This document shows positions 1 to 64,000 of a DNA stretch of 64,000 nucleotides, in pieces. The DNA is from Guillardia theta CCMP2712 (Eukaryota; Protista; Cryptophyta). The notes beneath the pieces were generated by a model. It saw only the letters and a program-made list of their open reading frames with translations. It was not told the DNA's origin and did no database searches. Positions within the stretch are counted from its first letter, which is position 1, and the number at the start of each line of letters is the position of its first letter. The translations under genes and the position numbers were made by a program. The stretch spans positions 124,001-188,000 of the forward strand of contig NW_005434664.1 of NCBI RefSeq assembly GCF_000315625.1, in the 5' to 3' direction.

Positions 1-3000
1 CAACACCTTTCCATTCATCATTAGTGATCTACCTCGTCAAAGGCACTGCAAGCTTCCCATAAGGGAATGAGGTTGTTGGATGCTCTTCCGCCGCTCCTAC
101 GATATGATGTGAGTTTTACGATTCTGCTGCTCTTCTTCACCTCAATCCTGCAAACACAGGTGGACGAGTTTCTGTTTTCAAAGCCTGGCCATATGAGAGC
201 TTTCCTAAAGGATATGTGAGTGCAAGAATTTACACTCGATGATATCGCGTTGTTGATCATATCGCGTTGTTGATGTTCGAAATGGAAGGCATCCGGTTCG
301 AGATCTGAAACACGTCATAATTGACGAGCAAGGTTTCCTGATTGTGACTGAAAATGGCTTCGAAGAACGTTCAGAGGTAGAAGCTGACTTGTAAGGATGT
401 GATGCGTTATCTCATGTCTTGGGCAGGTTCTGTTCATTGAAGACATCTCCTACGTGACTAGCCCGTGAGATCGAGCTCTTTCCTCGCGCTTTTCTCAAGT
501 TTCACTCGAAGGTTTCTACCCTGGTCGCTAAGAAGAAGCGAAGCTCAGATGAGGGACAACTCGACTCGGGTAGATGGCTGACGCTATGTCTTCCTCCTCA
601 CCTCTCTGTGAAGGCTTGGGAATCTGGGAACGGCAAGTCGCAAGTGCAAGGGGATCTACATGAGTCTTTGATCCTCTCTCAGGTCAGCTGTGTGTCAGTT
701 TGTTTCCTCTTGTGTGAAGCTCGTCAGGTGCACGCGATACTGATGGAATGGGTTCCAATGTCAGCGAACGAGTTCGGTTGTCATCAACACAGGACTCATT
801 TCACGCGTGATGACATTCTTCGCAGAAGTCTTCCTGGAAAAGTTTGATGTACGTCAGGGGTAACCGACGTTTTGCATTTCGTTTTCAACCCTCTGAAGAT
901 GCTGTCACTAGGAACCATAAACGGAGAGTTACAAACATGTTTCAACAAGTCGGAAGTGGGATTTTATCAAAGACTGTAAGCTCCTCAAAAGCTGTAATTC
1001 TCACCAATGAGATCATTCGCAGGGGAAAGACGTTCCTTTGATCAACATCTTGGAGTACAAAGAGAACGATTGTCTTAACTTCGAAGCAGAGATAGGGTCA
1101 GCGCTTGTTTCGATAGACGAATACCTGATGGTGATGATGTTGCAGCTTCAAGAACGATGAGGGGATCTGCCAGGTCGAAGAAGTTGCTGCTCACATCAAC
1201 GCAAATGGGATCGTCGCCTTCGGAGCCAGGGTGGAGGCGATTCAGAACCGATTGGCCGACGATATTTCCATGGACTTGTTGAGCAGACTGCTAACAGACT
1301 TGCAAGTCGACGTCTCTGAGATGATGGAAAACCTCTTGACAACCGCTCAGAATCACATGCTGAAGAGCGCTTTCTGGGGCAACTCAAGCTCTCGATCGAG
1401 ATTCGTGTTGCTCTTCACCTCCAAGATTGATCCCTTGCTCAAAGCAGACGGCTACCTCGATCATGGCGAGTATGAGAATGAGATGTCGCAGGTGATAGGA
1501 CAACTGGTCAGAGCAAGAGATTTCGGGAACAAGAACAACTTTATCGTGGTTGCACAGAGGGGAATGCTCGTGGTAGGCGACCGTTTGAGAAGATACGATC
1601 GTTTGATCTTCATGCTCTGCGAGCTGATCGCCATGAATCAGTTCGCAGTCGTGCTGTACAAATGGACTTCTAACATCCAGAGCGACCTGCAGAGGCTTCG
1701 AATGCTCACAAACGTCCGAGACCCGAACCCCAACCACTTCGACGAGGCGAGGCAGTTGAGGAACGAGACGTCGGAGGACATCGCGTGCCTGGAAGAGATC
1801 ATGATCAACCTCAGCGGGAACTTGAAGAAGGTCCACGTCCCTCCTTCTCCCTTCGAAGACTTCGGGCAGAAACTCTACGACTTCCTCGAGCTCAAGAAGA
1901 CTCACGACAACCTGACGAGACAAATCGAGGACCTGACCAGCTTTGTCTGCTGCTACAAAGCTGAGGTGCGGAGCATCAGCGTCAACCTTCGGACTGCTCA
2001 GAACAAGCGGGAGAGAGGGACCGTCCTCAAGCTGGAGCAAGAGACCGGGAGAATGATTCAGTACTCAATCTCTGAGAGAGAGCAGACCAGCGTCTTTGAG
2101 ATCATGCTGGGGATCATCGCGTTCAAGTTCCTGCTGGTCTTCCTCGATAGCTTCATCACCGCAAGGTCTCGTTACTTCGGGATCGCTGCCCTCATCGATT
2201 CGTCATCCAACTCTTCTACCGGCTCTCCCACCATCGCTGGCTTCTCCGTCGTCTCCACCAGCAGCATCGGAAGTCCGCTGAGCTCGAACTCATACTTCCC
2301 CTTGCAGTGGGCGATTCAGCTTGACAAGATCCCCTTCTTCACCATCGTGTTGCACCTTGTGTTTTGTGCTCTGTTCCTCGTGCTTCTAGCAAGAGCTTAC
2401 CGTCATCGACGACATGATCCGGTCCGAGACGTCAAGATTCAAACGGATTTACATGTCAACCTTGAGAACCTTGATGCCTTCGTACTGCGGCATAAGAAGA
2501 AGCGCATTGAAGTCGAGAACGATTTCAATCGCCATTTCAAGAAATACCAGTTCGTACCAACTGCAAGGGTATGGGGGCCCAGCAAACCCAAGATCATCGT
2601 CATGGTTGATACGTCAACGACGAGGTTGATATGGGCAAGCATCACAAGAAATGAGAAGCTGTCGTTGTGGCGATGGCTGCTGCAATTTGTAATCTACAGG
2701 AAGTTCTCGGGCTTGTCCATGAATGGTTTAGAAGAAGACACGCTCAACGACATTCTGTTGGATGAGTTCTCCAAGGTAGAGTCACTTGCAGACAAGTCTG
2801 TGGTCTGGTTTTGCTCACTGAAACTCGTTGCAGGAAGGCATACTGGTCGACCCGGACGCAGTTGTTGAACAGGAGAGTAGTGCTGTTGGAGAGGAGCAAG
2901 TGGAAGAGACGAAAGTAAGTCAGCAGGAGGGTGAAGACGATGAGCAAGAACGGACGCATGATGAAGACATGTCCATGGGCAGCGACTATGATGAAGCAAG

Positions 3001-3016
3001 GCACGATAAGGTATAA
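1..3016 (+). CDS. Multi-exon uncharacterised membrane protein with CorA-like topology (long helical funnel plus two C-terminal TM segments); probably 5'-truncated by the window edge
   Basis: 545-aa ORF 1231-2868 has coiled-coil-like helices, then two hydrophobic segments (IMLGIIAFKFLLVFL; FFTIVLHLVFCALFLVLL). GT-AG introns upstream; last acidic exon ends TAA 3014-3016. No canonical GMN motif seen. Confidence 0.5.
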
Positions 3017-3104
3017 ATACAACTCAACAAGAACAACCACCAATATGTAAGATACAGTAAACAAGTTGAAGACATCCAAGTCCGAGCGTCAGTCTGTCGT
3101 TGAC

Positions 3105-4040
3105 CTAAACCGAGTTCTCCGAGAGCATCTTCACGAGCACGTGCTGAGGTACTGAGACCCCGCAGTGTCGTATCAGACTCTGGTTGGTCTCCTGCCGATG
3201 CTCCGATGGTCGCGGCCATGCGCTGGTCTTCAGCACGCTCGCGTAGCCTCCAGCCTCAGCAGCGCTCGACAGCTCCATGGCCTCCGCAGACACGCCAGGA
3301 GCGCAGAATGAGCTCGCTGACTGCCTGAGAGAGCTTGTCAAGACATGCGCACTGGACGGAGCCGGAAAATGCGAGGCAGCAGCAAGCAGCGGCTGCTGTG
3401 TTGCGCTGCAGGATGGGGCTGCCTCGGGAGAGCCCGTGAGGATGTAGTCGATTAGGATAGTCTGCAAGGTGCTGGCAAGGGAGGGCATGCGCTCTCCGAA
3501 GATTCGAGGGACAGCGCCGTCCGAGCACAGCTTCTGTAGATGATCGAAGATTCCTTGCGATCGAAGCATCTCCCGCTTGGACGCGTTTCGTCCTCCTCCC
3601 AGACACAAGTCTCTGCTGGAGTCTGAGGTCAGGTACTGCAGATCTGACGGCTCATGCAGCATGTAGTGGGAGATGGCGGCTGCGATGGCGTCGTTGATGT
3701 CTGTCGGGCTGAGCTGAGAGTCGCACGACACCGAGCATGAGCCCGCCTTCCTCTTCATCACCGCATGCTTCAGCAGGCGGAACCCGAGCGACGAGAACTT
3801 CCTGACCCTGGGAGCCCGAGGCTTCGCTTTCTTCCTGGTCGAGAACGCTTCCTCAGCATTGTGCAGTGACAAGTGCGAGTCAAAGCGCGGAGCGTGTCGC
3901 TCCTGCTGCTGGCACGCCATGACGTCTGCGTCGTCCTCATTCGTCCCGTCGATCGAGTTGTGCTGAGCGTCCTCCCATTCGCTGGCTCCAGCAGTGTCGT
4001 GAAGTTCAACGCTACCAGCATCCGGCTCGAACGAGTCCAT
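3105..4040 (-). CDS. Hypothetical protein with basic NLS-like patches
   Basis: Long open ORF (ATG at 4040) with coding-like codon usage; RKKAK and KRK patches; no domain recognised. Confidence 0.55.
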   Translation of the reverse strand: MDSFEPDAGSVELHDTAGASEWEDAQHNSIDGTNEDDADVMACQQQERHAPRFDSHLSLHNAEEAFSTRKKAKPRAPRVRKFSSLGFRLLKHAVMKRKAGSCSVSCDSQLSPTDINDAIAAAISHYMLHEPSDLQYLTSDSSRDLCLGGGRNASKREMLRSQGIFDHLQKLCSDGAVPRIFGERMPSLASTLQTILIDYILTGSPEAAPSCSATQQPLLAAASHFPAPSSAHVLTSSLRQSASSFCAPGVSAEAMELSSAAEAGGYASVLKTSAWPRPSEHRQETNQSLIRHCGVSVPQHVLVKMLSENSV

Positions 4041-4863
4041 GGGAGCCTGAATGGGCACGAGTAAGAAGACCCCTCACGAGAGAACGCGCAGCATGCGATC
4101 GTCTGAGACTCTCTGCTAAGTGAGTATTGAGAGTGAATCATCTCGTTGCTTCCTGCACTCTCAGCTGACCCCATCCTTCCCTCCTACTTTCAGCCTTGTC
4201 ATCCCCTACACCTTCTTCGGTTCGCCAAAACTTGTCTCCTCGAATCCTCGCATTGGCCTTCTCCTGCTCCGTTCCCTTCCCTCTGCATCTTCTCTCCTCT
4301 CCTCATCTCTCTCCTCGCATCTCCTCTCCTCTCCTCATCTTTCCCTACCTCTCTTCTCTGTCCCTGTGATCGTTCGGTTCACCCCGATGCCGTAAGGGGC
4401 GCAACGAGCCAGGGGCAGCTCGACAGCACTAGTGAATTTTCCTATGATACAATTGCTGTCTTCTCAAATTCGTCTTGCGGCTCCTTGCGAAAATGGAGGA
4501 ACAAAGAAGTGGGAAGAAAGTACAGCGAGAGGGGGAGAAAGAGAGCGGGAGAGGACAGAGGAGACGGGGAGAAGGGAAGGAGAGAAAGAAGAGGAGGATT
4601 GTGACATGACAATATCATGAGGGGAATGCTATTACAACACAAGGTGTTGATACAGTAATATAGTTTAATGATAGACGTAGGTAGAAGAAAATTTAGATGG
4701 CCCGCCCTTGGATTGTTGCATACTGTGCTGTTTCTACAACCGTTTGACCTGTCACTGCAGGTATGGGAAGACTACAGTGATGAAACGAATACGATCGATC
4801 TTAAGCACATTCGTTGAGGCATGAAGGGCTAACGTATCTTTGTCCAACAACTTTGCCTTCTTC

Positions 4864-7800
4864 ATGCCGCAGCGTCTGGACAGCATGCGGTCGCTCGTGC
4901 ATGCAGGAAGGTTGCTGTCCTCTTGCATCACCAGCAGAGCCAAGCACCAAGCGTGCAATGCTCCTTCCAGGCGGAGCTTCTCCGTGATTTTTCCTGACCG
5001 TCATCATGTGAACGTCTTCGGACGGAAAATGTCTCAACTGAGCGAAGCTGAACTGACAATGCCCGGGGTGAGCACGACGGAATGGTTGGACAATAGGACG
5101 AAATCAGCCAAGGGGATCGGAAAGTTTGAGGACAAGCACTGGCCGATGCTACAGAAGCTTGCTTCCTCTGGTCCGGGCAACGCCAACACCTTCAAGAAAG
5201 TCAGGTACACCTTGCGGCAGATCGATCGCATCCTGGACGTGTTCGAGCCCGGTCAGCTCGCACTCTCCTTCAATGGCGGGAAGGACTCGACAGTGCTGAT
5301 GCACCTGATCAAAGAAGCGTGCGACCTTCACCCCACCCACAGCTTCACCCACATCCAACCCATCTGGTTTCAGAACCCTGACAATGAGTTCCCTGAGATG
5401 CAGCAGTACGTCCGACAAGTTGCCGACGAGCACTTCACGTACGATGAGGGTCTCAAGACGGTCGCAGACGAGAAGCTCAACAGGCTATGGACTATGCACA
5501 TCACCAACCCCAGAGACTTCATCGACGCGCTCGTCTACCTCTCGTCCTCCACCGGCCTGCGGTGCATCATCATGGGCAGCAGGCGGACGGACCCTGGCTG
5601 CAGGGACCTGTCGGGCATCCAGCTGATGGACCTCGCTCCTATCTTTCTCAGCTCGACCCTCACCCGCCTGAAGCTGGAGACAAGGTTGAATATGCTCAAA
5701 CTTGAAGGTGACCCCGGAATCCCCGGCACCTGGAGCTCGACGATCAAGGAGCCTTCACTGATGCGGTTCAGCCCCATCCTTGAGTGGTCCTACCGAGATA
5801 TCTGGGACTTCATCCAGGCGTTGGAGGTGAGTCCAGCTCCCTTGTTATCTCTTGGGTACTTCTGAATGTGGAATGTGTTTGCAGCTCCCGTACTGCAGCT
5901 TGTACGATGAAGGTTACACCTCCATCGGGTCCGTCATTGACACGGTCAGAAATCCTGCGCTCCTCCGACAGAACATGGAGCCGCTGCTGACCAAGGTGGA
6001 CGAGTACTTCGACCCGACAACCTCCCTCGGGAAGAGGTACGCGGAGATGGAGGAGCTCAAGATCCGCAACTACAAGCAGCTGGGGGCAGACATCTACGGC
6101 GAGAAGTACGAGAAGAAAATCGACGCCTCCAGACTCGACAAGTACTTTCCAGCTTGGAGCCTCATGGACGAGAGCAAGGAGAACGGCTCTAGGATCAAGG
6201 CTCTCACCCAGAGCGCGATTGGGCCCGACGGCCAGCGGTCCAACACAGCAGGAGACACAGCAGCGGTGCTGATCATCGGAGATGAGATTGTGTCCGGTCT
6301 GATCGAAGAGGACTACTCTCACATCCTTGGAGGAGCCCTGCAGAACGTGGGCATTGCGCTGAAGCAGGTGATGAAGATCGAGAATGACGTCGACGTCATC
6401 GCGTTCATGGTAAGGAGGATGAGTCCAGTACACAAGTACCTCTTCATCGCCGGAGGAACCGGCGCTGGGCATGAGGATGTCACGCTGACGGCTGTGGCGA
6501 AAGCGTTCGGGACGGGGATGCAGCGGCACCCGAAGCTGCTGGAGCTGATCATCAAGTGCATCCCCGAGGAGAAGATCACTGACCTTCACCTCAAGCTCGC
6601 AGACTTTCCGTTCGGCTCGGAGATTGTCGGCGAGATCCCCTCGGTGAGAGATGGGAAGGAGAGGTGGGGGATGGGAGGAAAGCGGAGATGAGGAGGGGAG
6701 GAAGGGGTTGGAGGGATTGCAAATGAAAGCACGAGGGATGGAAGATTGGCAGGTGGTAGGAGTGGTAGGGGAGGTAACGCATGTACAGGTCGAGCAAAGT
6801 GAGCAGGGGGACTGGAACAAAGTTTTGAAGAGATGGCCTATCATCAAGAAGAACAACTGCTTCATCATGTCTCACCGCCCTGGCATGCTGCCCACCATGA
6901 TGCGGTCGCTGCTCCCTAAGATCAAGAGCTCCCCCTTCCACGTCACCAAGATCACCATCGAGATGGAAGAGAACCATCTCGTCTGCGAGATCGCTGACTG
7001 GGACGCGATGTTCGACAAAGTACACGTTGTGTCCTTCTCGCACGAGGGAGCGGGAGAGGACGGGGCCGATCACGTTATCATCCGTGTGGAGAGCAAGAAC
7101 AGGAATCTGCAGCAGCAGGTGGTGCGAGCCATCCTGGAGAAGGTGGATGTGGATAAGGTGGTTTCTATCGACGATCAGCACACCTTCGATGCCGCACATG
7201 CCGAAGACAACGAGGCGCAGAAGGTCTACGAGAGGAAGTTCGGTGAAAACAGCTCAGAACTCTTCTCTCCCCCTCCTCTTACCGATCTTCAGGTCCCTCC
7301 CTCACCGTCCTCAGGGAGCAGTTCGACTCCATGGACACCGACGGGTCGGGGACGCTCGACAAAGAGGAAATCGGTCAGGCGCTCAAGAGCATGGGCTTCA
7401 ATTTCTCTCCGGGAGATCTTGATGCTGCTTACAAGGCGGTGCGACTTGCGTTCCCGCTCCTGCTCCCGCTCCCGCTCCCGCTCCCGCTCCCGCTCCTGCT
7501 CCCGCTCCCGCTCCCGCTCCCGCTCCCGCTCCCGCTCCCGCTCCCGCTCCCGCTCCCGCTCCCGCTCCCGCTCCCGCTCCCGCTCCCGCTCCCGCTCCCG
7601 CTCCCGCTCCCGCTCCCGCTCCCGCTCCCGCTCCCGCTCCCGCTCCCGCTCCCGCTCCCGCTCCCGCTCCCGCTCCCGCTCCCGCTCCCGCTCCCGCTCC
7701 CGCTCCCGCTCCCGCTCCCGCTCCCGCTCCCGCTCCCGCTCCCGCTCCCGCTCCATTTTCAGCACTTCTTCCGTCTCCATCTCCATCTCATACTCCTGCT

Positions 7801-8309
7801 CCATCTGCTGCTCCCTCCTCTTGTCTTCACCCATTATTCCTTCAGTCCCTGCTCCTCCCTCCTCCTTGTGTCTCACGACCTCGTCCAGGTTGACAGCAAC
7901 AGCGACGGCGAGATCGACTTTGGGGACTTCGAGAGGTCGGTGAGGCGAGCTTACAAGGCCTCCTACCGGCTATCGGACAAGGAGCTGGCGCAGCATTTCC
8001 ACCTCAAGGACCAGGACAACGACGAGCTGGTGGACTGCGAGGAGTTTCGGCAGCTCCTGAAGGAGCTGGGCTATGACAACTTCAGCCCGGTCCAGGTTGA
8101 CAGAATCTTCCAGCAGGTCAGCTGGGAGTGTGCTGGGTGGGATGGGAGGAGGGGAGGAGCGGGGGTTGAGCAGCTAATGAGTGACTTCAACTTGGCAGGT
8201 GGATGTGGGGAACAAGGGCAAGATCAACTGCAAGGAATTCAGCAAAGCTCTTCGCCTGCTCACAGCCAGTTTGGAGTGGCTCAAGGGAGGAGGCGGAAAC
8301 GCTGAGTGA
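4864..8309 (+). CDS. FLAD1: FAD synthase (PAPS-reductase fold) + MoCF-biosynthesis/CinA-like domain + C-terminal 4-EF-hand calmodulin-like domain; basic Ser/Arg-rich N-terminus resembling a mitochondrial presequence
   Basis: FADS motifs LSFNGGKDS, GSRRTDP, PILEWSYRDIW, LPYCSLYDEGYTSIG; MPT-binding motifs IIGDEIVSG, GGTGAGHEDVT; EF loops DTDGSGTLDKEE, DSNSDGEIDFGDF, DQDNDELVDCEEF, DVGNKGKINCKEF. Exons join through introns at about 5827-5884, 6644-6789, 7243-7292, 7439-7888 and 8117-8198. Confidence 0.85.
7452..7754. repeat. (CTCCCG)n hexanucleotide microsatellite, about 50 copies, intronic
   Basis: Directly visible; lies in the intron between EF-hand 1 and EF-hand 2. Confidence 0.97.
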
Positions 8310-8447
8310 GGTCCGTTACCTCCCCTGCTGCTTCACCTGCCCTGCGCGAGGCTGCTGCCGGTCTGGTAGGAAGAAAGGACGTGGACCTTCACTGAAATAA
8401 AGCTTGATTACATGAGATTCTACTTACAGACCCGAAACACATCAACG

Positions 8448-9323
8448 TCACTCCACCAGCCCCGTACTGCCTGGTCGAGTTTGGAAGAACGTTATAACAT
8501 CTCCTGCATCGTACAAATAAATCTCCCCTCCCAGAAGCTCGTAGATCGGACCCTCCTCCCCGCACAGATCCCCGAAGCACGCTAGCGCCGCAGGGTCTCC
8601 TGTGAAGATCCCCAAGCGGGCTGACAGGAGTTGGGCATCGGCTCCGAAGCGACCTGCCAGCTTCTCTGCGAGCGAATGCTGGGGCAGCTCCTGCTGCTGC
8701 TGCTGCTGCTCATACTCCTGCATCAGATCCGAGGCGTTGATCCGCAAGGGCCCTGCTCCTCCTACTAGTTTCCCTTGCAGGCCCTTCTTTGCCGCACTCG
8801 CATCCTCGTACCTCGAAAAATTGACAAACGCGCTGGAGGATTCGGGCAGGATGTTGACGGATGGGACCCCGTGGATCTGCGGATTACAAAGCTCCCCGAA
8901 CTTCTCGAACGCGTTCCGAAACTCTTCTTCCTGCACCAGAGTCGCATGTACGTTGCCAACCCACAGCCCAAAAAACGGAGGTCGCTCCCGCTGCCCCTTC
9001 TCTGCAGTCAGGATCACTTGCTTCTGTGGCGGCTCATCCTGCTGCCTCTTGTGCCATGATATTGATAATCCCGGCCGAGTGATCTTGCCTATCAGGGCTC
9101 CTTGCAGCCCTCTCAGAGCAGCGCAAGCGTGATCGTAACTTGCAAAATTCACAATGGCAGCCTTGTTTTCTACCAGGAGCTCAACAGCACGGGCTCCATG
9201 CTCTCTTGGTTTGCACATGTCTCCATACCTTGCAAACGCTTCCCACAGATCCTTTGCATCCACTCTCTCGGGGTCAACGTTTCCCACCCAGAGAGCAAAG
9301 GGAGGCTTTCGACCAAGGCTCAT
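8448..9323 (-). CDS. Two-RRM RNA-binding protein
   Basis: Two RNP2 (LWVGNV) and RNP1-like (AAIVNF, SAFVNF) motifs, then poly-Q and an unknown C-terminal segment. Confidence 0.85.
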   Translation of the reverse strand: MSLGRKPPFALWVGNVDPERVDAKDLWEAFARYGDMCKPREHGARAVELLVENKAAIVNFASYDHACAALRGLQGALIGKITRPGLSISWHKRQQDEPPQKQVILTAEKGQRERPPFFGLWVGNVHATLVQEEEFRNAFEKFGELCNPQIHGVPSVNILPESSSAFVNFSRYEDASAAKKGLQGKLVGGAGPLRINASDLMQEYEQQQQQQELPQHSLAEKLAGRFGADAQLLSARLGIFTGDPAALACFGDLCGEEGPIYELLGGEIYLYDAGDVITFFQTRPGSTGLVE

Positions 9324-10139
9324 GCCGCACTAAACTTAACCAATTGCTTCCTCCTCCTTCCCACAGCGAAAAAAACTTCTGGCGAATTTTCAGCGATCTT
9401 CTTTGTGTTATCTCCAACAGAGCGATAGTGTCAACGATGTCTCAATCATGTAGTATGGCAACGAAATAAGACCATGAACCCCAATAGATGAAAACCCTGG
9501 AAGTACGAGTCAGTGTCATGCGAATCGACAGAGTAATTGGTTCATGTTGTCATAGTATGTGTTAGAAAATGCTAATGTTGGTGAGTTATGAGGTATGTGA
9601 TGGTTTCTTGCAATAACATCATGTAGCAAACACTCAGCCAAAGCTGCGAAAATGAGCACGACGAATTATTGTAGCTAAGCATCATCTTGCACAGAAACAA
9701 GACAGGTATAGTGACTGATATCATACTTAGATCAAAATACAATCATTCCCTCTTTGTGTGCATCTCTCGAATGAATGGTCTTGCCGCATCAGACAAAACA
9801 TCAAAAAGGGCAACGGGGTCCCAGAACGTACTGAGGTGTTACAGAAGTAGGCAAGAAATCCTGCAAGACTTGAAAGCTTGAATCACGGTTCAAAGAATCC
9901 ATCATTTCATAATGAGCTTTGGTTTCCTTCTTTGTTCACCTCCTCTTTATGCCTCCCTCTTGCAGATTCAAATGCTGTGACATCAGTGAAACAATTGCCC
10001 GCTCTACACACGCACTTTCCAGTTCCTCTCCTCTTCACCATCCTCAAAACTTCTTGTTTCATCATCTTATCATCTTCATATCATCTACCAACAGAAAACT
10101 TTCTTCCTTTTCTCCTCCTCCTCTTCCTTCGCTAGAGCC

Positions 10140-10790
10140 ACCATGTAGGGACCGCCGAGGAGCGCCCCCGCCATTGTGCCATTGCGTTCCCCACGGGTTC
10201 AAATCTGAGTTGGGTGGGGGCACAATGATTTCATAACTAACCTTTTAGTATGTAAATTGATACTGTATTATCAACCAATATTGATGTAGGTAGCAAATCA
10301 ACGGGTATATCACCCTTTATTCGAACTATTACAGTTGTGTGTCACCCCTTCTCCACTCCATTCGGGGTCCTACAGAGCCCGTTGATAAGGGTACCCCCAC
10401 CCTTTACCTCTCGAATACCCCCTTGCCATTCTACCCACCCTTCGGTCCATGCTCAGTCACTGTACCCCTACTTTTGATATTATTTGGACCGGTATGAGAT
10501 GATACGACCACCCTTGTAGTCACCTTCCCCTTCAAAACGACCTCTTGCCTTCCAAGTCACTACCCCTACCTCAAAATGTCGGTAAATTTAAGGCTTATGG
10601 GTGGGTACTCGTTGTACCCCTACCCCAACGTGTGAAATCCTCCGATGAGTAAAATATTCACCGCACACCCAGTCACTCATGGCCGGGCCGGCGAAACCCG
10701 GATGTCAAATAGGTTTTGAGCCTCGGATTATACAGTGAGGCGGACTCGCTATTTGCCAGGCCCAAGTTCAAACTTGAAACATGGCGGGAG
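10140..10790. other. Intergenic island A (TACCCC-rich tract, GC-rich core, AAACTTGAAAC motif)
   Basis: Non-coding, between divergent RRM and APC4 genes; shares motifs with islands at about 29, 36, 44 and 46 kb. Confidence 0.55.
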
Positions 10791-11279
10791 GAGCGAACAG
10801 AGGAAGGGACGGGATGCAGTAGAAGGGGGGAGAGGAAGAGAGCAAGGGAAGTGAAACAGAGGAGATTTTTATCAAGACCAGGATCAGAAGAGGATGGGAG
10901 AGAGGGTGAGAGCGAGGGAGAGAGGCCAGAAGGGAGGTGCAAAGGAGGAGGATATCAGTAGATAGGGGAGAGGAATAGCGTGATCGAGCAGCGAAAGAGC
11001 GTTATATACAAGGAGAGCGACAGATGGGGGACTGAGAACCATCATTGGTAATTGACATGTCGTTTTATGCTGCGGGGTGCGAAGAGGGGGGAAGGAAACG
11101 GAACGAACAGCGCATAGGCTTGTAAACGCCATCTGACACCAAATATAATCTAAAGGATTTGTGCGCTAAAGAAATCTGGAGGAGAGAATGAGGAAGACTG
11201 ACGGTTCATCTCAGATCTCGATGCGAGGAATCACCCGACATTGACGTTTTCACCTGTCGAGCTTCGCGGTGCCTCCATC

Positions 11280-13702
11280 ATGAAAAGTTTCCATCGAATG
11301 CATGCGGAAGACAAGCCGCTTGGCAGCTTGTCCAGTGAGAGGCTGGTGACATGGTGTCCGACGATGGATCTCGTTGCGTACGTGAACAACGAAAACAACA
11401 TCGTGATTCACCGACTGTCGTGGTCGAAACTCACCAACCTCTCGGAACATTCAGAGAAAGTTTCTGCACTCTGTTGGAGCCCTGATGGTAAGATGCTTGC
11501 TTCTGGTCATGCCGACGGAAGAGTGATGTTGTACGACGTGGAGATGTGCGAGTCCGTGGCAAGCTTTCTTGCGCATTCGCGGAGGATTACTGCGTTGACC
11601 TGGACAGTGTGCAAAGGGAAGCGAACCTCCTCCTTGGTTCCAGACAGAACTACGAGATTCTTGCCTGCTGAGTGCGGAGGGATCGAAGACAACAAGACCT
11701 CCTCCAATCCAAAGACGAGCAGCAGTGAAGGATTTCTAGACCAGAAGTCTTGTGAGATGACTGTTCTGCTCTCCGGCGACGATTCTGGAGGTTTGAGCCT
11801 CCACGTCCTCGGGAAGTTCTGCATAGGGAGCGTTCAGATGCTGGTGCAAGGACAAGACCAGACGCGTCACGGGGTTGAGATCAAGAGCATGTCGGTCTCC
11901 GACGACCTCTCTCGCATCTCAGTGGTGTGCTGCACCAACGGCCAACATGCCGCTGAGAAGTTGGGAGAGGCCAAGAAGTTGATCATAGAGGAGCATGGAG
12001 AGCGTGTGGAGGAGGGGAGTTTGTACATGGTCGTCCTCAATTCGGATGTGCTGCAGCTCAATTCATCCCAGCTGCTTCAAGTCTCGTCCCAGGCTTGGAT
12101 CGTCGAGGGTTTTGTCTCCTCCCTCCACCATTCACTCACGTCCATCTGTCAGAGCTGGAAGCAAGCTTGGGATCAGCTCTCCAAGAAGCTGCAGGACCTC
12201 TCGACCTGTCTGCAGCAGCACGACAGTTCATCCAACGTGGAGAGCGAGCTCATCACAACGATCGTGTGTGGGAGTGCGTCGCCTGCTCTTCAAGCGTTCC
12301 TGGTCCAGCTGAAGGAGCAGGGAGTGCGCAGACTCGAGAAGGTGGTCGACACGGCTTGCGTCAACATCCAGCAGGAGGCCGTGCAGAAGATGATCCCAGT
12401 GCTAGAGTCTCTGATGTTCCGTGTCGGCGAGTTAATGGGCCTGGCTAGGTGGGAGGAGAGGTTCCAGCATATCGGGCTGAGGGAGCAGGCGCTGGAGTCC
12501 CTAATGAAGGAGAGCACGCAGTGTCTTCACAAGGTCTCGGAGCTTCTGACAGTCACGAGGAGATTTCAGAAGGGATACGGTCAGTTCTCGCAGTGGTTGG
12601 AGCGGATGGCCTTCCGGCTGGTGAACCAGACGGGATCGACGACCCTGTCCGGGGAAGAGACTCTCTCCATCAGCCGGTTCGTAGAGCATCACCTCACCCA
12701 CAATCAGATCTCAGGGGTGCTGCAAGACATCTCGACCTCAGTCATCTCCTGCTTCGACGAGAAGCGCTGCGTCAACGACGAGGTCCTTAACGCCTTCAAG
12801 GCTGCTGGGCACTCAAGCTTGCGGCTCACCTTCAAAGTCCACCTGGAGAGGCTCAAGGACGCGGTCGAGTTCAGCTTCGGGGAGACGCAGCAGTGCATAT
12901 CGTCTAAGATTGCAGTGGACAACGTGATCCGCCTCTCAGGGTTCACGGATGACAAGAGATGCCTCGCGCTGTCCTCTTCCTCTGGCTCCTCCGACAGCGA
13001 CGAGCACGTCTTCCAGCTCATCGCCAGCAAGCAGCAGCAGGATGCTCCAGCTGCTCCCTCCCTCAGCCTCCTTCGCATCGGTTGCATACCCAGCAGGAAG
13101 CTCGTCAGCCTTTCCGTCGCCAGCCTCCAGCTCACAGACATCTTCTCGGACACCAGCATCTCTGACCTTCACTTCTACTCCCCCGACAAGGTCTGCCTCC
13201 TCGCTATTGGCACATCCAAAGCCGAGGAAGATCTCCGTGCCATCCTGTCTACCTTCGAGCTGGAGGAGGTGGCCTGGACCCCAGCTGATGCCCTCTGGCG
13301 GACGAAAGCTGCCGACCTGGAAGGCTTCCCATTCACCCAGCAGGTTCCCATGTGGTCGTTGCCCGCTGGACATGACGCTGGTTTTGCAGGATGTTTGCGG
13401 GCTGCAGGCGCGGCAAATCGGGGGAGTGTCAGCTACCAAGCTCGCGGTGAACGGAAAGAGGGGGATTGCGAGCTTCCTGGTGGAGGATCCCTGGAGGATC
13501 GCCATCTTCGACATGGAAGAGGACGAGGACGAGGACGAGGAGGACGAGGACGGCGGGGGAGAGGAGGATGCTAAGGACGGTGAGTGGCTGTTTTGCCCTG
13601 TGCTCAACGGTGACTTGTTCCTAATCCTCCTGTTTACTGGCAGCAGATCCTTCAATGTCGATAGAGGAGGAGAGCAACGAGGTCTCCATGGACGAGACTT
13701 AG
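11280..13702 (+). CDS. ANAPC4: Anaphase-promoting complex subunit 4
   Basis: N-terminal WCPTMDLVA...IHRLSWSKL and WSPDGKMLA (ANAPC4 WD40), helical long domain, acidic C-terminal exons ending TAG 13700-13702. Confidence 0.9.
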
Positions 13703-13816
13703 AGCGGGTGGAATGTAGGAGGGAGGGAGGGAGGGTTGGGAGTGGGAGGGAGGGAGCTGGTACTGGTGCCCCTTGCTCTTTCTTGATGGAATATTATTGT
13801 TTTCTCAGTAGCTTCT

Positions 13817-14547
13817 TCACGCGATGATCTCCTTCTTGAACGTCTCCACGGAGATCTTGGATATCCCCAGCTTCCCCCCCTGCTCGCTGAACTCGATCCA
13901 CTCCTTTCCCTCCTCCCGAACAAGACCCTCAGGCTTCTTCAGGGTCCGCACAAACTCGAACTCAACGCAGTCCCTGTTGCCTTGGGAGATCTTGTACTCC
14001 TTGACGTCCCAGTGGACAGAAGGAAAGTTTGAAAAGAAAGTCTTCATCATGGATGAGATCGCATCTATCCCCTCGTATGCTCCGACCTAGAAATGTAAAC
14101 CAAAGTCAGTCTCTGTCAATCTTCAGGAGCCGTCAATCACCGTTGTCGACTGATACGATGCGTTCGCATTGAGCTGCTTCAAACCTGTCAGCACAAGTTA
14201 CATCCCTGCCTCCTCTCCTCCCCTCGCCCATCACAAGCTTCCACGTCGTGCTCGTTGCTCAATCGCACGTACTCCTCCGCCAAGGTCAGAAGCTGCAGGA
14301 GCAGGTCAGAGGGAGCCGAGAGGCGTCAGTTGGAGCAGCCACCGACCTTGCTAGTCTCATCCGATGATATAGACATGTGGCGAAGCTGTCGGGACCTGCA
14401 GGCCGCGGGAGTGACTGACGGGAAGGAGGCGGGTCGAGGCGCGAGTCGAAGGGAAGAGAAGGGGAGCCGGGAGAAAGAAAATGCCCGAGAGGTTGAGAGG
14501 GACATTGACATCATAGCGAAGGTCCAAAGACGGGCCCCATGAGACAT
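13817..14547 (-). CDS. Plastid-targeted SnoaL/NTF2-like small protein (4 exons)
   Basis: Spliced product MSHGARLWTFAMMSMSLSTSRA|FSF..., then LAEEYVRLSNEHDVEACLKQLNANASYQSTTVGAYEGIDAISSMMKTFFSNFPSVHWDV. Signal peptide plus Phe is typical of complex red plastids. Confidence 0.65.
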
Positions 14548-15070
14548 GATCGATCTCTGCATCTCCTTCTCTCGCTAGGACAACTGCTCAAGTATCATCA
14601 CGACTTGGCAAAGAAGCACAACATGAAGGTTAGAGGAGCTTGCGAGCAAGTACATGTAGTGTGCATGTCAGAGAAAGTTGTCTGAAACGAGAGAAGCAAG
14701 TGGAGAAGGTGGATAGAAAGCGAGGGTGATGAGAGACAGAGTGAGGGGAGCGAAATCAGGTCGACTTTTGAGCTGGAGAGTAGGCGGGAGTAACGTCAAA
14801 CAAGCTGAGGACGAGGGCGGGGAGCAGGACGAAGACAAGGATGAGGACAACCAGGAGAAAGGAGTAGGAGTATGAGTATGAGTAGGAGGTGTGGAGGATG
14901 ATGAGAAAGGAGGAGGACGAGCAGTAGTCTGTTGTAGTCAGTAGCAGTCGATCGTTTAGCAGTCGTAGGAAGAGGATTGGAGTTCCCTTTATGACTTGGG
15001 AATTGTCCTACAAGCTCCACATCCCCGCTACGACCCCCTGCACCCTGGCCGCCCGTGGGCCGCCGGATCT

Positions 15071-16874
15071 ATGGCGATGGCCTTGGCTGCGGTGGTGGCT
15101 GCCGCGATGCTGAGCTGCCATGCAGCAGGGGAGCAGGTGCTGCTGACGAACGAGAGAAGCACCGCACCTGCTTTTGCAGCTGGACATGGCCGCTCCCTCT
15201 CGGGTTGTTCGCCGTTGGAAGGAGGAGCGCGAAGAACTTGCAAGAGAACGAGGTGGGCGAGGATGACGCACGAGGCTGCTCTTAGCTGCTCGCAGACAAC
15301 CGCATCATCGCATGTCTCCGAGCATGCAGACAGATCAGGCTAGAGCATGGAAGTCCTTCGAGGAGTGGGCGGAGAAGGTTTGTCCGTATACCCTAGAGAC
15401 AATACTCACCGTTGGCAGGCCGGAATCCAGAACCCTACGATCAAGATGTCGGAGTTCGCTTCTGGTCTTCGCGGTTGACCTCATGCCCCTCCTCTCTCCT
15501 CTTCGTCCTCACCTGACCGTCTAGGGATGAAGGCCATCTCTCCTGTCTCCTCCGGGGACATCCTAGTGACAGTCCCATCGACCTCAGTCTTGAGGGTGGT
15601 CAAGGGGCAGAGCAGGTCTTGTTCCTCCACAGCAAGAGTCGTCAGGGGCTGACAGGACGGCAGGCTGCCATCTCGTCTCAAGGGCTATGTCTCCGAGGGC
15701 ACATGGCAGGGTCTCGAGTGGTGGGCTCAACTTGCAGTCCTCTTGCTGTGGGAGAAAGGACACGCGAGGTCGCCTTCCACGGAGCCATCCTCGTAAGAGA
15801 TCATACAGAGAGGAGAACAGGGAGGGAGGGAGGGAGGGAGGGAGGGAGGGAGGGAGGGAGGGGGGTGTAACCATGTCGATCATAGGTTTGTGAGATGGAT
15901 CGAAGTTCTTCCCAAATCTTTGAGCACTCCGTTTCATTGGAATGAGGAGAGCGTGAAGGAGCTGCAGTATCAGCCCCTGATTGACAAGATCGAGAAGCAG
16001 AAACGTGAATGGAGGAGCATTTTTGACAAGATCAGCTGCGACAACCCACAGTTTCAGGAAGCAGACTTCTACAATGCTTGTGAAATGGCAAGGAGCCGTG
16101 CTTTTTCTGGGCCCTACGTTGGCAAACTACCCAAGGACCAGATGTTTCTCACTGGCTTGCTAGTTGCTCTGTCAACTCAGCTTCATCTCCTCGAAACTTC
16201 TCAAGCTGCTCTTGGAGCTGTGCTGGTGGTTGGAGGTATCCTGGCCAACACCTTCCTCCTCCCCAACTTTCTCGGACTGACCCACTACGTCATTGCCCCC
16301 ATGATTGATATGATCAATCACGACGGGCAGAGCAAGTCCATCGTCACCTACCAGGCACTTCAAGCTGCGTTCGAGGTCCAGTCATCGTCGAACTTCAACG
16401 TCGGGGATCAAGTTTTCATCTCGTACGGCGATCGCAGCAACGATCAGCTCCTGCAGTACTATGGCTTCGTAGAGATGGACAATGTTCATGACTTGTACGA
16501 GATTGCTGATTTGGACGGCAAGCTGCGAAAGAAGGGAGGAAAGGGAGGCTCTGAGGTGGGTTCGAAAGATGCCTACGTCTCTCCGAAGGGACTTGATGAG
16601 GAGAGCATGAATCGCGCCAAGAGTTTGTTCCCAGACGAGGCTTCGGCTCGCCAGGTGAGATGAGCCATGGAGCTCTTGAGATCAACAGCGTGACACATGG
16701 AGGCAGGCGGTGAAGGAAATTCTCCAAGACGAGCTCAATTCCTTCCCCACGACATTGGAGGAGGACGAGGTCGCTCTGCGCTCCAGATCTGCGCTGCAGT
16801 CCAGTTTCCCCCTTGCGCTCTCCTTTCGAGTGAGCAAGAAGCGATTGCTACATCAGGTACTGCAGCAGCTTTAG
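15071..16874 (+). CDS. SET-domain lysine methyltransferase, Rubisco LSMT-like, with signal/transit leader
   Basis: SGLRG, MARSRAF, PMIDMINH, QVFISYG, NDQLLQYYGF; last exon FPTTLEED...FRVSKKRLL ends TAG 16872-16874. Confidence 0.85.
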
Positions 16875-17025
16875 GGAAGGATCAGTGAACCACAGGAACG
16901 CAAGATGTTGAATCAATGAGCTTTAACCACCCGTTCCACGCATTAGTAATAATGAATCCCAGAGAACAAGTTGAGATTTTCTCCGTCGCCAAATTGAGCT
17001 GATGTTCTAGCAAGAGACCCTTAAA

Positions 17026-18286
17026 TCATCGAAGCCTTCGGCGGATTTCCTTCTTTTTCCGAACTATTTCTTTGTACAGTCTGTCCCGATATTCTGACAC
17101 GGAGAACTTGGTATTGTCGTCGAGGGCGATGCGAATGGGTGGAGTAGGGTAAATAGGCTCCTCAGCCTCGTTGTGAAATTGAGCGACGTATGGATGGCTC
17201 AATGCCTGTGGGTCATGTCAAGGGAGCACACGTTCACATGAAGCTGCTGCTTACCTCTTCAGCAGTTATTCTCTTGTTGGGGTTAAACTTGAGACATCTC
17301 CGCAAGAGGTCCAGAGCATCAGGAGGAGCGTTAGGAAACATGTCCGAGAGGAATCGTGGCTTTGAAGGAGGAAGTGACTCCAACATGTTAGCAGCGAAAG
17401 GGGAACGGATGGACTCAATGTCCTCAGCAGAAGGCCTTCCAGTGACCTGAAACATCTGTTAGGAGGGCCTGAATAGTTTCAAAGCGAATATGAACCTCGA
17501 TAATGCGATCTAATTGGTTCATTGTGGACGTTCCAGGGAAAGTAGGTTTTCCTCCCAGCATCTCACCGAGGATACATCCAATGGACCAAATGTCTACCCC
17601 CTTTGTATATTTCGTGCTCCCCAGCAAAATTTCAGGAGCTCGATACCAACGAGTCGCAACGTAGTCTGTCAACACTGGGTTTGACACACTGTTGTTAGAC
17701 AGAGCCGCAATGGATCTCGCTAAACCAAAGTCGCAAACTTTGACAAGACAATCGCTGTTCAAGAGCATGTTGCTCGGCTTCATATCACGATGAAGCATCC
17801 CAGCGGTGTGCATGTACTTGAGAGCCTTGAGCAATTGGTACATGATGTACTGCTTGTGGACTTCTTCGAGGATATTGGCGCGAATGACTGCATGAAGATC
17901 TGTGTCCATGAACTCGAAGACTAGGTAGATATCCCTGTCATTGTCTGCTTTCAACACATTCCACAGCTTGATGATGTTCTCATGGTTATTGAGCTCCTGA
18001 AAGGAGAGTGAGGATTCCAACACAGGTTTGTCATACACGTCACCTGTAAGAACATGATTTCTCGGAATGTACGTTGAGCGTCTGTTGCGTTTTGGAAAGC
18101 ATCGAAGACCTTCTTGAGTGCAACGACTTCACGGGTTTTCTTATCGATGGCCTTCCAAACGATACCGTATGCCTTTGAAACACGTCATCTTGACATTGTT
18201 GTCACCAATCAGTTACTCACCCCCTTTCCAAGTTTGGAAACTATCTCGTACTTGCGAAGGACGTGCTTATCTATCTCTTCTGTCAT
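17026..18286 (-). CDS. MAPK15: Atypical MAP kinase ERK7/8 (MAPK15)
   Basis: [44 protein letters not shown], activation loop [13 protein letters not shown]; 5 exons. Confidence 0.93.
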
Positions 18287-18984
18287 TTTTCGAGTCTGAC
18301 GGCTCCTTCAGGACTTCTCGTTATTGAGTACATGTTTAAGGAGGTATCATTACCTTTGGTGGGAGAACAAACTATCCCACAAGTCACCCTTCTCGGAACA
18401 GTCTACTTTGAGGATTCAATGTCTGTCAACCATGTTAAATGCCATTAAAATGAGAAGGAGCTCGAGCAGATGTAGATCCAATTAATACATCGCAGCAAAC
18501 TGGTCCTGAGCCAAGGGGGAGGAAGGAATCGAACAACAAAACCAATTTCACACAACATTTCATCGACATGCTACCAGAAAACAGCTGTTGTTTGTGTATA
18601 TCAGGCTGTAGAAGAGAACAGAAAATGTTGGATGAGTGAGAAACATAAGATTTCATACAAGTTTCCCGATTACATTAAGCACCAGGATGGGAAATCACGA
18701 GAAATCATAGAAGAACCTACGAAAGAAAAGACTCTGCAGGGATTTGATGCAAGCTAAATGCGCTACTGCCAATCGAAACAGAGGAGAGTCCTTCATGGAC
18801 GAAAAAATACGTTTGAGCTGTTCTCAAGCTTATAAAGGAGCAACATGAAGGAAAACGGCACAGAGAACAGAGATATCATCAGCTATCATCGCAGAGGAGA
18901 GAGGAGGGATGACAATCGAAGCATGGAGGAGATTGGAATAGAGCAACGCCTCAATCTTTGCCGCTGCCATAGAGCGCCGGCAGG

Positions 18985-19700
18985 GTTTTACTACTACTAC
19001 TACTACTACGACGGTGCCGTGTCGTTTTAAATTATTAAGAAACTGTACCTGAAAAGACTTTTTATTCCATTTGGCGTAGATTAGTACACAATTTTAAATA
19101 CAGTTAAACTATATATTTATTTTTATCAAAGTAAAGGTACGAAAAAAAATATAAATACATCTTTTCTTTACAATAATTAAAATCTATAACTTCTTTTAAA
19201 GAAAATTCTGTTTTAATATAGTACCAAAAATTGCTATCAATCAAAATACATCTACAAATTTCAATTACTTATAAACATAAATATTTTACACTCATAAAAT
19301 ACTATAGAGAACTATCTCACTAGTACTAAATTCAAATTTATAACTACTTTTCGGCTTTCTACACCCCCACCCCCCAACTTTGACCTGTTCCTTTCACAGA
19401 CCCCTTAATTTCATTCGTTCTTTTTCGTACACCCTTCTTTCTCCCTTGGAGTACCCCTCATCTTATGGGTACATATCTTTTCAATTCGACACAACATGTC
19501 CTGGTTCTGACCCACCCACCATTGCGTTCCCCTCAGATATTCGGTTGAATGATTTTGTTCGATTCAAACCAATCTAAGTCTTTGTCGATTCCAACCGATT
19601 GAAACCGACTCGGGTTGCAGATTTGGATTGGGTTGATTCCACTTGGATTTCAGCCGATTGAAATCGAAGAAATTCGATTCAAATCGTCCCGATCGGTTTA
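18985..19700. other. Intergenic island B: (TAC)n, strongly AT-rich block, C-run tract and degenerate CCGATTGAAA repeats
   Basis: AT-rich 19025-19350; repeats at about 19595 and 19654; between divergent MAPK15 and the large + strand gene. Confidence 0.5.
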
Positions 19701-19891
19701 TGAAAGAGGGAAAGGAGGGCAACTCGATGGTGGTGTGGACAGGAGGGAAATGGCGAGGGAGGCCCGGAGCGGGATGAAGCAAGGAAAGCGCGATGGCTAT
19801 GGCATCAGAGAAGGAGGATATGTGCATAGGTAAAGATTGAAGGTGCATGGCGGTGAGAATACCATGAGGAGAAGAAGGTTGAACACGTGAA

Positions 19892-22800
19892 TTGGCCAGC
19901 AAAGTTGATGATGCTTCATCGTTGGCTCAGCTGAAACAGGCCTCGGAAGTTTGGGTCTATCTGGGAATCATGGAGGTGCTGAAAGATGAAGATGATATCG
20001 ACTGGTTGGACGAAGCCTACGATTCTTACGTGGATGAAGCCTCGACGGAAAAGCCAGGCGTTGAGGAGAAGCCTGGGGCAAAAGACGACAAGGAGGAAGA
20101 GGATGCTGACATCATTGCAGCCTTTTCTACAGACGAGATTCAAGAAGTTCAAGTGGATCCAGTTGAGGAAAAGGCGGCAAAAACGCTGCAGACTTTTTAC
20201 AGAAAGCGAGTCAAATCTCAAGCCTTTTCTGTTGACTTCTTAGATTTGGTTCGTGGGAAGTTATCGCAGGACGAGAGGAAGCTCACGCCGATCTTAGAGG
20301 AGACAGCAGCAGCATCTTCACTGTTTCCTCAGAGGAAGCAGACCAAACTCTCAGAGTCTCTGTCACAGGTCCGTGTGATAGCTGTCGACCAGTACATCAA
20401 GGGCTCGGGAATCCAGTCCCAGTTCGAGAGTATCTTGAGCGACATGTTCGACAAAGACTACATCCCTGCCAACCCTTACCCTGTGATCTTCAAGGCGCTG
20501 AACCGCGTCAACTGCCTGGAGGTGGAGCATGGCGAAACCAAGAACGACATTCCGGAGGAGCTGGAGCGATGGGGCAATGAGATAACCACGTATGACGTGA
20601 AGGGTAAGAAGCTTCCCGTTGGGTTCCGCAAGTCGGACGGAGACGAGAGTTACTACGGAGACGAGGGTCTCATGAAGATAGTCTGCCCGGAAGGACAGAA
20701 GGTGCTGAGAGAGGCGCTGAAGGGCTTGCTGGAGCCCCAAAAGGCAGAGCAGGGGGAGGTCAAAATGCTGCTCGGACGAAGCCTGGAGGGCAGTGCGATC
20801 TTCCACTCGCCCTCTGAGCCGTTTCCAGCAAGGATTGTGATTGTTGACAACCTCGTCTTCCTGGGGAGCCTCGACGTGTCTCTTGACATGTTCTGCAATC
20901 ATGTCTTCCAAGACATCACAGAGCTCGCGTCCTCCGGCGAGAACATCCTCCTCAAGGATATGACGCTGAGCCTGGAGACGGAAGATGCGAACAAGGAGAA
21001 GTACTCGAGCTGGAACGTGTTGCAGATGAAGCAAAGGAAGAGGGAGTTCTTCATCGACCTGCAGAACTCTGCTATCCACAAGAGGAAGTGCGAGGTCGAG
21101 TTCCTGCTCTCAGTCCAGGCCAGGAAGGGAGGGTACGTGACGGACAGGTCGAGAGGAGGATGGCTCCTCCTCCGCTGCCTGAAGAGATACGTCATCAGCC
21201 AGAGCATGTCGCCTCAGGAGAAGTACTTTTCCTCCACCGAGTCTCCCCACCTCTCCCTCCAGCAGGGCGTCTTCTATGACCGCGAGCACGCAGTGCTCTT
21301 TGCGTCTCGGAAGCTGCTGGCAGGGGAGGGAGGAGGTCAGCATGCAAGCAAGAAGAATGTGGAGCTGTTCATCTCGAGGTGCCTCAAGAAGATGGAGGAG
21401 GGAGAGTGGAGAGGAGACTTCCTGCAGGTGGCAGAGCAATCGCTGCTGATGAACAGGATGAAGGCGTCTGCTGGGATCAAGATCGAGCTCAAGAACTCCG
21501 AGATGAAGGCTTTCAAGCTCCTCCGCGGCGGCGCTCGATTCCTCCTAACCATGCAGGAGCACAGTGAAAACATCGCCGAGGCCATGCAGGCGGTCCTGAG
21601 GGCCTGCGAGCACGCGCAGCTCTTGTCGGAGACAGGCTTCTTGTCGTTGAAGGAGGAGGAGGAGGGGAAGAAGAAGCGCAATTTTGACGTGGAGATGGCG
21701 AGCGGGAGGGTGGAGGTCAAAATTATCGTTGGCACGGTGATCGGCGAGCTCGTGTGGATGAGCAGGGAGGTAGGGCGAGTCATCGGCCAGGGAGGAGCTG
21801 GAAGCGAGCTGGACACCCTCGGGGACGTGATCATAGCGAGGATCGGCAAGGTGCTGAAGGGATGGAACATGGACGAAGGGATTCGCCCTGTCGACCTTGT
21901 GGAGCTGGGCAGGTGGCTGAGGTACGTCTTCGAGCTCTGCTACCACTCGTACTCGTCCGTCGCCTTCCAGCTTGACCCCCTTGCCCACGATCGCTCCAAG
22001 AGCCTGGATGTGCTGAGAAATCTCGAGGAGGACCTGACGCGGGACATGCTCCCGATCGCTGCGGAGATGCAGAAGTCGATCTCCTCCTACCAGGTGCCCG
22101 CAGACATCGCCAGAGAGACTCTGATCCTCCGATTCTGCGTCGACTGCTCTCTCGATCTCTTCCTCGAGTTCTTCTTCCGCCATCTCACTGACAAGAGTCT
22201 CCATCCTCTCCCCATCATGAAGGCGCTGCAGGCTGCTCGTTCCTTTGCCCTCCACTTCCTCCTCTTCAAGGCTCACAGCCTCGACATCCTTGAGGTCGTC
22301 GCCAAGATCGAGACGAACGTGAAGCTTGCAGAGGAGGACACGGCTGCGCGCATGTTCCTTTGTGAGCTTCTTCTCCTTGCCTCTGCACCAGCACTCCTCT
22401 CCTCTTCCTTCCTTTTCTCGTTCCGATCCACTTGCAGAGACACTCCATTTCTGTGTAGTATACGCTCTTGCTCCTCCTGCTCCTGCTCCTTCTCCTGCTC
22501 CTGCTCCTGCTCCTGCTCCTTCTCCTTCTCCTGCTCCTGCTCCTGCTCCTGCTCCCTCTCCTGCTCCTTCTCCTTCTCCTTCTCCCTCTCCTGCTCCTTC
22601 TCCTTCTCCCTCTCCTGCTTCTTCTCCTGCTTCTCCTGCTTCTCCTGTCTTCTTTGCTGCCGCAATATCACTGACTTGTCCCCTTAGACGAAGGAGACGG
22701 CAAGTTTGAGATGCTTTCCAAGTACGGCAGGCAACTCCCTCCCAACCCACAGCCGGGGCTCTGGCCTCCTCCTCTAGCTCCCTCTGCCTCCCCAATCTAC

Positions 22801-24134
22801 GGTTCGAGCATCGCGCTCATGTCTTGGTTCTTCCTGTTGGCAGGAGCAGGAGCAGGCACAGCACTGATCCCGGGAGGAGCAGGAGGAGGAGCAGGAGGAG
22901 GAGCAGGAGGAGGAGCAGTGAGAGGAAGAAAGGTCGCCTCTAAGAGGATCAGTGGAGCAACAGCAAACGGAGGGGTCCACTTCAACTCCAACTACCCCCC
23001 CTCCTCCTGGTGGGCAACACATGAAGAGGTTAGGAGGATGGTGCTGGAGCTGAAGAACAGGCGGCCGTTCCCTCCCGGGTCATACGTCTACTCCTCTGCT
23101 CTTGGAGTCAAGAAAATCCTCGTCTACCCTCCTCCCTGTGTCCCGGTCAGCTTTCTCCCTTCTCGTCTCGTCTCGTCTCGTCTCGTCTCGTCTCCTTCTC
23201 TCCTCTCTCCTCTCCTCCTTGTCCTTCCCTTCGCCAGCTTCCCAGCATGCTGACGCCTCCGCTCTCTTCACAAAGTAGCTCTGCACCACATCCTCCTCTT
23301 GTCTCTCTCTTCTCCCTCGCTCTCTCCTCACCCTTTGAGCAGGTGGCTCGAGCAGGCTTTGCCCGCCTGGACCTCACCGAGTATCTTCTCATCCAGGGAC
23401 CGAAACGCTCGACGGCCCTCCAGCTCGCCTGCTCTCACATCCTCGACCACATCCTGGAGCTTCACGATCGTTCTGAGCATGTTCCCTTCGGCCTCTTCTA
23501 CGCTGATCAGGAGCAGAGGTCAGCTCACCGAGGATGCGACCTTGCGCGTGCGGGGCATCGAGGGTTCTCTCCTGCGCAGATCAAGCAGAAGGATCGGCAG
23601 GCGATGACGGAGGAGCTTGCTGCTGCTCTCCTCCGCAAGCAGCCGGTCTACACGTGCGGGCTGTTCTGCCTGAAGGAGGGGAGGAAAGAGTCAGAGAACG
23701 AGAGGGAGAGGAAGGAGGACAAGGACAAGGATGGAGAGTACGTCTACTTCACCATAACCCACAACGTCGTCTTTGCTCCCAGCTCAGTCCCAGAGAGAGG
23801 ACGAGGCTACTTGCTCGACGAGGTGGAGTACCTATGGGAGCCGGACCTTACCTCCCCCTTCGTCAACGTCTTCTTCACCATGAACAGCTCCAAGATAGCG
23901 CAGAGCCTGTACAGAGTTGACAACAAGTTCGAGGACCCGGTGGGTGAGGAGAACAGCCGAACGTTCCTTGCGATCATCGACGCCAGACTGCAGCAGGAGA
24001 TTGACGAGGGGAGGTACATGGACGCTGCCTACTCCATCCTTTATAAGTCGGTACGTCTCCTTCCACCACCTCTTTGTGCTCGCCCCAAACCCCCTGCCCT
24101 TTTCTGCTTCCTCCCATATCACCTGCTCTTTCAC

Positions 24135-24206
<72 letters not shown>

Positions 24207-24510
24207 TGTCCTTGTCCTTGTCCCCGTCCTCGTCCTCGTCCTCGTCCTCGTCTTCGTCCTCGTCTTCCTCTGCCTCCTCGTCCTCTCTGTCCCCAACCCC
24301 TTCTTTCTGCACCTGACTTGAAAGAAGATGCTGCACAGTCGGCTGCTGGGGATAGGTGCCCTGCTTGAGAAGAGGCGGACGGCGAGAGATTACGAGGAGA
24401 CGATCCAGACGTCTGGGAGGAAGCATCTGGACCACAAGTTCGAGAGAGAGTGAGACTCCTACTCCTCCTCCTCCTCCTCCTCCTCCTCCTCCTCCTCCTC
24501 CTCCTCCTCC

Positions 24511-24541
<31 letters not shown>

Positions 24542-25467
24542 GCTGACATCCTCCTTCTCCTCTCCTTCTCCTTCCTTCCTCCATATCCCTCCCTTTTTCT
24601 GTCCTGCTGCTCCTCCCGGTCATTCTGCTCTCCCAACCGTCATTCTGTTCCCCATCTCCCTCCTCCTGTCCCCACATGTCCCCCCCTCACTCCCTTGGCT
24701 CCCCATCTTAGATTCTACCCCAGGTACCCGGAGCTCGCAGCTCTAGCGGATGCCTTCCGAGTGATTCACTCCCTTCCACAGCAGTTGCTCTGCATCCAGC
24801 AGCAGCTGCTCACCATCGCTTCCGCCCTCTCCTCCTCCTCCTCTGAGATCCGTCTCAAGCTCAACATGAAGCGCATCGTCGTACGTCCTTCCTCCCCTCC
24901 CTCATCCTGATCGTCATGCGCAGCCTCTTCCTGCCTCCCTCCTCCGCTTCCCCGTCCCTCCCGCCTCCTTCCCTCCCCCTTTTTGCTTGCCTCCTTCTCC
25001 TCTCACACTTGCCCAGCATCAGCTGGAAGGATGTCGTACCGGTCTGCTGGGCATCGCGCGGGAGGACGGGTCCAACGTCCTCCTCTACGGCTGCTTCCGC
25101 GCAATGAGGATGCGCCTCAACGCCATCGCCGAGCAGGTCGACTCGATCGCCAAGGACCCCGCAAACTTCGCGGACGCTGCCAACTCTCAGCTGGGTACCT
25201 CCTCGGTGCGGTACCCCAGCTTCAGGGAGGTGACGGGGAGCAGCGCAGAGAGGAAGCTTATGGAGAATTTCTCAGCTCTTAACGACCTCCTCTCAGCTGC
25301 CGTCCAGTTGTCTTCCTGTGTCGCCTGGCAGCAATTCTCGTCCTTCCAGCTCCTGCAGGACAAGCTGACGGTCCAGAGAGGAGGAGGAGGAGTAGGAGGA
25401 GGAGGAGGAGGAGGAGGAGTGCTGGGCAATGGATGACAAGGTACAAGGCAGAGGTCAAGGTCGGTGA
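19892..25467 (+). CDS. Large uncharacterised multi-exon protein with an IQ-like motif, a docking (RIIa/Dpy-30)-like segment and an apparent internal duplication
   Basis: 931-aa ORF plus downstream exons (23247-24050, ~24720-24880, ~25017-25370); AAKTLQTFYRKR; YIKGSGIQSQFESIL...PANPYP. True start and end uncertain. Confidence 0.6.
22470..22646. repeat. (CTCCTG/CTCCTT)n intronic microsatellite
   Basis: Directly visible. Confidence 0.9.
24135..24541. repeat. (CGTCCT)n and (CCT)n(CAT)n intronic microsatellites
   Basis: Directly visible in two consecutive introns. Confidence 0.9.
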
Positions 25468-25648
25468 GGTGGGAAGACAGCTGTTTGATGATAGTGACGG
25501 AGGCGATGGCGTGAGATGGAGAAGGGAGAGGCAAGGGGAGGAGGAGGAAGGGGAGGGGAGAGGTGGAGCGGGGAGCAAAGGAGAAAGCGTTGAGGGGGGA
25601 GGAGATAGGGTAGCTGAGAGCAGTTTATATAGAGAGAGGGAGATCTTT

Positions 25649-28600
25649 TTAAGTGTTGTACAAGTCCTGCCATATCTCGATCAAGCTGTCGAGCCCGTAC
25701 AAGTAACCTATCAAAACTGTTAAAGTCTCCCCCTCCTCTCCCTCTCCCTCCCTTACCGTCTTCGTAGTTCCCTTCCTCCCACTCTTTCCTGCACGGAGGA
25801 GGAGGAGGAGTATGAGTAGGAAGGAGGAGGAAGGGGAGAGGGGGAGGAGGAGGAGGAGGAGGAGATCATGTAGATGGGTGAAGAACAGGACGAAGAAGGA
25901 GACAGGGAGAGGGCAGGACAAGGGCAAGAAGCAAAGGTCAGCTAACACTCTCAACGCGCAAACTCTCCTCCCCACCTGTGGTCGAGCGTCACCGGCACCT
26001 TGTTCGCATGCGCGAAGTCGATCATCCAGATTCCCAGCTTGCTCTCCTCCTCAGCGTCGTACACGAAGAGCAGGGAGCTGCCCACCAGCTCATGCAGGCG
26101 GAACCACTCCGAGGCCTCCAGCGCTGTGCGGAGATGCTTGAGACGTTCGAGGCAGGCAGCCCAGACCTCCGTCCTGCCGTTGAGGAACTTGTGGAAGGAA
26201 AGCTGGATATCTGCCTTGGAGCTGATCGTCTTCGTCTCGTCCTTGCTGATCGAGTTCTTACCCGCCTTCACCATCTCCAGGCGGAACCCGAAGTGACCCG
26301 AGGAGGACAGGCGCTCCCTGAACTGCATGTACCGCAGCTTCGTGATGCCCTCCTGGATCTCAGCTGGGGTCGGCTCTTCGGGAGCTGCTTTGATCATCTT
26401 CTCGAGCAGGTCCATCCTCTTCTTCTTGTTGCTCACCTCGCTCTCCTGGAACGTTCGCTTCCCCATCTTGATGTCCATCAGGCACGGCGACTTCAGCCCA
26501 GCTGTCAAGTCTTGGAGGATGGCCAGCTCATGCCCGCCCTCCTCCGCCTTCCCCCGGTACTCAGGGCAAAAAGAGCGCATCTCGTTGCCCATGAGCTCCT
26601 GCAGAGCCTCGTGCTCCACGTGGTTCGTCTTCTTCAGCACGCAGCCAGGCCAGTGGTCGGCCGTCACGAAACCATCTTCATGCCCAGCACCTTCGTGCTT
26701 CTTGGCGGCTGCCTTGTCCTCCTTTTCTGTAGAGGACGAAGATTCCTTCTTCTGCTTCTTGCCTGCAGTTGCCCCAGCATCTTCTCCCCCAGACTTGAGT
26801 CCGACTTCGTCGTGCTGAGTCTCCTTTGCATCTTTTACAGTGTTCTCCTCTTTGATACCATTTGTTTCTTTCACTTCCTTCTTTTCTCCTTTCTTCTCCA
26901 CGTGGTTGCTCGTCATCACTATCTTCTTGGCTGTATCCGCGTCTCCATTCCTCTCCCTCACTTCGATCGCCTCGTTCAGCAACGGCTCATCCCAGCTCTG
27001 GTTCAGGCTTAGAGCCTTTTCCACATGCATCTTGAGGCCGAACAGGAGGCTTTCAAGACCCGCGCAGGCCTCGTCTATTACAGGGAACGATCTGTTGGAC
27101 GACTGCGATGTTAATGAGAATGATTTTGCGCTCAAAATGACGTCAAGGAAGGTCAACCAGGTCTCCAGCACGCTCGCCTTCAAGCTCTTCGTCCTCCTCT
27201 CCTCGACTAGCCGACCGGCATGAAGCCTCACCCGCTTCCAATAGCTACGCGACGTCCAGTGCCAGAACAAATTCAGGATCTGCTTCCTTCTTCTGCGTGT
27301 GAGCGCCTTCGCCGCCGCTGCTCGTGCATGCTCCATGTATTTGCTGCACAGGAAGAACTCCTTCCACTCCTTGCTGTACCTCGACTGCATGCTGAGAGCT
27401 GTATGAGAAGCTATCACGCTCTCCCTCAACTTCCTCATCCTCTCTCGTCGGAAGTAATTCTGCCACATTCGAAGAGCGTTCGTCGCCTGGCAAGCTAGTC
27501 AATCAACGAGTATTGTACAACTTCACAGGCAGCAACAGGTCTGAGGTTACCTCAAATATTTTCCACCTCAAGCTGATTCGCATTTGAATCCGTCGCAATT
27601 CAATCTCGCGAATGCAGAATTGCCTCCAGTCGCGCAGGAAGCAGCTCACTGCGCCATGCAGCCAGAACTTGAGGACAGACTTGAGAGAATGCTTTGCTGC
27701 TCTGATCCTCTCGCTCACGATCTGGATCAACGAGACTCAGTCCAGACTCTCACAATCAAACAAGCAAAACAAGGCTCAAACAGCAGCACTCACCCTCCAG
27801 GAAGCAAACGCATGTCGCAGAGGAATAGATTCCATGCCCCAGTACGACGCAGCGACTGTGAGCTTGTTGAGAGCGAAAGGAGAGCATACTTTCTCCGAGA
27901 GGATGTCGAAGAACAACACGCTCCTCTGGGTTTTATCATGATTCCTCGAGACCTGGTCATTCGCGACAATCCCCTTCATGTTTGTGCTTGAAATCCTTCA
28001 CAAACTCAACGTCCACCTCTGTCAAATCGAACGCAGCCTCTTTTTACAGGCTCTATAATCTCATCGTTGAGGAACAGCAAATGTTAAAGCACATGAAATT
28101 AACGGCTGACGCATAGACCCTGAGTAGGGACACCTGACGTTATTCTCGTGCACCTCGCACCATCCAGGTGACCACAGTATCCAAACCCCTTGCAAGGGAG
28201 CTGAAACCTGAACCAAACCTATCAGTGAAACACCGGAGAAAGTTTCAAAATCTTTCAATGCTTCGACCAAAGCCAACCATACTCGTTTTCTTTTCCTTCA
28301 CAACTACTTGGGAGCTTAACGTTGAGACAAACGTTTGAAGATCATCAGTCATTTGTTCCTTACAACAAGCTGAACGCAAGTGGAAACATGCCGCCTGCCT
28401 GTCAAAGATATTGACACAGTTTCGTTGCGTTTCTTGCGATCTGTCTCTTCCTGCCATGGTTCTGCTTATCTACATGTTCAACTTGCGAAGAACACACGAC
28501 TTAGCTCTTGGTCCGGAGCGAACTCTGCTGCCTGCTAGGAAGCCACACATTTGGCAATGGCAAACCTACTCGTTCTCGCAACATCATCCTCTTGGTTTCA

Positions 28601-28716
28601 AACGTGCGTCCTCGATCGCGCATGCTCGCCCCGGCTTCTCAACATACTCCATGTAACATCTACTATCCCCTTCTCCTCTCCGATACCTCCATCATCATGT
28701 ACAGATCCTCCTCCAT
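25649..28716 (-). CDS. Inositol polyphosphate (IP3 3-) kinase with N-terminal Sfi1-like 33-aa repeats
   Basis: PCLMDIKMG (PxxxDxKxG), SSLLFVYD, MIDFAH; spliced C-terminus HRKEWEEGNYEDGYLYGLDSLIEIW; Trp residues spaced 33/33/33/36/33 upstream. Exons 5' of about 27980 uncertain. Confidence 0.85.
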
Positions 28717-28779
28717 GGTACTCTACTCGCCATTCCTCGTTCCTCCTGTATTCTTCCGCAGGGGTACCTCTTGAAGACG

Positions 28780-29480
28780 ATCTTTTTTCGAAATCTCTTT
28801 AGTCATGAAAATTGTTTCCATTCATTCAAAAGTTTAGATACTAATTTTAGTCATATTAAACTTTTTACCACCCACCCCACAATTTTCGCTCTCCTCCAAG
28901 CGCCTAGACCGGCAAAAACTTCCTTGGCTCGCGCCGGTCCGTTACTGCGCAACGATCGGTCAACTTAAAATTGATCTAGAGCTATAAAACACTTTTTCGC
29001 ATCGGAGTTTCCTGGGGTACCCCGGACCCCTCTGTTGACCATAAAAATGGGGGTACTACTACTGATACTGGTTCTGTCAATGCGGGTGGGTACCCGGAAA
29101 ATGTTCATTTGAGGAGAAGACGGGGGGGTGACCCTACCCCACCCCTCCAGGGGTCCAGAAATCTCCGTCCTACAACTTCTTCACTACCCCCATTTACCTA
29201 TCATAGTACCCCCATTATAGCACCCTACCTGGTTCCCCTACCCCTCAGGGCCTCGTATCTGTTTTGGCCCACCCTTGCCAAGTAAAGACTCGCCCACCTT
29301 TGGAACCGTTGATGACTTTTTTTATCGATTTAATCGACTTTGGCGATCGATTTAATCGACTTTGGCGATCGATTTAATCGCCGGGGCCACGTCGGCGCCC
29401 GGCGGCCCGGCGGCTCGATCGTCACAAAATTCCCGGTGAAACTAATTTATATTGTTTTTCACGAATACGAGCTCTCGGGG
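28780..29480. other. Intergenic island C with TACCCC tract, 22-bp tandem repeat and CCCGGTGAAACTAATTTAT motif
   Basis: (ATCGATTTAATCGACTTTGGCG) x2.6 at 29324-29380; 19-bp motif at 29432-29450 is identical to 43918-43936. Confidence 0.6.
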
Positions 29481-29524
29481 GATCGCAATGCATCGATGCG
29501 GGAAATAGGAAGAATGAGTTGGGA

Positions 29525-29614
29525 AGGAGGAGGAGGAGGAGGAGGAGGAGGAGGAGGAGGAGGAGGAGGAGGAGGAGGAGGAGGAGGAGGAGGAGGAGGA
29601 GGAGGAGGAGGAGG
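29525..29614. repeat. (GGA)n about 30 copies just upstream of the beta-helix gene start
   Basis: Directly visible. Confidence 0.95.
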
Positions 29615-29648
29615 AAAAACAAGGCGAGTAATTTCATTTGGCTTCAGC

Positions 29649-32489
29649 ATGAAGCTTTCCCTCTTCTTTCTCCTCCTCCTGAATTTTTTCGCTTACTGCT
29701 CCTCGTCATGTCGGAGATCGTTTGTCAAGCCGCTTCTCACGTTGCGTGGAGGCATGGGCAGAGCAGACGAGCATCTGCCGCGATCGGGTGACGCTGTGGT
29801 GATGCACAGCTCGTCGAAGGCACATGCTGTTCCTGGAGGCTGCGAAGTGTACGATTTCCTTCCATTGGCGGTGGAAAGCGCGCTAGAGGGGATGAGCAAA
29901 CGAGTCTTGGTGAGAGCAGGAAAGCACAGCTGGGACAGCGCGAAGCTGATCGTAGGAGGATGGAGGGCTGATCCAGCCAACCCCTACGAGTCCCTCCAAG
30001 AGCGAGAGGCCTCGGAGGTGACCAAGGAAATCACACGAGATGGCAAGTCGCCCACGGAGCAGACAGTCAGTCTGGTAGTGCAGGGGGAGGAAGGAGCAAG
30101 GATGTGGGGCATGTGGTTCCTTGAGCCTGAGAGCACAGGAAACTTCACCAACGTGACCTGTGCTGTGAACGCGTCGCACGACACGTCGCAATGTACCATA
30201 GAGGTCTGGGGGAGGGGATGGAAGTTCACGAGCTGTGGGATAAGGTGAGTAGGCTAACTTGGACCAGACTGCTGCTGCTGCCTTTGATGCTGCTCTTGTT
30301 CCCGCTCGTGTCCTCACTGTCGCTTCTTCCTCTACTCTTCATCCTCGCTTCAATCGGCTCATCACATTCTTCTCATTTTCTTCGCAGGAGTTTGCAAGGC
30401 ACAGCATTGAAATGCTCTAGGTGGGCCAGCATAAACTGCTCCTCATGTGGTGGGATATCTTTTCTGTTCTGTTTCTTCTTTCCTAGCTCGGCCTTCCCTG
30501 ATACTCCTGGCCCACTCCCAGCTCCATTTCCTCTTCACCTTCTTCTCGCCCCTTCTCTTCCTCCTTCCCTTCTTTGCCTCTTTCCCTCCTTGCCTCTCCC
30601 TGTCCTCGCTCCTCGCTCCTCGCTCCTCGCTCCCTCTCCCCTGCTCCTTGCTTGCTCCGCTCCTTCATCCACCTTTCTCTTCAAGTATCTTTTTTTCCTC
30701 ATGCCAAAGTCGATCAGGTATCGGTGGCCTTGGAGCCGGAGAGAAAGATGAGTACGGAGAATGGGTTAGTTTCCTCCTTTTGATCACTCCCTGACCTCTC
30801 TGTCCCGTCCTCGTAATACTTCCTTACCCCCAGCGTTCCTCTCACTTCCTCTCGTGTTCATCATTTTGCTTTCCCCTCCTTGAGTTCTAAGGAGTCGACC
30901 AGGTCATGGACAAACGCTTTCGGACCGGGGGAGAGCAACGAGCAGAGAATGGCGTCGAGATGCGGGACGTTAGCAGGTGGCTCGGCGTTGCGGGTCAGCT
31001 GTCGCCCTACTGACGGAATGCATGAAAGAGCTGCTCTTAGTGACTGCGTCTTGGAGTACACTGGCCTTGGGTCCTACGCTGTGCAGGTGAACCAGTCAGC
31101 TCTCCCCTTCCCCGTCCCCGTAGTCGTCCCCATCCCCGTCCCCGTCCCCGTCCTCGTCCTCGTCCCCGTCCCCGTCCCCGTCCCCGTCCCCGTCCCCGTC
31201 CCCGTAGTCGTCCTTGATTGGCTGAGCAGCAACACGAAGACACTCGACTGCGAGCCGAGCATTGGTGGGCGCTCGCAGACGTCCCCCCTGGTCCTTGACT
31301 TGAACTGCAGCATGATCCAGGGGAACAGCGTCGGCCTCTTTGTAGATAGGAACAGCCTGTGCGAGGTCTACAGGTGGTCAGCCGAGGAGGAGGCTGCTGC
31401 TGTGACTGGAGTGCAGGTGTGTCTTCAAGGACAACGACATGGGGGCTTTCTATGCTGGCCCGGTGGCCTACAACGCGAGCATGAGGCTGTGAGGCTTTTG
31501 ACACTCTTGCCCTTGGACTGAGCGCTCGCAGTGTAGGCAATAGGATCTACGGGAAGTTGTGGTTCAGCAGGAGGCGTCCAGGAGGGATCCTTGTACCGAC
31601 TCCAGCAGGAGCTCAGCTTGATCTGACGACGTTGTCAGGTGGAGGAACATCACATCGACCGCAACGGGCCAACGTTCAGCAATGAGACTGAGAAGGAGAG
31701 GAGCGAGAGACTTCTCAAGGTGACGAGCCTCCACATGCTCGCGCTCGAGCTCTGACCTCCTGCCTCCTGCCTCCCCCTCCTCCCTCTACCGTCCCTCTCC
31801 CTCTCCTCTCCTCCCCTTCCCCTCTCCTCATTTTCCGAGCAGGAGGAGCACCACGGGCTGGACATCTCCGATGGCTCCTTCAAGGGTCACTTTGACAACC
31901 TTCTCGAGCTGGACGCCTTCAATCCTCTCTGTCTCTCTGCTACCGGCGAGTCATGGAAGAGCCTCGAGGACAAGCTGAAGGAGACGACGCTCGGAGGATA
32001 CAACCAAGTCTATGCTGCTGCCCGGTGCGCTCTCCCTCCTCCTGCTCCGCTGAACATTGCATCAGCAACATCCAGAAGGTGGTGGAGGACGAGGAGACGT
32101 GGAAGGTGAGTCTGATGTGATCACTCGCAGCTTCTGACTTGAATGGCGGGGTTTAGCGAGGAGAAATCCCCCCGATGACCGAGGAAGTGAGTTCTGCCCT
32201 TGACCTTGACTCTCTCCCTGACTGCCGTCCAAGGATGCTGTCAACCTCCTGGAGGCGAACTGGCAGGACAACAAGGTGACGAGACTTGCAGACGACGAGC
32301 TTTCACGAAGCATGCACGCATGCCCACCAGCACTCCTCACCCTGTTATCTCCTCCTCTGAGTCTGCCATCAGGCGATAGAAGCATGGATCTACTCTCAGT
32401 TCCGAGAAGAAGGCACCAGGCTCCCTCAGCAGCAGCAGATGGATGGTAGCAGCGAGACTATAGAGGATGACGATCAAGATATCCTCTGA
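29649..32489 (+). CDS. Signal peptide + LRGG protein with right-handed beta-helix (pectin-lyase-like) region
   Basis: MKLSLFFLLLLNFFAYCSS, LTLRGG, GKHSW, MWGMWFL, Cys/Asn-ladder segments (LSDCVLEYTG, LNCSMIQGNSVGL); many exons; ends TGA 32487-32489. Confidence 0.55.
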
Positions 32490-32612
32490 ACACAGGCCTC
32501 AGTTTGCCTTTCAGGAGTTTATAATGCACATCTGGGTTTGAAAAGATCGTATCTCATCGCTTCAATGAATTCTGCGATCCAAGTCAACACAACTGTTATC
32601 ACCAGATGGGCC

Positions 32613-34335
32613 TTACGCGTTCTTTTGTTGGTACTCAAGGATTTGACTGCGCAAGTTGTGGTTGGGTGTCAACATCTTGTGCGGCAGTTTCTGTTAAAAA
32701 GGCGCGAGTCACAACGAGTTTGAAACTCAAACTCAAACTGCTCCTGCTCTTCACCATCTCTCACCTCGTTTGTCAAGGGGGATGTGTCGCGCGTTTGTAA
32801 CCATCTCTCAATCTCTACTCGCTCGTACCTGCACCGCACCATCAGCACCCACGAACGGGCCCAGTGTCATCAGAGCTCACGTGTGCCCGTCTGCAGCGAA
32901 CACTGGGTCGCTCATAATCTCCATGCTGCTCATGTTCAGAGAGACCGGAGGAGAGGGGGGGAGTTACCTTATGGGGCATCGGAAGGAATTCTCCAGCACC
33001 TAGGGACAAGTCAACGTCCTCTTGCATGTGAAGACATTGAGACAGACCGAATCAAGCTCATCCATTTCTTTCGCTTTAGCTTTCACCTCATTGGTCAAAT
33101 CAGGCCCTTTCAGATCTGATGCAGAAACATCGAACGGCAAAAAGTTAGAAGCTTTGCCATGGCCGAGCCGATCGAGCAACTACCTAGAGCGCGCATGGTC
33201 TTCTGAATCTGAAGAAAGGTCAGACTTAACATGCACTCAGCGTCTCATTCCTTCACCTGGTTAACATCTGGAGTATTTCGTGCTACGGGTGGCTGCGGAG
33301 GCGTGCGGTGAGGCGGGCTCTGAACTGTCTGCTTCCCCCCCGCCGTCTGCTGGCAACAGTTGTTAAGATTCGGAATTTGCGAGCAAGAACAAGATTCCTG
33401 TTCGTAAACTGGTTTCGACTTTGTTGCTCCTTTGTTCGCATTATCCTTTAAGTAACTTGGAGTGGCTGGCGGCTGGAAACACAAGCAGAAGTTAAAGACG
33501 TAACGCCAGAAGTTCACTTGAGACCTGTGATGGCTTTTTGAAGATGAAGGGATCACTTGTGAAAATTGCAGAGACTTCCCTGATAAGAGAAGTATTGAAG
33601 TCAGCTTTGTCATCAAGTGGAACAACAGGATACCTGAGCATTTCTACGATCGAGGATCGCTTCGTCCAATCATGAAGGTAGGGCAAATAAACCTGCCTGG
33701 AGTAAGAACAGAGTTGCAAAGAACACCCTTTCTCTTGTATACCAGGCCATGGGCATCGACGTGAAAATGATGCGGTTTGATCATCATATCTGGCGTTGGC
33801 TGATATGATATGATTTGAGTGTTCTCAAAGAACAGCAACTAAACGATACAATACCTGTATCATACACACTGGAGGAGAGTCGGGATGAGTTTCCCGCAAA
33901 AATACCGCAAGAGGGACATAATAACCTATAAACAAGGCACAAAACAAAAACATCATTACAATTGTCATCAGATTTTCAAAGCTGTACCGTTACTATTAAA
34001 AAACATCTGGACAGTCCCTTCAAGCTTGAAAAACTTTTGCTCGCTTCCTGTGTATCACTGTGAACATAATCCAAGATGTACATGTATCCAAGGCACCTGA
34101 CATCATTCCAACTGATGGTCTGAGATAAGGGAACTTTTGTAAAACTTCAAGAGCGTCCGCAGCTTGACGCGATGAGTCCTTGAGTTTTATCCCATGACTT
34201 TTCAATTGCCTTTGAACCTAAAATGATATCAGGTCTTCTGAAACAAGATAAGGACATTCTCACCTCCTTGATCGCTGCTTTCATATCACTTTTTGATGGG
34301 GCACTCATTGTATTGAACCAGTATCTGTTCAACAT
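32613..34335 (-). CDS. TSG101/Vps23-type UEV domain + Pro-rich linker + C-terminal U-box (about 12 small exons)
   Basis: Spliced ALEVLQKFPYLRPS..KFFKLEGTV..YYVPLAVFLRETHPDSPPVC..PTPDMMIKPHHFHVDAHGLVYLPYLHDW (UEV); FRCPISMEIMSDPVFAADGHTYERVEIERWLQTRDTSPLTNEKLPHKMLTPNHNLRSQI (U-box); stop 32613-32615. Confidence 0.85.
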
Positions 34336-35199
34336 CGCAAGAGAAAGCTTTCAGTTAATTTGATACGGAAAGATGAAGGTGATATTGGTGATGCATTCTT
34401 CTCATTCTGACACAGGAGCAATGGAGGTAACATTGGCGATTCATTCTTCCATTCTCAGGCAGATCGTGCATATCAGATGTAAACCGCAATTCATCGGAGC
34501 AAGAACAGCACAGGTGGATCACATGTGCCAAAAACAAATGGTGAAAACGGCCTGAAACAAGAAATGTGCCACGACAACCCACATCAAGTAGAGTTGCACC
34601 CTTGCTACATATAAATAGCCCCCAAAACCAGCACAGACATTTCACAGAAAGAAACTAACTAGCATCAGCACGTTGACGCCTGCAAAGTGACATTTGGTGA
34701 GATTCTGAGAAAATCTCGAGGGAAAAAAGGAATTAGGCGGAGAAAGTGGAGGAGAGAACAGGGGAGACCCAAATAGATAGCTCTGCAAGGGAGGAGAGGT
34801 TCGATTCAAGATAGACAACATGCGGGTATAGTGCAGGTAGAAATAGATTGATGATGAGATGAGTATGCCACTGAAGGCAAGATGACAGCGACGCAGCAAA
34901 CGCTTCTCTCATGGTAAGGAGCAGCAAGAGGAAAGGACATGACGGAGAAGGAAGACGATCAGAGTCGAGGAAGAAGACAGAGGAGTAGTGGGAGTATCAG
35001 TGACGGAGGACTCAAAGAAAGGGTGGCGGCAGAAATCTCAGCTAACGCAGCTGCTGCATGGCAACATAGGGGACAAGGTACCTCAGTTTGATCAATTGAA
35101 ATCAACTTGGAGTTTTGTCTTCGCATTTGAAATTATCAACGTACATTTGAAGTTTGTTATCCAAACCACATCAACCTCAAAACATCGGTGGTGGTCATG

Positions 35200-36350
35200 A
35201 CAAGGTGGGTGGTGCTCAGTAATGATTCGCTGCAACGAGGGGGTAGGGTAGGTGTGGTTCTGTGAATCTCAGACGGGGGTCATGCTCAGAGAACACTCCT
35301 AGACGGGTAGGGTCCAATTTTATGAAAGCCATTATTAAGATAAGTCGATCGATAAATTATAATAGATATACAAGGTGTAGGGCTCACATAGTACCGTCGA
35401 TGTAATCTAGAAATCTGGGGGTACTGCTGAGGCATTTTGCCTCCTGAAAATGAGAGGCCAATCAATTATTATTCAAAAACAGTATTTGATTGTAAGATTA
35501 AATTAAATATTTTAATGAAATTCTGGAAGCAAGGTATCCTGGGGGTCATCGAAATCAAGGGGGTACTTCCAATAGCAGGCAGGGGTATGTGCAAAAGGGG
35601 GGGTCATACATATTACCCCTATTTTGTCTGTAATTGTGGGGGTCCTCCACGGATTGTAGAAGGCTTGTTACGTCCGTTGAGATAAGCATAGCAAAATGCA
35701 CGGTGAAAATGGATGTGAAACTTGAACCTGACATTCATTTATTTCAAACTTTAGAAGTAATTTTGGCATACAATTTGCACCATCATTTACGGCAGCAAAT
35801 GTGACAGTACGTACGTTGAGGCTACCTTGTGGTGGCCAGTGGCCCGGCGCCGTCGGATCATCGGATCGCTCGGCCCGGCCCGACGAACTTTGGGCCGAAC
35901 AAGGGTCTCAGGTGTTCCGACTTGCAAACGCATCCGGCCCCGAGTCCAGGATCTTTCCTCGGCTGAGCTCTGAGTCAAGGCCTCGGCCACTTTTACTCAA
36001 AGTTAAGTTAAAAATCAGCCTCGGCCCTGTCCCCGCCGATGATCCCGAGTCCAAGTTGGCCGCGGCTCACAGCGGCACGATCAGTCACGGTGCCATCAGT
36101 CATCCGACCGGGGTGCGGCGTTCGGCCGCGCCGCCGGGGGCCGGGCGCTGCCAAGTTTCCTCGTACTACTGAGTTTTAACTTAACTTTGAGTAAACAATT
36201 GGCCCCTTGTGCGACAGTCAGGCTCACCTTTTAACTTAACTTTGAGTAAAGATCAGGTCACTGTCACAGCTAGTACGGTACCTAGTGATAGTGTCCAGGA
36301 CTCAGTCCGACTCGAGTCCGAGGCCGAGGACGGCCAGCGTACCGGTTATA
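35200..36350. other. Intergenic island D: GGGTA-rich tract, GC-rich core and 22-bp inverted repeats
   Basis: TTTACTCAAAGTTAAGTTAAAA at 35992-36013, with reverse-complement copies at 36174-36195 and 36229-36250. Confidence 0.65.
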
Positions 36351-36421
36351 GAATTATGTCAATGTGAACCCCTTGCGGCAGCCGTGAATGCTGTTTGACA
36401 TGCGGGGGGAGGGCGGCTGAG

Positions 36422-39400
36422 ATGCGGGGGAGACCTTCAAGCTTGGTCCTCCTCCTCCTCCTCCTCTGCTTCTTCTCTTCAAACATACACCATGTGCATT
36501 CCCAGACAAACTTCCTCACATCAGCGAATCCTTACAACATCCCGAGCGTTGCTCCCTCACTCATCACGGTATATGGCGCTCAGCCGTTCGAGGGCTATCC
36601 AGGTGAGGGATGGCTCACAAGAGCTCTGCCCCTCACTCACTCATGCGGTAGGTTTCAACTCTTCTGCCGGCATGCAGATCAGGTTGATGGGCACAGCTTG
36701 CGACTCGACGCGGTGGATCTCAACGACCTCCGCGACCTGTAACTTGTTCACGTCTGGACTCACAGCGAGCTTGTCAGACATCGTGGTGACCCTCCAGGTA
36801 GGACGGGCAGTAGGACGGGCAGTAGGACGGGCAGTAGGACGGGCAGTAGGACGGGCAGTAGGACGGGCAGTAGGACGGGCAGTAGGACGGGCAGTAGGTC
36901 ATACTTAGGGTTGGCTGCCCGTTGAGATCACTGAGTAGCTTGATGCAGACAAACATCGAGTACACCTTGCTGGACTCGATCTCCTTCGATGTGCCTCGGC
37001 TCCTCTCAGTGAGGAATGGGAACGGTGCCAAGGTCGGAGGTGCTCGAGTGACAGCAATAGGCATTAACTTCGGTGCCGCCAGCATCTCAGGTAATCAAAG
37101 ACAAGGTGAAGATTGTCCTGACCTGGAGGTTGTAGAGGCGCAGACGATCAGGATCGGTCAGTCGACATGCACCTCCACATTGTGGTTGTCCGACTCGCAC
37201 ATGGTCGGCCTTGCTCGTTCCGGAACACAGGCTGGTCTATCGGTTGAGGTTCAAGCCGGCTACACAACGTCTAGGTCTCTTCGTTCCATCTCAACCCAAC
37301 CTCATTCTAACTCACGGGCTCTCAGCAGGTCTATCTCCAAAGAGGATGCTTACTCCTACGACAGTCCGTCCCTCAGCACAGTCCTCGTCTCCAACCGGCC
37401 TAACGCTGGCTCCCTCGCCCACCTCACCGTCCTGGGGGTCAACCTTGCCTCCTTCGACCCGACGCTCGCCGTGCGTGCCGGCTGTACAGCTTCCGCGTCG
37501 ACGTTGTGGGCGAGCGACACTTCGGTCGTGACTGCGCCTGCATCCGGCAGCTCAGGCTCGAGCTTTCTGAGCGTCACTGTGGGAGCTAGGAGCCTGCAGG
37601 GCCTCGCCTCTGCCGGCACCTTCACGGGAGGCTTCAGCTTCGACGGGCCTGCGTTTGGTTTACCGGAATGGAGGCTGCGCAACTTGGGCGAGGACTCCTC
37701 GATCATCATCAGCATGCTCGGGACGAGCTTTGGGCGGTGGGATGCGTCTGTGCAAGGGAAAATAGCAAACACTGCGGCCCAGAGCACTGTGTGGACGTCA
37801 GACTCGCAGCTAGGCTGCATGCCATCGCATGGCGTCGGAAGGACGCAGCGAGCTCAGCTGACCATGTCAAGCCTCACGCACACGCAGACGGAGGTGTTGT
37901 CCTACGACGCTCAGCGGGCCTCGTCTGTGTCGAGCTCCAACGGTGCGACCGGCTTCCTCAGGCCTGTCACAGCTAGCGGCGCTCACTGGGGGCAGGTCAA
38001 CTTGTCCCCGTGCAGCAGAGTCTCCGGTACCAGCTCGCCTGTTACCTCGTGGCGCTCGACGTCTGCTGTGACCCTCCGACCCAGCCCGGGGCTGCTCGGA
38101 TCGCACAGGCTTGCCATCACCAGCATGCTATCTACAACGTCGTTGACCCACTTCTTGTCGTTCGACTCGCTCTCGACGAGCGCGATATTTCCCAGCAACG
38201 TTGCCAAGACCCCTGTGTCCTTGATGCTGCAGCTGGGCTCCGACTTCGGGGCCTCGGAACCTTGTCTCGCGACCCGGATGGGCGGGACTGCCAGTCCATC
38301 AGTGAGGTGGCTGTCGGAGAGCTCGATCGTGTCTCTGAGGTCGTCAGGAGGTAACGATGGCTACCCGACTAGGCCGGTGGTGCTCAGCGGCTCCGCTCAG
38401 CCGGCGAGTCTCACCGGGTTGTACTCCTACGACAGTCCGTCCCTCAGCACAGTCCTCGTCTCCAACCGGCCTAACGCTGGCTCCCTCGCCCACCTCACCG
38501 TCCTGGGGGTCAACCTTGCCTCCTTCGACCTGACGCTCGCCGTGCGTGCCGGCTGTACAGCTTCCGCGTCGACGTTGTGGGCGAGCGACACTTCGGTCGT
38601 GACTGCGCCTGCATCCGGCAGCTCAGGCTCGAGCTTTCTGAGCGTCACTGTGGGAGCTAGGAGCCTGCAGGGCCTCGCCTCTGCCGGCACCGTCACGGGA
38701 GGCTTCAGCTTCGACGGGCCTGCGTTTGGTTTACCGGAATGGAGGCTGCGCAACTTGGGCGAGGACTCCTCGATCATCATCAGCATGCTCGGGACGAGCT
38801 TTGGGCGGTGGGATGCGTCTGTGCAAGGGAAAATAGCAAACACTGCGGCCCAGAGCACTGTGTGGACGTCAGACTCGCAGCTAGGCTGCATGCCATCGCA
38901 TGGCGTCGGAAGGACGCAGCGAGCTCAGCTGACCATGTCAAGCCTCACGCACACGCAGACGGAGGTGTTGTCCTACGACGCTCAGCGGGCCTCGTCTGTG
39001 TCGAGCTCCAACGGTGCGACCGGCTTCCTCAGGCCTGTCACAGCTAGCGGCGCTCACTGGGGGCAGGTCAACTTGTCCCCGTGCAGCAGAGTCTCCGGTA
39101 CCAGCTCGCCTGTTACCTCGTGGCGCTCGACGTCTGCTGTGACCCTCCGACCCAGCCCGGGGCTGCTCGGATCGCACAGGCTTGCCATCACCAGCATGCT
39201 ATCTACAACGTCGTTGACCCACTTCTTGTCGTTCGACTCGCTCTCGACGAGCGCGATATTTCCCAGCAACGTTGCCAAGACCCCTGTGTCCTTGATGCTG
39301 CAGCTGGGCTCCGACTTCGGGGCCTCGGAACCTTGTCTCGCGACCCGGATGGGCGGGACTGCCAGTCCATCAGTGAGGTGGCTGTCGGAGAGCTCGATCG

Positions 39401-42400
39401 TGTCTCTGAGGTCGTCAGGAGGTAACGATGGCTACCCGACTAGGCCGGTGGTGCTCAGCGGCTCCGCTCAGCCGGCGAGTCTCACCGGGTTGTACTCCTA
39501 CGACAGTCCGTCCCTCAGCACAGTCCTCGTCTCCAACCGGCCTAACGCTGGCTCCCTCGCCCACCTCACCGTCCTGGGGGTCAACCTTGCCTCCTTCGAC
39601 CTGACGCTCGCCGTGCGTGCCGGCTGTACAGCTTCCGCGTCGACGTTGTGGGCGAGCGACACTTCGGTCGTGACTGCGCCTGCATCCGGCAGCTCAGGCT
39701 CGAGCTTTCTGAGCGTCACTGTGGGAGCTAGGAGCCTGCAGGGCCTCGCCTCTGCCGGCACCGTCACGGGAGGCTTCAGCTTCGACGGGCCTGCGTTTGG
39801 TTTACCGGAATGGAGGCTGCGCAACTTGGGCGAGGACTCCTCGATCATCATCAGCATGCTCGGGACGAGCTTTGGGCGGTGGGATGCGTCTGTGCAAGGG
39901 AAAATAGCAAACACTGCGGCCCAGAGCACTGTGTGGACGTCAGACTCGCAGCTAGGCTGCATGCCATCGCATGGCGTCGGAAGGACGCAGCGAGCTCAGC
40001 TGACCATGTCAAGCCTCACGCACACGCAGACGGAGGTGTTGTCCTACGACGCTCAGCGGGCCTCGTCTGTGTCGAGCTCCAACGGTGCGACCGGCTTCCT
40101 CAGGCCTGTCACAGCTAGCGGCGCTCACTGGGGGCAGGTCAACTTGTCCCCGTGCAGCAGAGTCTCCGGTACCAGCTCGCCTGTTACCTCGTGGCGCTCG
40201 ACGTCTGCTGTGACCCTCCGACCCAGCCCGGGGCTGCTCGGATCGCACAGGCTTGCCATCACCAGCATGCTATCTACAACGTCGTTGACCCACTTCTTGT
40301 CGTTCGACTCGCTCTCGACGAGCGCGATATTTCCCAGCAACGTTGCCAAGACCCCTGTGTCCTTGATGCTGCAGCTGGGCTCCGACTTCGGGGCCTCGGA
40401 ACCTTGTCTCGCGACCCGGATGGGCGGGACTGCCAGTCCATCAGTGAGGTGGCTGTCGGAGAGCTCGATCGTGTCTCTGAGGTCGTCAGGAGGTAACGAT
40501 GGCTACCCGACCAGGCCGGTGGTGCTGAGCGGCTCCGCTCAGCCGGCGAGTCTCACCGGGTCGTACTCTTACGACAAGAGCGTCTTCAATTTGGCCAGCC
40601 ATCCGGCCAACGGGCCCATGACCGGCGCTGTCTGGGTTTCAGTTTTGGGGAAGGACTTTGCTGTGGTGGACTACACTGGGCGGGCGAGGCTGGGGGCCAC
40701 GAGCGCAGAGGCGTCGAGGTGGACGTCCGACACGTCAATCTGGTTGCAGTCTGCGGCCTCTACTGGTACGAGTTTGTCCATTCGCTTCACCTCGGTGGGG
40801 GACAGTGCTCTCTCGTTGCCGTTGCTGTCGGGCTCGTTCACGTTTGACTCGCCTGCTGTTTCGCGGCTTGAGACGGGAAATGTTCCTGCTTTCATCATCA
40901 ACGAGTTGTTGACGCCATCAGACGGGAGGTTGAAGCAAGTAGGTTCGTTCGGGAGCTTCGACGGGTCTGGACAGACTAGAGTAGGAGGAAGCTCAAGCGC
41001 CTTCACTCGATGGGAATCAGAGACTTGCTTGCTCTCGAAGCCTTCACCCGGATCTGGACACACGTGCCATGTTCAGGTGCGAGCAGCTGCGAGGGAAGAG
41101 ACTCATCGCTCCACTGACAGCTGGACAGGTCACTGCAGCTGCTGCGGTTGGCAGCACGGAGCAGAGCATATCCTTTGACTCGCCGTCGCTGCCCGAGTCC
41201 TCCATAGATCTAACCAATGTCCCGCTAACGGGATCAGTAAAGTTGTCATTCCAGGGTGACAACTTCGCCAGGGTCTCAACATCCGCCCTGGTTAGCATGC
41301 TCTGCCTCTGCCTGACTGCTCAACGTTCCGTTTCAGGCTCGCGTCAAAAGTACATCGAGTCCGAGCACACAGTGGCTGTCGACGAGCAGCGTCATCGCCA
41401 AGCAGCCTTGTGTCACCGAGCAGCGAGCTTTCGTCGCCTTGACGGCAGACAAGAGCGTTGGGTGGGCCTGCCTCGGATACCCTTCATGTCTTGTGATCTC
41501 TCTGCAGGACAAGTCAAGAGTACATCTCCGCAGATGCCCCGTCTCTCTCCAGCTTCTCGCAGAAGGCAGGCAAGGTTCTAGCCTCGCTCCCTCTCACTTC
41601 CCCGTCAGGTTCTGTTCGATTTCCTCATCCATCACGCCAACTCAGGCAGGACCGGTGGCGACTCTTTCTTGGCCGTGGGCTCAAGTCTGGGATCTGTGGA
41701 TGTTTCCACTCAGCTCCGTGTGGCCTCTACCGCCTGTGAATCCTCCATCTGGAGCTCGACAAGCTCCGTCAGCTGCTCGGTGGCAGCTGGATCGGAGGTC
41801 AGTGCCAACGCCTTGGTCACTCTCGCACAGCAAGCAGGCTCGCTCTCTGCTGTCTTCAGCTACAACCTGCCGACCTTGTCCAGCATCTTTCCAGTTAATG
41901 TGCCCATGTCAGATCAGCAGAGCTACCTGGTCACGGCCTTCGGCTCTAACTTGCAAGCTTGGGACTTGAGCCCGTCGCTCTTCATCGGCCACACGATCTG
42001 CCTGTTCACTCGCTGGCAGTCTGACTCATCCTTGTTGTGTAGCGTAGCAGACAGATACAGCGCTCTCAGCAACGACACAGCAGCGAGTCTGCGCCTCTCC
42101 TTGTTCAACAACGGCCAGATACTCTCAGTGACGCAGGCGCTGTCCTACGACATGATCGTGTACCAGACTTCATGGACTACCGTGGCAGCAGAAGAAGAGG
42201 AGCTGGCAGGCAGCACAACAACATGGCTCTCACACAGCACATCTTCAGACCTCTCCACATCGCCCTTGGACATGGCTCTCCCTTCTACGACTCCCGAGCC
42301 CCTTCCCCCCACTGACCCTGGTGCTGCCTACAACGCCTCGCTAGAGCCTTGCGTTCTCAACGCCTCCTGGCAACATATCATCGACAACCTTCACGATCCA

Positions 42401-42974
42401 ACAGAATCTGCTACACCCGCCCGGTACTCGTTTGCCACAGGTCTGACACCCTTCACAGCTTTCATGCTCCTTCTGACCGGGTGTACTCTAGGGGGCCTCG
42501 GAGACAGGATGGTGAAAGATGTGGAGGAAGCCTGGGTATGCCAGTACGGGCATCCTTGCGCCATGAAGCTCGGAGCGGGGGAGACGACGGGAGAGGTCAG
42601 AGAGAAGATGGAAGGGGAGGCAGCCCCAGCTGACTGGTGCTAGCAGATGCCGGCATACTGCTTCATCTACGATGAGATCAGGTGAGGAGGAGGAGCTGCG
42701 TGAGGGCAGCGATGACAGCGTGTGACGTGTTTGAGGTACAGTGAAACCTTTCGTGAGTGGGGCATTCTGTCTGAGATAGGACTTGATTGACTTGCACTTG
42801 AGTGGGTTCATGCCAGACAGCCTATCCTTGACAGCTTGTAAGTCTCTGCGATCTCTGCTCACCATGTCTACGTCGAGGTTTTCATCGACAGCAACACTGG
42901 GCCGGATTTCAAACAACAATCTGCCTGCTCGCTCACTGCGGCTGCCTTCTCCGAGCCCAGGGTCCGCCAACTGA
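36422..42974 (+). CDS. Large secreted/surface Ser/Thr-rich protein made of IPT/TIG-like repeats
   Basis: Signal peptide MRGRPSSLVLLLLLLCFFSS; 1418-aa ORF with ~90-aa units (GxNF/G...WxSD/ES...S[YF]D); further exons to about 42974. Confidence 0.75.
36798..36898 (+). repeat. 12-bp minisatellite (GTAGGACGGGCA)x8 starting at an intron donor
   Basis: Directly visible. Confidence 0.95.
37351..40563 (+). repeat. In-frame tandem array, 3 x 1071 bp (357 aa), nearly identical copies
   Basis: Units begin TACTCCTACGACAGTCCG at 37351, 38422 and 39493; only a few substitutions between copies. Confidence 0.97.
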
Positions 42975-43899
42975 CAGACGATTCTAGGAGAACAGTTGTA
43001 CTCACAGTCTTCTGTGATTCAACCATGTCTTGAACCGCAATCTCGCTATCAAAATCTTGTTCTGACGGTTATCAGACGGCATCTCTTCTCATATTCGAAC
43101 AAGTGCTGCAGTGCTCGATGTTGCTGTCTGAAGTGTTTATTATGTACATGAGTAGAATCGAGGCACATTCAAGTTTTATCCAACAACATAAACTCATCTG
43201 GGTCTCACATCTTTCTCATACCTTCTTCGATTCTGGCCATTCCTGGATTCATTTAACAAGATCGAGGTCAACACCTGGATCGTACCAAAGATTCAACAAT
43301 GAAGACTTCTTCTTAGTTCAGCCTTGCCATCAATTTTGAAAGAGCTCGAAACTAATCTTGGGATGTTCTGCAAAGGAAGTTGCCCAGATCCAATATCCGG
43401 ACTGCAGTCACTCGGCACCTGCAAGTGACAGTACCGGTGACAGACATTTAGCGTCTAGGCCCTATGGCTTAGGATGTTGTATGTTGCCCTAGAACCCTGC
43501 TTCAGGTAGGAAACTAATGTGCTGATAGCTGTAGTAGGAAAAAACATGTGATTGTGTCCAAACCAGAAAAACATCACTCAGGCAAGTATTATACAGGATT
43601 GAATCAGGTCTAGACTACAACTGGATAGGGTAGTCATCATGTACATAGGTAAGGCTATCTCCAGCTTTGTGAGGGAGTTGTATTCCTCTAAAAACAAAGT
43701 TCAGCATGCTTTCACGACAGCCTACTTGATCATAGTCTTTCTTCAAGTGGCTGGCAGAGTGAGCAGCATCGAACCAAAAAACTGCCCTGGTTGGTATCTC
43801 GGCCTTGTCTCAGATGATCCGACTAGTGAACGCATCCGGCACAGCATCTCCCGTCAGCTCGACGCGTCTCTGCCATTCCTTCCGGCAATGACATAGCCG

Positions 43900-44300
43900 C
43901 TGTTTGTTCCCTTTGTGCCCGGTGAAACTAATTTATTTCGATTTTATTAATCATGGGTTTCAGGTTTGGGGTGTAGGGGTTGCGAAAAAAAGATTAGAAA
44001 AGACCCACCCAGACCCCTTGTATATGGATGAATACTATTCTTCTTCCTTCAGCATCTCATTTTTATAAATGTATCAATAATATCAAATGGACATCCCATG
44101 AGCAATGCATATCTTTCAGCTTTCAAAATTAACTGAAAATTATCATATATGAAATGTTGAATGATATCGAGGACCGCCTTCGAGACATCCTTTGCCCACC
44201 CTACCTCCTCAAAGTCCTTCAAGTACCCCACCAAAACTCCCTGCATGACCCACTCCCTGTCGTTCTGAAGTACCCCTCCAACTCCCACCCTTTTTAGAGA
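43900..44300. other. Intergenic island E (CCCGGTGAAACTAATTTAT motif, ACCC/TACCCC tract)
   Basis: 19-bp motif identical to island C; C-run tract follows. Confidence 0.55.
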
Positions 44301-45151
44301 GCGTAGTATGGCAGGAGACAGGGCAGGAAGATAGATAGGAAAGGACCGGCTGCTTCGGCAAGGAGGAGAATGGGAGGAGATAAAGAAGAATGAAGAAGTC
44401 TGATTATATGAAGGAGAGATGCTGATGAAGAGAGAGGAAGGGCATGCATGTTTTGTTGGAACAAGGAGAGCCGCGCGAGCCGTAGTGCCGATTGGAAGGG
44501 TAAAGCGGACAATAGCAGCATGTGAAGGGGGAGAGGTGCAGGTCTTACTCGAGAAAAATAAGAAGGAGTGAAGTCAAGAGAGGTGTGATGCGAGAACAGT
44601 CAAGAAGCCATCGAGCACCTTGAAAGCAGTTTCACATGATGGGCATACGGCAAAGGAGATATTTCATCGAGTGCTGAGTACATGCACTCAAGGGGTTTCA
44701 TCAGATGATGTGGTCTTTTTGTAAGAAGGACGACGTGGCAATAACTTTCGCTCTACACTGTTTAGGAAGCAAGTTTGCTTTATGTATTTGTATATGGGTA
44801 CTGTCAGGTTGATTGTTGGATCTATTTGGAAGAACATACTGCTTTTTGTTATGAAGGCTGCTGACGTGGAGATCAGTTTGAGTAGTGCAAGCAGAAGGCA
44901 TTGCAGCTCAGAGAGAAAACTCCAAATTTATGCCTGATCTATGCTAGCAAGAGGATTTCTTTTACAATGGGTCCATTGAACCTGAAGGATGTCTACAAAG
45001 CAAAAGATTCGTTCACACACTTTAATCAATCGAGGTTTCTTGATCTGAATAGAAAAAGTTTCTAGATGCAGTGTATTCTAATTCATTTATATTTGTGATG
45101 TTTACCTCTTACGAATCTGTTTTCGGTTCTGCAGAAAAAGGGCGTTGAAGA

Positions 45152-45594
45152 ATGTTTGGAAAGAATTGTAAGTTTTGATCTGGTTTGCTCCTGCACCATT
45201 TTGACAATCATACCTTGATTCCCAGGCGCTGTGTGTTGTTGCACCTTGTCGGTCTTTGGAATCCTTGTCTTAGTCGTTATGGGTATGATGGTCTCAGCTG
45301 GTGACCCATACGTCGGTGGCCATGGCCTTGTCGCAACCGCTGAGGTTTCTTCATCCTCCTTCTTTCTCTTCTGCTTGCTTTATTCTGTACATCAAAGGAG
45401 TATTCATTTTAAATTGACAGGATCGTCAAAAGCGTGCAAGCGCATGTTACGCGGCAGCTGGCATTTACTGTGTAACGCTGGCTCTCTCTGGCGTTTGCTG
45501 GTGCAGTGAGTACTTTCGATTTCTAAAGAAGACAAGACGGTTTGATGAAATCTTTGCAGGAGGGGGGAGGGATGTCAAAGAGAGCGAAGATTGA
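45152..45594 (+). CDS. RNASEK: RNase kappa / V-ATPase subunit f-like two-TM small protein
   Basis: Spliced MFGKNCALCCCTLSVFGILVLVVMG...ASACYAAAGIYCVTLALSGVCW matches the RNASEK pattern (CxxLSxxGxxxL; CxxAAGxY). Confidence 0.7.
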
Positions 45595-45679
45595 TTTGCT
45601 GCTTGAAGATAGTTTTCGAAAATTATACAAGAGGATTACACATGAGATAGCTTGATTTCAATGTGACTTATGCCGGGAG

Positions 45680-46340
45680 GGCTCATCTCATCTGAGAATT
45701 ATAAGTTTCAAGTTTGGACTTGTCGATGATTCAGTCACGCGGCCGTTCTCCGAGTTTGCCGCTCTGGCACTCACGCGAGTCCTCCCGGTAGGACTTGAAC
45801 GGTTAAGTTCTCCGTACTGTCGGGATCTGGCCGGGCCCGGCCGTGACGCCGCCCGGCCGCCGGGCACTGTGACTCCTGCTGCCTGCTGCAAAACTCGAGT
45901 CCCCGGGCAGCCATTGCTGCACTCCGAGTCGGCCGGGCCGGTCCTAGTATGGATAACTTTTAGTTACTGGGCTGAGTAGGTCCCGATTTCATCAAACTCC
46001 GAATGGATTGAAAGAATACAGGCACCCCCACCCCCACCAAATTAGGCAACCACCCTATCAAAGCCTGGGGTAGTATCCCTTTGAGCTGACTTCCGGGGTT
46101 TCGATGATGAGCGCCAGGGGTAGGGTCATCCTACCCAGTCCAGTCATGTGACTGGTGGGGTTGTGGAGCTATAAGAGGTTGTGCCGAGATAACGTGGGGT
46201 GATACTGGTAAAAGCTGGGGGTACTGGTTTTTGATGGGTAGTGTGCAAGGTACATCATCACCACAGGGTAGGGTCTGATTTCAAACGGGGTAGGTCCATG
46301 TGTGAGGATGAGATGGGGGTGGGGGTAGAGTGGCCCTTGA
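45680..46340. other. Intergenic island F (AAACTTGAAAC on minus strand, GGCCGGGCCGG core, GGGTA tract)
   Basis: 16/17 match to the island A motif in opposite orientation; GGCCGGGCCGG at 45931 as at 10681. Confidence 0.55.
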
Positions 46341-46919
46341 GGGGACGAGGCGAAGAGGCGCGAGGCGAAAGATGCTGGAGATGCTGAACGAGATCCCCGT
46401 CGCATGCACAACGGTGGAAGAGGTGAGGACACGGAGATGAATGGAACACATGGAGATTGAGAAGTGAAGATGTTTAGCTCTTGTTTTACGACATGTACTC
46501 GTTCAAGCTGTTGAGGGAGACGAGGGAAGGGGGGTAATGTCGGAAGCTTCTGCATATACACATATGCTGTCCCTTCGCTTTCCTTGCTAGTCTGTCTTGT
46601 TTCTTCGCCATCACCAATGCTGAGATTACCTTTGTCAAATCCTGTCCAAGACAGAGGATTGACTGAGAGGTTTCGGAACTGTGAATTTGACTTGGCAAAA
46701 TATGTCCCTTGGTTTGGTTGCAATCTTGATGATTGTCATGACTATACGAAAGTTGTATGGAGTTGTAACCTTCTGATTGCCATGATGTTCTTTGTCATAT
46801 TCTATAACCATGTTGTCCCTGATAGATTGTATCCGAACTCTGATTGCCTGTCAAATGACACTTGATCTGTCTATTGAAGCTGTCTTGAATCCCTGCTTGT
46901 CTTCGTATCCTTTCTGTGT

Positions 46920-47792
46920 ATGGTTGTTCACAACATCCAAACGAGGAACACACTCGCAAATCTGGCAAGGTCAGAACTGAACATCGTCTTGCTTATCAGG
47001 TTGGATCCACTGGAGTCGGTGCGCTCACTATCTCTTTCTTGATCTTCATCGTTTCGTGCATTGTCTTCCTTTCGAAGGCCAACACGTCAGGAGAGCAGCG
47101 AAAGTAAGCCCCGCCTCCTCATGTGGGCTGTTGCTGATCTCGCCCCACAGATATTATTACTTGAGCTCGTATGCATGCGGGTTCGCTGCCATGGCCTACT
47201 TTGCTATGCTTTCCGGACAGGGTTGGACGGTCATTGCTGGATGCAGGCAGTTCTTCTACTCGCACTTTGCGGAGAGGCTCATCACTAGCACTCTGATTCT
47301 CATCCTCATGGGAAACCTTGCTGGTGCTGGACCGGACCTCATGTTCGGGGCCTGCGGATCGAATGGTAAGCTGATGCTGAAACTGTACACATGTCCTGAC
47401 TGTGTGTCTCAGCCATCTACATGATTGCTACCTACATGGGATCGGTGTCGGTCGTCACTACGGTGAAGTGGTTCTGGTTTTTCATTGGTCTTGTCGGGCT
47501 TTTTGCTACGTTGGTGCACCTGGCATTGAGTTTCAAGAATGCAGTGGATGTGAAGGGAGGCGAGCGAGCTCAGCTGTACTCCAAGGGCGCTTGGCTTCTT
47601 ATCCTTGCCTGGATGTGTTACCCCATCGTGTGGCTCTTCTCCGAGGGATTCGCATCGTTCTCGGTCTCGTTCGAGGTCTGTGCCTATGCTGTGTTGGACA
47701 TCATCTCAACAGTCGTGCTCGGCTTCATGATCATGTCTGGCCATGACTATCTTGGAGGAAGCGCTCCATCGCAGTCTCGCGAATATGTCTAA
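46920..47792 (+). CDS. Microbial (type-1) rhodopsin homolog lacking the retinal-binding lysine
   Basis: Seven hydrophobic helices; AAMAYFAM (helix B), WMCYPIVW (helix F), LDIISTVVLG (helix G, DxxxT instead of DxxxK); introns ~47104-47150 and ~47366-47412; N-terminal exon uncertain. Confidence 0.9.
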
Positions 47793-48035
47793 ATAGAAAA
47801 CATCCCAGGCTAGTTGAGCTGATTGACGAACCATCTGGATCTGATGAGGTTGGGAGGGCGCATACGAGCTCATTTCATCTCGTTTGTGTGTTGCTCTCAT
47901 GAAATATAGACTTGTGATCCTTGATGAGAGTTGGTGGCTTTTTAAACCATAAAATTCATTCGCAACCAACTGAATGAAAACGCAGCTATTGGCAATATGC
48001 TATCTCACATTAGATTCCATTGTACAAGTTAAGAG

Positions 48036-51000
48036 TCATGACAACTCGATGGCTTCTTCAGCCTCCTCCTTCACGTGAGCCGGGTACGCTGTTGCTTGAT
48101 CCCCGTTCGACATGCCCTGCTGCAAGTGAGTTGCGTTGTCATCGTGAGAGAAGGATGCGGGCCGAGGGGGTTGAGCTTTGGTCTCGTAAGGAGGAAGAAG
48201 AGGGCTCGAGTGGAGGGCGAACTTCTCTCCTGCCGCTGAGTACCATCTCAGCTGAGCGTGTTGGACTTTCTCCCAGAACCTCCTGGTCACTTCCTCCTCG
48301 ACATGCAGCAGCCCTTGCCTTCCAACGATGGAGTCGTAGGTCAATGCTATGTCCCCCTCATAGCTTGTTTGCATGCCCGCCTGAGCATCTACCTCACTCC
48401 TCCCATTTCTGTTCGCCTCTGCCAGCATGTCCACGAGCTTTTCAGCCACGAATCTCCCAGCTATCTTGGCCAGGAAGCTCTCTAGCTTCCCGGTGTATTC
48501 CGCGTGCAGCTCACGCCAGTAGCCGACACAGACGTTGACGTTCCTGACGAGGATGCCACAGAGGGAGGAATGAGAGGAGGATGGAGAGCTGAGAAGAGTC
48601 TCCAGCAGGGCCGCTTCCTTGCTGCCTCTGACGACAGCCTTGAGGTGTACCATCTTCCATGGGGACACGAATGAAGCAGGACAAGTGCCGGTAGGACATG
48701 GCAGCGAGCCCTGGATCGAGGGGTTGCCCAAGGTGATGGGAGGAAGCGTGCCGGAGTCAGGCCGCATGTTGAATGACAGGGGAGGAGGAGCCCCATGCGC
48801 CGTGATCGCTGTGGCAGGTTGCGGCAGGTGGTACCTCAGGAGGGATACATCCTTGGCGATCGGGGAGAGCAACCTCTTCAGCTGCAGCATCAGCTTGTCG
48901 TCTGACTGGTACAAGCCCTCGAGACATAGAGGGCTGTACGCTATGACCTGCCGGAAACTTTCAGAACCTTCCTACACCTCCCTCCCTTCACCGTCAGGTT
49001 CACAGGATGGTAGCGCCAGACGCGAGGAGGCGGTTGGAAGGCCCCGGGGACGCTCTTGACAAGGTCGTGGATCTCGTTCTTGAACGAGTCCTGAAACGCC
49101 ATCTCGGGGTAGGAGCTGTGCACGAAGTCGGTGAACTCCTCGGAGAAGCGCGCCTCCTCTGCTCGCAAGGCTTCCTGCTCAGCCACATCACAAGGGAAGG
49201 GGAGGAAGGGGGCAGTGATCGAGGCACCTGTTTCCTCTTCCTGCGCTCTTGGTCCTTCACTTTCCGCTCATTCTCTTTCACCGCCTCTAGATCAACCGCC
49301 AGCATCCACAGCTTCTGCGCGACTGCGGCAGCGGAGTCGACGGCTGGCTTACGGACAAGCAGCCCTCCTTCCCTCTTGGCGCTCCGCTCGCTCTGCCAAC
49401 GAGCATGGATACGATTCCAGCGAGACTGCCACTCAGACTTGACGCGCTCCAACAGCTTCTCCAGCTTCGCCTTGTCCTCGCCGCACTCGTTGATGGAGCT
49501 CTCCGATATGCTGTATGCCGACAGCTCCTCCTTGAGGAACCTGACCTGAAACTTGTCCTCGTCCTCCTTGGACCACTCACTTTGCCTGGTCCCCTTGGAG
49601 CCGATGTCTAGGAGCTGCCAGCCGCTGCCTCCCTCGGCTTCCGTCCACTCCTCCTCGGGCAAATCGCAGGTCATACCCTGGAGCACCTGGCAGACAAAGA
49701 CAGCTTCCGCATCGATCATGATGCCATCAGGGATCTTCCTCCACTTGCTGCAGTTCTCGCACATGACCCACTCTTCCTTGTCTGGATCCAGTCCGATCTG
49801 CATCTTCCCGTCCACCTCCCAACCTCCATCCTCCTTGTTCTTCTGCTCCTTGGTCGAGCACGAGATGCCCTCGATCAGGCTGCACTCGAACGCGTCGTCG
49901 TCGCACAGCAGGTGCATCATGTAGGGGGGGAGCAGCCGCCACTTGCAGCACTTATCGCACTGCACCCACTGCACTCCTTTGATCTTAACGTCCTTCACCT
50001 TCCTCAGCATCGCGTCCACGTCTATCCTCACCGAGTCCTTCCCTCCTGCGCACGAGCAAGGCTTCGCCTGGCACCCGAACGGCACCCAGTACTCCGTTGC
50101 AAAGTTGCAAGACTCGGCGCAGTTGTATCCGTTGTTGAACCCGCTATGGTACGCGCCCGGAAAGTTGATCACAAACTCCCCGGCGTACTGCACAGTCCTG
50201 GTCAAGGGTATCCCGGCCTTGAGGAGGATGGAAGGCTCGATCATGTTGCTCTTGTGCCGCAGAAACTCCTTGCACTGATCCGCCTGCGTGGGGAAGTGCT
50301 TTCGGGCAAGAGCCTCCAGTTTATGCCCGTGGGTCGCTGGCACGCTATACCAGGTCTTGGGGGCTCCCCAGTGGAGGTAGTTGATAGAGTGCAGGTCCAT
50401 GTCCTCGCAGTGCCAGGCAAAGGCCGCCCGGTACATCCCCACGTAGATGAAGGGAGTGTTCACACCGGGCACGCGCTTCTTGAGCCCGAAGGTCAGCAAG
50501 CTCGGGAGCATGCTGACGTCCCAGTCGCCGCAGTGCGAGGGGTCAAAGAGCCCTTCTCTGCCGTCTGACCGCATCCCCTTGGGAGCAGGACAGTCAGCCC
50601 CGTACATGGGAGGGTTGAAGAGTACGTTCTTCCAGAACTGACGCTCGAGGAGGTCGATGTCATCCTGGTCAAGCACCTTCTTCTGCCCATCGACAGGAGG
50701 AGCGAACGCCTTGCTCTGAGCGATCCTCTTGAACTCTGCGAGCTTCATGCTCCGCTTCTCCTCGTGCATGTTCATGTACAGCCCCTTCCCCCCGATAGCG
50801 TTCTGCTTGATGGGTCGCTTCACTGTGACCGCCTCCTCCAGCTCTGGGCTGGAGTCTTGCAACGTGTAGACATCGTGTGCTCGGGGCTGCCAACCAGCCG
50901 GAGGAACCACCTTACACACTCCGATGTGTCCTACTAACCTGTCGAGTTTCTGAACATACGCGTAGAAATCTGCGAACTCTTCCTCGGTGGGGTAGAAGAC

Positions 51001-51114
51001 AGGAGTCTCCATCATGGACCCGATGTCGATGGGCCACTTGCTGTCTCTGCCTCCGTAGAGCATGGCATTCCTGCGCTCTTTGATGGGGTCGACCTTCTTG
51101 TTCCTCTTGGTCAT
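48036..51114 (-). CDS. KDM4-like JmjN/JmjC histone demethylase with two zf-CW domains
   Basis: TPVFYPTEEEF (JmjN); GVNTPFIYVGM..FAWHCEDMDLHSINYLH, YHSGFN (HxE...H triad); WVQCDKCCKWR and WVMCENCSKWR. Extra 5' exons to about 51800 possible. Confidence 0.9.
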
Positions 51115-51941
51115 CTCCACCTCCGCTCTGCTCTGCTCACACGGACCTGACAACACAGACAAACGTCAAAGGCATCGCATGGCCATGGCATGCAGTCTCG
51201 TCTCTTGTTGTCTCTGTTGTCTCTTGTGTTCTCTTCAGCAAACCTCCTTCTCTCCTGCACAATGATCTGCTCTTGGCCAGTTCGACAGCCGGTGAATCAT
51301 TGCTTCACGCGATCAGCCCTTCTTTCGCCTTCCTAGTTTGCATCTTCATCAGCCACCTTCGTCCTTTTCCTGTGGTGGTCCTAACGAAGTTCTTATCCCC
51401 TCTTCCTGTCTCGTCCTCCTTTGCAGCCGCCTGTACCTTGTCCTTCACTCCTTCAGCGCCTAGAAGCTCTCCTTTCTCTTCTCTCAATCTAGGTGCTCTT
51501 GCATGCTCTTTCAACCTAAACCTTTCAACTTCATCCTTCCTCATCATCTCCCCTCTGCTCTCTTTCCCCTCCTCCTCCTCCTCCCCTCTCCTCTCGGTCT
51601 TCATGGCTTGTTGCAAAAATAAATCCTCCGCGCATCTTCAAACGTATCACTGAGATGGGACTGAGCGGGGATGAGGGACCACGAACCCTCCTGAAGGGCA
51701 ATGGCGCGGGCTGGAACCGAGGAGCTGGTAGCGGTGGGGGAGACGACGAGGACGCTTCCTTGACATGTGAGGACAGATCATGGTAGACGAGACAAGAGAG
51801 AAAGAGTGCGCGCATGTACTTGAGATGAGCACCCGGGTTGGGGCATACGGAAGAGTTGTATAGATAAACTTCTGAAGTGCGATCAAGTTTGGAAGCTCTG
51901 ACTTGTCCTGCTAGCTTGAAGCCTCTGAAGCCTCTGGAGCT

Positions 51942-54900
51942 ATGAAGATCTCCGAGCTGTTTGCAGAGCAGAACGAAGAGATGCAGCTGAGCCACCAGGA
52001 GGCAAGTGAGCAGGAGGCGTCCAAGTCCAAGGCTCGGGTTGGTGGAGCCTTCGACGACGTGAGGAAGGCCATGAGCGAGAAGAAGAAGAGAAAGGCGAAT
52101 GTGAGCCAGGAGACCCCAGCCAAGGGGCAGAAGAGGATAGACACTTTCTTCTTCTCCAAGAGTGACGAGCTGCATAGCTCATCCGCCCCCCCTCCTCCCA
52201 ACAGGGAGGCAGGAGAGCCTGGGGATTTGCTTCCACGAACTTGCGAGGAGTGGGACGAGAAGTGGAATGGAGTGATCGAGAACTTCAAGGTCGGTCGAGA
52301 GAAAGTCTCGCGCAGCTGTCATGAGCAGAACATGGAGGAGTGCGAGCAGCAGGAGCCTGTCATGGACTTGAAGGCTTCGATGGAGAACCCGAAACTCGAG
52401 CAATCGGAGGAAAGTGCGTTTGAGGCCAGGGAGGATCCTACTACCAGCATGAAGGAGGAGCCGATGAATGTGAGACCATGGTGTGAAAGTCTCGGCAAGT
52501 CCTCACGCTGTTTGCTGTGCAGTACCTTCCCTCTTCCTGTGTTGACCTCTGGGACAAGGATCATGTCAGGATGCCTTTTTCTACTCACAACGTCTCAGTC
52601 AGGGATGGGAGGCCGAGGTGGATTCGTCTTAAGGAGCTCTTGACGCCTCCGGACAAGTTCTCCCTAGGAGATCCTTTGCAGAACTATCGCGCGTTTGAGA
52701 AAGCTCTGTTCGGTGATGCAACTTTGTCTTCTGTTGTGATATTCCTCTTTTCATGTGATAGTTTTGAAAACAGGGTACATGAGCAAAGCTGGACAGACAC
52801 AGCTGTCAGGGAAGTTTGTTGCGTTGCAATCTGTCATCCTGGAAGACATGTCGGAGGAGGAACAAGATGTTTTCTTCAAGCAGCTGCTTCCTTTCATCAT
52901 TAACACGGCACTGCGGTTGCCAGAGTTCTGTTGTGATCCAGTTGAGCTGTTGAAATCGGGACGGGAAGGGAGTGTGAAGCTGAACTCGTAAGTTGTGTGA
53001 TGATGATCACTGTTGTCTCGTTGAACCATCTCTGCCTGCCTTTGCACCTGATTCTCAATCCCAGATTACAAATCCTTTCGTTGATCTCCAATGCGTTTCT
53101 TTGCACTTTCCCAGAACGAAAAGAAGTTGGTAAGCCCAACAGATTTCAGCGATTCAACTTCACAAGCCTCTTTGGGCAGCAATGGTAATGACGCCTTGTA
53201 CATGGCTGGATGTGCTTGTCTGTTTGTCATCGTCGATGGATGGTGATGTGAGTGAAGCTGATGGTGATGCTGCAGGAGAGATGAAAGAAGATTGAATCAA
53301 CAGAAGGAGAAGATAAAATGTATCCTCCATTACATCAGGAAGCAATCTCTCAGAGCCTTCACCACCCTGGCTGGCCGCCATGTTGTCTTTGCTCGCCGTA
53401 TGATCGACGATGAAAGTTTCCTACCTTGTCCTCCCTCCCCTTCATTGGACATCAACGTGACCATCCTTAACGACGGAAAGATCGAAGATCACGACCCCGA
53501 TGGCCTAACCTGGCAGGCAGATTTCGCAAACGAGATGGTTGGACTCCTTCTCTTCTTCCGCGCACAACCTCCTCCTCTTGGCGCTTCCCTACCCTGTCAT
53601 TCCGTCCTCCTCCACCTTTCCTCCTTTCCTCCTCCTCCTCCTCCTCCTCCTCCTCCTCCTCCTGCGATTCTTATCCAACCGCCTCTATGCTGGACTGACT
53701 TTCTCTGCAGATAGGAGGAGGAGTTCTTAGCTCGGGCTGCCTGCAGGAAGAAATTCGTTTCTCCATCTCCCCCGAGCTTCTTGTCTCGCTCCTCCTCGCC
53801 GAGAAGCTGGAAGACGGCGAGACGCTGCTGATGGAAGGGAGCGAACGGTTCTCAGCGTACGAGGGCTATGCTTCCTCTTTCCGGTTCTGTGGAGACTGGG
53901 AGGAAGAGAGGAGGAAGAGAAATAGGCGTGACGAGAACAAGAAGGAGAGGGAGGAAAGGGACGAGGAAGAGACAAGAAAGGAGGGAGGGAGGAGCAATGA
54001 ACAGGGAAAGGCGACAGTAACTGCGATGGATGCAACTTTCTTCGGAAGAAGAGAATTTGCGCGGCAGTTTTCGTATCTTCGACATTTTCTTCTTCCTCCT
54101 CATGACCTCCCGCGCAGGTGGGCGAGCATCGAGAGAGAGCTGATCAAGTGCTGGTGCGCTTTCCGACCACGCGAGGAGGAGAAAGTAACTCGGAAGGAGG
54201 AGGAAGGGAAAAAGGAGGAGGAGAAAGGAGAGGAAGGAACGGTAAATGAAGAGGAGGGGAGGAAGAAGGCAGGGGACCAGGGGAGCGGAGCGCCTGCGAT
54301 AGCTACGGGGAAATGGGGATGTGGAGCGTTCGGCGGGGACCCACTCCTTAAGTTTCTAATCCAAGTGTTGGCTGCTTGGCGAGCAGGTCGGGAAGAACAA
54401 GGGGAAGGGAGGAAGGCAGGGGATGGTGGGCAGGCAGGCAGGCAGGCAGGCAGGGGTGGGGGGTGGGGAGGAGGGAGGGGAGGGGAGGGGAGGGGAGGGA
54501 GGGAGGGAGGAGGTAATAGCTCGTGCAGGCCGTGATCTTGTATTCTTTACATTTGGGGATGTGCACTTTTCATCGTCAGCAGAGAAAGTCATGAGGTGAG
54601 GGAGGAGCGAAGGGGGAGGAGGGGATGGTAGAAGGAGGGAGAGGAGGGGGAGGAGAGGAGGAATAAAGAAGGGGGGGGGGAGGAGGAGGGGTAAAGACTG
54701 AAGACACGCTGCCAGTCTAATCAAGAGATCCAACTGCTCCATGACGTCGCTGGTTGCGATCTTGAAAGACTTCGAGGTATATCACTTTAAACATTTACAG
54801 TTCCCACAGCCCTTTTCCCTGTACTCCCCTTCCTCTCAGTCGTTCTCTTCCTCTTCCTCTTCCTCTTCCCCCTTCCTCTCAGTCGTTCTCCTCGTCTTCC

Positions 54901-55109
54901 TCTCTGCAGCCCCTCCCTCCTCGTCTCCTTCCGCTCCCTCCCTCCTCTCCTCTCTTCCCCTCCCTGTCATCATCCTTACTTCATCGCAGCATCATCGTGA
55001 CACCCTTCAAGTGTCGCACGCGGCGGCACCCGAGGTTCATGCGCGTCTCTTCCGGGCGTACATCGAGCAGCAGCTCTCAGCGTTGTGCAATGCAACTCAG
55101 GAGATATGA
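51942..55109 (+). CDS. PARG: Poly(ADP-ribose) glycohydrolase
   Basis: HVRMPFS, QADFAN, GGGVLSSGCLQEEIRF (GGG-X-QEE), ERFSAYEGYASSF, IATGKWGCGAFGGD across many exons. Confidence 0.93.
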
Positions 55110-56187
55110 ATCTTCAACTGCCCCTCCTCCTTCTCCTGTCCTTGCTGCGGCCCTTCTTCCTCCTCCTCCTCTCTCCTCCTTCGTCCGTCCTTGACCGCCC
55201 CCTCCTCCTTCCCGTTGCCATCTGCTCTCATCTTGTCCTCAAGCTGCATCGCCAGGATCCGCGCCTCCTCGTGCGCTGGGTCCATGCTGAGAGCGGCGTC
55301 GAGAAAGGAGCGGGCCTCCTCCAACCTTCTCCTCCTCCACCTCAGCTTGCCGAGCCGCACGAGAATGTCTGGCTCGTCGGAGTTCGCCTGCAGCGCGTTC
55401 AAGAGGAGGCGATCGGCCGCGAGCAGATTCTCCTCCTCCTCCCCCTCCTCCTTCACAGCCGCCAAGTTTGACAGCAGAACTCCGTCAGCTGGATGTAGCT
55501 GGACTGCCTCCTGGAAGACACAGCTGGCAGAAGCCAAGTCCTTCCTCCTCTTCCATAGGAACACTCCCCAGCTGTTGAGGGCCTGCGCATTGCGAGGCTG
55601 AAACTGTAGAGCTCGCACGTACATCCTCCCTGCCGCTGCCTCGTCCTCCACGCCCTCACACACGCGGCCGCAGCTGAGGAGGTCTTGGAGGTCGTTGGGG
55701 AGGAGGAGGAGACTTCTTTCGTACATGCTGCGCGCCTCCTCCAGCCTCTCCTCCTCCTCCAGCAACTCTGCCGAAGCTCGCATCGCCATCCTGTGCTGAG
55801 GATCCAGGACGATTGCTTGCTGGTACAGGTCAAGCGCCCTCGTCCGCCCTCCCTCTGTCTCCTCGTCCTCCGCCATCCCTTGCAGGAAGCGAACATGCCC
55901 GTTGCTCGGGTCCTGGCGGCCAATCTCCTCCAGCTCCTTCACTGCTGCGAAGAATTCTTCCTCTTCCACTTCCTCTTCGTCTCCGAGCCTGATCGCGTAC
56001 TCGATCCTCCTCAGCTGCCAGTAGGTCTTGTGCTCACTCCTCCTGCTGCTCTCATCGATATGCTCCAGCAGCTCGTCGTCCTCTGCCAGACGATGAGAGG
56101 GAAAAGAGAAGGAGGGGGAAGGAGGAGGGAGAGGGAAGCAGCTCAAAACTCACAGGGTGAACGGGACAGTTGAAGAGGAAGAGCATG

Positions 56188-56229
<42 letters not shown>

Positions 56230-59200
56230 AGCAGGAGGAGCAGGAGCAAGAGCAGGAGCAACAGTAACAGTAGCAGCAGGAGAAGGCGAAGGAGAGGCGG
56301 GACTTTGTGCTCACCTGCTGTTTGTAGAGCATCCGCTAGCCCCCGCATCGCCTGCTCGTTGTAGGGGTACAGGGCGAGGAGGAGACGAAACCCTCTTATG
56401 ACGCTCTCGATGCTGCAGCCCTCGTGCTGGAACAGCTCAGCCAGGAGCCTCGCGCGATGGAGGAGGAGGAGGTTGTCTGCTGGGCTAAGGAGGAGAGCTC
56501 GTTCGGTAGCCTCGAGGGAGGAGGAGAGGGTTGTGTTGCAGCAGAGCAGGACTTGTCTCGCTGCCCTCGCTGCTCCATGCAGTCTCCCGTCGTAGTATGC
56601 AGCTGGGTTGAGCGATTCTTGCTCCTCCCTGTCTTCTTCTGGGTGTTGCCTCTTCTCAGTTGTCTGCTTCTCCTCCTCCTCCTCCTCCTCCTGATCTAAC
56701 AAGCAGGGAGCCATCTTCATCACCTGCTGCAGGAGAGGAAGGAAACGATCTCCCTTGAGGATACACGCGTCGATGAGTGCCATACGGAGGAGGGAGACGG
56801 AGGGAGACAGCAGGAAGAAGCCGCCGAAGCAGTGCATGAACGGGTCGGCGCTGCTGCGATAGGAGGCGATTGAGAGGTTGTAGGAGGAGGAGGCAGAGAC
56901 ATAGTCTCCTAGCAATTCTTGCACTTCCGCCAGCAGGAACAGAGCACAGGAAGAGTGATTGGAGGAGACAAGCTGCTGGAGCGAGTCAGCGAGACGACGA
57001 AGCTCCAGCTGAGAAAGTTTTCCTCCTCTTCCTCCCTGGTCGTCATCTTCCACCGCATGCCGCACCCGAGCCAACTGGTACCTGTACCTTGCAAGGAGGA
57101 GGAGTGGGTTGTGAGGGAGGAGCTGCTCTGCCCGATCAAGGAGAGTCAGAGACTGCTGGACTGAAGGCTTCTTGAGGAGAGGGGAGCAGCACAGGGAGGA
57201 GAGAAACACGTGCTCCACTGCTGGCTGCTCCGATCTGCACAGCTCATCCTCCGCCAACTTCCTGCAGGAGCCCAGCAGTCTCCTCGCGTGTCGACTCCTC
57301 CCCCGAAGATGCAGCAGCGCAGCCCGTGAGCAGAGGAGCTGCCGGGTCAAATTTCGATCAGGTGCGGCAACTTCAAGGCTGTCATGAGACATGTTTGCCA
57401 TCACGTCTGCCTTCACATTCACCAGCATTGGCTCTGTACTGTTTCCTTGCTCCAGCCTGCCGGACGACGATTCGGATCTCTTCACTCGTTTCAAGAAGCT
57501 GCCAGTCTCCTCGAGCACTCGACTGATCGTTTGCTCGTCCCCGTACCTCTCGAGGACTTTCTCCATCCTCTCGATCTCACTCCTTGTCTTCCTCTTCGCA
57601 ACTCGCAGCTGGTCAAACTCCCGCTGCTGATCCAAGTCAAACTCCAGCTCTTCGTTCATAGTCTTGTCAAGGGAGCAGGACGCCTGTTGCATGTCCTCGA
57701 GTCTCCTCCTGAGTCTTCTCAGCTCCTCCAGCTGCTCCTTGAGCTCCTCGTGCTTCTTCTCGAGCTTCTTCCATCGCCTCCTCTTGCCCCCGGGGCACGA
57801 CAGAAACGAGCTGAAGAAGCCCAGCTGCGACGGGTCCTCGTTGTCTCCCTTCCGCGCATCCCCTCTTGCCGGTGCTCTTCCTCGCAATGCAAGTTCTTCT
57901 CCTCCCCTGACACCCCGCAGACTGAAAGAGGCTGCAAGATCCTTGAAGTAGGAGGAGGAGGAGGAGGAGGAGGAGGAAAGGTTCCTCCAGCTGAAGTACT
58001 TGAGCAGGGAGGAGGAGGCGCTTGTTCCGATGGTTCTGATCTTCTTGAACAGAGAGGGCGAGGACGCAGAATACTGTCTCTTCTTGTTCGTCGACTGTCT
58101 CACGACTTCCTCGTCCTCGCTCCTGCTCTTCATGGCAAGAGACAGACTGTTTCCAATCCTTTTCAGCACACTCTCCCGCTCCCTCCTTGCCATCAGGAAG
58201 GGCCATGGCGCCCTCCCCGTCATGTTTGCGGCCAGCTGATCAAGTTGCTGCCGGCTCACCCCAGCAGGAAGAGGAAGGTGGGTCCCGTCGGGAGAGCTGG
58301 CAATAGCCGCAAACTCCTGTACGCAGGCTTCGCCCATGAGGAAGGGAGACATGCGGAAGGCACGCTTGAAGAACTTGAACGCCTCCTCCTTCCTTTCTGT
58401 GCGGCTGTGATGATCGCCGAGGACGAGGAGGGTGGAGAGATGGTAGGGATTCAGCCTCAGCACCGCCCTCAGCATGCTCTCTGCTACTCGGCTCTGCGAC
58501 GAGTTCGACTTCATCATCCCATCCCCCAGCACCGCGATCGCGTCGTGCGCCCATGGCTTCCCCAGGGCGTAGGAGGACGTGAGCGTGGCTTTCTGCCCTC
58601 GCTTCACCAGACCCTTCCTGGCAAGAGAAGGCAGTGCTGACGTCATCACGGTCTTGTACTCCAACCACGACTTGAGATGCGCAATCCCGTCCTCGAGCGA
58701 TTTCAGACGGGCCTCGGCGAGGGCGAGGAGAACGGCAGCTCTCTCATCCTTGGGTCGATGCGACAGCAACCTGCGAGCGAGCTTGCTGGCCATCTCGGCG
58801 TTGAGGATCGATCTCTCCTCTCCCTCCTCCTCCCTGTGCCCAGAGTAGAGGAGGAAGTAACCGAAGTCCAGCCACACCCTGGCATAGGAAGCGTCGTCTA
58901 GGAACCCCTCAGCTGACCACAAGCTCTTCCAGCTGAACTTGTGCTGGGAGAAGGGGATCAAGGCTTCGCGTTTCAGCGGGGGCAACTTGTCAATGATGGT
59001 GTCGTTGGTGAAGAAGGTATTCTTGAGCAGCAGGAACCTCTCCTCCTCCTTCTCCTCCTCCTCCTTCTTCCGCTGTTCTTTCTCCTCTTTCCGGCTTCCT
59101 CCCTCTGTCTCCATCGTCATCCTCTCATCAGCAACCTTCATAGCCCGCAGGTAGAGATCGTGAGCCGAGGAGAGGTTCCCCTTCTCATGCCAGTCCCACT

Positions 59201-62200
59201 CGGCACAAGCTCGCAGGAGGCGAGTGTTGTTGGGGAACAGGCCCAACAGCTCCTCCAGCTTGTTGCGAACTTCCTCCCTCCCTCCCTTTGACTCCTCCCG
59301 CACTGCCCAGCTCAGTCCCAGCGCTGCATCAACCCTGTTCGGCTCGAGCTCGAGAGCATGCTGAAAGAGCTCACGTGCCTGCTCTAGATCGCGACAGACC
59401 GCAAAGATCTTGAGGTATTCCAGCTGGCTGTAGGCTGGAGTGTAGCTAGAGAGGTCAGCAGCATCGAGCGTTCGCTCCAGCTCGCTGCTCTCGTCGCCCT
59501 CCGGCAAGAAAATCTTCTGCTCTATCCTGACTCTCTCCCTCTTCTTGGACTTGATGTAATCGTAGTCCGGGGTATCTCTCAGCTCTGGCTCCAGCTCTCT
59601 GTTCAGCAGGAGCACGGCGTAGAGCACGGAAGCGTCTGCCATCTTCTTTCCCAGATCATCGTTGACTGTCCACTCCAACCCGTCCTTAGCCTGTTCAGTG
59701 TCAGTTCTCAAGCCTCTGCCTCTCGCTACCTCTCTTTCATGCGGTTCTCACCTGGTCTCTTCGCCCCATCACCGCGAGCAAGAAGACAGCATAGACAAAC
59801 TGCTTGAGGGCACAGAACGGGTCGACCTTGACAGACATCTCTATTAGCATCTTAGCTGAGTTGAAGTCTCGACGTACACTGCGTACAAAGTTATGAGAGA
59901 ATGGAAGGAGAAAGGCGAGGAGGGAGGAGGGAGGAGGGAGGAGGGAGGAGGGAGGAGGGAGTGTGCATGGCGAGAAGGAATGCAGGGAGTAGACGGTCTG
60001 CACAACTCACGTGAAAACAAATCTTCCATATGCATAAAGCATCTCCTTCCCGTAGGGGTTCAAGACGAAAGCACGCGAGTACAGCCTCTCAGCCTCCTCG
60101 AAGTCTTTGTGCTCGTCCTCCATGATCTCCCCGAGTTTCACCATCACCCGATCGTTCTCTGGGTAGAGAGCAAGAGATCGCTGCAGTAAGTCCTCTGCCT
60201 CATCCATCTTCCCGTCATACGCCTTGATCACTGCCAAGTTGTGGTAGGCTGTGACGTGAGGTGGGAAATTGGCTCCAGCAGCAGTCTTCATGGGACATTT
60301 GACCGCCTGAGCAAACGCATCCTCCGCCTCCGCCTCTCTCCCTTGACGATAAAGGAGGAGGCCGTAATCGCACAGAGCAGAAGCGTTGTCAGGAGTTTGC
60401 TCTAAGGTCTTGCAGTAGAATTCTTCGTCTTGAGACGCTTCATGCTCCATACAGTTCCAGCAGTCTTCAGGCCCTTTCACCTCATTCGCAGCAATCCATG
60501 CATCCACCGCCCCCTGAGCCTCCTTGGAACCAAACACCCACGAAGATCCGGGGACCTGAACTTCAGGCTGGAGGCATATTCCTCCGATGATCTGCCGCAG
60601 ACGGAAGCGATACCCGTTCTTGTATATCCAAGGGGAGACCGTTGGATCTTCTATGCTCTTGAGACTTTCCTCCCGCTCCTTGTATAACTGCCTGTGCGCG
60701 TGCGCTGCTTGGTCCAAGGCATTCTTGAGGTAGGCAGAGACGGTGTTGGCATGAACCTCGCTCGGAGTTCTCCCCTTGGACGCCGGGAACTTATTCCCAT
60801 TGAGGTCTACAAAGGTCATGTTGAAGTCCTGCCACTCCTAGGGGACGGAGAGTTCAGAGTCGAGCTAGAGAAATGACATATGGGAAGACATGAAGACTGG
60901 ACAGCAACACGACAGGAAAAGTGAGCGAGAGAGAGCGAGAGATAGCAAGAGAGAGAGAGCGAGACAGAGCGAGACGGAGAGGGAGGGAGCGAGCGAGGGA
61001 GGAAGCGAGCGAGCGAGAGAGAGAGGAAGGTATCAACGATGTACAACATGCAGTCAGCCAACTCACCGTAAGATTCCTGGACCAGAGCGGTTTTCTTCTC
61101 TCCCTCTCCTCTTCGAGCCACTTCCTCCATTTCCTCCACTTCTGCAACCTCAAGAGGTTTTCACGTTTCACTTCCTCAAATGTCCACCCCGTGAATCCGG
61201 CATCGACCGGCTCGCCTTCGAGAAAAAGTCTGCAGATGTCTTCCTCTCGCCGTATGCGGCTGCCATTGACCATCTTCGTACTCATAATGACATCTGTCGG
61301 CTCATCTTCAGCTCTTTGTGCAGGAATCTCACAGTAGTCGGGGGTCCAAGTTACGTTCATGTACTGCTTCCTGTGCGCTTGCAGGACTTCTTGCCATGTT
61401 CGTACCCTGGTGTGATTGTGCACATTGAGCTGCCTCGCATCGATTTCTGCGCTGCTGGACGTCTCATTGCCATCGTCTCTGTCCAGGTCGTCGGAACCTT
61501 CACTCCCCTTATCACTCCCTCCTCCGCTCATCTCGTCGTCTCTCTCCCGCGCCTCCTTCCCCACCCGCATGAAGTCCTGATGCTGCATCGGAACATTCAC
61601 GTACTGTATGCTCCTCCCAACCTCGTAATGATTGACGCCCCATCCTCCATCAGAATACTCGTCCTCCATCTCCTCCTTTGGTGTCGAGCCCCTCCCAATC
61701 CACCCGTTGTAGCCCTCGTGCACCTTGGGGTCGAACTCAGTCATGCCCGTGTAGTTTGGCCGTTGGCGGTAAAGGTACATGAGCTCGGGAAGGTGATCCA
61801 TGGAGTCAGAGAGCTCATCGCAGGACTTGTTCATCTCATGGCGGAAATGATGCTCCACTTCCCCATACAGCGCCGGCGTTCCGTCGTCATAGCACCCGAC
61901 AAACGTCTCGTTGTTTTCGCAGTCGCCCCATGTTCTGATATGCCCTGGAGGAGGGTCCATTGTAGCCTCGGGGCAGTCTTCGCCCCACACTGGACCAGCC
62001 CACCCCAGGTCCTTCTCGATGGGGGACCTCCAGTACGTCAGGTTCGGGTCCTCCGGCCTCACGTCTCGAGTGAAGATGGTGCCGGGAGGGAGATTGAATA
62101 AGTTGCTGATGTTGGAGTGGTCAGGAGGTGGGTAGTAAGGGGGCGATGGCTCTCTCGGCGTCGGGCTCTTCTCCGGCACTGATATGTCCCCTTGGATATC

Positions 62201-62428
62201 TGACAAGCTGATGTCTTCGCCTCCTCCCCTCAACCTCGTCTCTTCCTTGCTGCTGGACCCTTGAGTTCGCAACGGCCTGCTGATCAGCTTCCCCAACGAT
62301 GGCCTGCATTGTTTCCTATGAAAAATGTTCCTTTGAGAGATTGTGTCCAGTCTCTGCTGCTCGTTGTATATGTGTCTTATCAGCATAAGTAAGAACGCAA
62401 CGCAAAGCTGCTTTCTGGCAGAAGACAT
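55097..62428 (-). CDS. Very large TPR-repeat protein with N-terminal signal-like segment and RLRGG motif (possibly more than one gene)
   Basis: ORFs 60854-62428, 60007-60819, 56052-59711 and 55097-56146 can be joined across repeat-filled introns; many TPRs (YQQAIVLDPQH, ALQFQPRNAQALNSWG, SLALYPENDRV). Confidence 0.7.
56185..56285. repeat. (GAGCAG)n intronic microsatellite
   Basis: Directly visible. Confidence 0.9.
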
Positions 62429-63139
62429 GTTACTCCTCCAACTCAGCGTTTTTTCAGGTCTCCATTCAAAGGATCAGAGAGAGTTCTATGTCTGTCTGCA
62501 CCATAGTTCATCTCTCAGCACTCTCTCTTGCAATGTAGAGCTCATAAGACGTTGTCTTCACACGGCAGATGATATTAGTGCAATCATGTCATTTCCCGTG
62601 TCGATAAGTTTCCCACAGTCATGAATAAGTTCTTACGGCATAGCGATCAAGCTCTGTCCATCACACGCCATCAAGCATGTCTTTCCTGTGTCTTGACATG
62701 TTCTCGCAGTCTATCCCTCTCTCCAACTGCTTCTCAACGTCTCTCCCTCGTCCCCTCCCCTTCGCCATCGCTCTCGGACGCATCTCTTTTAATTTCCAGG
62801 CCTGCCCCAGGTCAATCCCGGCCCGCCCCAGCTTACAATGGCTGATGCGGGCCCAGATTCGGCATTGCATCTGGGGATGAGGGGGGATGAGGGTAAGTTG
62901 CCCTCGAAGAGGCATCGCGGAAATGCTGAGGTGAGTGGGAGTGAGATGAGAATGCGAAATGCGAGAAGAGCGAACAAGTGATGTGTCAAGGCGAAGAGAG
63001 GAGAAACAAGTATGGTTGACGGAAATATATGCGCGCTTCGTAGAGAAGATGTAGGTTGCGAAGTGAAACATTGGGCTGGCGGATGAAGGGAATCAGTACA
63101 GTCAGGATACTGCGAAAGAGGCCCTGTTGTTTTGTAGCG

Positions 63140-63602
63140 CAGGAATGAAAGGAAGAATTTGATTGTTGTCCCTCTTTTTTAATGCTAATGGCTTCAATCC
63201 GATGTTCATGAAATGTTGTCTCCACATCAAAGTTTCAAAGTGGTTGCTTGTCGAATCGATGTGCCGAAGGTTTCCTTGGTATGCGAATCTTGACATCATT
63301 GCAGATTTTCCATTCTCACACCAATCTGGGCTGGAACCAACCAGGAGTACATGATGGCACGACCATCCGAGTTCGCTGGTTTCAATTCCGACATCACGCC
63401 TCAGTACGATGATGGTACTGCCTACTACGTGGTGGATATCCCCAAGGGTAGCCCCAAGGTAAGCTTGTTGAGTTGTGCACGTAGAAGCATGATTGACGAT
63501 GGATGCAAGGTTGCCGCTCAGCCTGGCAGCAATCATGCTTTGCCTTATCCTGCTACCTATGGGCACAAGCATCAGTTCGAGCACCAGGTTGGAATCTACT
63601 AG
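63140..63602 (+). CDS. Small multi-exon hypothetical protein (3' part)
   Basis: Exon ...WAGTNQEYMMARPSEFAGFNSDITPQYDDGTAYYVVDIPKGSPK, GTAAG donor at ~63459, then VAAQPGSNHALPYPATY...stop 63602; start unknown. Confidence 0.4.
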
Positions 63603-64000
63603 GTGGATGGTGTCATTGTTAGTTTCTGTTCGTCGCGGTCTATAAATTGAACAAGTACCATTTCGTCTGGTAGCAGAAAACCCAAATGACAGCGAAATAT
63701 GCATGTTTGTACCGGGACTGATGTCAAACATTTATTTCCGGCTATTTCACACAATCGTCTGCCAATCTAACACAGCTCGTTCAAACAAGAAAAGAGTTCT
63801 GTTTAAATATCATTCTCACAGGAACAATCTGGTTTGTGAGAGTCGAATCGTTTGACCTCCCGAGATACTTGAGGGGAGACCGGTGAGTCAAAAGGGAAGT
63901 TGCCAATCCAATCCTTGCCAAGATTATCCCCATCCATGTAAGGCGAGTTGGCACAACGGGCGCATCCAGGGCCTAAGAAGCTCATGTAGTCAGGGTGAGG

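What the first reader, a model, noticed from the sequence alone, without database searches (positions are those of the whole stretch)
4864..8309. FAD synthase carrying its own calmodulin-like 4-EF-hand module
Seen: FADS, then MPT-binding/CinA-like domain, then four EF-hand loops, all joined in frame through canonical introns. The N-terminus resembles a mitochondrial presequence. Known: eukaryotic FADS has an MPT-binding domain (N-terminal in animals, with FAD hydrolase activity; C-terminal in plants); I know of no EF-hand fusion. Inference: Ca2+-gated flavin cofactor synthesis or hydrolysis. Some motifs diverge (ENGSR for ERxGR; GAGHEDVT for GPTHDDVT), so one activity may be altered.
Basis: partly seen in the sequence, partly recalled or inferred. 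Interest (0 to 1): 0.72.

Follow-up and report, generated by a model that had tools for sequence, protein, structure and literature searches.

The report
Calcium-sensor-tailed FAD synthase, cryptophyte alga
The alga Guillardia theta really makes one mRNA and one 886-residue protein that joins the enzyme for the vitamin-B2 cofactor FAD to a calmodulin-like calcium sensor. Its sister Hanusia phi keeps the same fusion under selection, no other relative found has it, and no paper found describes it.

Summary
It is a six-exon gene (4864-8309, + strand) with five GT..AG introns.

RNA contigs from two studies carry the first three introns removed. They then run straight from exon 4 into exon 5. A DNA run shows no such joints.

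The six exon translations occur, in order and exactly, in UniProt A0A7S4PB57_GUITH (886 aa, auto-named "FAD synthase", Guillardia theta). The NCBI genome model of this gene is a wrong 304-aa fragment without EF-hands.

The architecture is:
- a basic presequence-like N-terminus;
- a FAD1/FLAD1-type FMN adenylyltransferase domain, with PP-loop and RRTDP intact;
- an FPY1/CinA-like domain whose metal-binding Asp is Asn, as in land plants, so FAD hydrolysis is probably lost;
- a FLAD1_M-like domain;
- an invariant junction helix;
- a calmodulin-like tail of four EF-hands. EF1 is canonical, EF2 and EF3 are near-canonical, and EF4 is degenerate.

Hanusia phi has the same fusion at 94% identity. dN/dS of the tail is 0.07 at dS 0.5. 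Seven other cryptophyte homologues, two G. theta paralogues and green-lineage FADS all lack the tail, which points to one recent gain.

Calcium control of FAD synthesis is plausible but untested. I rate this a new variant of a known kind, of moderate interest. The scan had not noted it elsewhere.

The parts
4759..4863 (+). 5' leader of the mRNA. It holds three short out-of-frame uORFs, with ATGs at 4762, 4779 and 4821.
   Evidence: RNA contigs begin at 4759 (X9) and 4772 (X1). The uORFs were read from the sequence. There is an in-frame stop at 4822-4824, and 4864 is the first in-frame ATG.
4864..5826 (+). Exon 1, aa 1-321. It comprises a presequence-like N-terminus (aa 1-67, 4864-5064), the PP-loop SFNGGKDS (5266-5289), RRTDPG (5581-5598), and a cryptophyte-specific insert of about 49 aa (aa 248-296, 5605-5751).
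   Evidence: PAPS_reduct over aa 131-319, E 1.6e-12. Human FAD synthase 8ROM/8RON is the best PDB match. Motif coordinates come and the alignment. The RNA contig is colinear over 4772-5826.
5827..5884 (+). Intron 1, 58 nt, GT..AG.
   Evidence: The joint is present in RNA contigs of X1 and X9 and absent from DNA run X15.
5885..6643 (+). Exon 2, aa 322-574. It comprises the end of the FADS domain (PYCSLYDEGYTSIGS), the diverged gamma-phosphate motif ENGSR (6179-6193), and the start of the FPY1/CinA-like MoCF domain from 6263. Asn488 stands in place of the catalytic Asp (ENDVD, 6380-6394). GGTGAGHEDVT lies at 6452-6484.
   Evidence: MoCF_biosynth E 1.5e-14. 8RON matches at E 1.6e-20. Alignment columns are, coordinates. 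The role of the Asp comes from PMC9678776.
6644..6788 (+). Intron 2, 145 nt, GT..AG.
   Evidence: The joint is present in X1 and X9 contigs.
6789..7242 (+). Exon 3, aa 575-725 plus the first base of codon 726. It comprises the end of the MoCF domain (SHRPG in place of LPGVP, 6870-6884), a FLAD1_M-like domain (about aa 621-705, 6927-7181), and the start of the junction helix.
   Evidence: It aligns to the PF24102-bearing regions of P0012 and of green-lineage FADS. AF2 gives a beta-alpha-beta-beta-alpha-beta pattern over 625-705 with pLDDT about 80-90.
7243..7292 (+). Intron 3, 50 nt, GT..AG. This is the joint that fuses the enzyme to the EF-hand tail.
   Evidence: Joint 7242/7293 is present in the contigs of X1 and X9, from two studies, and absent from DNA run X15. 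If the intron is retained, the frame stays open with no stop until 7941-7943, so exon 3 has no terminator of its own.
7293..7438 (+). Exon 4, aa 726-774. It holds the junction helix and EF-hand 1, whose loop DTDGSGTLDKEE (7334-7369) is canonical.
   Evidence: EF-hand_6 E 1.7e-8. Loops are listed. The tail aligns to calmodulin.
7439..7888 (+). Intron 4, 450 nt, GT..AG. It holds a (TCCCGC)x50 microsatellite at 7452-7754.
   Evidence: TRF. The loose end at 7440 in X1 and X9 reads the start of exon 5.
7889..8116 (+). Exon 5, aa 775-850. EF-hand 2 has loop DSNSDGEIDFGD (7892-7927, Asp at position 12). EF-hand 3 has loop DQDNDELVDCEE (8009-8044, Glu at position 6).
   Evidence: EF-hand_1 and EF-hand_7 hits; loops; calmodulin alignment.
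8117..8198 (+). Intron 5, 82 nt, GT..AG.
   Evidence: E5 and E6 are contiguous in the transcript-derived protein P0151.
8199..8309 (+). Exon 6, aa 851-886 plus the TGA stop. EF-hand 4 has a degenerate loop, DVGNKGKINCKE (8202-8237).
   Evidence: Weak EF-hand hit, E 0.03. Helix-loop-helix in the AF2 model. It aligns to calmodulin EF4.
8310..8412 (+). 3' UTR, with AATAAA at 8396-8401. The end near 8412 is inferred.
   Evidence: The 2856-nt contig of X1 has 440 nt beyond 7440. That leaves about 103 nt after the stop.

Best explanation
This is one nuclear gene of Guillardia theta. It encodes an 886-residue, probably mitochondrion-targeted FAD synthase (FMN adenylyltransferase of the FAD1/FLAD1 type) in the plant-like domain order.

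Domain order:
1. Catalytic PAPS-reductase-like domain.
2. A catalytically dead FPY1/CinA-like "FAD pyrophosphatase" domain.
3. A FLAD1_M-like domain.
4. A strictly conserved junction helix.
5. A tethered calmodulin-like domain with two to three competent Ca2+ sites.

Shown here: the fusion is real at the RNA level. It is kept under purifying selection in Guillardia and Hanusia. It was gained once, recently, inside a cryptophyte-specific FADS clade.

Inferred: the tail works as the calmodulin-like domain of a CDPK does. Ca2+ binding to the EF-hands changes how the tail and junction sit on the enzyme body. That would tune FMN adenylylation, or the release or hand-over of FAD held by the dead pyrophosphatase domain. 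The supply of flavin cofactor in one compartment would then follow Ca2+ signals. FAD hydrolysis is probably not catalysed by this protein.

My odds: fusion real and functional, about 0.95. FADS domain active, about 0.75. Pyrophosphatase dead, about 0.75. Ca2+ acts as a regulator of the enzyme's output, about 0.45.
For: - Splicing: three joints plus the run-on into exon 5, in RNA contigs of two studies, and none in a DNA run.
- Product: all six exon translations are found exactly and in order in P0151 = UniRef A0A7S4PB57_GUITH, 886 aa.
- Domains: Pfam PAPS_reduct 4.2e-22, MoCF_biosynth 7.6e-14, EF-hand_7 5.8e-22 on P0151.
- PDB matches by sequence: human FAD synthase 8RON/8ROM for both enzyme domains, and calmodulin over all four EF-hands at E about 1e-16 to 4e-20.
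- PDB matches by fold: 8RON, T. thermophilus CinA, C. glabrata FMNAT, then calmodulin and troponin C.
- Catalytic motifs: PP-loop SFNGGKDS and RRTDP are kept, and D243 is invariant in 34 sequences.
- Pyrophosphatase: Asn488 stands at the metal-binding Asp. GPTxDD and LPGVP are lost. The meaning of the Asp comes from PMC9678776.
- Second species: the Hanusia phi orthologue P0191 (908 aa) is 94% identical and has the full tail.
- Selection: dN/dS is 0.068 for the tail (35 synonymous against 12 non-synonymous differences) and 0.012 for the enzyme. There are 0 amino-acid changes against 12 synonymous ones in the junction, aa 701-730.
- Distribution: the tail is absent from all other homologues whose C-terminus is known. 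The careful tree nests the EF pair in a clade with 99/96 support, and the tail's presence needs one change on the tree.
- N-terminus: net charge +6, Ser-rich, amphipathic, pLDDT about 30.
Against: - No biochemical datum exists for Ca2+ binding, for an effect on activity, or for localisation.
- EF4 is degenerate. EF2 has Asp at position 12 and EF3 has Glu at position 6.
- The gamma-phosphate motif ERxGR is ENGSR, a change shared by the whole cryptophyte clade, so even FADS activity is assumed rather than shown.
- The AF2 confidence for the tail is only 50-74.
- The raw-read RNA run laid no reads. Isoform ratios and intron-3 retention could therefore not be measured.
- G. theta has other EF-hand-fused enzymes according to unchecked earlier notes. 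A general tendency to add EF-hands lowers the specific meaning of this one.
Confidence: 0.5

Rival explanations
1. The tail binds Ca2+ but does not gate catalysis. It serves as a Ca2+-dependent docking or localisation module. For example, it could attach the synthase to a membrane, or to client apo-flavoproteins, so that FAD is delivered locally.
For: The tail is constrained (dN/dS 0.068) and calmodulin-like over its whole length, and calmodulin-type domains typically bind target helices. The dead pyrophosphatase domain could hold FAD for hand-over, as PMC9678776 proposes for AtFADS1.
Against: No partner is known. The junction to the enzyme is invariant, which fits action in cis better. Nothing tested here separates this reading from the best explanation.
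Confidence: 0.25
2. The tail is a structural appendage and not a Ca2+ switch. It would be permanently metal-loaded or metal-free and act in folding, oligomerisation or stability.
For: EF4 is degenerate and EF2 and EF3 are non-canonical. Many EF-hand pairs are structural. Purifying selection shows function but does not show sensing.
Against: EF1 is fully canonical. EF1 to EF3 keep acidic or amide ligands at positions 1, 3, 5 and 12 in both species despite dS of about 0.5.
Confidence: 0.15
3. The protein is not an active FAD synthase. With a diverged gamma-phosphate motif and a 49-residue insert in the catalytic domain, it would be a flavin- or nucleotide-binding regulator. The canonical paralogue on contig C126 would make the FAD.
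For: ENGSR stands in place of ERxGR, and the insert lies between the flavin motif and PSLMRF. G. theta has a canonical paralogue that keeps D-D, GPTHDD, LPGVP and ERESR.
Against: The PP-loop, RRTDP and PYCxLYDxGYTSxG are intact, and dN/dS is 0.01. The role of the gamma-phosphate motif is called unclear in PMC3546728. No RibF-type FADS was found in the genome, so several compartments probably depend on these paralogues.
Confidence: 0.1
4. The fusion is an artefact. On this reading, a FADS gene and a separate downstream EF-hand gene are joined only by rare read-through transcripts or by assembly.
For: The NCBI genome annotation gives only a 304-aa partial FADS model without EF-hands. The contigs used here cannot give isoform proportions.
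Against: The in-frame GT..AG joint 7242/7293 appears in contigs of two studies. It also appears in independent MMETSP transcript models of two species. Exon 3 has no stop of its own. Exon 4 has no plausible start, because its first Met lies immediately before the EF1 calcium loop. The junction is invariant between the species, and the tail is under purifying selection in frame.
Confidence: 0.03

Closest known systems
Plant and green-algal FADS1 (Arabidopsis AtFADS1 At5g03430; Chlamydomonas CrFADS1), PMC9678776
   Same: The domain order is the same: FAD1-type synthetase, then an FPY1/CinA-like domain, then FLAD1_M. As in land-plant AtFADS1, the metal-binding Asp of the pyrophosphatase is Asn followed by Asp (N-D).
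   Different: This protein adds about 160 residues of calmodulin-like EF-hands and a presequence-like N-terminus. AtFADS1 is cytosolic. It also carries two cryptophyte-specific inserts in the synthetase domain and has ENGSR for ERxGR. Identity is only about 26-30%.
Human FAD synthase FLAD1 (PDB 8RON, 8ROM)
   Same: It is the best solved relative of both enzyme domains, by sequence (E 1.6e-20 and 3.8e-14) and by fold. Isoform 1 also has a mitochondrial presequence.
   Different: The domain order is reversed, with the MPT-binding/FAD-hydrolase domain N-terminal. Human FADHy is active with Co2+/K+ (abstract of PMC6941110). There is no EF-hand.
Calcium-dependent protein kinases (CDPK): an enzyme, a junction, then a calmodulin-like domain. 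This comparison rests on general knowledge.
   Same: The layout is a catalytic body followed by a conserved junction helix and a tethered four-EF-hand calmodulin-like domain. The tail aligns to calmodulin end to end, and the junction is invariant between species.
   Different: The enzyme class is different. No autoinhibitory pseudosubstrate has been shown, and the regulatory logic is only an analogy.
The cryptophyte paralogues and orthologues without a tail: GUITHDRAFT_115085 (P0154), P0001, P0152, the Hemiselmis proteins P0005 and P0155, and the canonical C126/P0012 type
   Same: They belong to the same family. Clades A and B share the same inserts, the N/S-D substitution and ExGSR-type motifs.
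   Different: All end after the FLAD1_M-like domain. For P0001 the stop and a short 3' UTR are visible in three transcript contigs.

Membership tests
Eukaryotic FAD synthase / FMN adenylyltransferase (FAD1-FLAD1, PAPS-reductase-like fold) | PF01507 match above the curated cut-off, with FADS as the nearest solved relatives | tested here: met
   79.4 bits against a cut-off of 22.5. 8ROM and 8RON by sequence. 8RON, 3G5A and 2WSI by fold.
Eukaryotic FAD synthase / FMN adenylyltransferase (FAD1-FLAD1, PAPS-reductase-like fold) | PP-loop SxNGGKD (ATP binding) | tested here: met
   SFNGGKDS at aa 135-142. N137, G138, G139 and D141 are nearly invariant in alignment A1.
Eukaryotic FAD synthase / FMN adenylyltransferase (FAD1-FLAD1, PAPS-reductase-like fold) | Flavin-motif region R-x-x-D-P and PYCxLYDxGYTSxG | tested here: met
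   RRTDPG at aa 240-245 (D243 is the only invariant column) and PYCSLYDEGYTSIGS at aa 323-337. A 49-aa clade-specific insert follows RRTDPG.
Eukaryotic FAD synthase / FMN adenylyltransferase (FAD1-FLAD1, PAPS-reductase-like fold) | C-terminal gamma-phosphate motif ERxGR | tested here: not met
   ENGSR at aa 420-424. The first Arg is lost across cryptophyte clades A and B. The motif's role is described as unclear in PMC3546728.
Eukaryotic FAD synthase / FMN adenylyltransferase (FAD1-FLAD1, PAPS-reductase-like fold) | Catalyses FMN + ATP to FAD + PPi | not testable with these tools
   An enzyme assay or yeast fad1 complementation is needed.
FPY1/CinA-type FAD (ADP-ribose) pyrophosphatase domain (COG1058, PF00994) | MoCF_biosynth fold | tested here: met
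   PF00994 at 52-54 bits against a cut-off of 26.6. CinA 4CTA and 3KBQ by fold.
FPY1/CinA-type FAD (ADP-ribose) pyrophosphatase domain (COG1058, PF00994) | Metal-coordinating Asp (T. thermophilus CinA Asp45; Asn296 in the inactive AtFADS1) | tested here: not met
   The column holds Asn488 (KIENDVD). It is Asp in human FLAD1, Coccomyxa, Haematococcus, P0012 and the G. theta C126 paralogue. Its meaning comes from PMC9678776.
FPY1/CinA-type FAD (ADP-ribose) pyrophosphatase domain (COG1058, PF00994) | Conserved GGxGPTxDD and LPGVP motifs | tested here: not met
   GGTGAGHEDVT and SHRPG.
Calmodulin-like four-EF-hand domain | Four helix-loop-helix units alignable to calmodulin | tested here: met
   phmmer against calmodulin covers query 31-168 and calmodulin 10-145, E about 1e-16. 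Eight helices are modelled at 713-880. Foldseek hits to calmodulin and troponin C.
Calmodulin-like four-EF-hand domain | Canonical 12-residue loops (ligands at positions 1, 3, 5 and 12; Gly at 6) | tested here: inconclusive
   EF1 is canonical. EF2 has Asp at position 12. EF3 has Glu at position 6. EF4 has Gly at 3 and Lys at 5 and is degenerate. The pattern is the same in Hanusia phi.
Calmodulin-like four-EF-hand domain | Binds Ca2+ with a conformational change | not testable with these tools
   ITC, 45Ca overlay or a mobility shift is needed.
CDPK-type autoregulated enzyme (by analogy only) | A junction segment that the tethered calmodulin-like domain binds in a Ca2+-dependent way | tested here: inconclusive
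   The junction aa 701-730 is invariant between the two species, with 12 synonymous and 0 non-synonymous differences. The complex prediction gave no verdict.

The most novel reading that the evidence does not exclude
This would be a calcium-switched FAD synthase. The tethered calmodulin-like domain and its invariant junction would gate FMN adenylylation. Alternatively they would gate the release of FAD parked on the dead pyrophosphatase domain, inside the mitochondrion. Either way, supply of a redox cofactor would follow a second messenger directly. I found no described case of Ca2+-sensor control built into a flavin-cofactor biosynthetic enzyme.
Probability: 0.3. Interest if true: 0.7.

Novelty: new variant of a known kind. 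Interest (0 to 1): 0.42.

Why it matters
How cells match FAD supply to demand in each compartment is poorly understood. The role of the pyrophosphatase-like domain fused to FADS in animals and plants is also still debated (PMC9678776).

Here evolution has bolted a calcium sensor onto that enzyme and kept it under selection. That offers a direct experimental handle: one recombinant protein, assayed with and without Ca2+ and with and without the tail.

It also shows that the public genome annotation of G. theta misses the fusion. And it shows that cryptophytes run a three-paralogue FAD1-type system with no RibF-type enzyme detected.

The reach is limited. The fusion is confined to two sister genera, and G. 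theta seems generally prone to EF-hand fusions.

Tried and rejected
- **Complex prediction** of the enzyme body (aa 68-725) with the EF tail (aa 727-886) plus Ca2+: no verdict, score 0.00. This is evidence neither for nor against binding.
- **Raw-read RNA run X22**: no reads were laid, so it is no test.
- **The cryptophyte insert (aa 248-296) as a calmodulin-target helix**: its hydrophobic moment is 0.28, near the protein median of 0.24, and its net charge is -1. AF2 confidence there is low. I dropped the idea.
- **A recent EF-hand donor gene in the genome**: the best other EF-hand loci are only 28-30% identical, so the origin of the tail is unresolved.
- **Bacterial-type FADS (PF06574) in the genome**: none found. 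An exon-by-exon search can miss genes.
- **Species behind SRR15274648** (the tail-less closest relative P0001): no paper was found.
- **Literature searches** for FAD synthase or FAD synthetase with EF-hand, and for Guillardia theta with FAD synthetase: nothing relevant.
- **P0005 contig look-up**: not on record.
- All searches used single exons by reference, or the database protein P0151 that a tool returned.
Full report
**What is in the sequence**

| Exon | Coordinates | Note |
|---|---|---|
| E1 | 4864-5826 | |
| E2 | 5885-6643 | |
| E3 | 6789-7242 | ends in phase 1 |
| E4 | 7293-7438 | |
| E5 | 7889-8116 | |
| E6 | 8199-8309 | stop at 8307-8309 |

The introns are 58, 145, 50, 450 and 82 nt long. 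Intron 4 holds a 50-copy TCCCGC microsatellite.

Pfam, run exon by exon, finds PAPS_reduct in E1 (1.6e-12) with its last 20 positions at the start of E2. It finds MoCF_biosynth in E2 (1.5e-14) and EF-hand models in E4, E5 and, weakly, E6.

**Is it one transcript?**

I laid window:4500-7451 on four runs, which stops short of the microsatellite.
- One 2856-nt contig of run X1 covers 4772-7440 with introns 1 to 3 removed. It then continues for 440 nt, beginning with the letters of exon 5.
- A contig of run X9, from another study and under another organism label, shows the 6643/6789 and 7242/7293 joints and the same run-on. A second X9 contig shows the 5826/5885 joint.
- DNA run X15 is colinear with the genome and shows no joints.
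- The raw-read RNA run X22 laid nothing and is no test.

So the junction that matters, exon 3 to exon 4, exists in RNA. In addition, exon 3 has no stop of its own. With intron 3 retained, the frame stays open to 7941-7943. Exon 4 offers no sensible start codon either.

**Identity**

A search with exon 1 against the 1.84-billion-protein library gave a close relative, P0001. A word search with P0001 then returned P0151. This is UniRef A0A7S4PB57_GUITH, "FAD synthase", Guillardia theta, 886 aa, from an MMETSP transcript. All six exon translations occur in P0151 exactly and in order, with Gly726 from the split codon.

The genome's own NCBI model of this locus is XP_005838704.1 (GUITHDRAFT_42232, "partial", 304 aa). 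It skips coding stretches, including RRTDP, and it lacks the tail.

The window is therefore G. theta CCMP2712 nuclear DNA, as earlier notes of this scan said.

**Domains and motifs**

*Enzyme domains.* Human FAD synthase (8RON, 8ROM) is the best solved relative of both enzyme domains by sequence. The same holds by fold of an AlphaFold2 model with mean pLDDT 70.9, whose enzyme domains are mostly at 80-95. CinA, C. glabrata FMNAT and yeast Fad1 follow. The domain order is the plant one, with the synthetase first (PMC9678776).

*Synthetase domain.*
- The PP-loop (SFNGGKDS), RRTDPG and PYCSLYDEGYTSIGS are intact. D243 is the only invariant column of a 34-sequence alignment.
- The gamma-phosphate motif is ENGSR instead of ERxGR.
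- Two inserts are present. The larger spans aa 248-296, and AF2 predicts it with low confidence.
- All of these deviations are shared by the cryptophyte clade.

*Pyrophosphatase-like domain.* The metal-coordinating Asp (CinA Asp45) is Asn488, followed by Asp. This is the same N-D pair as in land-plant AtFADS1. That protein has no pyrophosphatase activity, and an Agrobacterium D-to-N mutant is dead (PMC9678776). GGxGPTxDD has become GGTGAGHED, and LPGVP has become SHRPG. I therefore expect no FAD hydrolysis.

*FLAD1_M-like domain.* Residues 621-705 align with the FLAD1_M domain (PF24102) of relatives and fold confidently.

*EF-hand tail.* The tail (aa 727-886) aligns to calmodulin across all four EF-hands. 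The loops are:

| EF-hand | Loop | Status |
|---|---|---|
| EF1 | DTDGSGTLDKEE | canonical |
| EF2 | DSNSDGEIDFGD | Asp at position 12 |
| EF3 | DQDNDELVDCEE | Glu at position 6 |
| EF4 | DVGNKGKINCKE | degenerate |

*N-terminus.* The first 44 residues have net charge +6, one acidic residue and eight Ser, with an amphipathic stretch. They are modelled as disordered. They look like a mitochondrial presequence and not like a cryptophyte signal peptide. That is an inference; no targeting predictor was available.

**Family context**

The G. theta genome holds three paralogues of this type:
- this gene, on contig C10;
- GUITHDRAFT_115085 on C81 (P0154, 741 aa, 56% identical, PP-loop altered to SFNGSQDC);
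- a canonical one on C126, which keeps D-D, GPTHDD, LPGVP and ERESR.

There is also a distant hit on C75. No RibF-type FADS was detected.

A maximum-likelihood tree of 25 sequences gives three cryptophyte clades. The EF-bearing pair sits inside clade A, with support 99/96. Clade A also holds P0001 and P0152/P0196, which end without a tail. For P0001, three transcript contigs show the stop and a short 3' UTR. Counted over the rows with a known C-terminus, the tail needs one change on the tree. The tail-less outgroups make that change a gain.

**Conservation**

Cluster members of P0151 include P0191, a 908-aa MMETSP model marked complete. P0191 matches the EukProt Hanusia phi fragments across the stretches they share. 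It is 94% identical to P0151 over 884 residues and carries the whole tail.

I aligned codons exon by exon to its cDNA, L004:

| Region | dS | dN/dS | Note |
|---|---|---|---|
| Enzyme body | 0.93 | 0.012 | |
| EF tail | 0.50 | 0.068 | 35 synonymous, 12 non-synonymous differences |
| Junction, aa 701-730 | | | 12 synonymous, 0 non-synonymous differences |
| N-terminus | | 0.26 | evolves fast, as targeting peptides do |

The tail is thus translated and constrained in two species.

**How it probably works**

The shown facts are a real, selected fusion of a probably active FMN adenylyltransferase, a probably dead FAD pyrophosphatase domain, and a calmodulin-like module with two to three plausible Ca2+ sites behind an invariant junction.

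My best reading is a CDPK-like arrangement. Ca2+ binding to the tail would change its contact with the junction and enzyme body. That would modulate FAD synthesis or FAD release in the compartment the protein is sent to, probably the mitochondrion.

The rivals are:
- a Ca2+-dependent docking module;
- a purely structural tail;
- a non-catalytic flavin binder;
- a chimeric-transcript artefact, now very unlikely.

A complex prediction of body against tail gave no verdict. It is listed only among the things tried.

**Novelty**

No paper in the searchable library joins FAD synthase or synthetase with EF-hands, or treats FADS in G. theta. The protein does sit in UniProt under an automatic name, so the fusion is unstudied rather than undiscovered.

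Earlier notes of this scan report other EF-hand-fused enzymes in this genome, such as a plastid terminal oxidase. I did not check them. They suggest a lineage habit. The scan had not noted this fusion on other DNA.

I file it as a new variant of a known kind, of moderate interest.

- The stretch sent to read laying had 2952 letters.

Noticed in passing
window 7452-7754: A perfect-looking (TCCCGC)x50 microsatellite (98% matches) fills most of intron 4. It creates long spurious ORFs in three frames, with RS, PL and AP repeats on the + strand and an ER repeat on the - strand.
   Followed up: partly
window 4864-6500 (NCBI XP_005838704.1, GUITHDRAFT_42232): The public genome model of this gene is a 304-aa partial protein. 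It treats coding sequence, including the RRTDP motif and the clade-specific insert, as introns. It also omits exons 3 to 6. The RNA contigs contradict it.
   Followed up: yes
G000:C81:89701-90646 (L012) and G000:C126:45518-46222 (L013): There are two further FAD1-type paralogues in the genome. The C81 copy (GUITHDRAFT_115085) has an altered PP-loop, SFNGSQDC, and an acidic insert of about 80 aa. The C126 copy keeps all the pyrophosphatase motifs and looks like the canonical bifunctional enzyme. No RibF-type FADS was detected in the genome.
   Followed up: partly
window 4759-4863: Three short upstream ORFs (5, 14 and 3 codons) lie in the transcribed 5' leader. In-frame Met56 and Met66 lie just after the presequence-like part. 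Alternative initiation giving targeted and untargeted isoforms, as in human FLAD1, is conceivable.
   Followed up: no
window 8448-9323 (- strand): A convergent neighbour gene encodes an RRM-domain protein (RRM_1, E 2e-13). Its ORF ends only about 35 nt from the inferred poly(A) site of the FADS gene, so the 3' ends of the two genes nearly touch or overlap.
   Followed up: partly
P0125 (727 aa, library protein): An unrelated FADS fusion turned up among distant hits. It joins a PAPS_reduct (FADS-type) domain to a methylenetetrahydrofolate dehydrogenase/cyclohydrolase (THF_DHG_CYH and THF_DHG_CYH_C). Its organism is unknown.
   Followed up: no
window 5605-5751 (aa 248-296): An insert of about 49 residues lies between RRTDPG and PSLMRF in the catalytic domain. 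It is conserved in cryptophyte clades A and B and absent from the canonical clade C, plants and animals. AF2 predicts it with low confidence. Its function is unknown.
   Followed up: partly

What the first reader, a model, noticed from the sequence alone, without database searches (positions are those of the whole stretch)
25649..27980. Inositol-polyphosphate kinase fused to Sfi1-like centrin-binding repeats
Seen: upstream of an intact IPK domain (PxxxDxKxG, SSLL, IDF, EDGYL) are helical repeats with Trp spaced 33, 33, 33, 36 and 33 residues (HAFASWR, CFLRDWR, ALRMWQ, YSKEWK, LFWHWT, VLETWL), kept across introns. Four of them lie in the same ORF as the kinase. Known: Sfi1 repeats are about 33 aa with F/LxxW and bind centrin; animal IP3 3-kinases are calmodulin-regulated. 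Inference: an IP3-consuming kinase tethered to centrin fibres or the basal body, linking local Ca2+/IP3 signalling to the flagellar root system.
Basis: partly seen in the sequence, partly recalled or inferred. Interest (0 to 1): 0.75.

Follow-up and report, generated by a model that had tools for sequence, protein, structure and literature searches.

The report
IP3 kinase with Sfi1-type repeats
One real gene of the alga Guillardia theta joins an animal-type inositol-trisphosphate 3-kinase to a rod of six 33-residue tryptophan repeats of the kind that bind the calcium sensor centrin; no database entry or paper I found shows this combination, and its binding partner is still untested.

Summary
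On the minus strand, 25649-27979, lies a five-exon, 652-codon gene of Guillardia theta, with GT..AG at every intron. Its C-terminal half is an intact IP3 3-kinase-type catalytic domain (ITPKA E 1.9e-55; IPMK only 1.5e-7).

A Hanusia phi transcript (626 aa) is collinear over all five exons, so the fusion is real. The public G. theta model is truncated by a spurious 25-nt intron that removes the catalytic motif.

Pfam's Sfi1 model does not hit the repeats. They are nevertheless significantly similar, in register, to a large family of 33-residue Trp repeats in the same genome, and some members of that family do hit Pfam Sfi1. Five of the six repeats keep Sfi1's hydrophobic signature.

Centrin binding and a basal-body location remain inference; the one complex prediction gave no verdict. 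The fused form is seen only in the Guillardia/Hanusia lineage.

Other first-stage notes of this scan flag Sfi1-like repeats fused to other domains elsewhere in this genome; I did not verify them.

Verdict: a new variant of a known kind, of moderate interest.

The parts
27794..27979 (-). Exon 1 (codons 1-62): start codon and first repeat, ending in AFASWR (Trp61)
   Evidence: Reading. GT donor at 27793-27792. Identical to residues 1-62 of P0002 and collinear with P0001.
27722..27793 (-). Intron 1 (72 nt, phase 0, GT..AG)
   Evidence: It is absent from the Hanusia transcript protein P0001.
27551..27721 (-). Exon 2 (codons 63-119): second repeat (Trp82 and Trp94, FLRDWR) and the start of the third (Trp115)
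27487..27550 (-). Intron 2 (64 nt, phase 0, GT..AG)
   Evidence: The acceptor ..ccag|GCG gives KIFE|ATNALRMWQ, as in P0002 and P0001.
25976..27486 (-). Exon 3 (codons 120 to 623, first two bases): repeats 3-6 (Trp127, 160, 196, 229), a conserved helical segment, a Lys/Glu-rich linker and most of the kinase domain
   Evidence: ORF. Pfam IPK 3.1e-31. Boundaries.
27109..27859 (-). Sfi1-type repeat region, about residues 41-245: six 33-residue repeats spanning exons 1-3, inside a 200-residue stretch without proline (residues 54-253)
26692..27108 (-). Residues 246-384: a conserved helical segment (about 254-300) followed by a Lys/Glu/Ser-rich low-complexity linker
   Evidence: dN/dS is 0.29 against a close relative.
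26461..26487 (-). PxxxDxKxG catalytic motif (PCLMDIKMG, residues 453-461)
   Evidence: alignment to ITPKA.
26467..26491 (-). Spurious 25-nt GT..AG 'intron' of the public gene model GUITHDRAFT_134097. It shifts the frame and ends that model at 461 aa, without the kinase.
   Evidence: P0002 ends ..LTAGLK then WGSERSRRAR. The window ORF and the Hanusia protein read straight through.
25789..25975 (-). Intron 3 (187 nt, phase 2, GT..AG)
   Evidence: The joined reading DHR|KEWEEGN matches Hanusia P0001.
25757..25788 (-). Exon 4 (32 nt; KEWEEGNYED)
25708..25756 (-). Intron 4 (49 nt, GT..AG)
25649..25707 (-). Exon 5: the end of the kinase domain (G)YLYGLDSLIEIWQDLYNT and the stop codon at 25649-25651
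25500..25648 (-). 3' untranslated region, covered by RNA-seq reads
   Evidence: Run X9 has depth up to about 10 at 25591-25681. All first mates lie on the + strand, as expected for a minus-strand RNA in a stranded library.

Best explanation
This is a single Guillardia theta gene of 5 exons and 652 codons. It encodes an inositol 1,4,5-trisphosphate 3-kinase-type enzyme with its own N-terminal rod of six 33-residue Sfi1-type repeats.

Shown:
- The gene structure and the fusion.
- That the catalytic domain is of the IP3K type.
- The non-random, conserved Trp periodicity.
- The kinship of the repeats with the genome's Sfi1-like repeat family.

Inferred:
- Each repeat presents the Sfi1 hydrophobic signature (Trp, a hydrophobic residue 3 before it, another 7-8 before it) on a long helix and binds one centrin or centrin-like EF-hand protein.
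- The kinase is thereby stationed on a centrin-containing structure and/or placed under Ca2+ control.
- There it converts IP3 to IP4 and ends the IP3 signal locally.
- In this reading the repeat rod does the two jobs that animal IP3 3-kinases give to their variable N-terminal cytoskeleton-targeting segment and their calmodulin-binding helix. No counterpart of that calmodulin-binding helix is detectable here.
For: One gene:
- The ORF is continuous, with four repeats and the kinase in a single exon.
- All splice sites are canonical.
- The Hanusia phi transcript protein P0001 (626 aa, 70% identity) is collinear from the same start Met to the same C-terminus.
- A Guillardia-like metagenome contig carries the repeats and the start of the kinase in one ORF.
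- Stranded RNA reads cover the 3' end.

IP3K type:
- Pfam IPK E 1e-31 to 1e-38.
- ITPKA, ITPKB and ITPKC match at E 1.9e-55 to 4.8e-49, against 1.5e-7 for IPMK and 7e-6 for IP6K. The IP3-lobe motif TKxRYMQxRE..GFR is conserved.

Repeats are real and constrained:
- Trp chain seen in at most 3 of 20,000 shuffles; 200 residues without proline.
- The same spacing occurs in a homologue of 26% identity.
- dN/dS is 0.26.

Sfi1 kind:
- The period and the occasional 35-37-mer match human Sfi1, and the consensus is AX7LLX3F/LX2WK/R (PMC2173958).
- Sfi1's reversed triad is L8xxxL4xxW1 (PMC3871271). Five of the six repeats have a hydrophobic residue at -3, and four of them also at -7 or -8 (Ala in the third) (my reading of the 33-mers printed).
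- The repeat profile scores 19.8 against the genome's 33-residue Trp-repeat family. Column-permuted controls with the Trp columns held fixed give 3.9 +/- 2.4 (0 of 300 reach it). With Trp masked the score is 10.9 against 2.3 +/- 1.0.
- Against only the loci that Pfam Sfi1 touches, the score is 16.4 against 3.5 +/- 1.8.
- hhalign against the C202 repeat ORF gives E 0.001 over 114 columns with six Trp in register.
- That ORF matches the C113 ORF at 2e-10, and the C113 ORF hits Pfam Sfi1 at 37.8 bits.
- UniRef's name for the truncated G. theta model begins 'Sfi1 spindle body dom'.

Context: the genome encodes a canonical centrin and at least 12 loci with IP3-receptor ligand-binding domains.
Against: - The current Pfam Sfi1 model does not hit the protein, even at E 10.
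- Only 2 of the 6 repeats fit Kilmartin's strict pattern [FWL]xxW[KRH].
- A simple HMM of the genome's repeats scored G. theta's N-terminus at only 5 bits (12 of 1000 shuffles did as well) and did not report Hanusia's.
- An exhaustive HMMER search found no Sfi1 protein, only two close relatives of the region itself.
- The AlphaFold model is helical but of low confidence (pLDDT 41), so a single continuous helix is not established.
- No experiment or prediction here shows binding to centrin. Basic Trp-containing helices also bind calmodulin.
- No RNA read from G. theta itself spans the repeat-kinase junction.
Confidence: 0.55

Rival explanations
1. The repeats are docking sites for calmodulin or another non-centrin EF-hand protein. 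They would serve mainly as a Ca2+ switch for the kinase, a multi-site version of Ca2+/calmodulin activation of animal IP3 3-kinases, and not as a tether to centrin fibres.
For: - Animal IP3 3-kinases are calmodulin-regulated (established knowledge).
- No counterpart of their calmodulin-binding helix was found next to the catalytic domain: one search gave no PDB hit, although a full-length ITPKA chain is in the library.
- The repeats are basic amphipathic helices with Trp, a common calmodulin target type.
- G. theta has at least 86 EF-hand loci, including a calmodulin-like gene.
- The language-model look-alikes include, at noise level, both an IQ cluster and an Sfi1 cluster.
Against: - The 33-residue period and the reversed Trp/-3/-7 signature are those of centrin-binding Sfi1 repeats, not of IQ or 1-8-14 calmodulin motifs. 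No IQ consensus is present (my reading).
- The nearest relatives in the genome are Sfi1-type repeat proteins.
Confidence: 0.2
2. The repeat region is a structural or targeting helix that binds no EF-hand protein. It might drive self-association or bind another cytoskeletal element, as the N-terminus of animal ITPKA binds F-actin. In this reading it only shares ancestry or composition with Sfi1-like repeats.
For: - There is no Pfam Sfi1 hit.
- The match to the strict motif is degenerate.
- Constraint is relaxed compared with the kinase (dN/dS 0.26 against 0.03).
- A distant homologue of the repeat module has no kinase within about 1.6 kb downstream, so the module has a life of its own.
Against: All six Trp and their spacing are conserved down to 26% identity. 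This is what is expected if each Trp is a binding anchor, as in Sfi1 (PMC2173958). The profile similarity to Sfi1-type paralogues goes beyond the Trp.
Confidence: 0.2
3. The fusion is an artefact: two neighbouring genes, a repeat protein and a kinase, that are transcribed separately, as the public gene model would suggest.
For: - The public G. theta model ends at 461 aa, before the catalytic motif.
- The one RNA run that could be laid covered only the 3' end.
Against: - Four repeats and the kinase share one uninterrupted 505-codon ORF.
- The public model's end depends on a 25-nt 'intron' that shifts the frame.
- A Hanusia phi transcript encodes the whole fusion, and a second Guillardia-like contig keeps the same ORF.
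Confidence: 0.03

Closest known systems
Animal inositol-trisphosphate 3-kinases (ITPKA, ITPKB, ITPKC)
   Same: - The catalytic domain is collinear and about 40-45% identical (E 1.9e-55 to 4.8e-49).
- It has PxxxDxKxG, SSLL and IDF, the IP3-binding helical lobe and the C-terminal EDGYLxGL.
- The general layout is the same: a variable N-terminal targeting or regulatory region followed by the catalytic domain.
   Different: - The N-terminus is unrelated. There is no F-actin-binding segment and no recognisable calmodulin-binding helix.
- Instead there are six Sfi1-type repeats and a Lys/Glu-rich linker.
- The host is a cryptophyte alga, not an animal.
Sfi1 and Sfi1-repeat (SFR) centrin-binding proteins (yeast and human Sfi1, Tetrahymena Sfr1-13)
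   Same: - Tandem repeats of about 33 residues, each marked by a conserved Trp, with an occasional 35-37-mer.
- A hydrophobic residue 3 and 7-8 positions before the Trp, and often Lys/Arg after it.
- Almost no proline.
- Large repeat families in protists (PMC2173958, PMC5112337, PMC3871271).
   Different: - Only six repeats, and a degenerate motif.
- No hit to Pfam PF08457.
- Attached to an enzyme, whereas the Sfi1 and SFR proteins in the papers I read are described by their centrin-binding repeats alone. I found no paper describing an Sfi1-repeat protein that carries an inositol phosphate kinase.
- Centrin binding is untested.
The 33-residue Trp-repeat ORFs of Guillardia theta itself (contigs C113, C202, C50, C60, C72, C85)
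   Same: - The same 33-residue period and the same 12/21 spacing of two Trp.
- Shared features such as V/I-x-x-x-W .. L-x-x-W-R .. ELRR.
- The C113 and C72 ORFs pass Pfam Sfi1's cut-off.
   Different: - Those ORFs are long (about 470 to over 1,570 codons of open frame held in the loci), Arg/Ala/Gly-rich and made of near-identical super-repeats.
- The kinase's six repeats are diverged from one another and of different composition.

Membership tests
Inositol polyphosphate kinase family (Pfam PF03770), IP3 3-kinase subfamily | PF03770 domain above the curated cut-off | tested here: met
   109 bits for the window ORF and 133 bits for the Hanusia orthologue; the cut-off is 22.2.
Inositol polyphosphate kinase family (Pfam PF03770), IP3 3-kinase subfamily | Catalytic motifs PxxxDxKxG, SSLL and IDF intact | tested here: met
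   PCLMDIKMG, SSLLFVYD and MIDFAHA are present in the ORF and align to ITPKA.
Inositol polyphosphate kinase family (Pfam PF03770), IP3 3-kinase subfamily | Closer to IP3 3-kinases than to IPMK or IP6K, including the IP3-binding helical lobe | tested here: met
   ITPKA 1.9e-55, ITPKB 5.6e-55 and ITPKC 4.8e-49, against IPMK 1.5e-7 and IP6K 7e-6. The alignment is full length, through TKxRYMQxRE..GFR.
Inositol polyphosphate kinase family (Pfam PF03770), IP3 3-kinase subfamily | Phosphorylates the 3-hydroxyl of Ins(1,4,5)P3 | not testable with these tools
   Needs an enzyme assay.
Inositol polyphosphate kinase family (Pfam PF03770), IP3 3-kinase subfamily | Calmodulin-binding helix just N-terminal of the catalytic domain (animal members) | tested here: not met
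   The N-terminal region has no similarity to any PDB chain, although a full-length ITPKA chain is in the library. The stretch before the catalytic domain is a Lys/Glu/Ser-rich linker.
Sfi1-repeat (centrin-binding repeat) proteins | Tandem repeats with a period of about 33 residues (23-36), each with a conserved Trp | tested here: met
   Trp at 61, 94, 127, 160, 196 and 229. At most 3 of 20,000 shuffles match. Conserved in Hanusia and in a homologue of 26% identity.
Sfi1-repeat (centrin-binding repeat) proteins | Consensus AX7LLX3F/LX2WK/R, or Kilmartin's search pattern [FWL]x2W[KRH] | tested here: inconclusive
   Two of the six repeats fit the strict pattern (FASWR, LRDWR). Five of six have a hydrophobic residue at -3 and three of six have K/R at +1 (consensus from PMC2173958).
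Sfi1-repeat (centrin-binding repeat) proteins | Hit to Pfam PF08457 (Sfi1) | tested here: not met
   No hit at E up to 10 for the ORF, P0001, P0002 or their N-termini, and none at this locus in the whole-genome scan. UniRef's name for P0002 nevertheless begins 'Sfi1 spindle body dom'; where UniRef takes that name from is not on record here.
Sfi1-repeat (centrin-binding repeat) proteins | Detectable kinship with accepted Sfi1-repeat proteins | tested here: met
   The link is transitive, through paralogues. Repeat-profile scores are 16-20 against permuted controls of 3.5-3.9 (0 of 200-300 reach them). hhalign gives E 0.001 with six Trp in register against the C202 ORF. That ORF matches the C113 ORF at 2e-10, and the C113 ORF hits Pfam Sfi1 at 37.8 bits.
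Sfi1-repeat (centrin-binding repeat) proteins | Repeat region forms a long, nearly proline-free alpha-helix | tested here: inconclusive
   There are 200 residues without proline. AlphaFold predicts helices 75-153, 160-196, 199-219 and 223-245, but with mean pLDDT 41.
Sfi1-repeat (centrin-binding repeat) proteins | Each repeat binds one centrin | not testable with these tools
   Needs binding experiments. The single complex prediction gave no verdict (see Tried and rejected).

The most novel reading that the evidence does not exclude
The kinase is physically mounted, through its own Sfi1-type rod loaded with several centrins, on a Ca2+-responsive centrin structure of the cryptophyte cell, such as basal-body connecting fibres or roots. 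The Ca2+ state of that structure would then set the local rate of IP3 removal. This would be a direct feedback loop between a centrin cytoskeleton and IP3/Ca2+ signalling. G. theta's expanded Sfi1-repeat family may serve generally as a docking rail for signalling enzymes.
Probability: 0.25. Interest if true: 0.7.

Novelty: new variant of a known kind. Interest (0 to 1): 0.5.

Why it matters
IP3 3-kinases end the IP3 signal, and in animals they are steered by calmodulin and by N-terminal cytoskeleton-binding segments. Sfi1 repeats are the standard way cells line up centrin molecules on basal bodies, spindle poles and contractile fibres.

A natural protein that joins the two would give a concrete, testable link between IP3 metabolism and the centrin cytoskeleton. 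It occurs in an alga whose genome also holds many IP3-receptor-like genes.

It also corrects the public record:
- The G. theta gene model is cut short and lacks its kinase.
- The Hanusia entry is labelled only 'Kinase', so neither entry shows the architecture.

The fused form is so far confined to one small algal lineage, which limits its generality.

Tried and rejected
- Complex prediction: residues 63-131 were folded with G. theta centrin (L017:1465-1926). The score was 0.14 against a mark of 0.34, the controls were not run, and there is no verdict either way. It is not used as evidence.
- Pfam, PDB sequence search and Atlas look-alike searches of the N-terminus gave nothing usable. There was no Sfi1 hit. 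The best Atlas clusters are unnamed, and the IQ and Sfi1 clusters appear only at noise level, 0.77.
- Exhaustive HMMER search with the N-terminal profile found only two relatives of the region itself and no Sfi1 proteins.
- A 33-column HMM of the genome's repeats was weak: 5 bits, with 12 of 1000 shuffles doing as well.
- AlphaFold of residues 1-300 came out helical but with pLDDT 41, so no fold search was made.
- RNA evidence: six of the seven runs that hold the stretch are listed without a library type. The three of them that I laid cover the introns, so they are genomic DNA. The one true RNA run gave 31 reads, at the 3' end only. The repeat-kinase junction in G. theta RNA is therefore not shown.
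- Word search with the likely true Sfi1 orthologue (C60 ORF) returned nothing. I therefore had no Sfi1 from another species to compare directly.
- hhalign of the N-terminus against the C60 ORF was not significant (E 0.17).
- I looked for 33-residue Trp periodicity in the six best alpha-kinase loci, to test another scan note, and found none.
- The joined five-exon G. theta protein was not sent to any search tool. Exons were searched by reference, and the database proteins P0001 and P0002 stood in for the spliced product.
Full report
**Origin and gene structure.** The window is contig C10:124001-188000 of Guillardia theta CCMP2712. The 505-codon ORF is 100% identical to GUITHDRAFT_134097 over the part that model covers.

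The gene lies on the minus strand. Reading the sequence and checking the boundaries by script gives five exons:
- exon 1: 27794-27979
- exon 2: 27551-27721
- exon 3: 25976-27486
- exon 4: 25757-25788
- exon 5: 25649-25707

All four introns are GT..AG, and the total is 652 codons.

The protein predicted from a Hanusia phi transcript (P0001, 626 aa, from a 2,191-nt MMETSP contig) is collinear with this model from the same MKGIV start to the same ..LIEIWQDLYN end. This confirms every junction, including EDG|YL across intron 4.

A metagenome contig from a very close relative of Guillardia (L048) carries the repeats, the linker and the start of the kinase in one open frame.

The public G. theta model (P0002, 461 aa) leaves the true frame after ..LTAGLK by removing 25 nt (26467-26491, GT..AG). 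It stops ten codons later, and so loses PCLMDIKMG and the rest of the kinase. I take this for a modelling error.

The joined G. theta protein was not sent to any search tool. Exons were searched by reference, and P0001 and P0002 served for the spliced product.

**RNA.** Three of the six runs listed without a library type that hold the stretch (X1, X2, X4) were laid. They cover the introns, so they are DNA. The one true RNA-seq run gave 31 reads. All lie at 25500-25772 (last exon and 3' UTR), with first mates on the + strand, as expected for a minus-strand transcript in a stranded library. The gene's 3' end is therefore expressed. The repeat-kinase junction in G. theta RNA was not seen, and the evidence that the fusion is transcribed comes from Hanusia.

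**The kinase.** Pfam IPK matches at 109-133 bits.

Against solved structures the C-terminal 250 residues match ITPKA, ITPKB and ITPKC end to end at E 1.9e-55 to 4.8e-49. IPMK reaches only 1.5e-7 and IP6K 7e-6. The IP3-lobe segment (TKxRYMQxRE..SSS..GFR) and the motifs PxxxDxKxG, SSLL, IDF and EDGYLxGL are all conserved. It is an IP3 3-kinase-type enzyme with nothing visibly broken.

G. theta has only two other, weaker IPK loci and at least twelve loci with the IP3-receptor ligand-binding domain. An IP3 signalling system is therefore present.

No counterpart of the animal calmodulin-binding helix was found. The stretch before the catalytic domain is a Lys/Glu/Ser-rich linker.

**The repeats.** A second Trp lies 12 residues before two of them.
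- Shuffling gives such a chain in at most 3 of 20,000 trials, and never gives five pairs at exactly 33.
- Residues 54-253 contain no proline.
- An exhaustive HMMER search of 1.84 billion representatives found only two relatives of this region. One is the Guillardia-like fragment. The other is P0122, from freshwater metagenomes, at 26% identity.
- In P0122 the Trp fall at 146, 179, 212, 245 and 281. This is the same 33, 33, 33, 36 spacing, so the positions are under selection.
- Between G. theta and its close relative, dN/dS is 0.26 in the repeats, 0.29 in the linker and 0.03 in the kinase.

**Are they Sfi1 repeats?**

Against:
- Pfam PF08457 does not hit.
- Only two repeats fit Kilmartin's strict pattern.
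- No Sfi1 protein appears in any sequence search.

For:
- Human Sfi1 is built of 33-mers with an occasional 35- or 37-mer, almost without proline. The consensus is AX7LLX3F/LX2WK/R, and Kilmartin notes that BLAST is unsuitable for finding such repeats (PMC2173958).
- The centrin-binding signature of Sfi1 is the reversed triad L8xxxL4xxW1 (PMC3871271). Here five of the six repeats have a hydrophobic residue at -3, and four of them also at -7 or -8 (Ala in the third) (my reading of the 33-mers).
- G. theta holds a large family of ORFs built of 33-residue repeats with two Trp 12 and 21 apart, on contigs C113, C202, C50, C60, C72 and C85. This is the same arrangement as in repeats 2 and 3 of the kinase. 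Two of these ORFs pass Pfam Sfi1's cut-off; C113 scores 37.8 bits.
- A profile of the 17 kinase-linked repeats (three species) scores 19.8 against a profile of 33 such family repeats. Column-permuted controls with the two Trp columns held fixed give 3.9 +/- 2.4 (maximum 12.3, 0 of 300). With the Trp masked the score is 10.9 against 2.3 +/- 1.0.
- Using only repeats from the loci that Pfam Sfi1 touches gives 16.4 against 3.5 +/- 1.8.
- hhalign of the three-species N-terminal alignment against the C202 ORF gives E 0.001 over 114 columns. Six Trp and an ELRRIxxR segment are in register.
- That ORF matches the Pfam-positive C113 ORF at 2e-10.

I conclude that the repeats belong to the Sfi1-repeat kind as a diverged member. 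The link is transitive, not direct.

**Structure and binding.** AlphaFold on a four-sequence alignment predicts long helices (75-153, 160-196, 199-219, 223-245). Mean pLDDT is 41, so the model is compatible with a partner-dependent rod but proves nothing.

A canonical centrin gene was found on contig C32; it ends ..IMKKTSLY.

**Distribution.** The fused form is seen in G. theta, a Guillardia-like metagenome organism and Hanusia phi.

The distant homologue of the repeat module (P0122; contigs L047, L050, L051) shows no kinase within about 1.6 kb downstream. Other IP3K-type proteins about 50% identical in the kinase have unrelated N-termini (P0003). The module and the kinase therefore probably joined in the Guillardia/Hanusia lineage.

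**Mechanism proposed.**
- Shown: one gene; an intact IP3K-type domain; six conserved 33-residue Trp repeats akin to the genome's Sfi1-type repeats.
- Inferred: each repeat binds a centrin or centrin-like EF-hand protein. The rod stations the kinase on a centrin structure and/or makes it Ca2+-sensitive, where it removes IP3 locally.
- Rivals: the partner is calmodulin or another EF-hand protein; the helix binds no EF-hand protein at all; the fusion is an artefact (nearly excluded).

**Novelty.** No paper in the library links IP3 3-kinase with centrin or Sfi1 repeats. The two database entries each show only half of the architecture.

Other first-stage notes of this scan mention Sfi1-like repeats fused to a PDZ domain and to an alpha-kinase elsewhere in this genome. 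I saw the repeat family independently but did not verify those fusions.

This is a new variant of two known kinds, confined so far to a small lineage and without functional data. I rate it of moderate interest.

Noticed in passing
window 26467-26491 (minus strand): The public gene model GUITHDRAFT_134097 removes a 25-nt GT..AG 'intron' inside the catalytic motif. This shifts the frame and ends the model at 461 aa, so the annotated protein lacks its kinase domain.
   Followed up: yes
G000 contigs C113:36234-37073, C202:about 46000-56000, C50:394843-400378, C60:181641-185285, C72:247821-248174, C85:100435-103680 (loci L009-L016): G. theta carries a large family of long ORFs made of 33-residue repeats with two Trp 12 and 21 residues apart. 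Many form near-identical super-repeats. Only some reach Pfam Sfi1's cut-off. The C60 ORF (966 aa) looks like the canonical Sfi1 orthologue.
   Followed up: partly
G000, 12 loci, e.g. C5:120552-121262, C50:126647-127390, C32:356376-357029: At least twelve loci carry the IP3-receptor ligand-binding domain (PF08709), but there are only three IPK-family loci. This is a strikingly expanded set of IP3-receptor-like genes for an alga.
   Followed up: no
L048:1542-1955 (ENA metagenome contig, protein P0121): In a close relative of Guillardia the first intron is shorter and open in frame, so the gene caller read straight through it. The gene is otherwise about 93% identical to the window's.
   Followed up: partly
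L051:3022-4419 (also L047, L050, L049; JGI freshwater metagenomes): This is a 26-30% identical homologue of the repeat module alone. It has the same Trp spacing, a Gly/Asp-rich tail and no kinase within about 1.6 kb downstream. The organism is unknown.
   Followed up: partly
window 24131-24910, 25279-25578, 29422-29791: Long homopolymeric codon runs (poly-Arg/Gly, poly-Pro, poly-Leu, poly-Glu, depending on the frame) flank the gene on both sides. They are simple-sequence tracts in the intergenic DNA.
   Followed up: no
L017:1420-1929 (G000:C32:606243-606752): The G. theta centrin gene has nearly its whole coding sequence in one exon (169 codons of open frame, ending ..IMKKTSLY). Its first exon, with the start codon, was not located.
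   Followed up: partly
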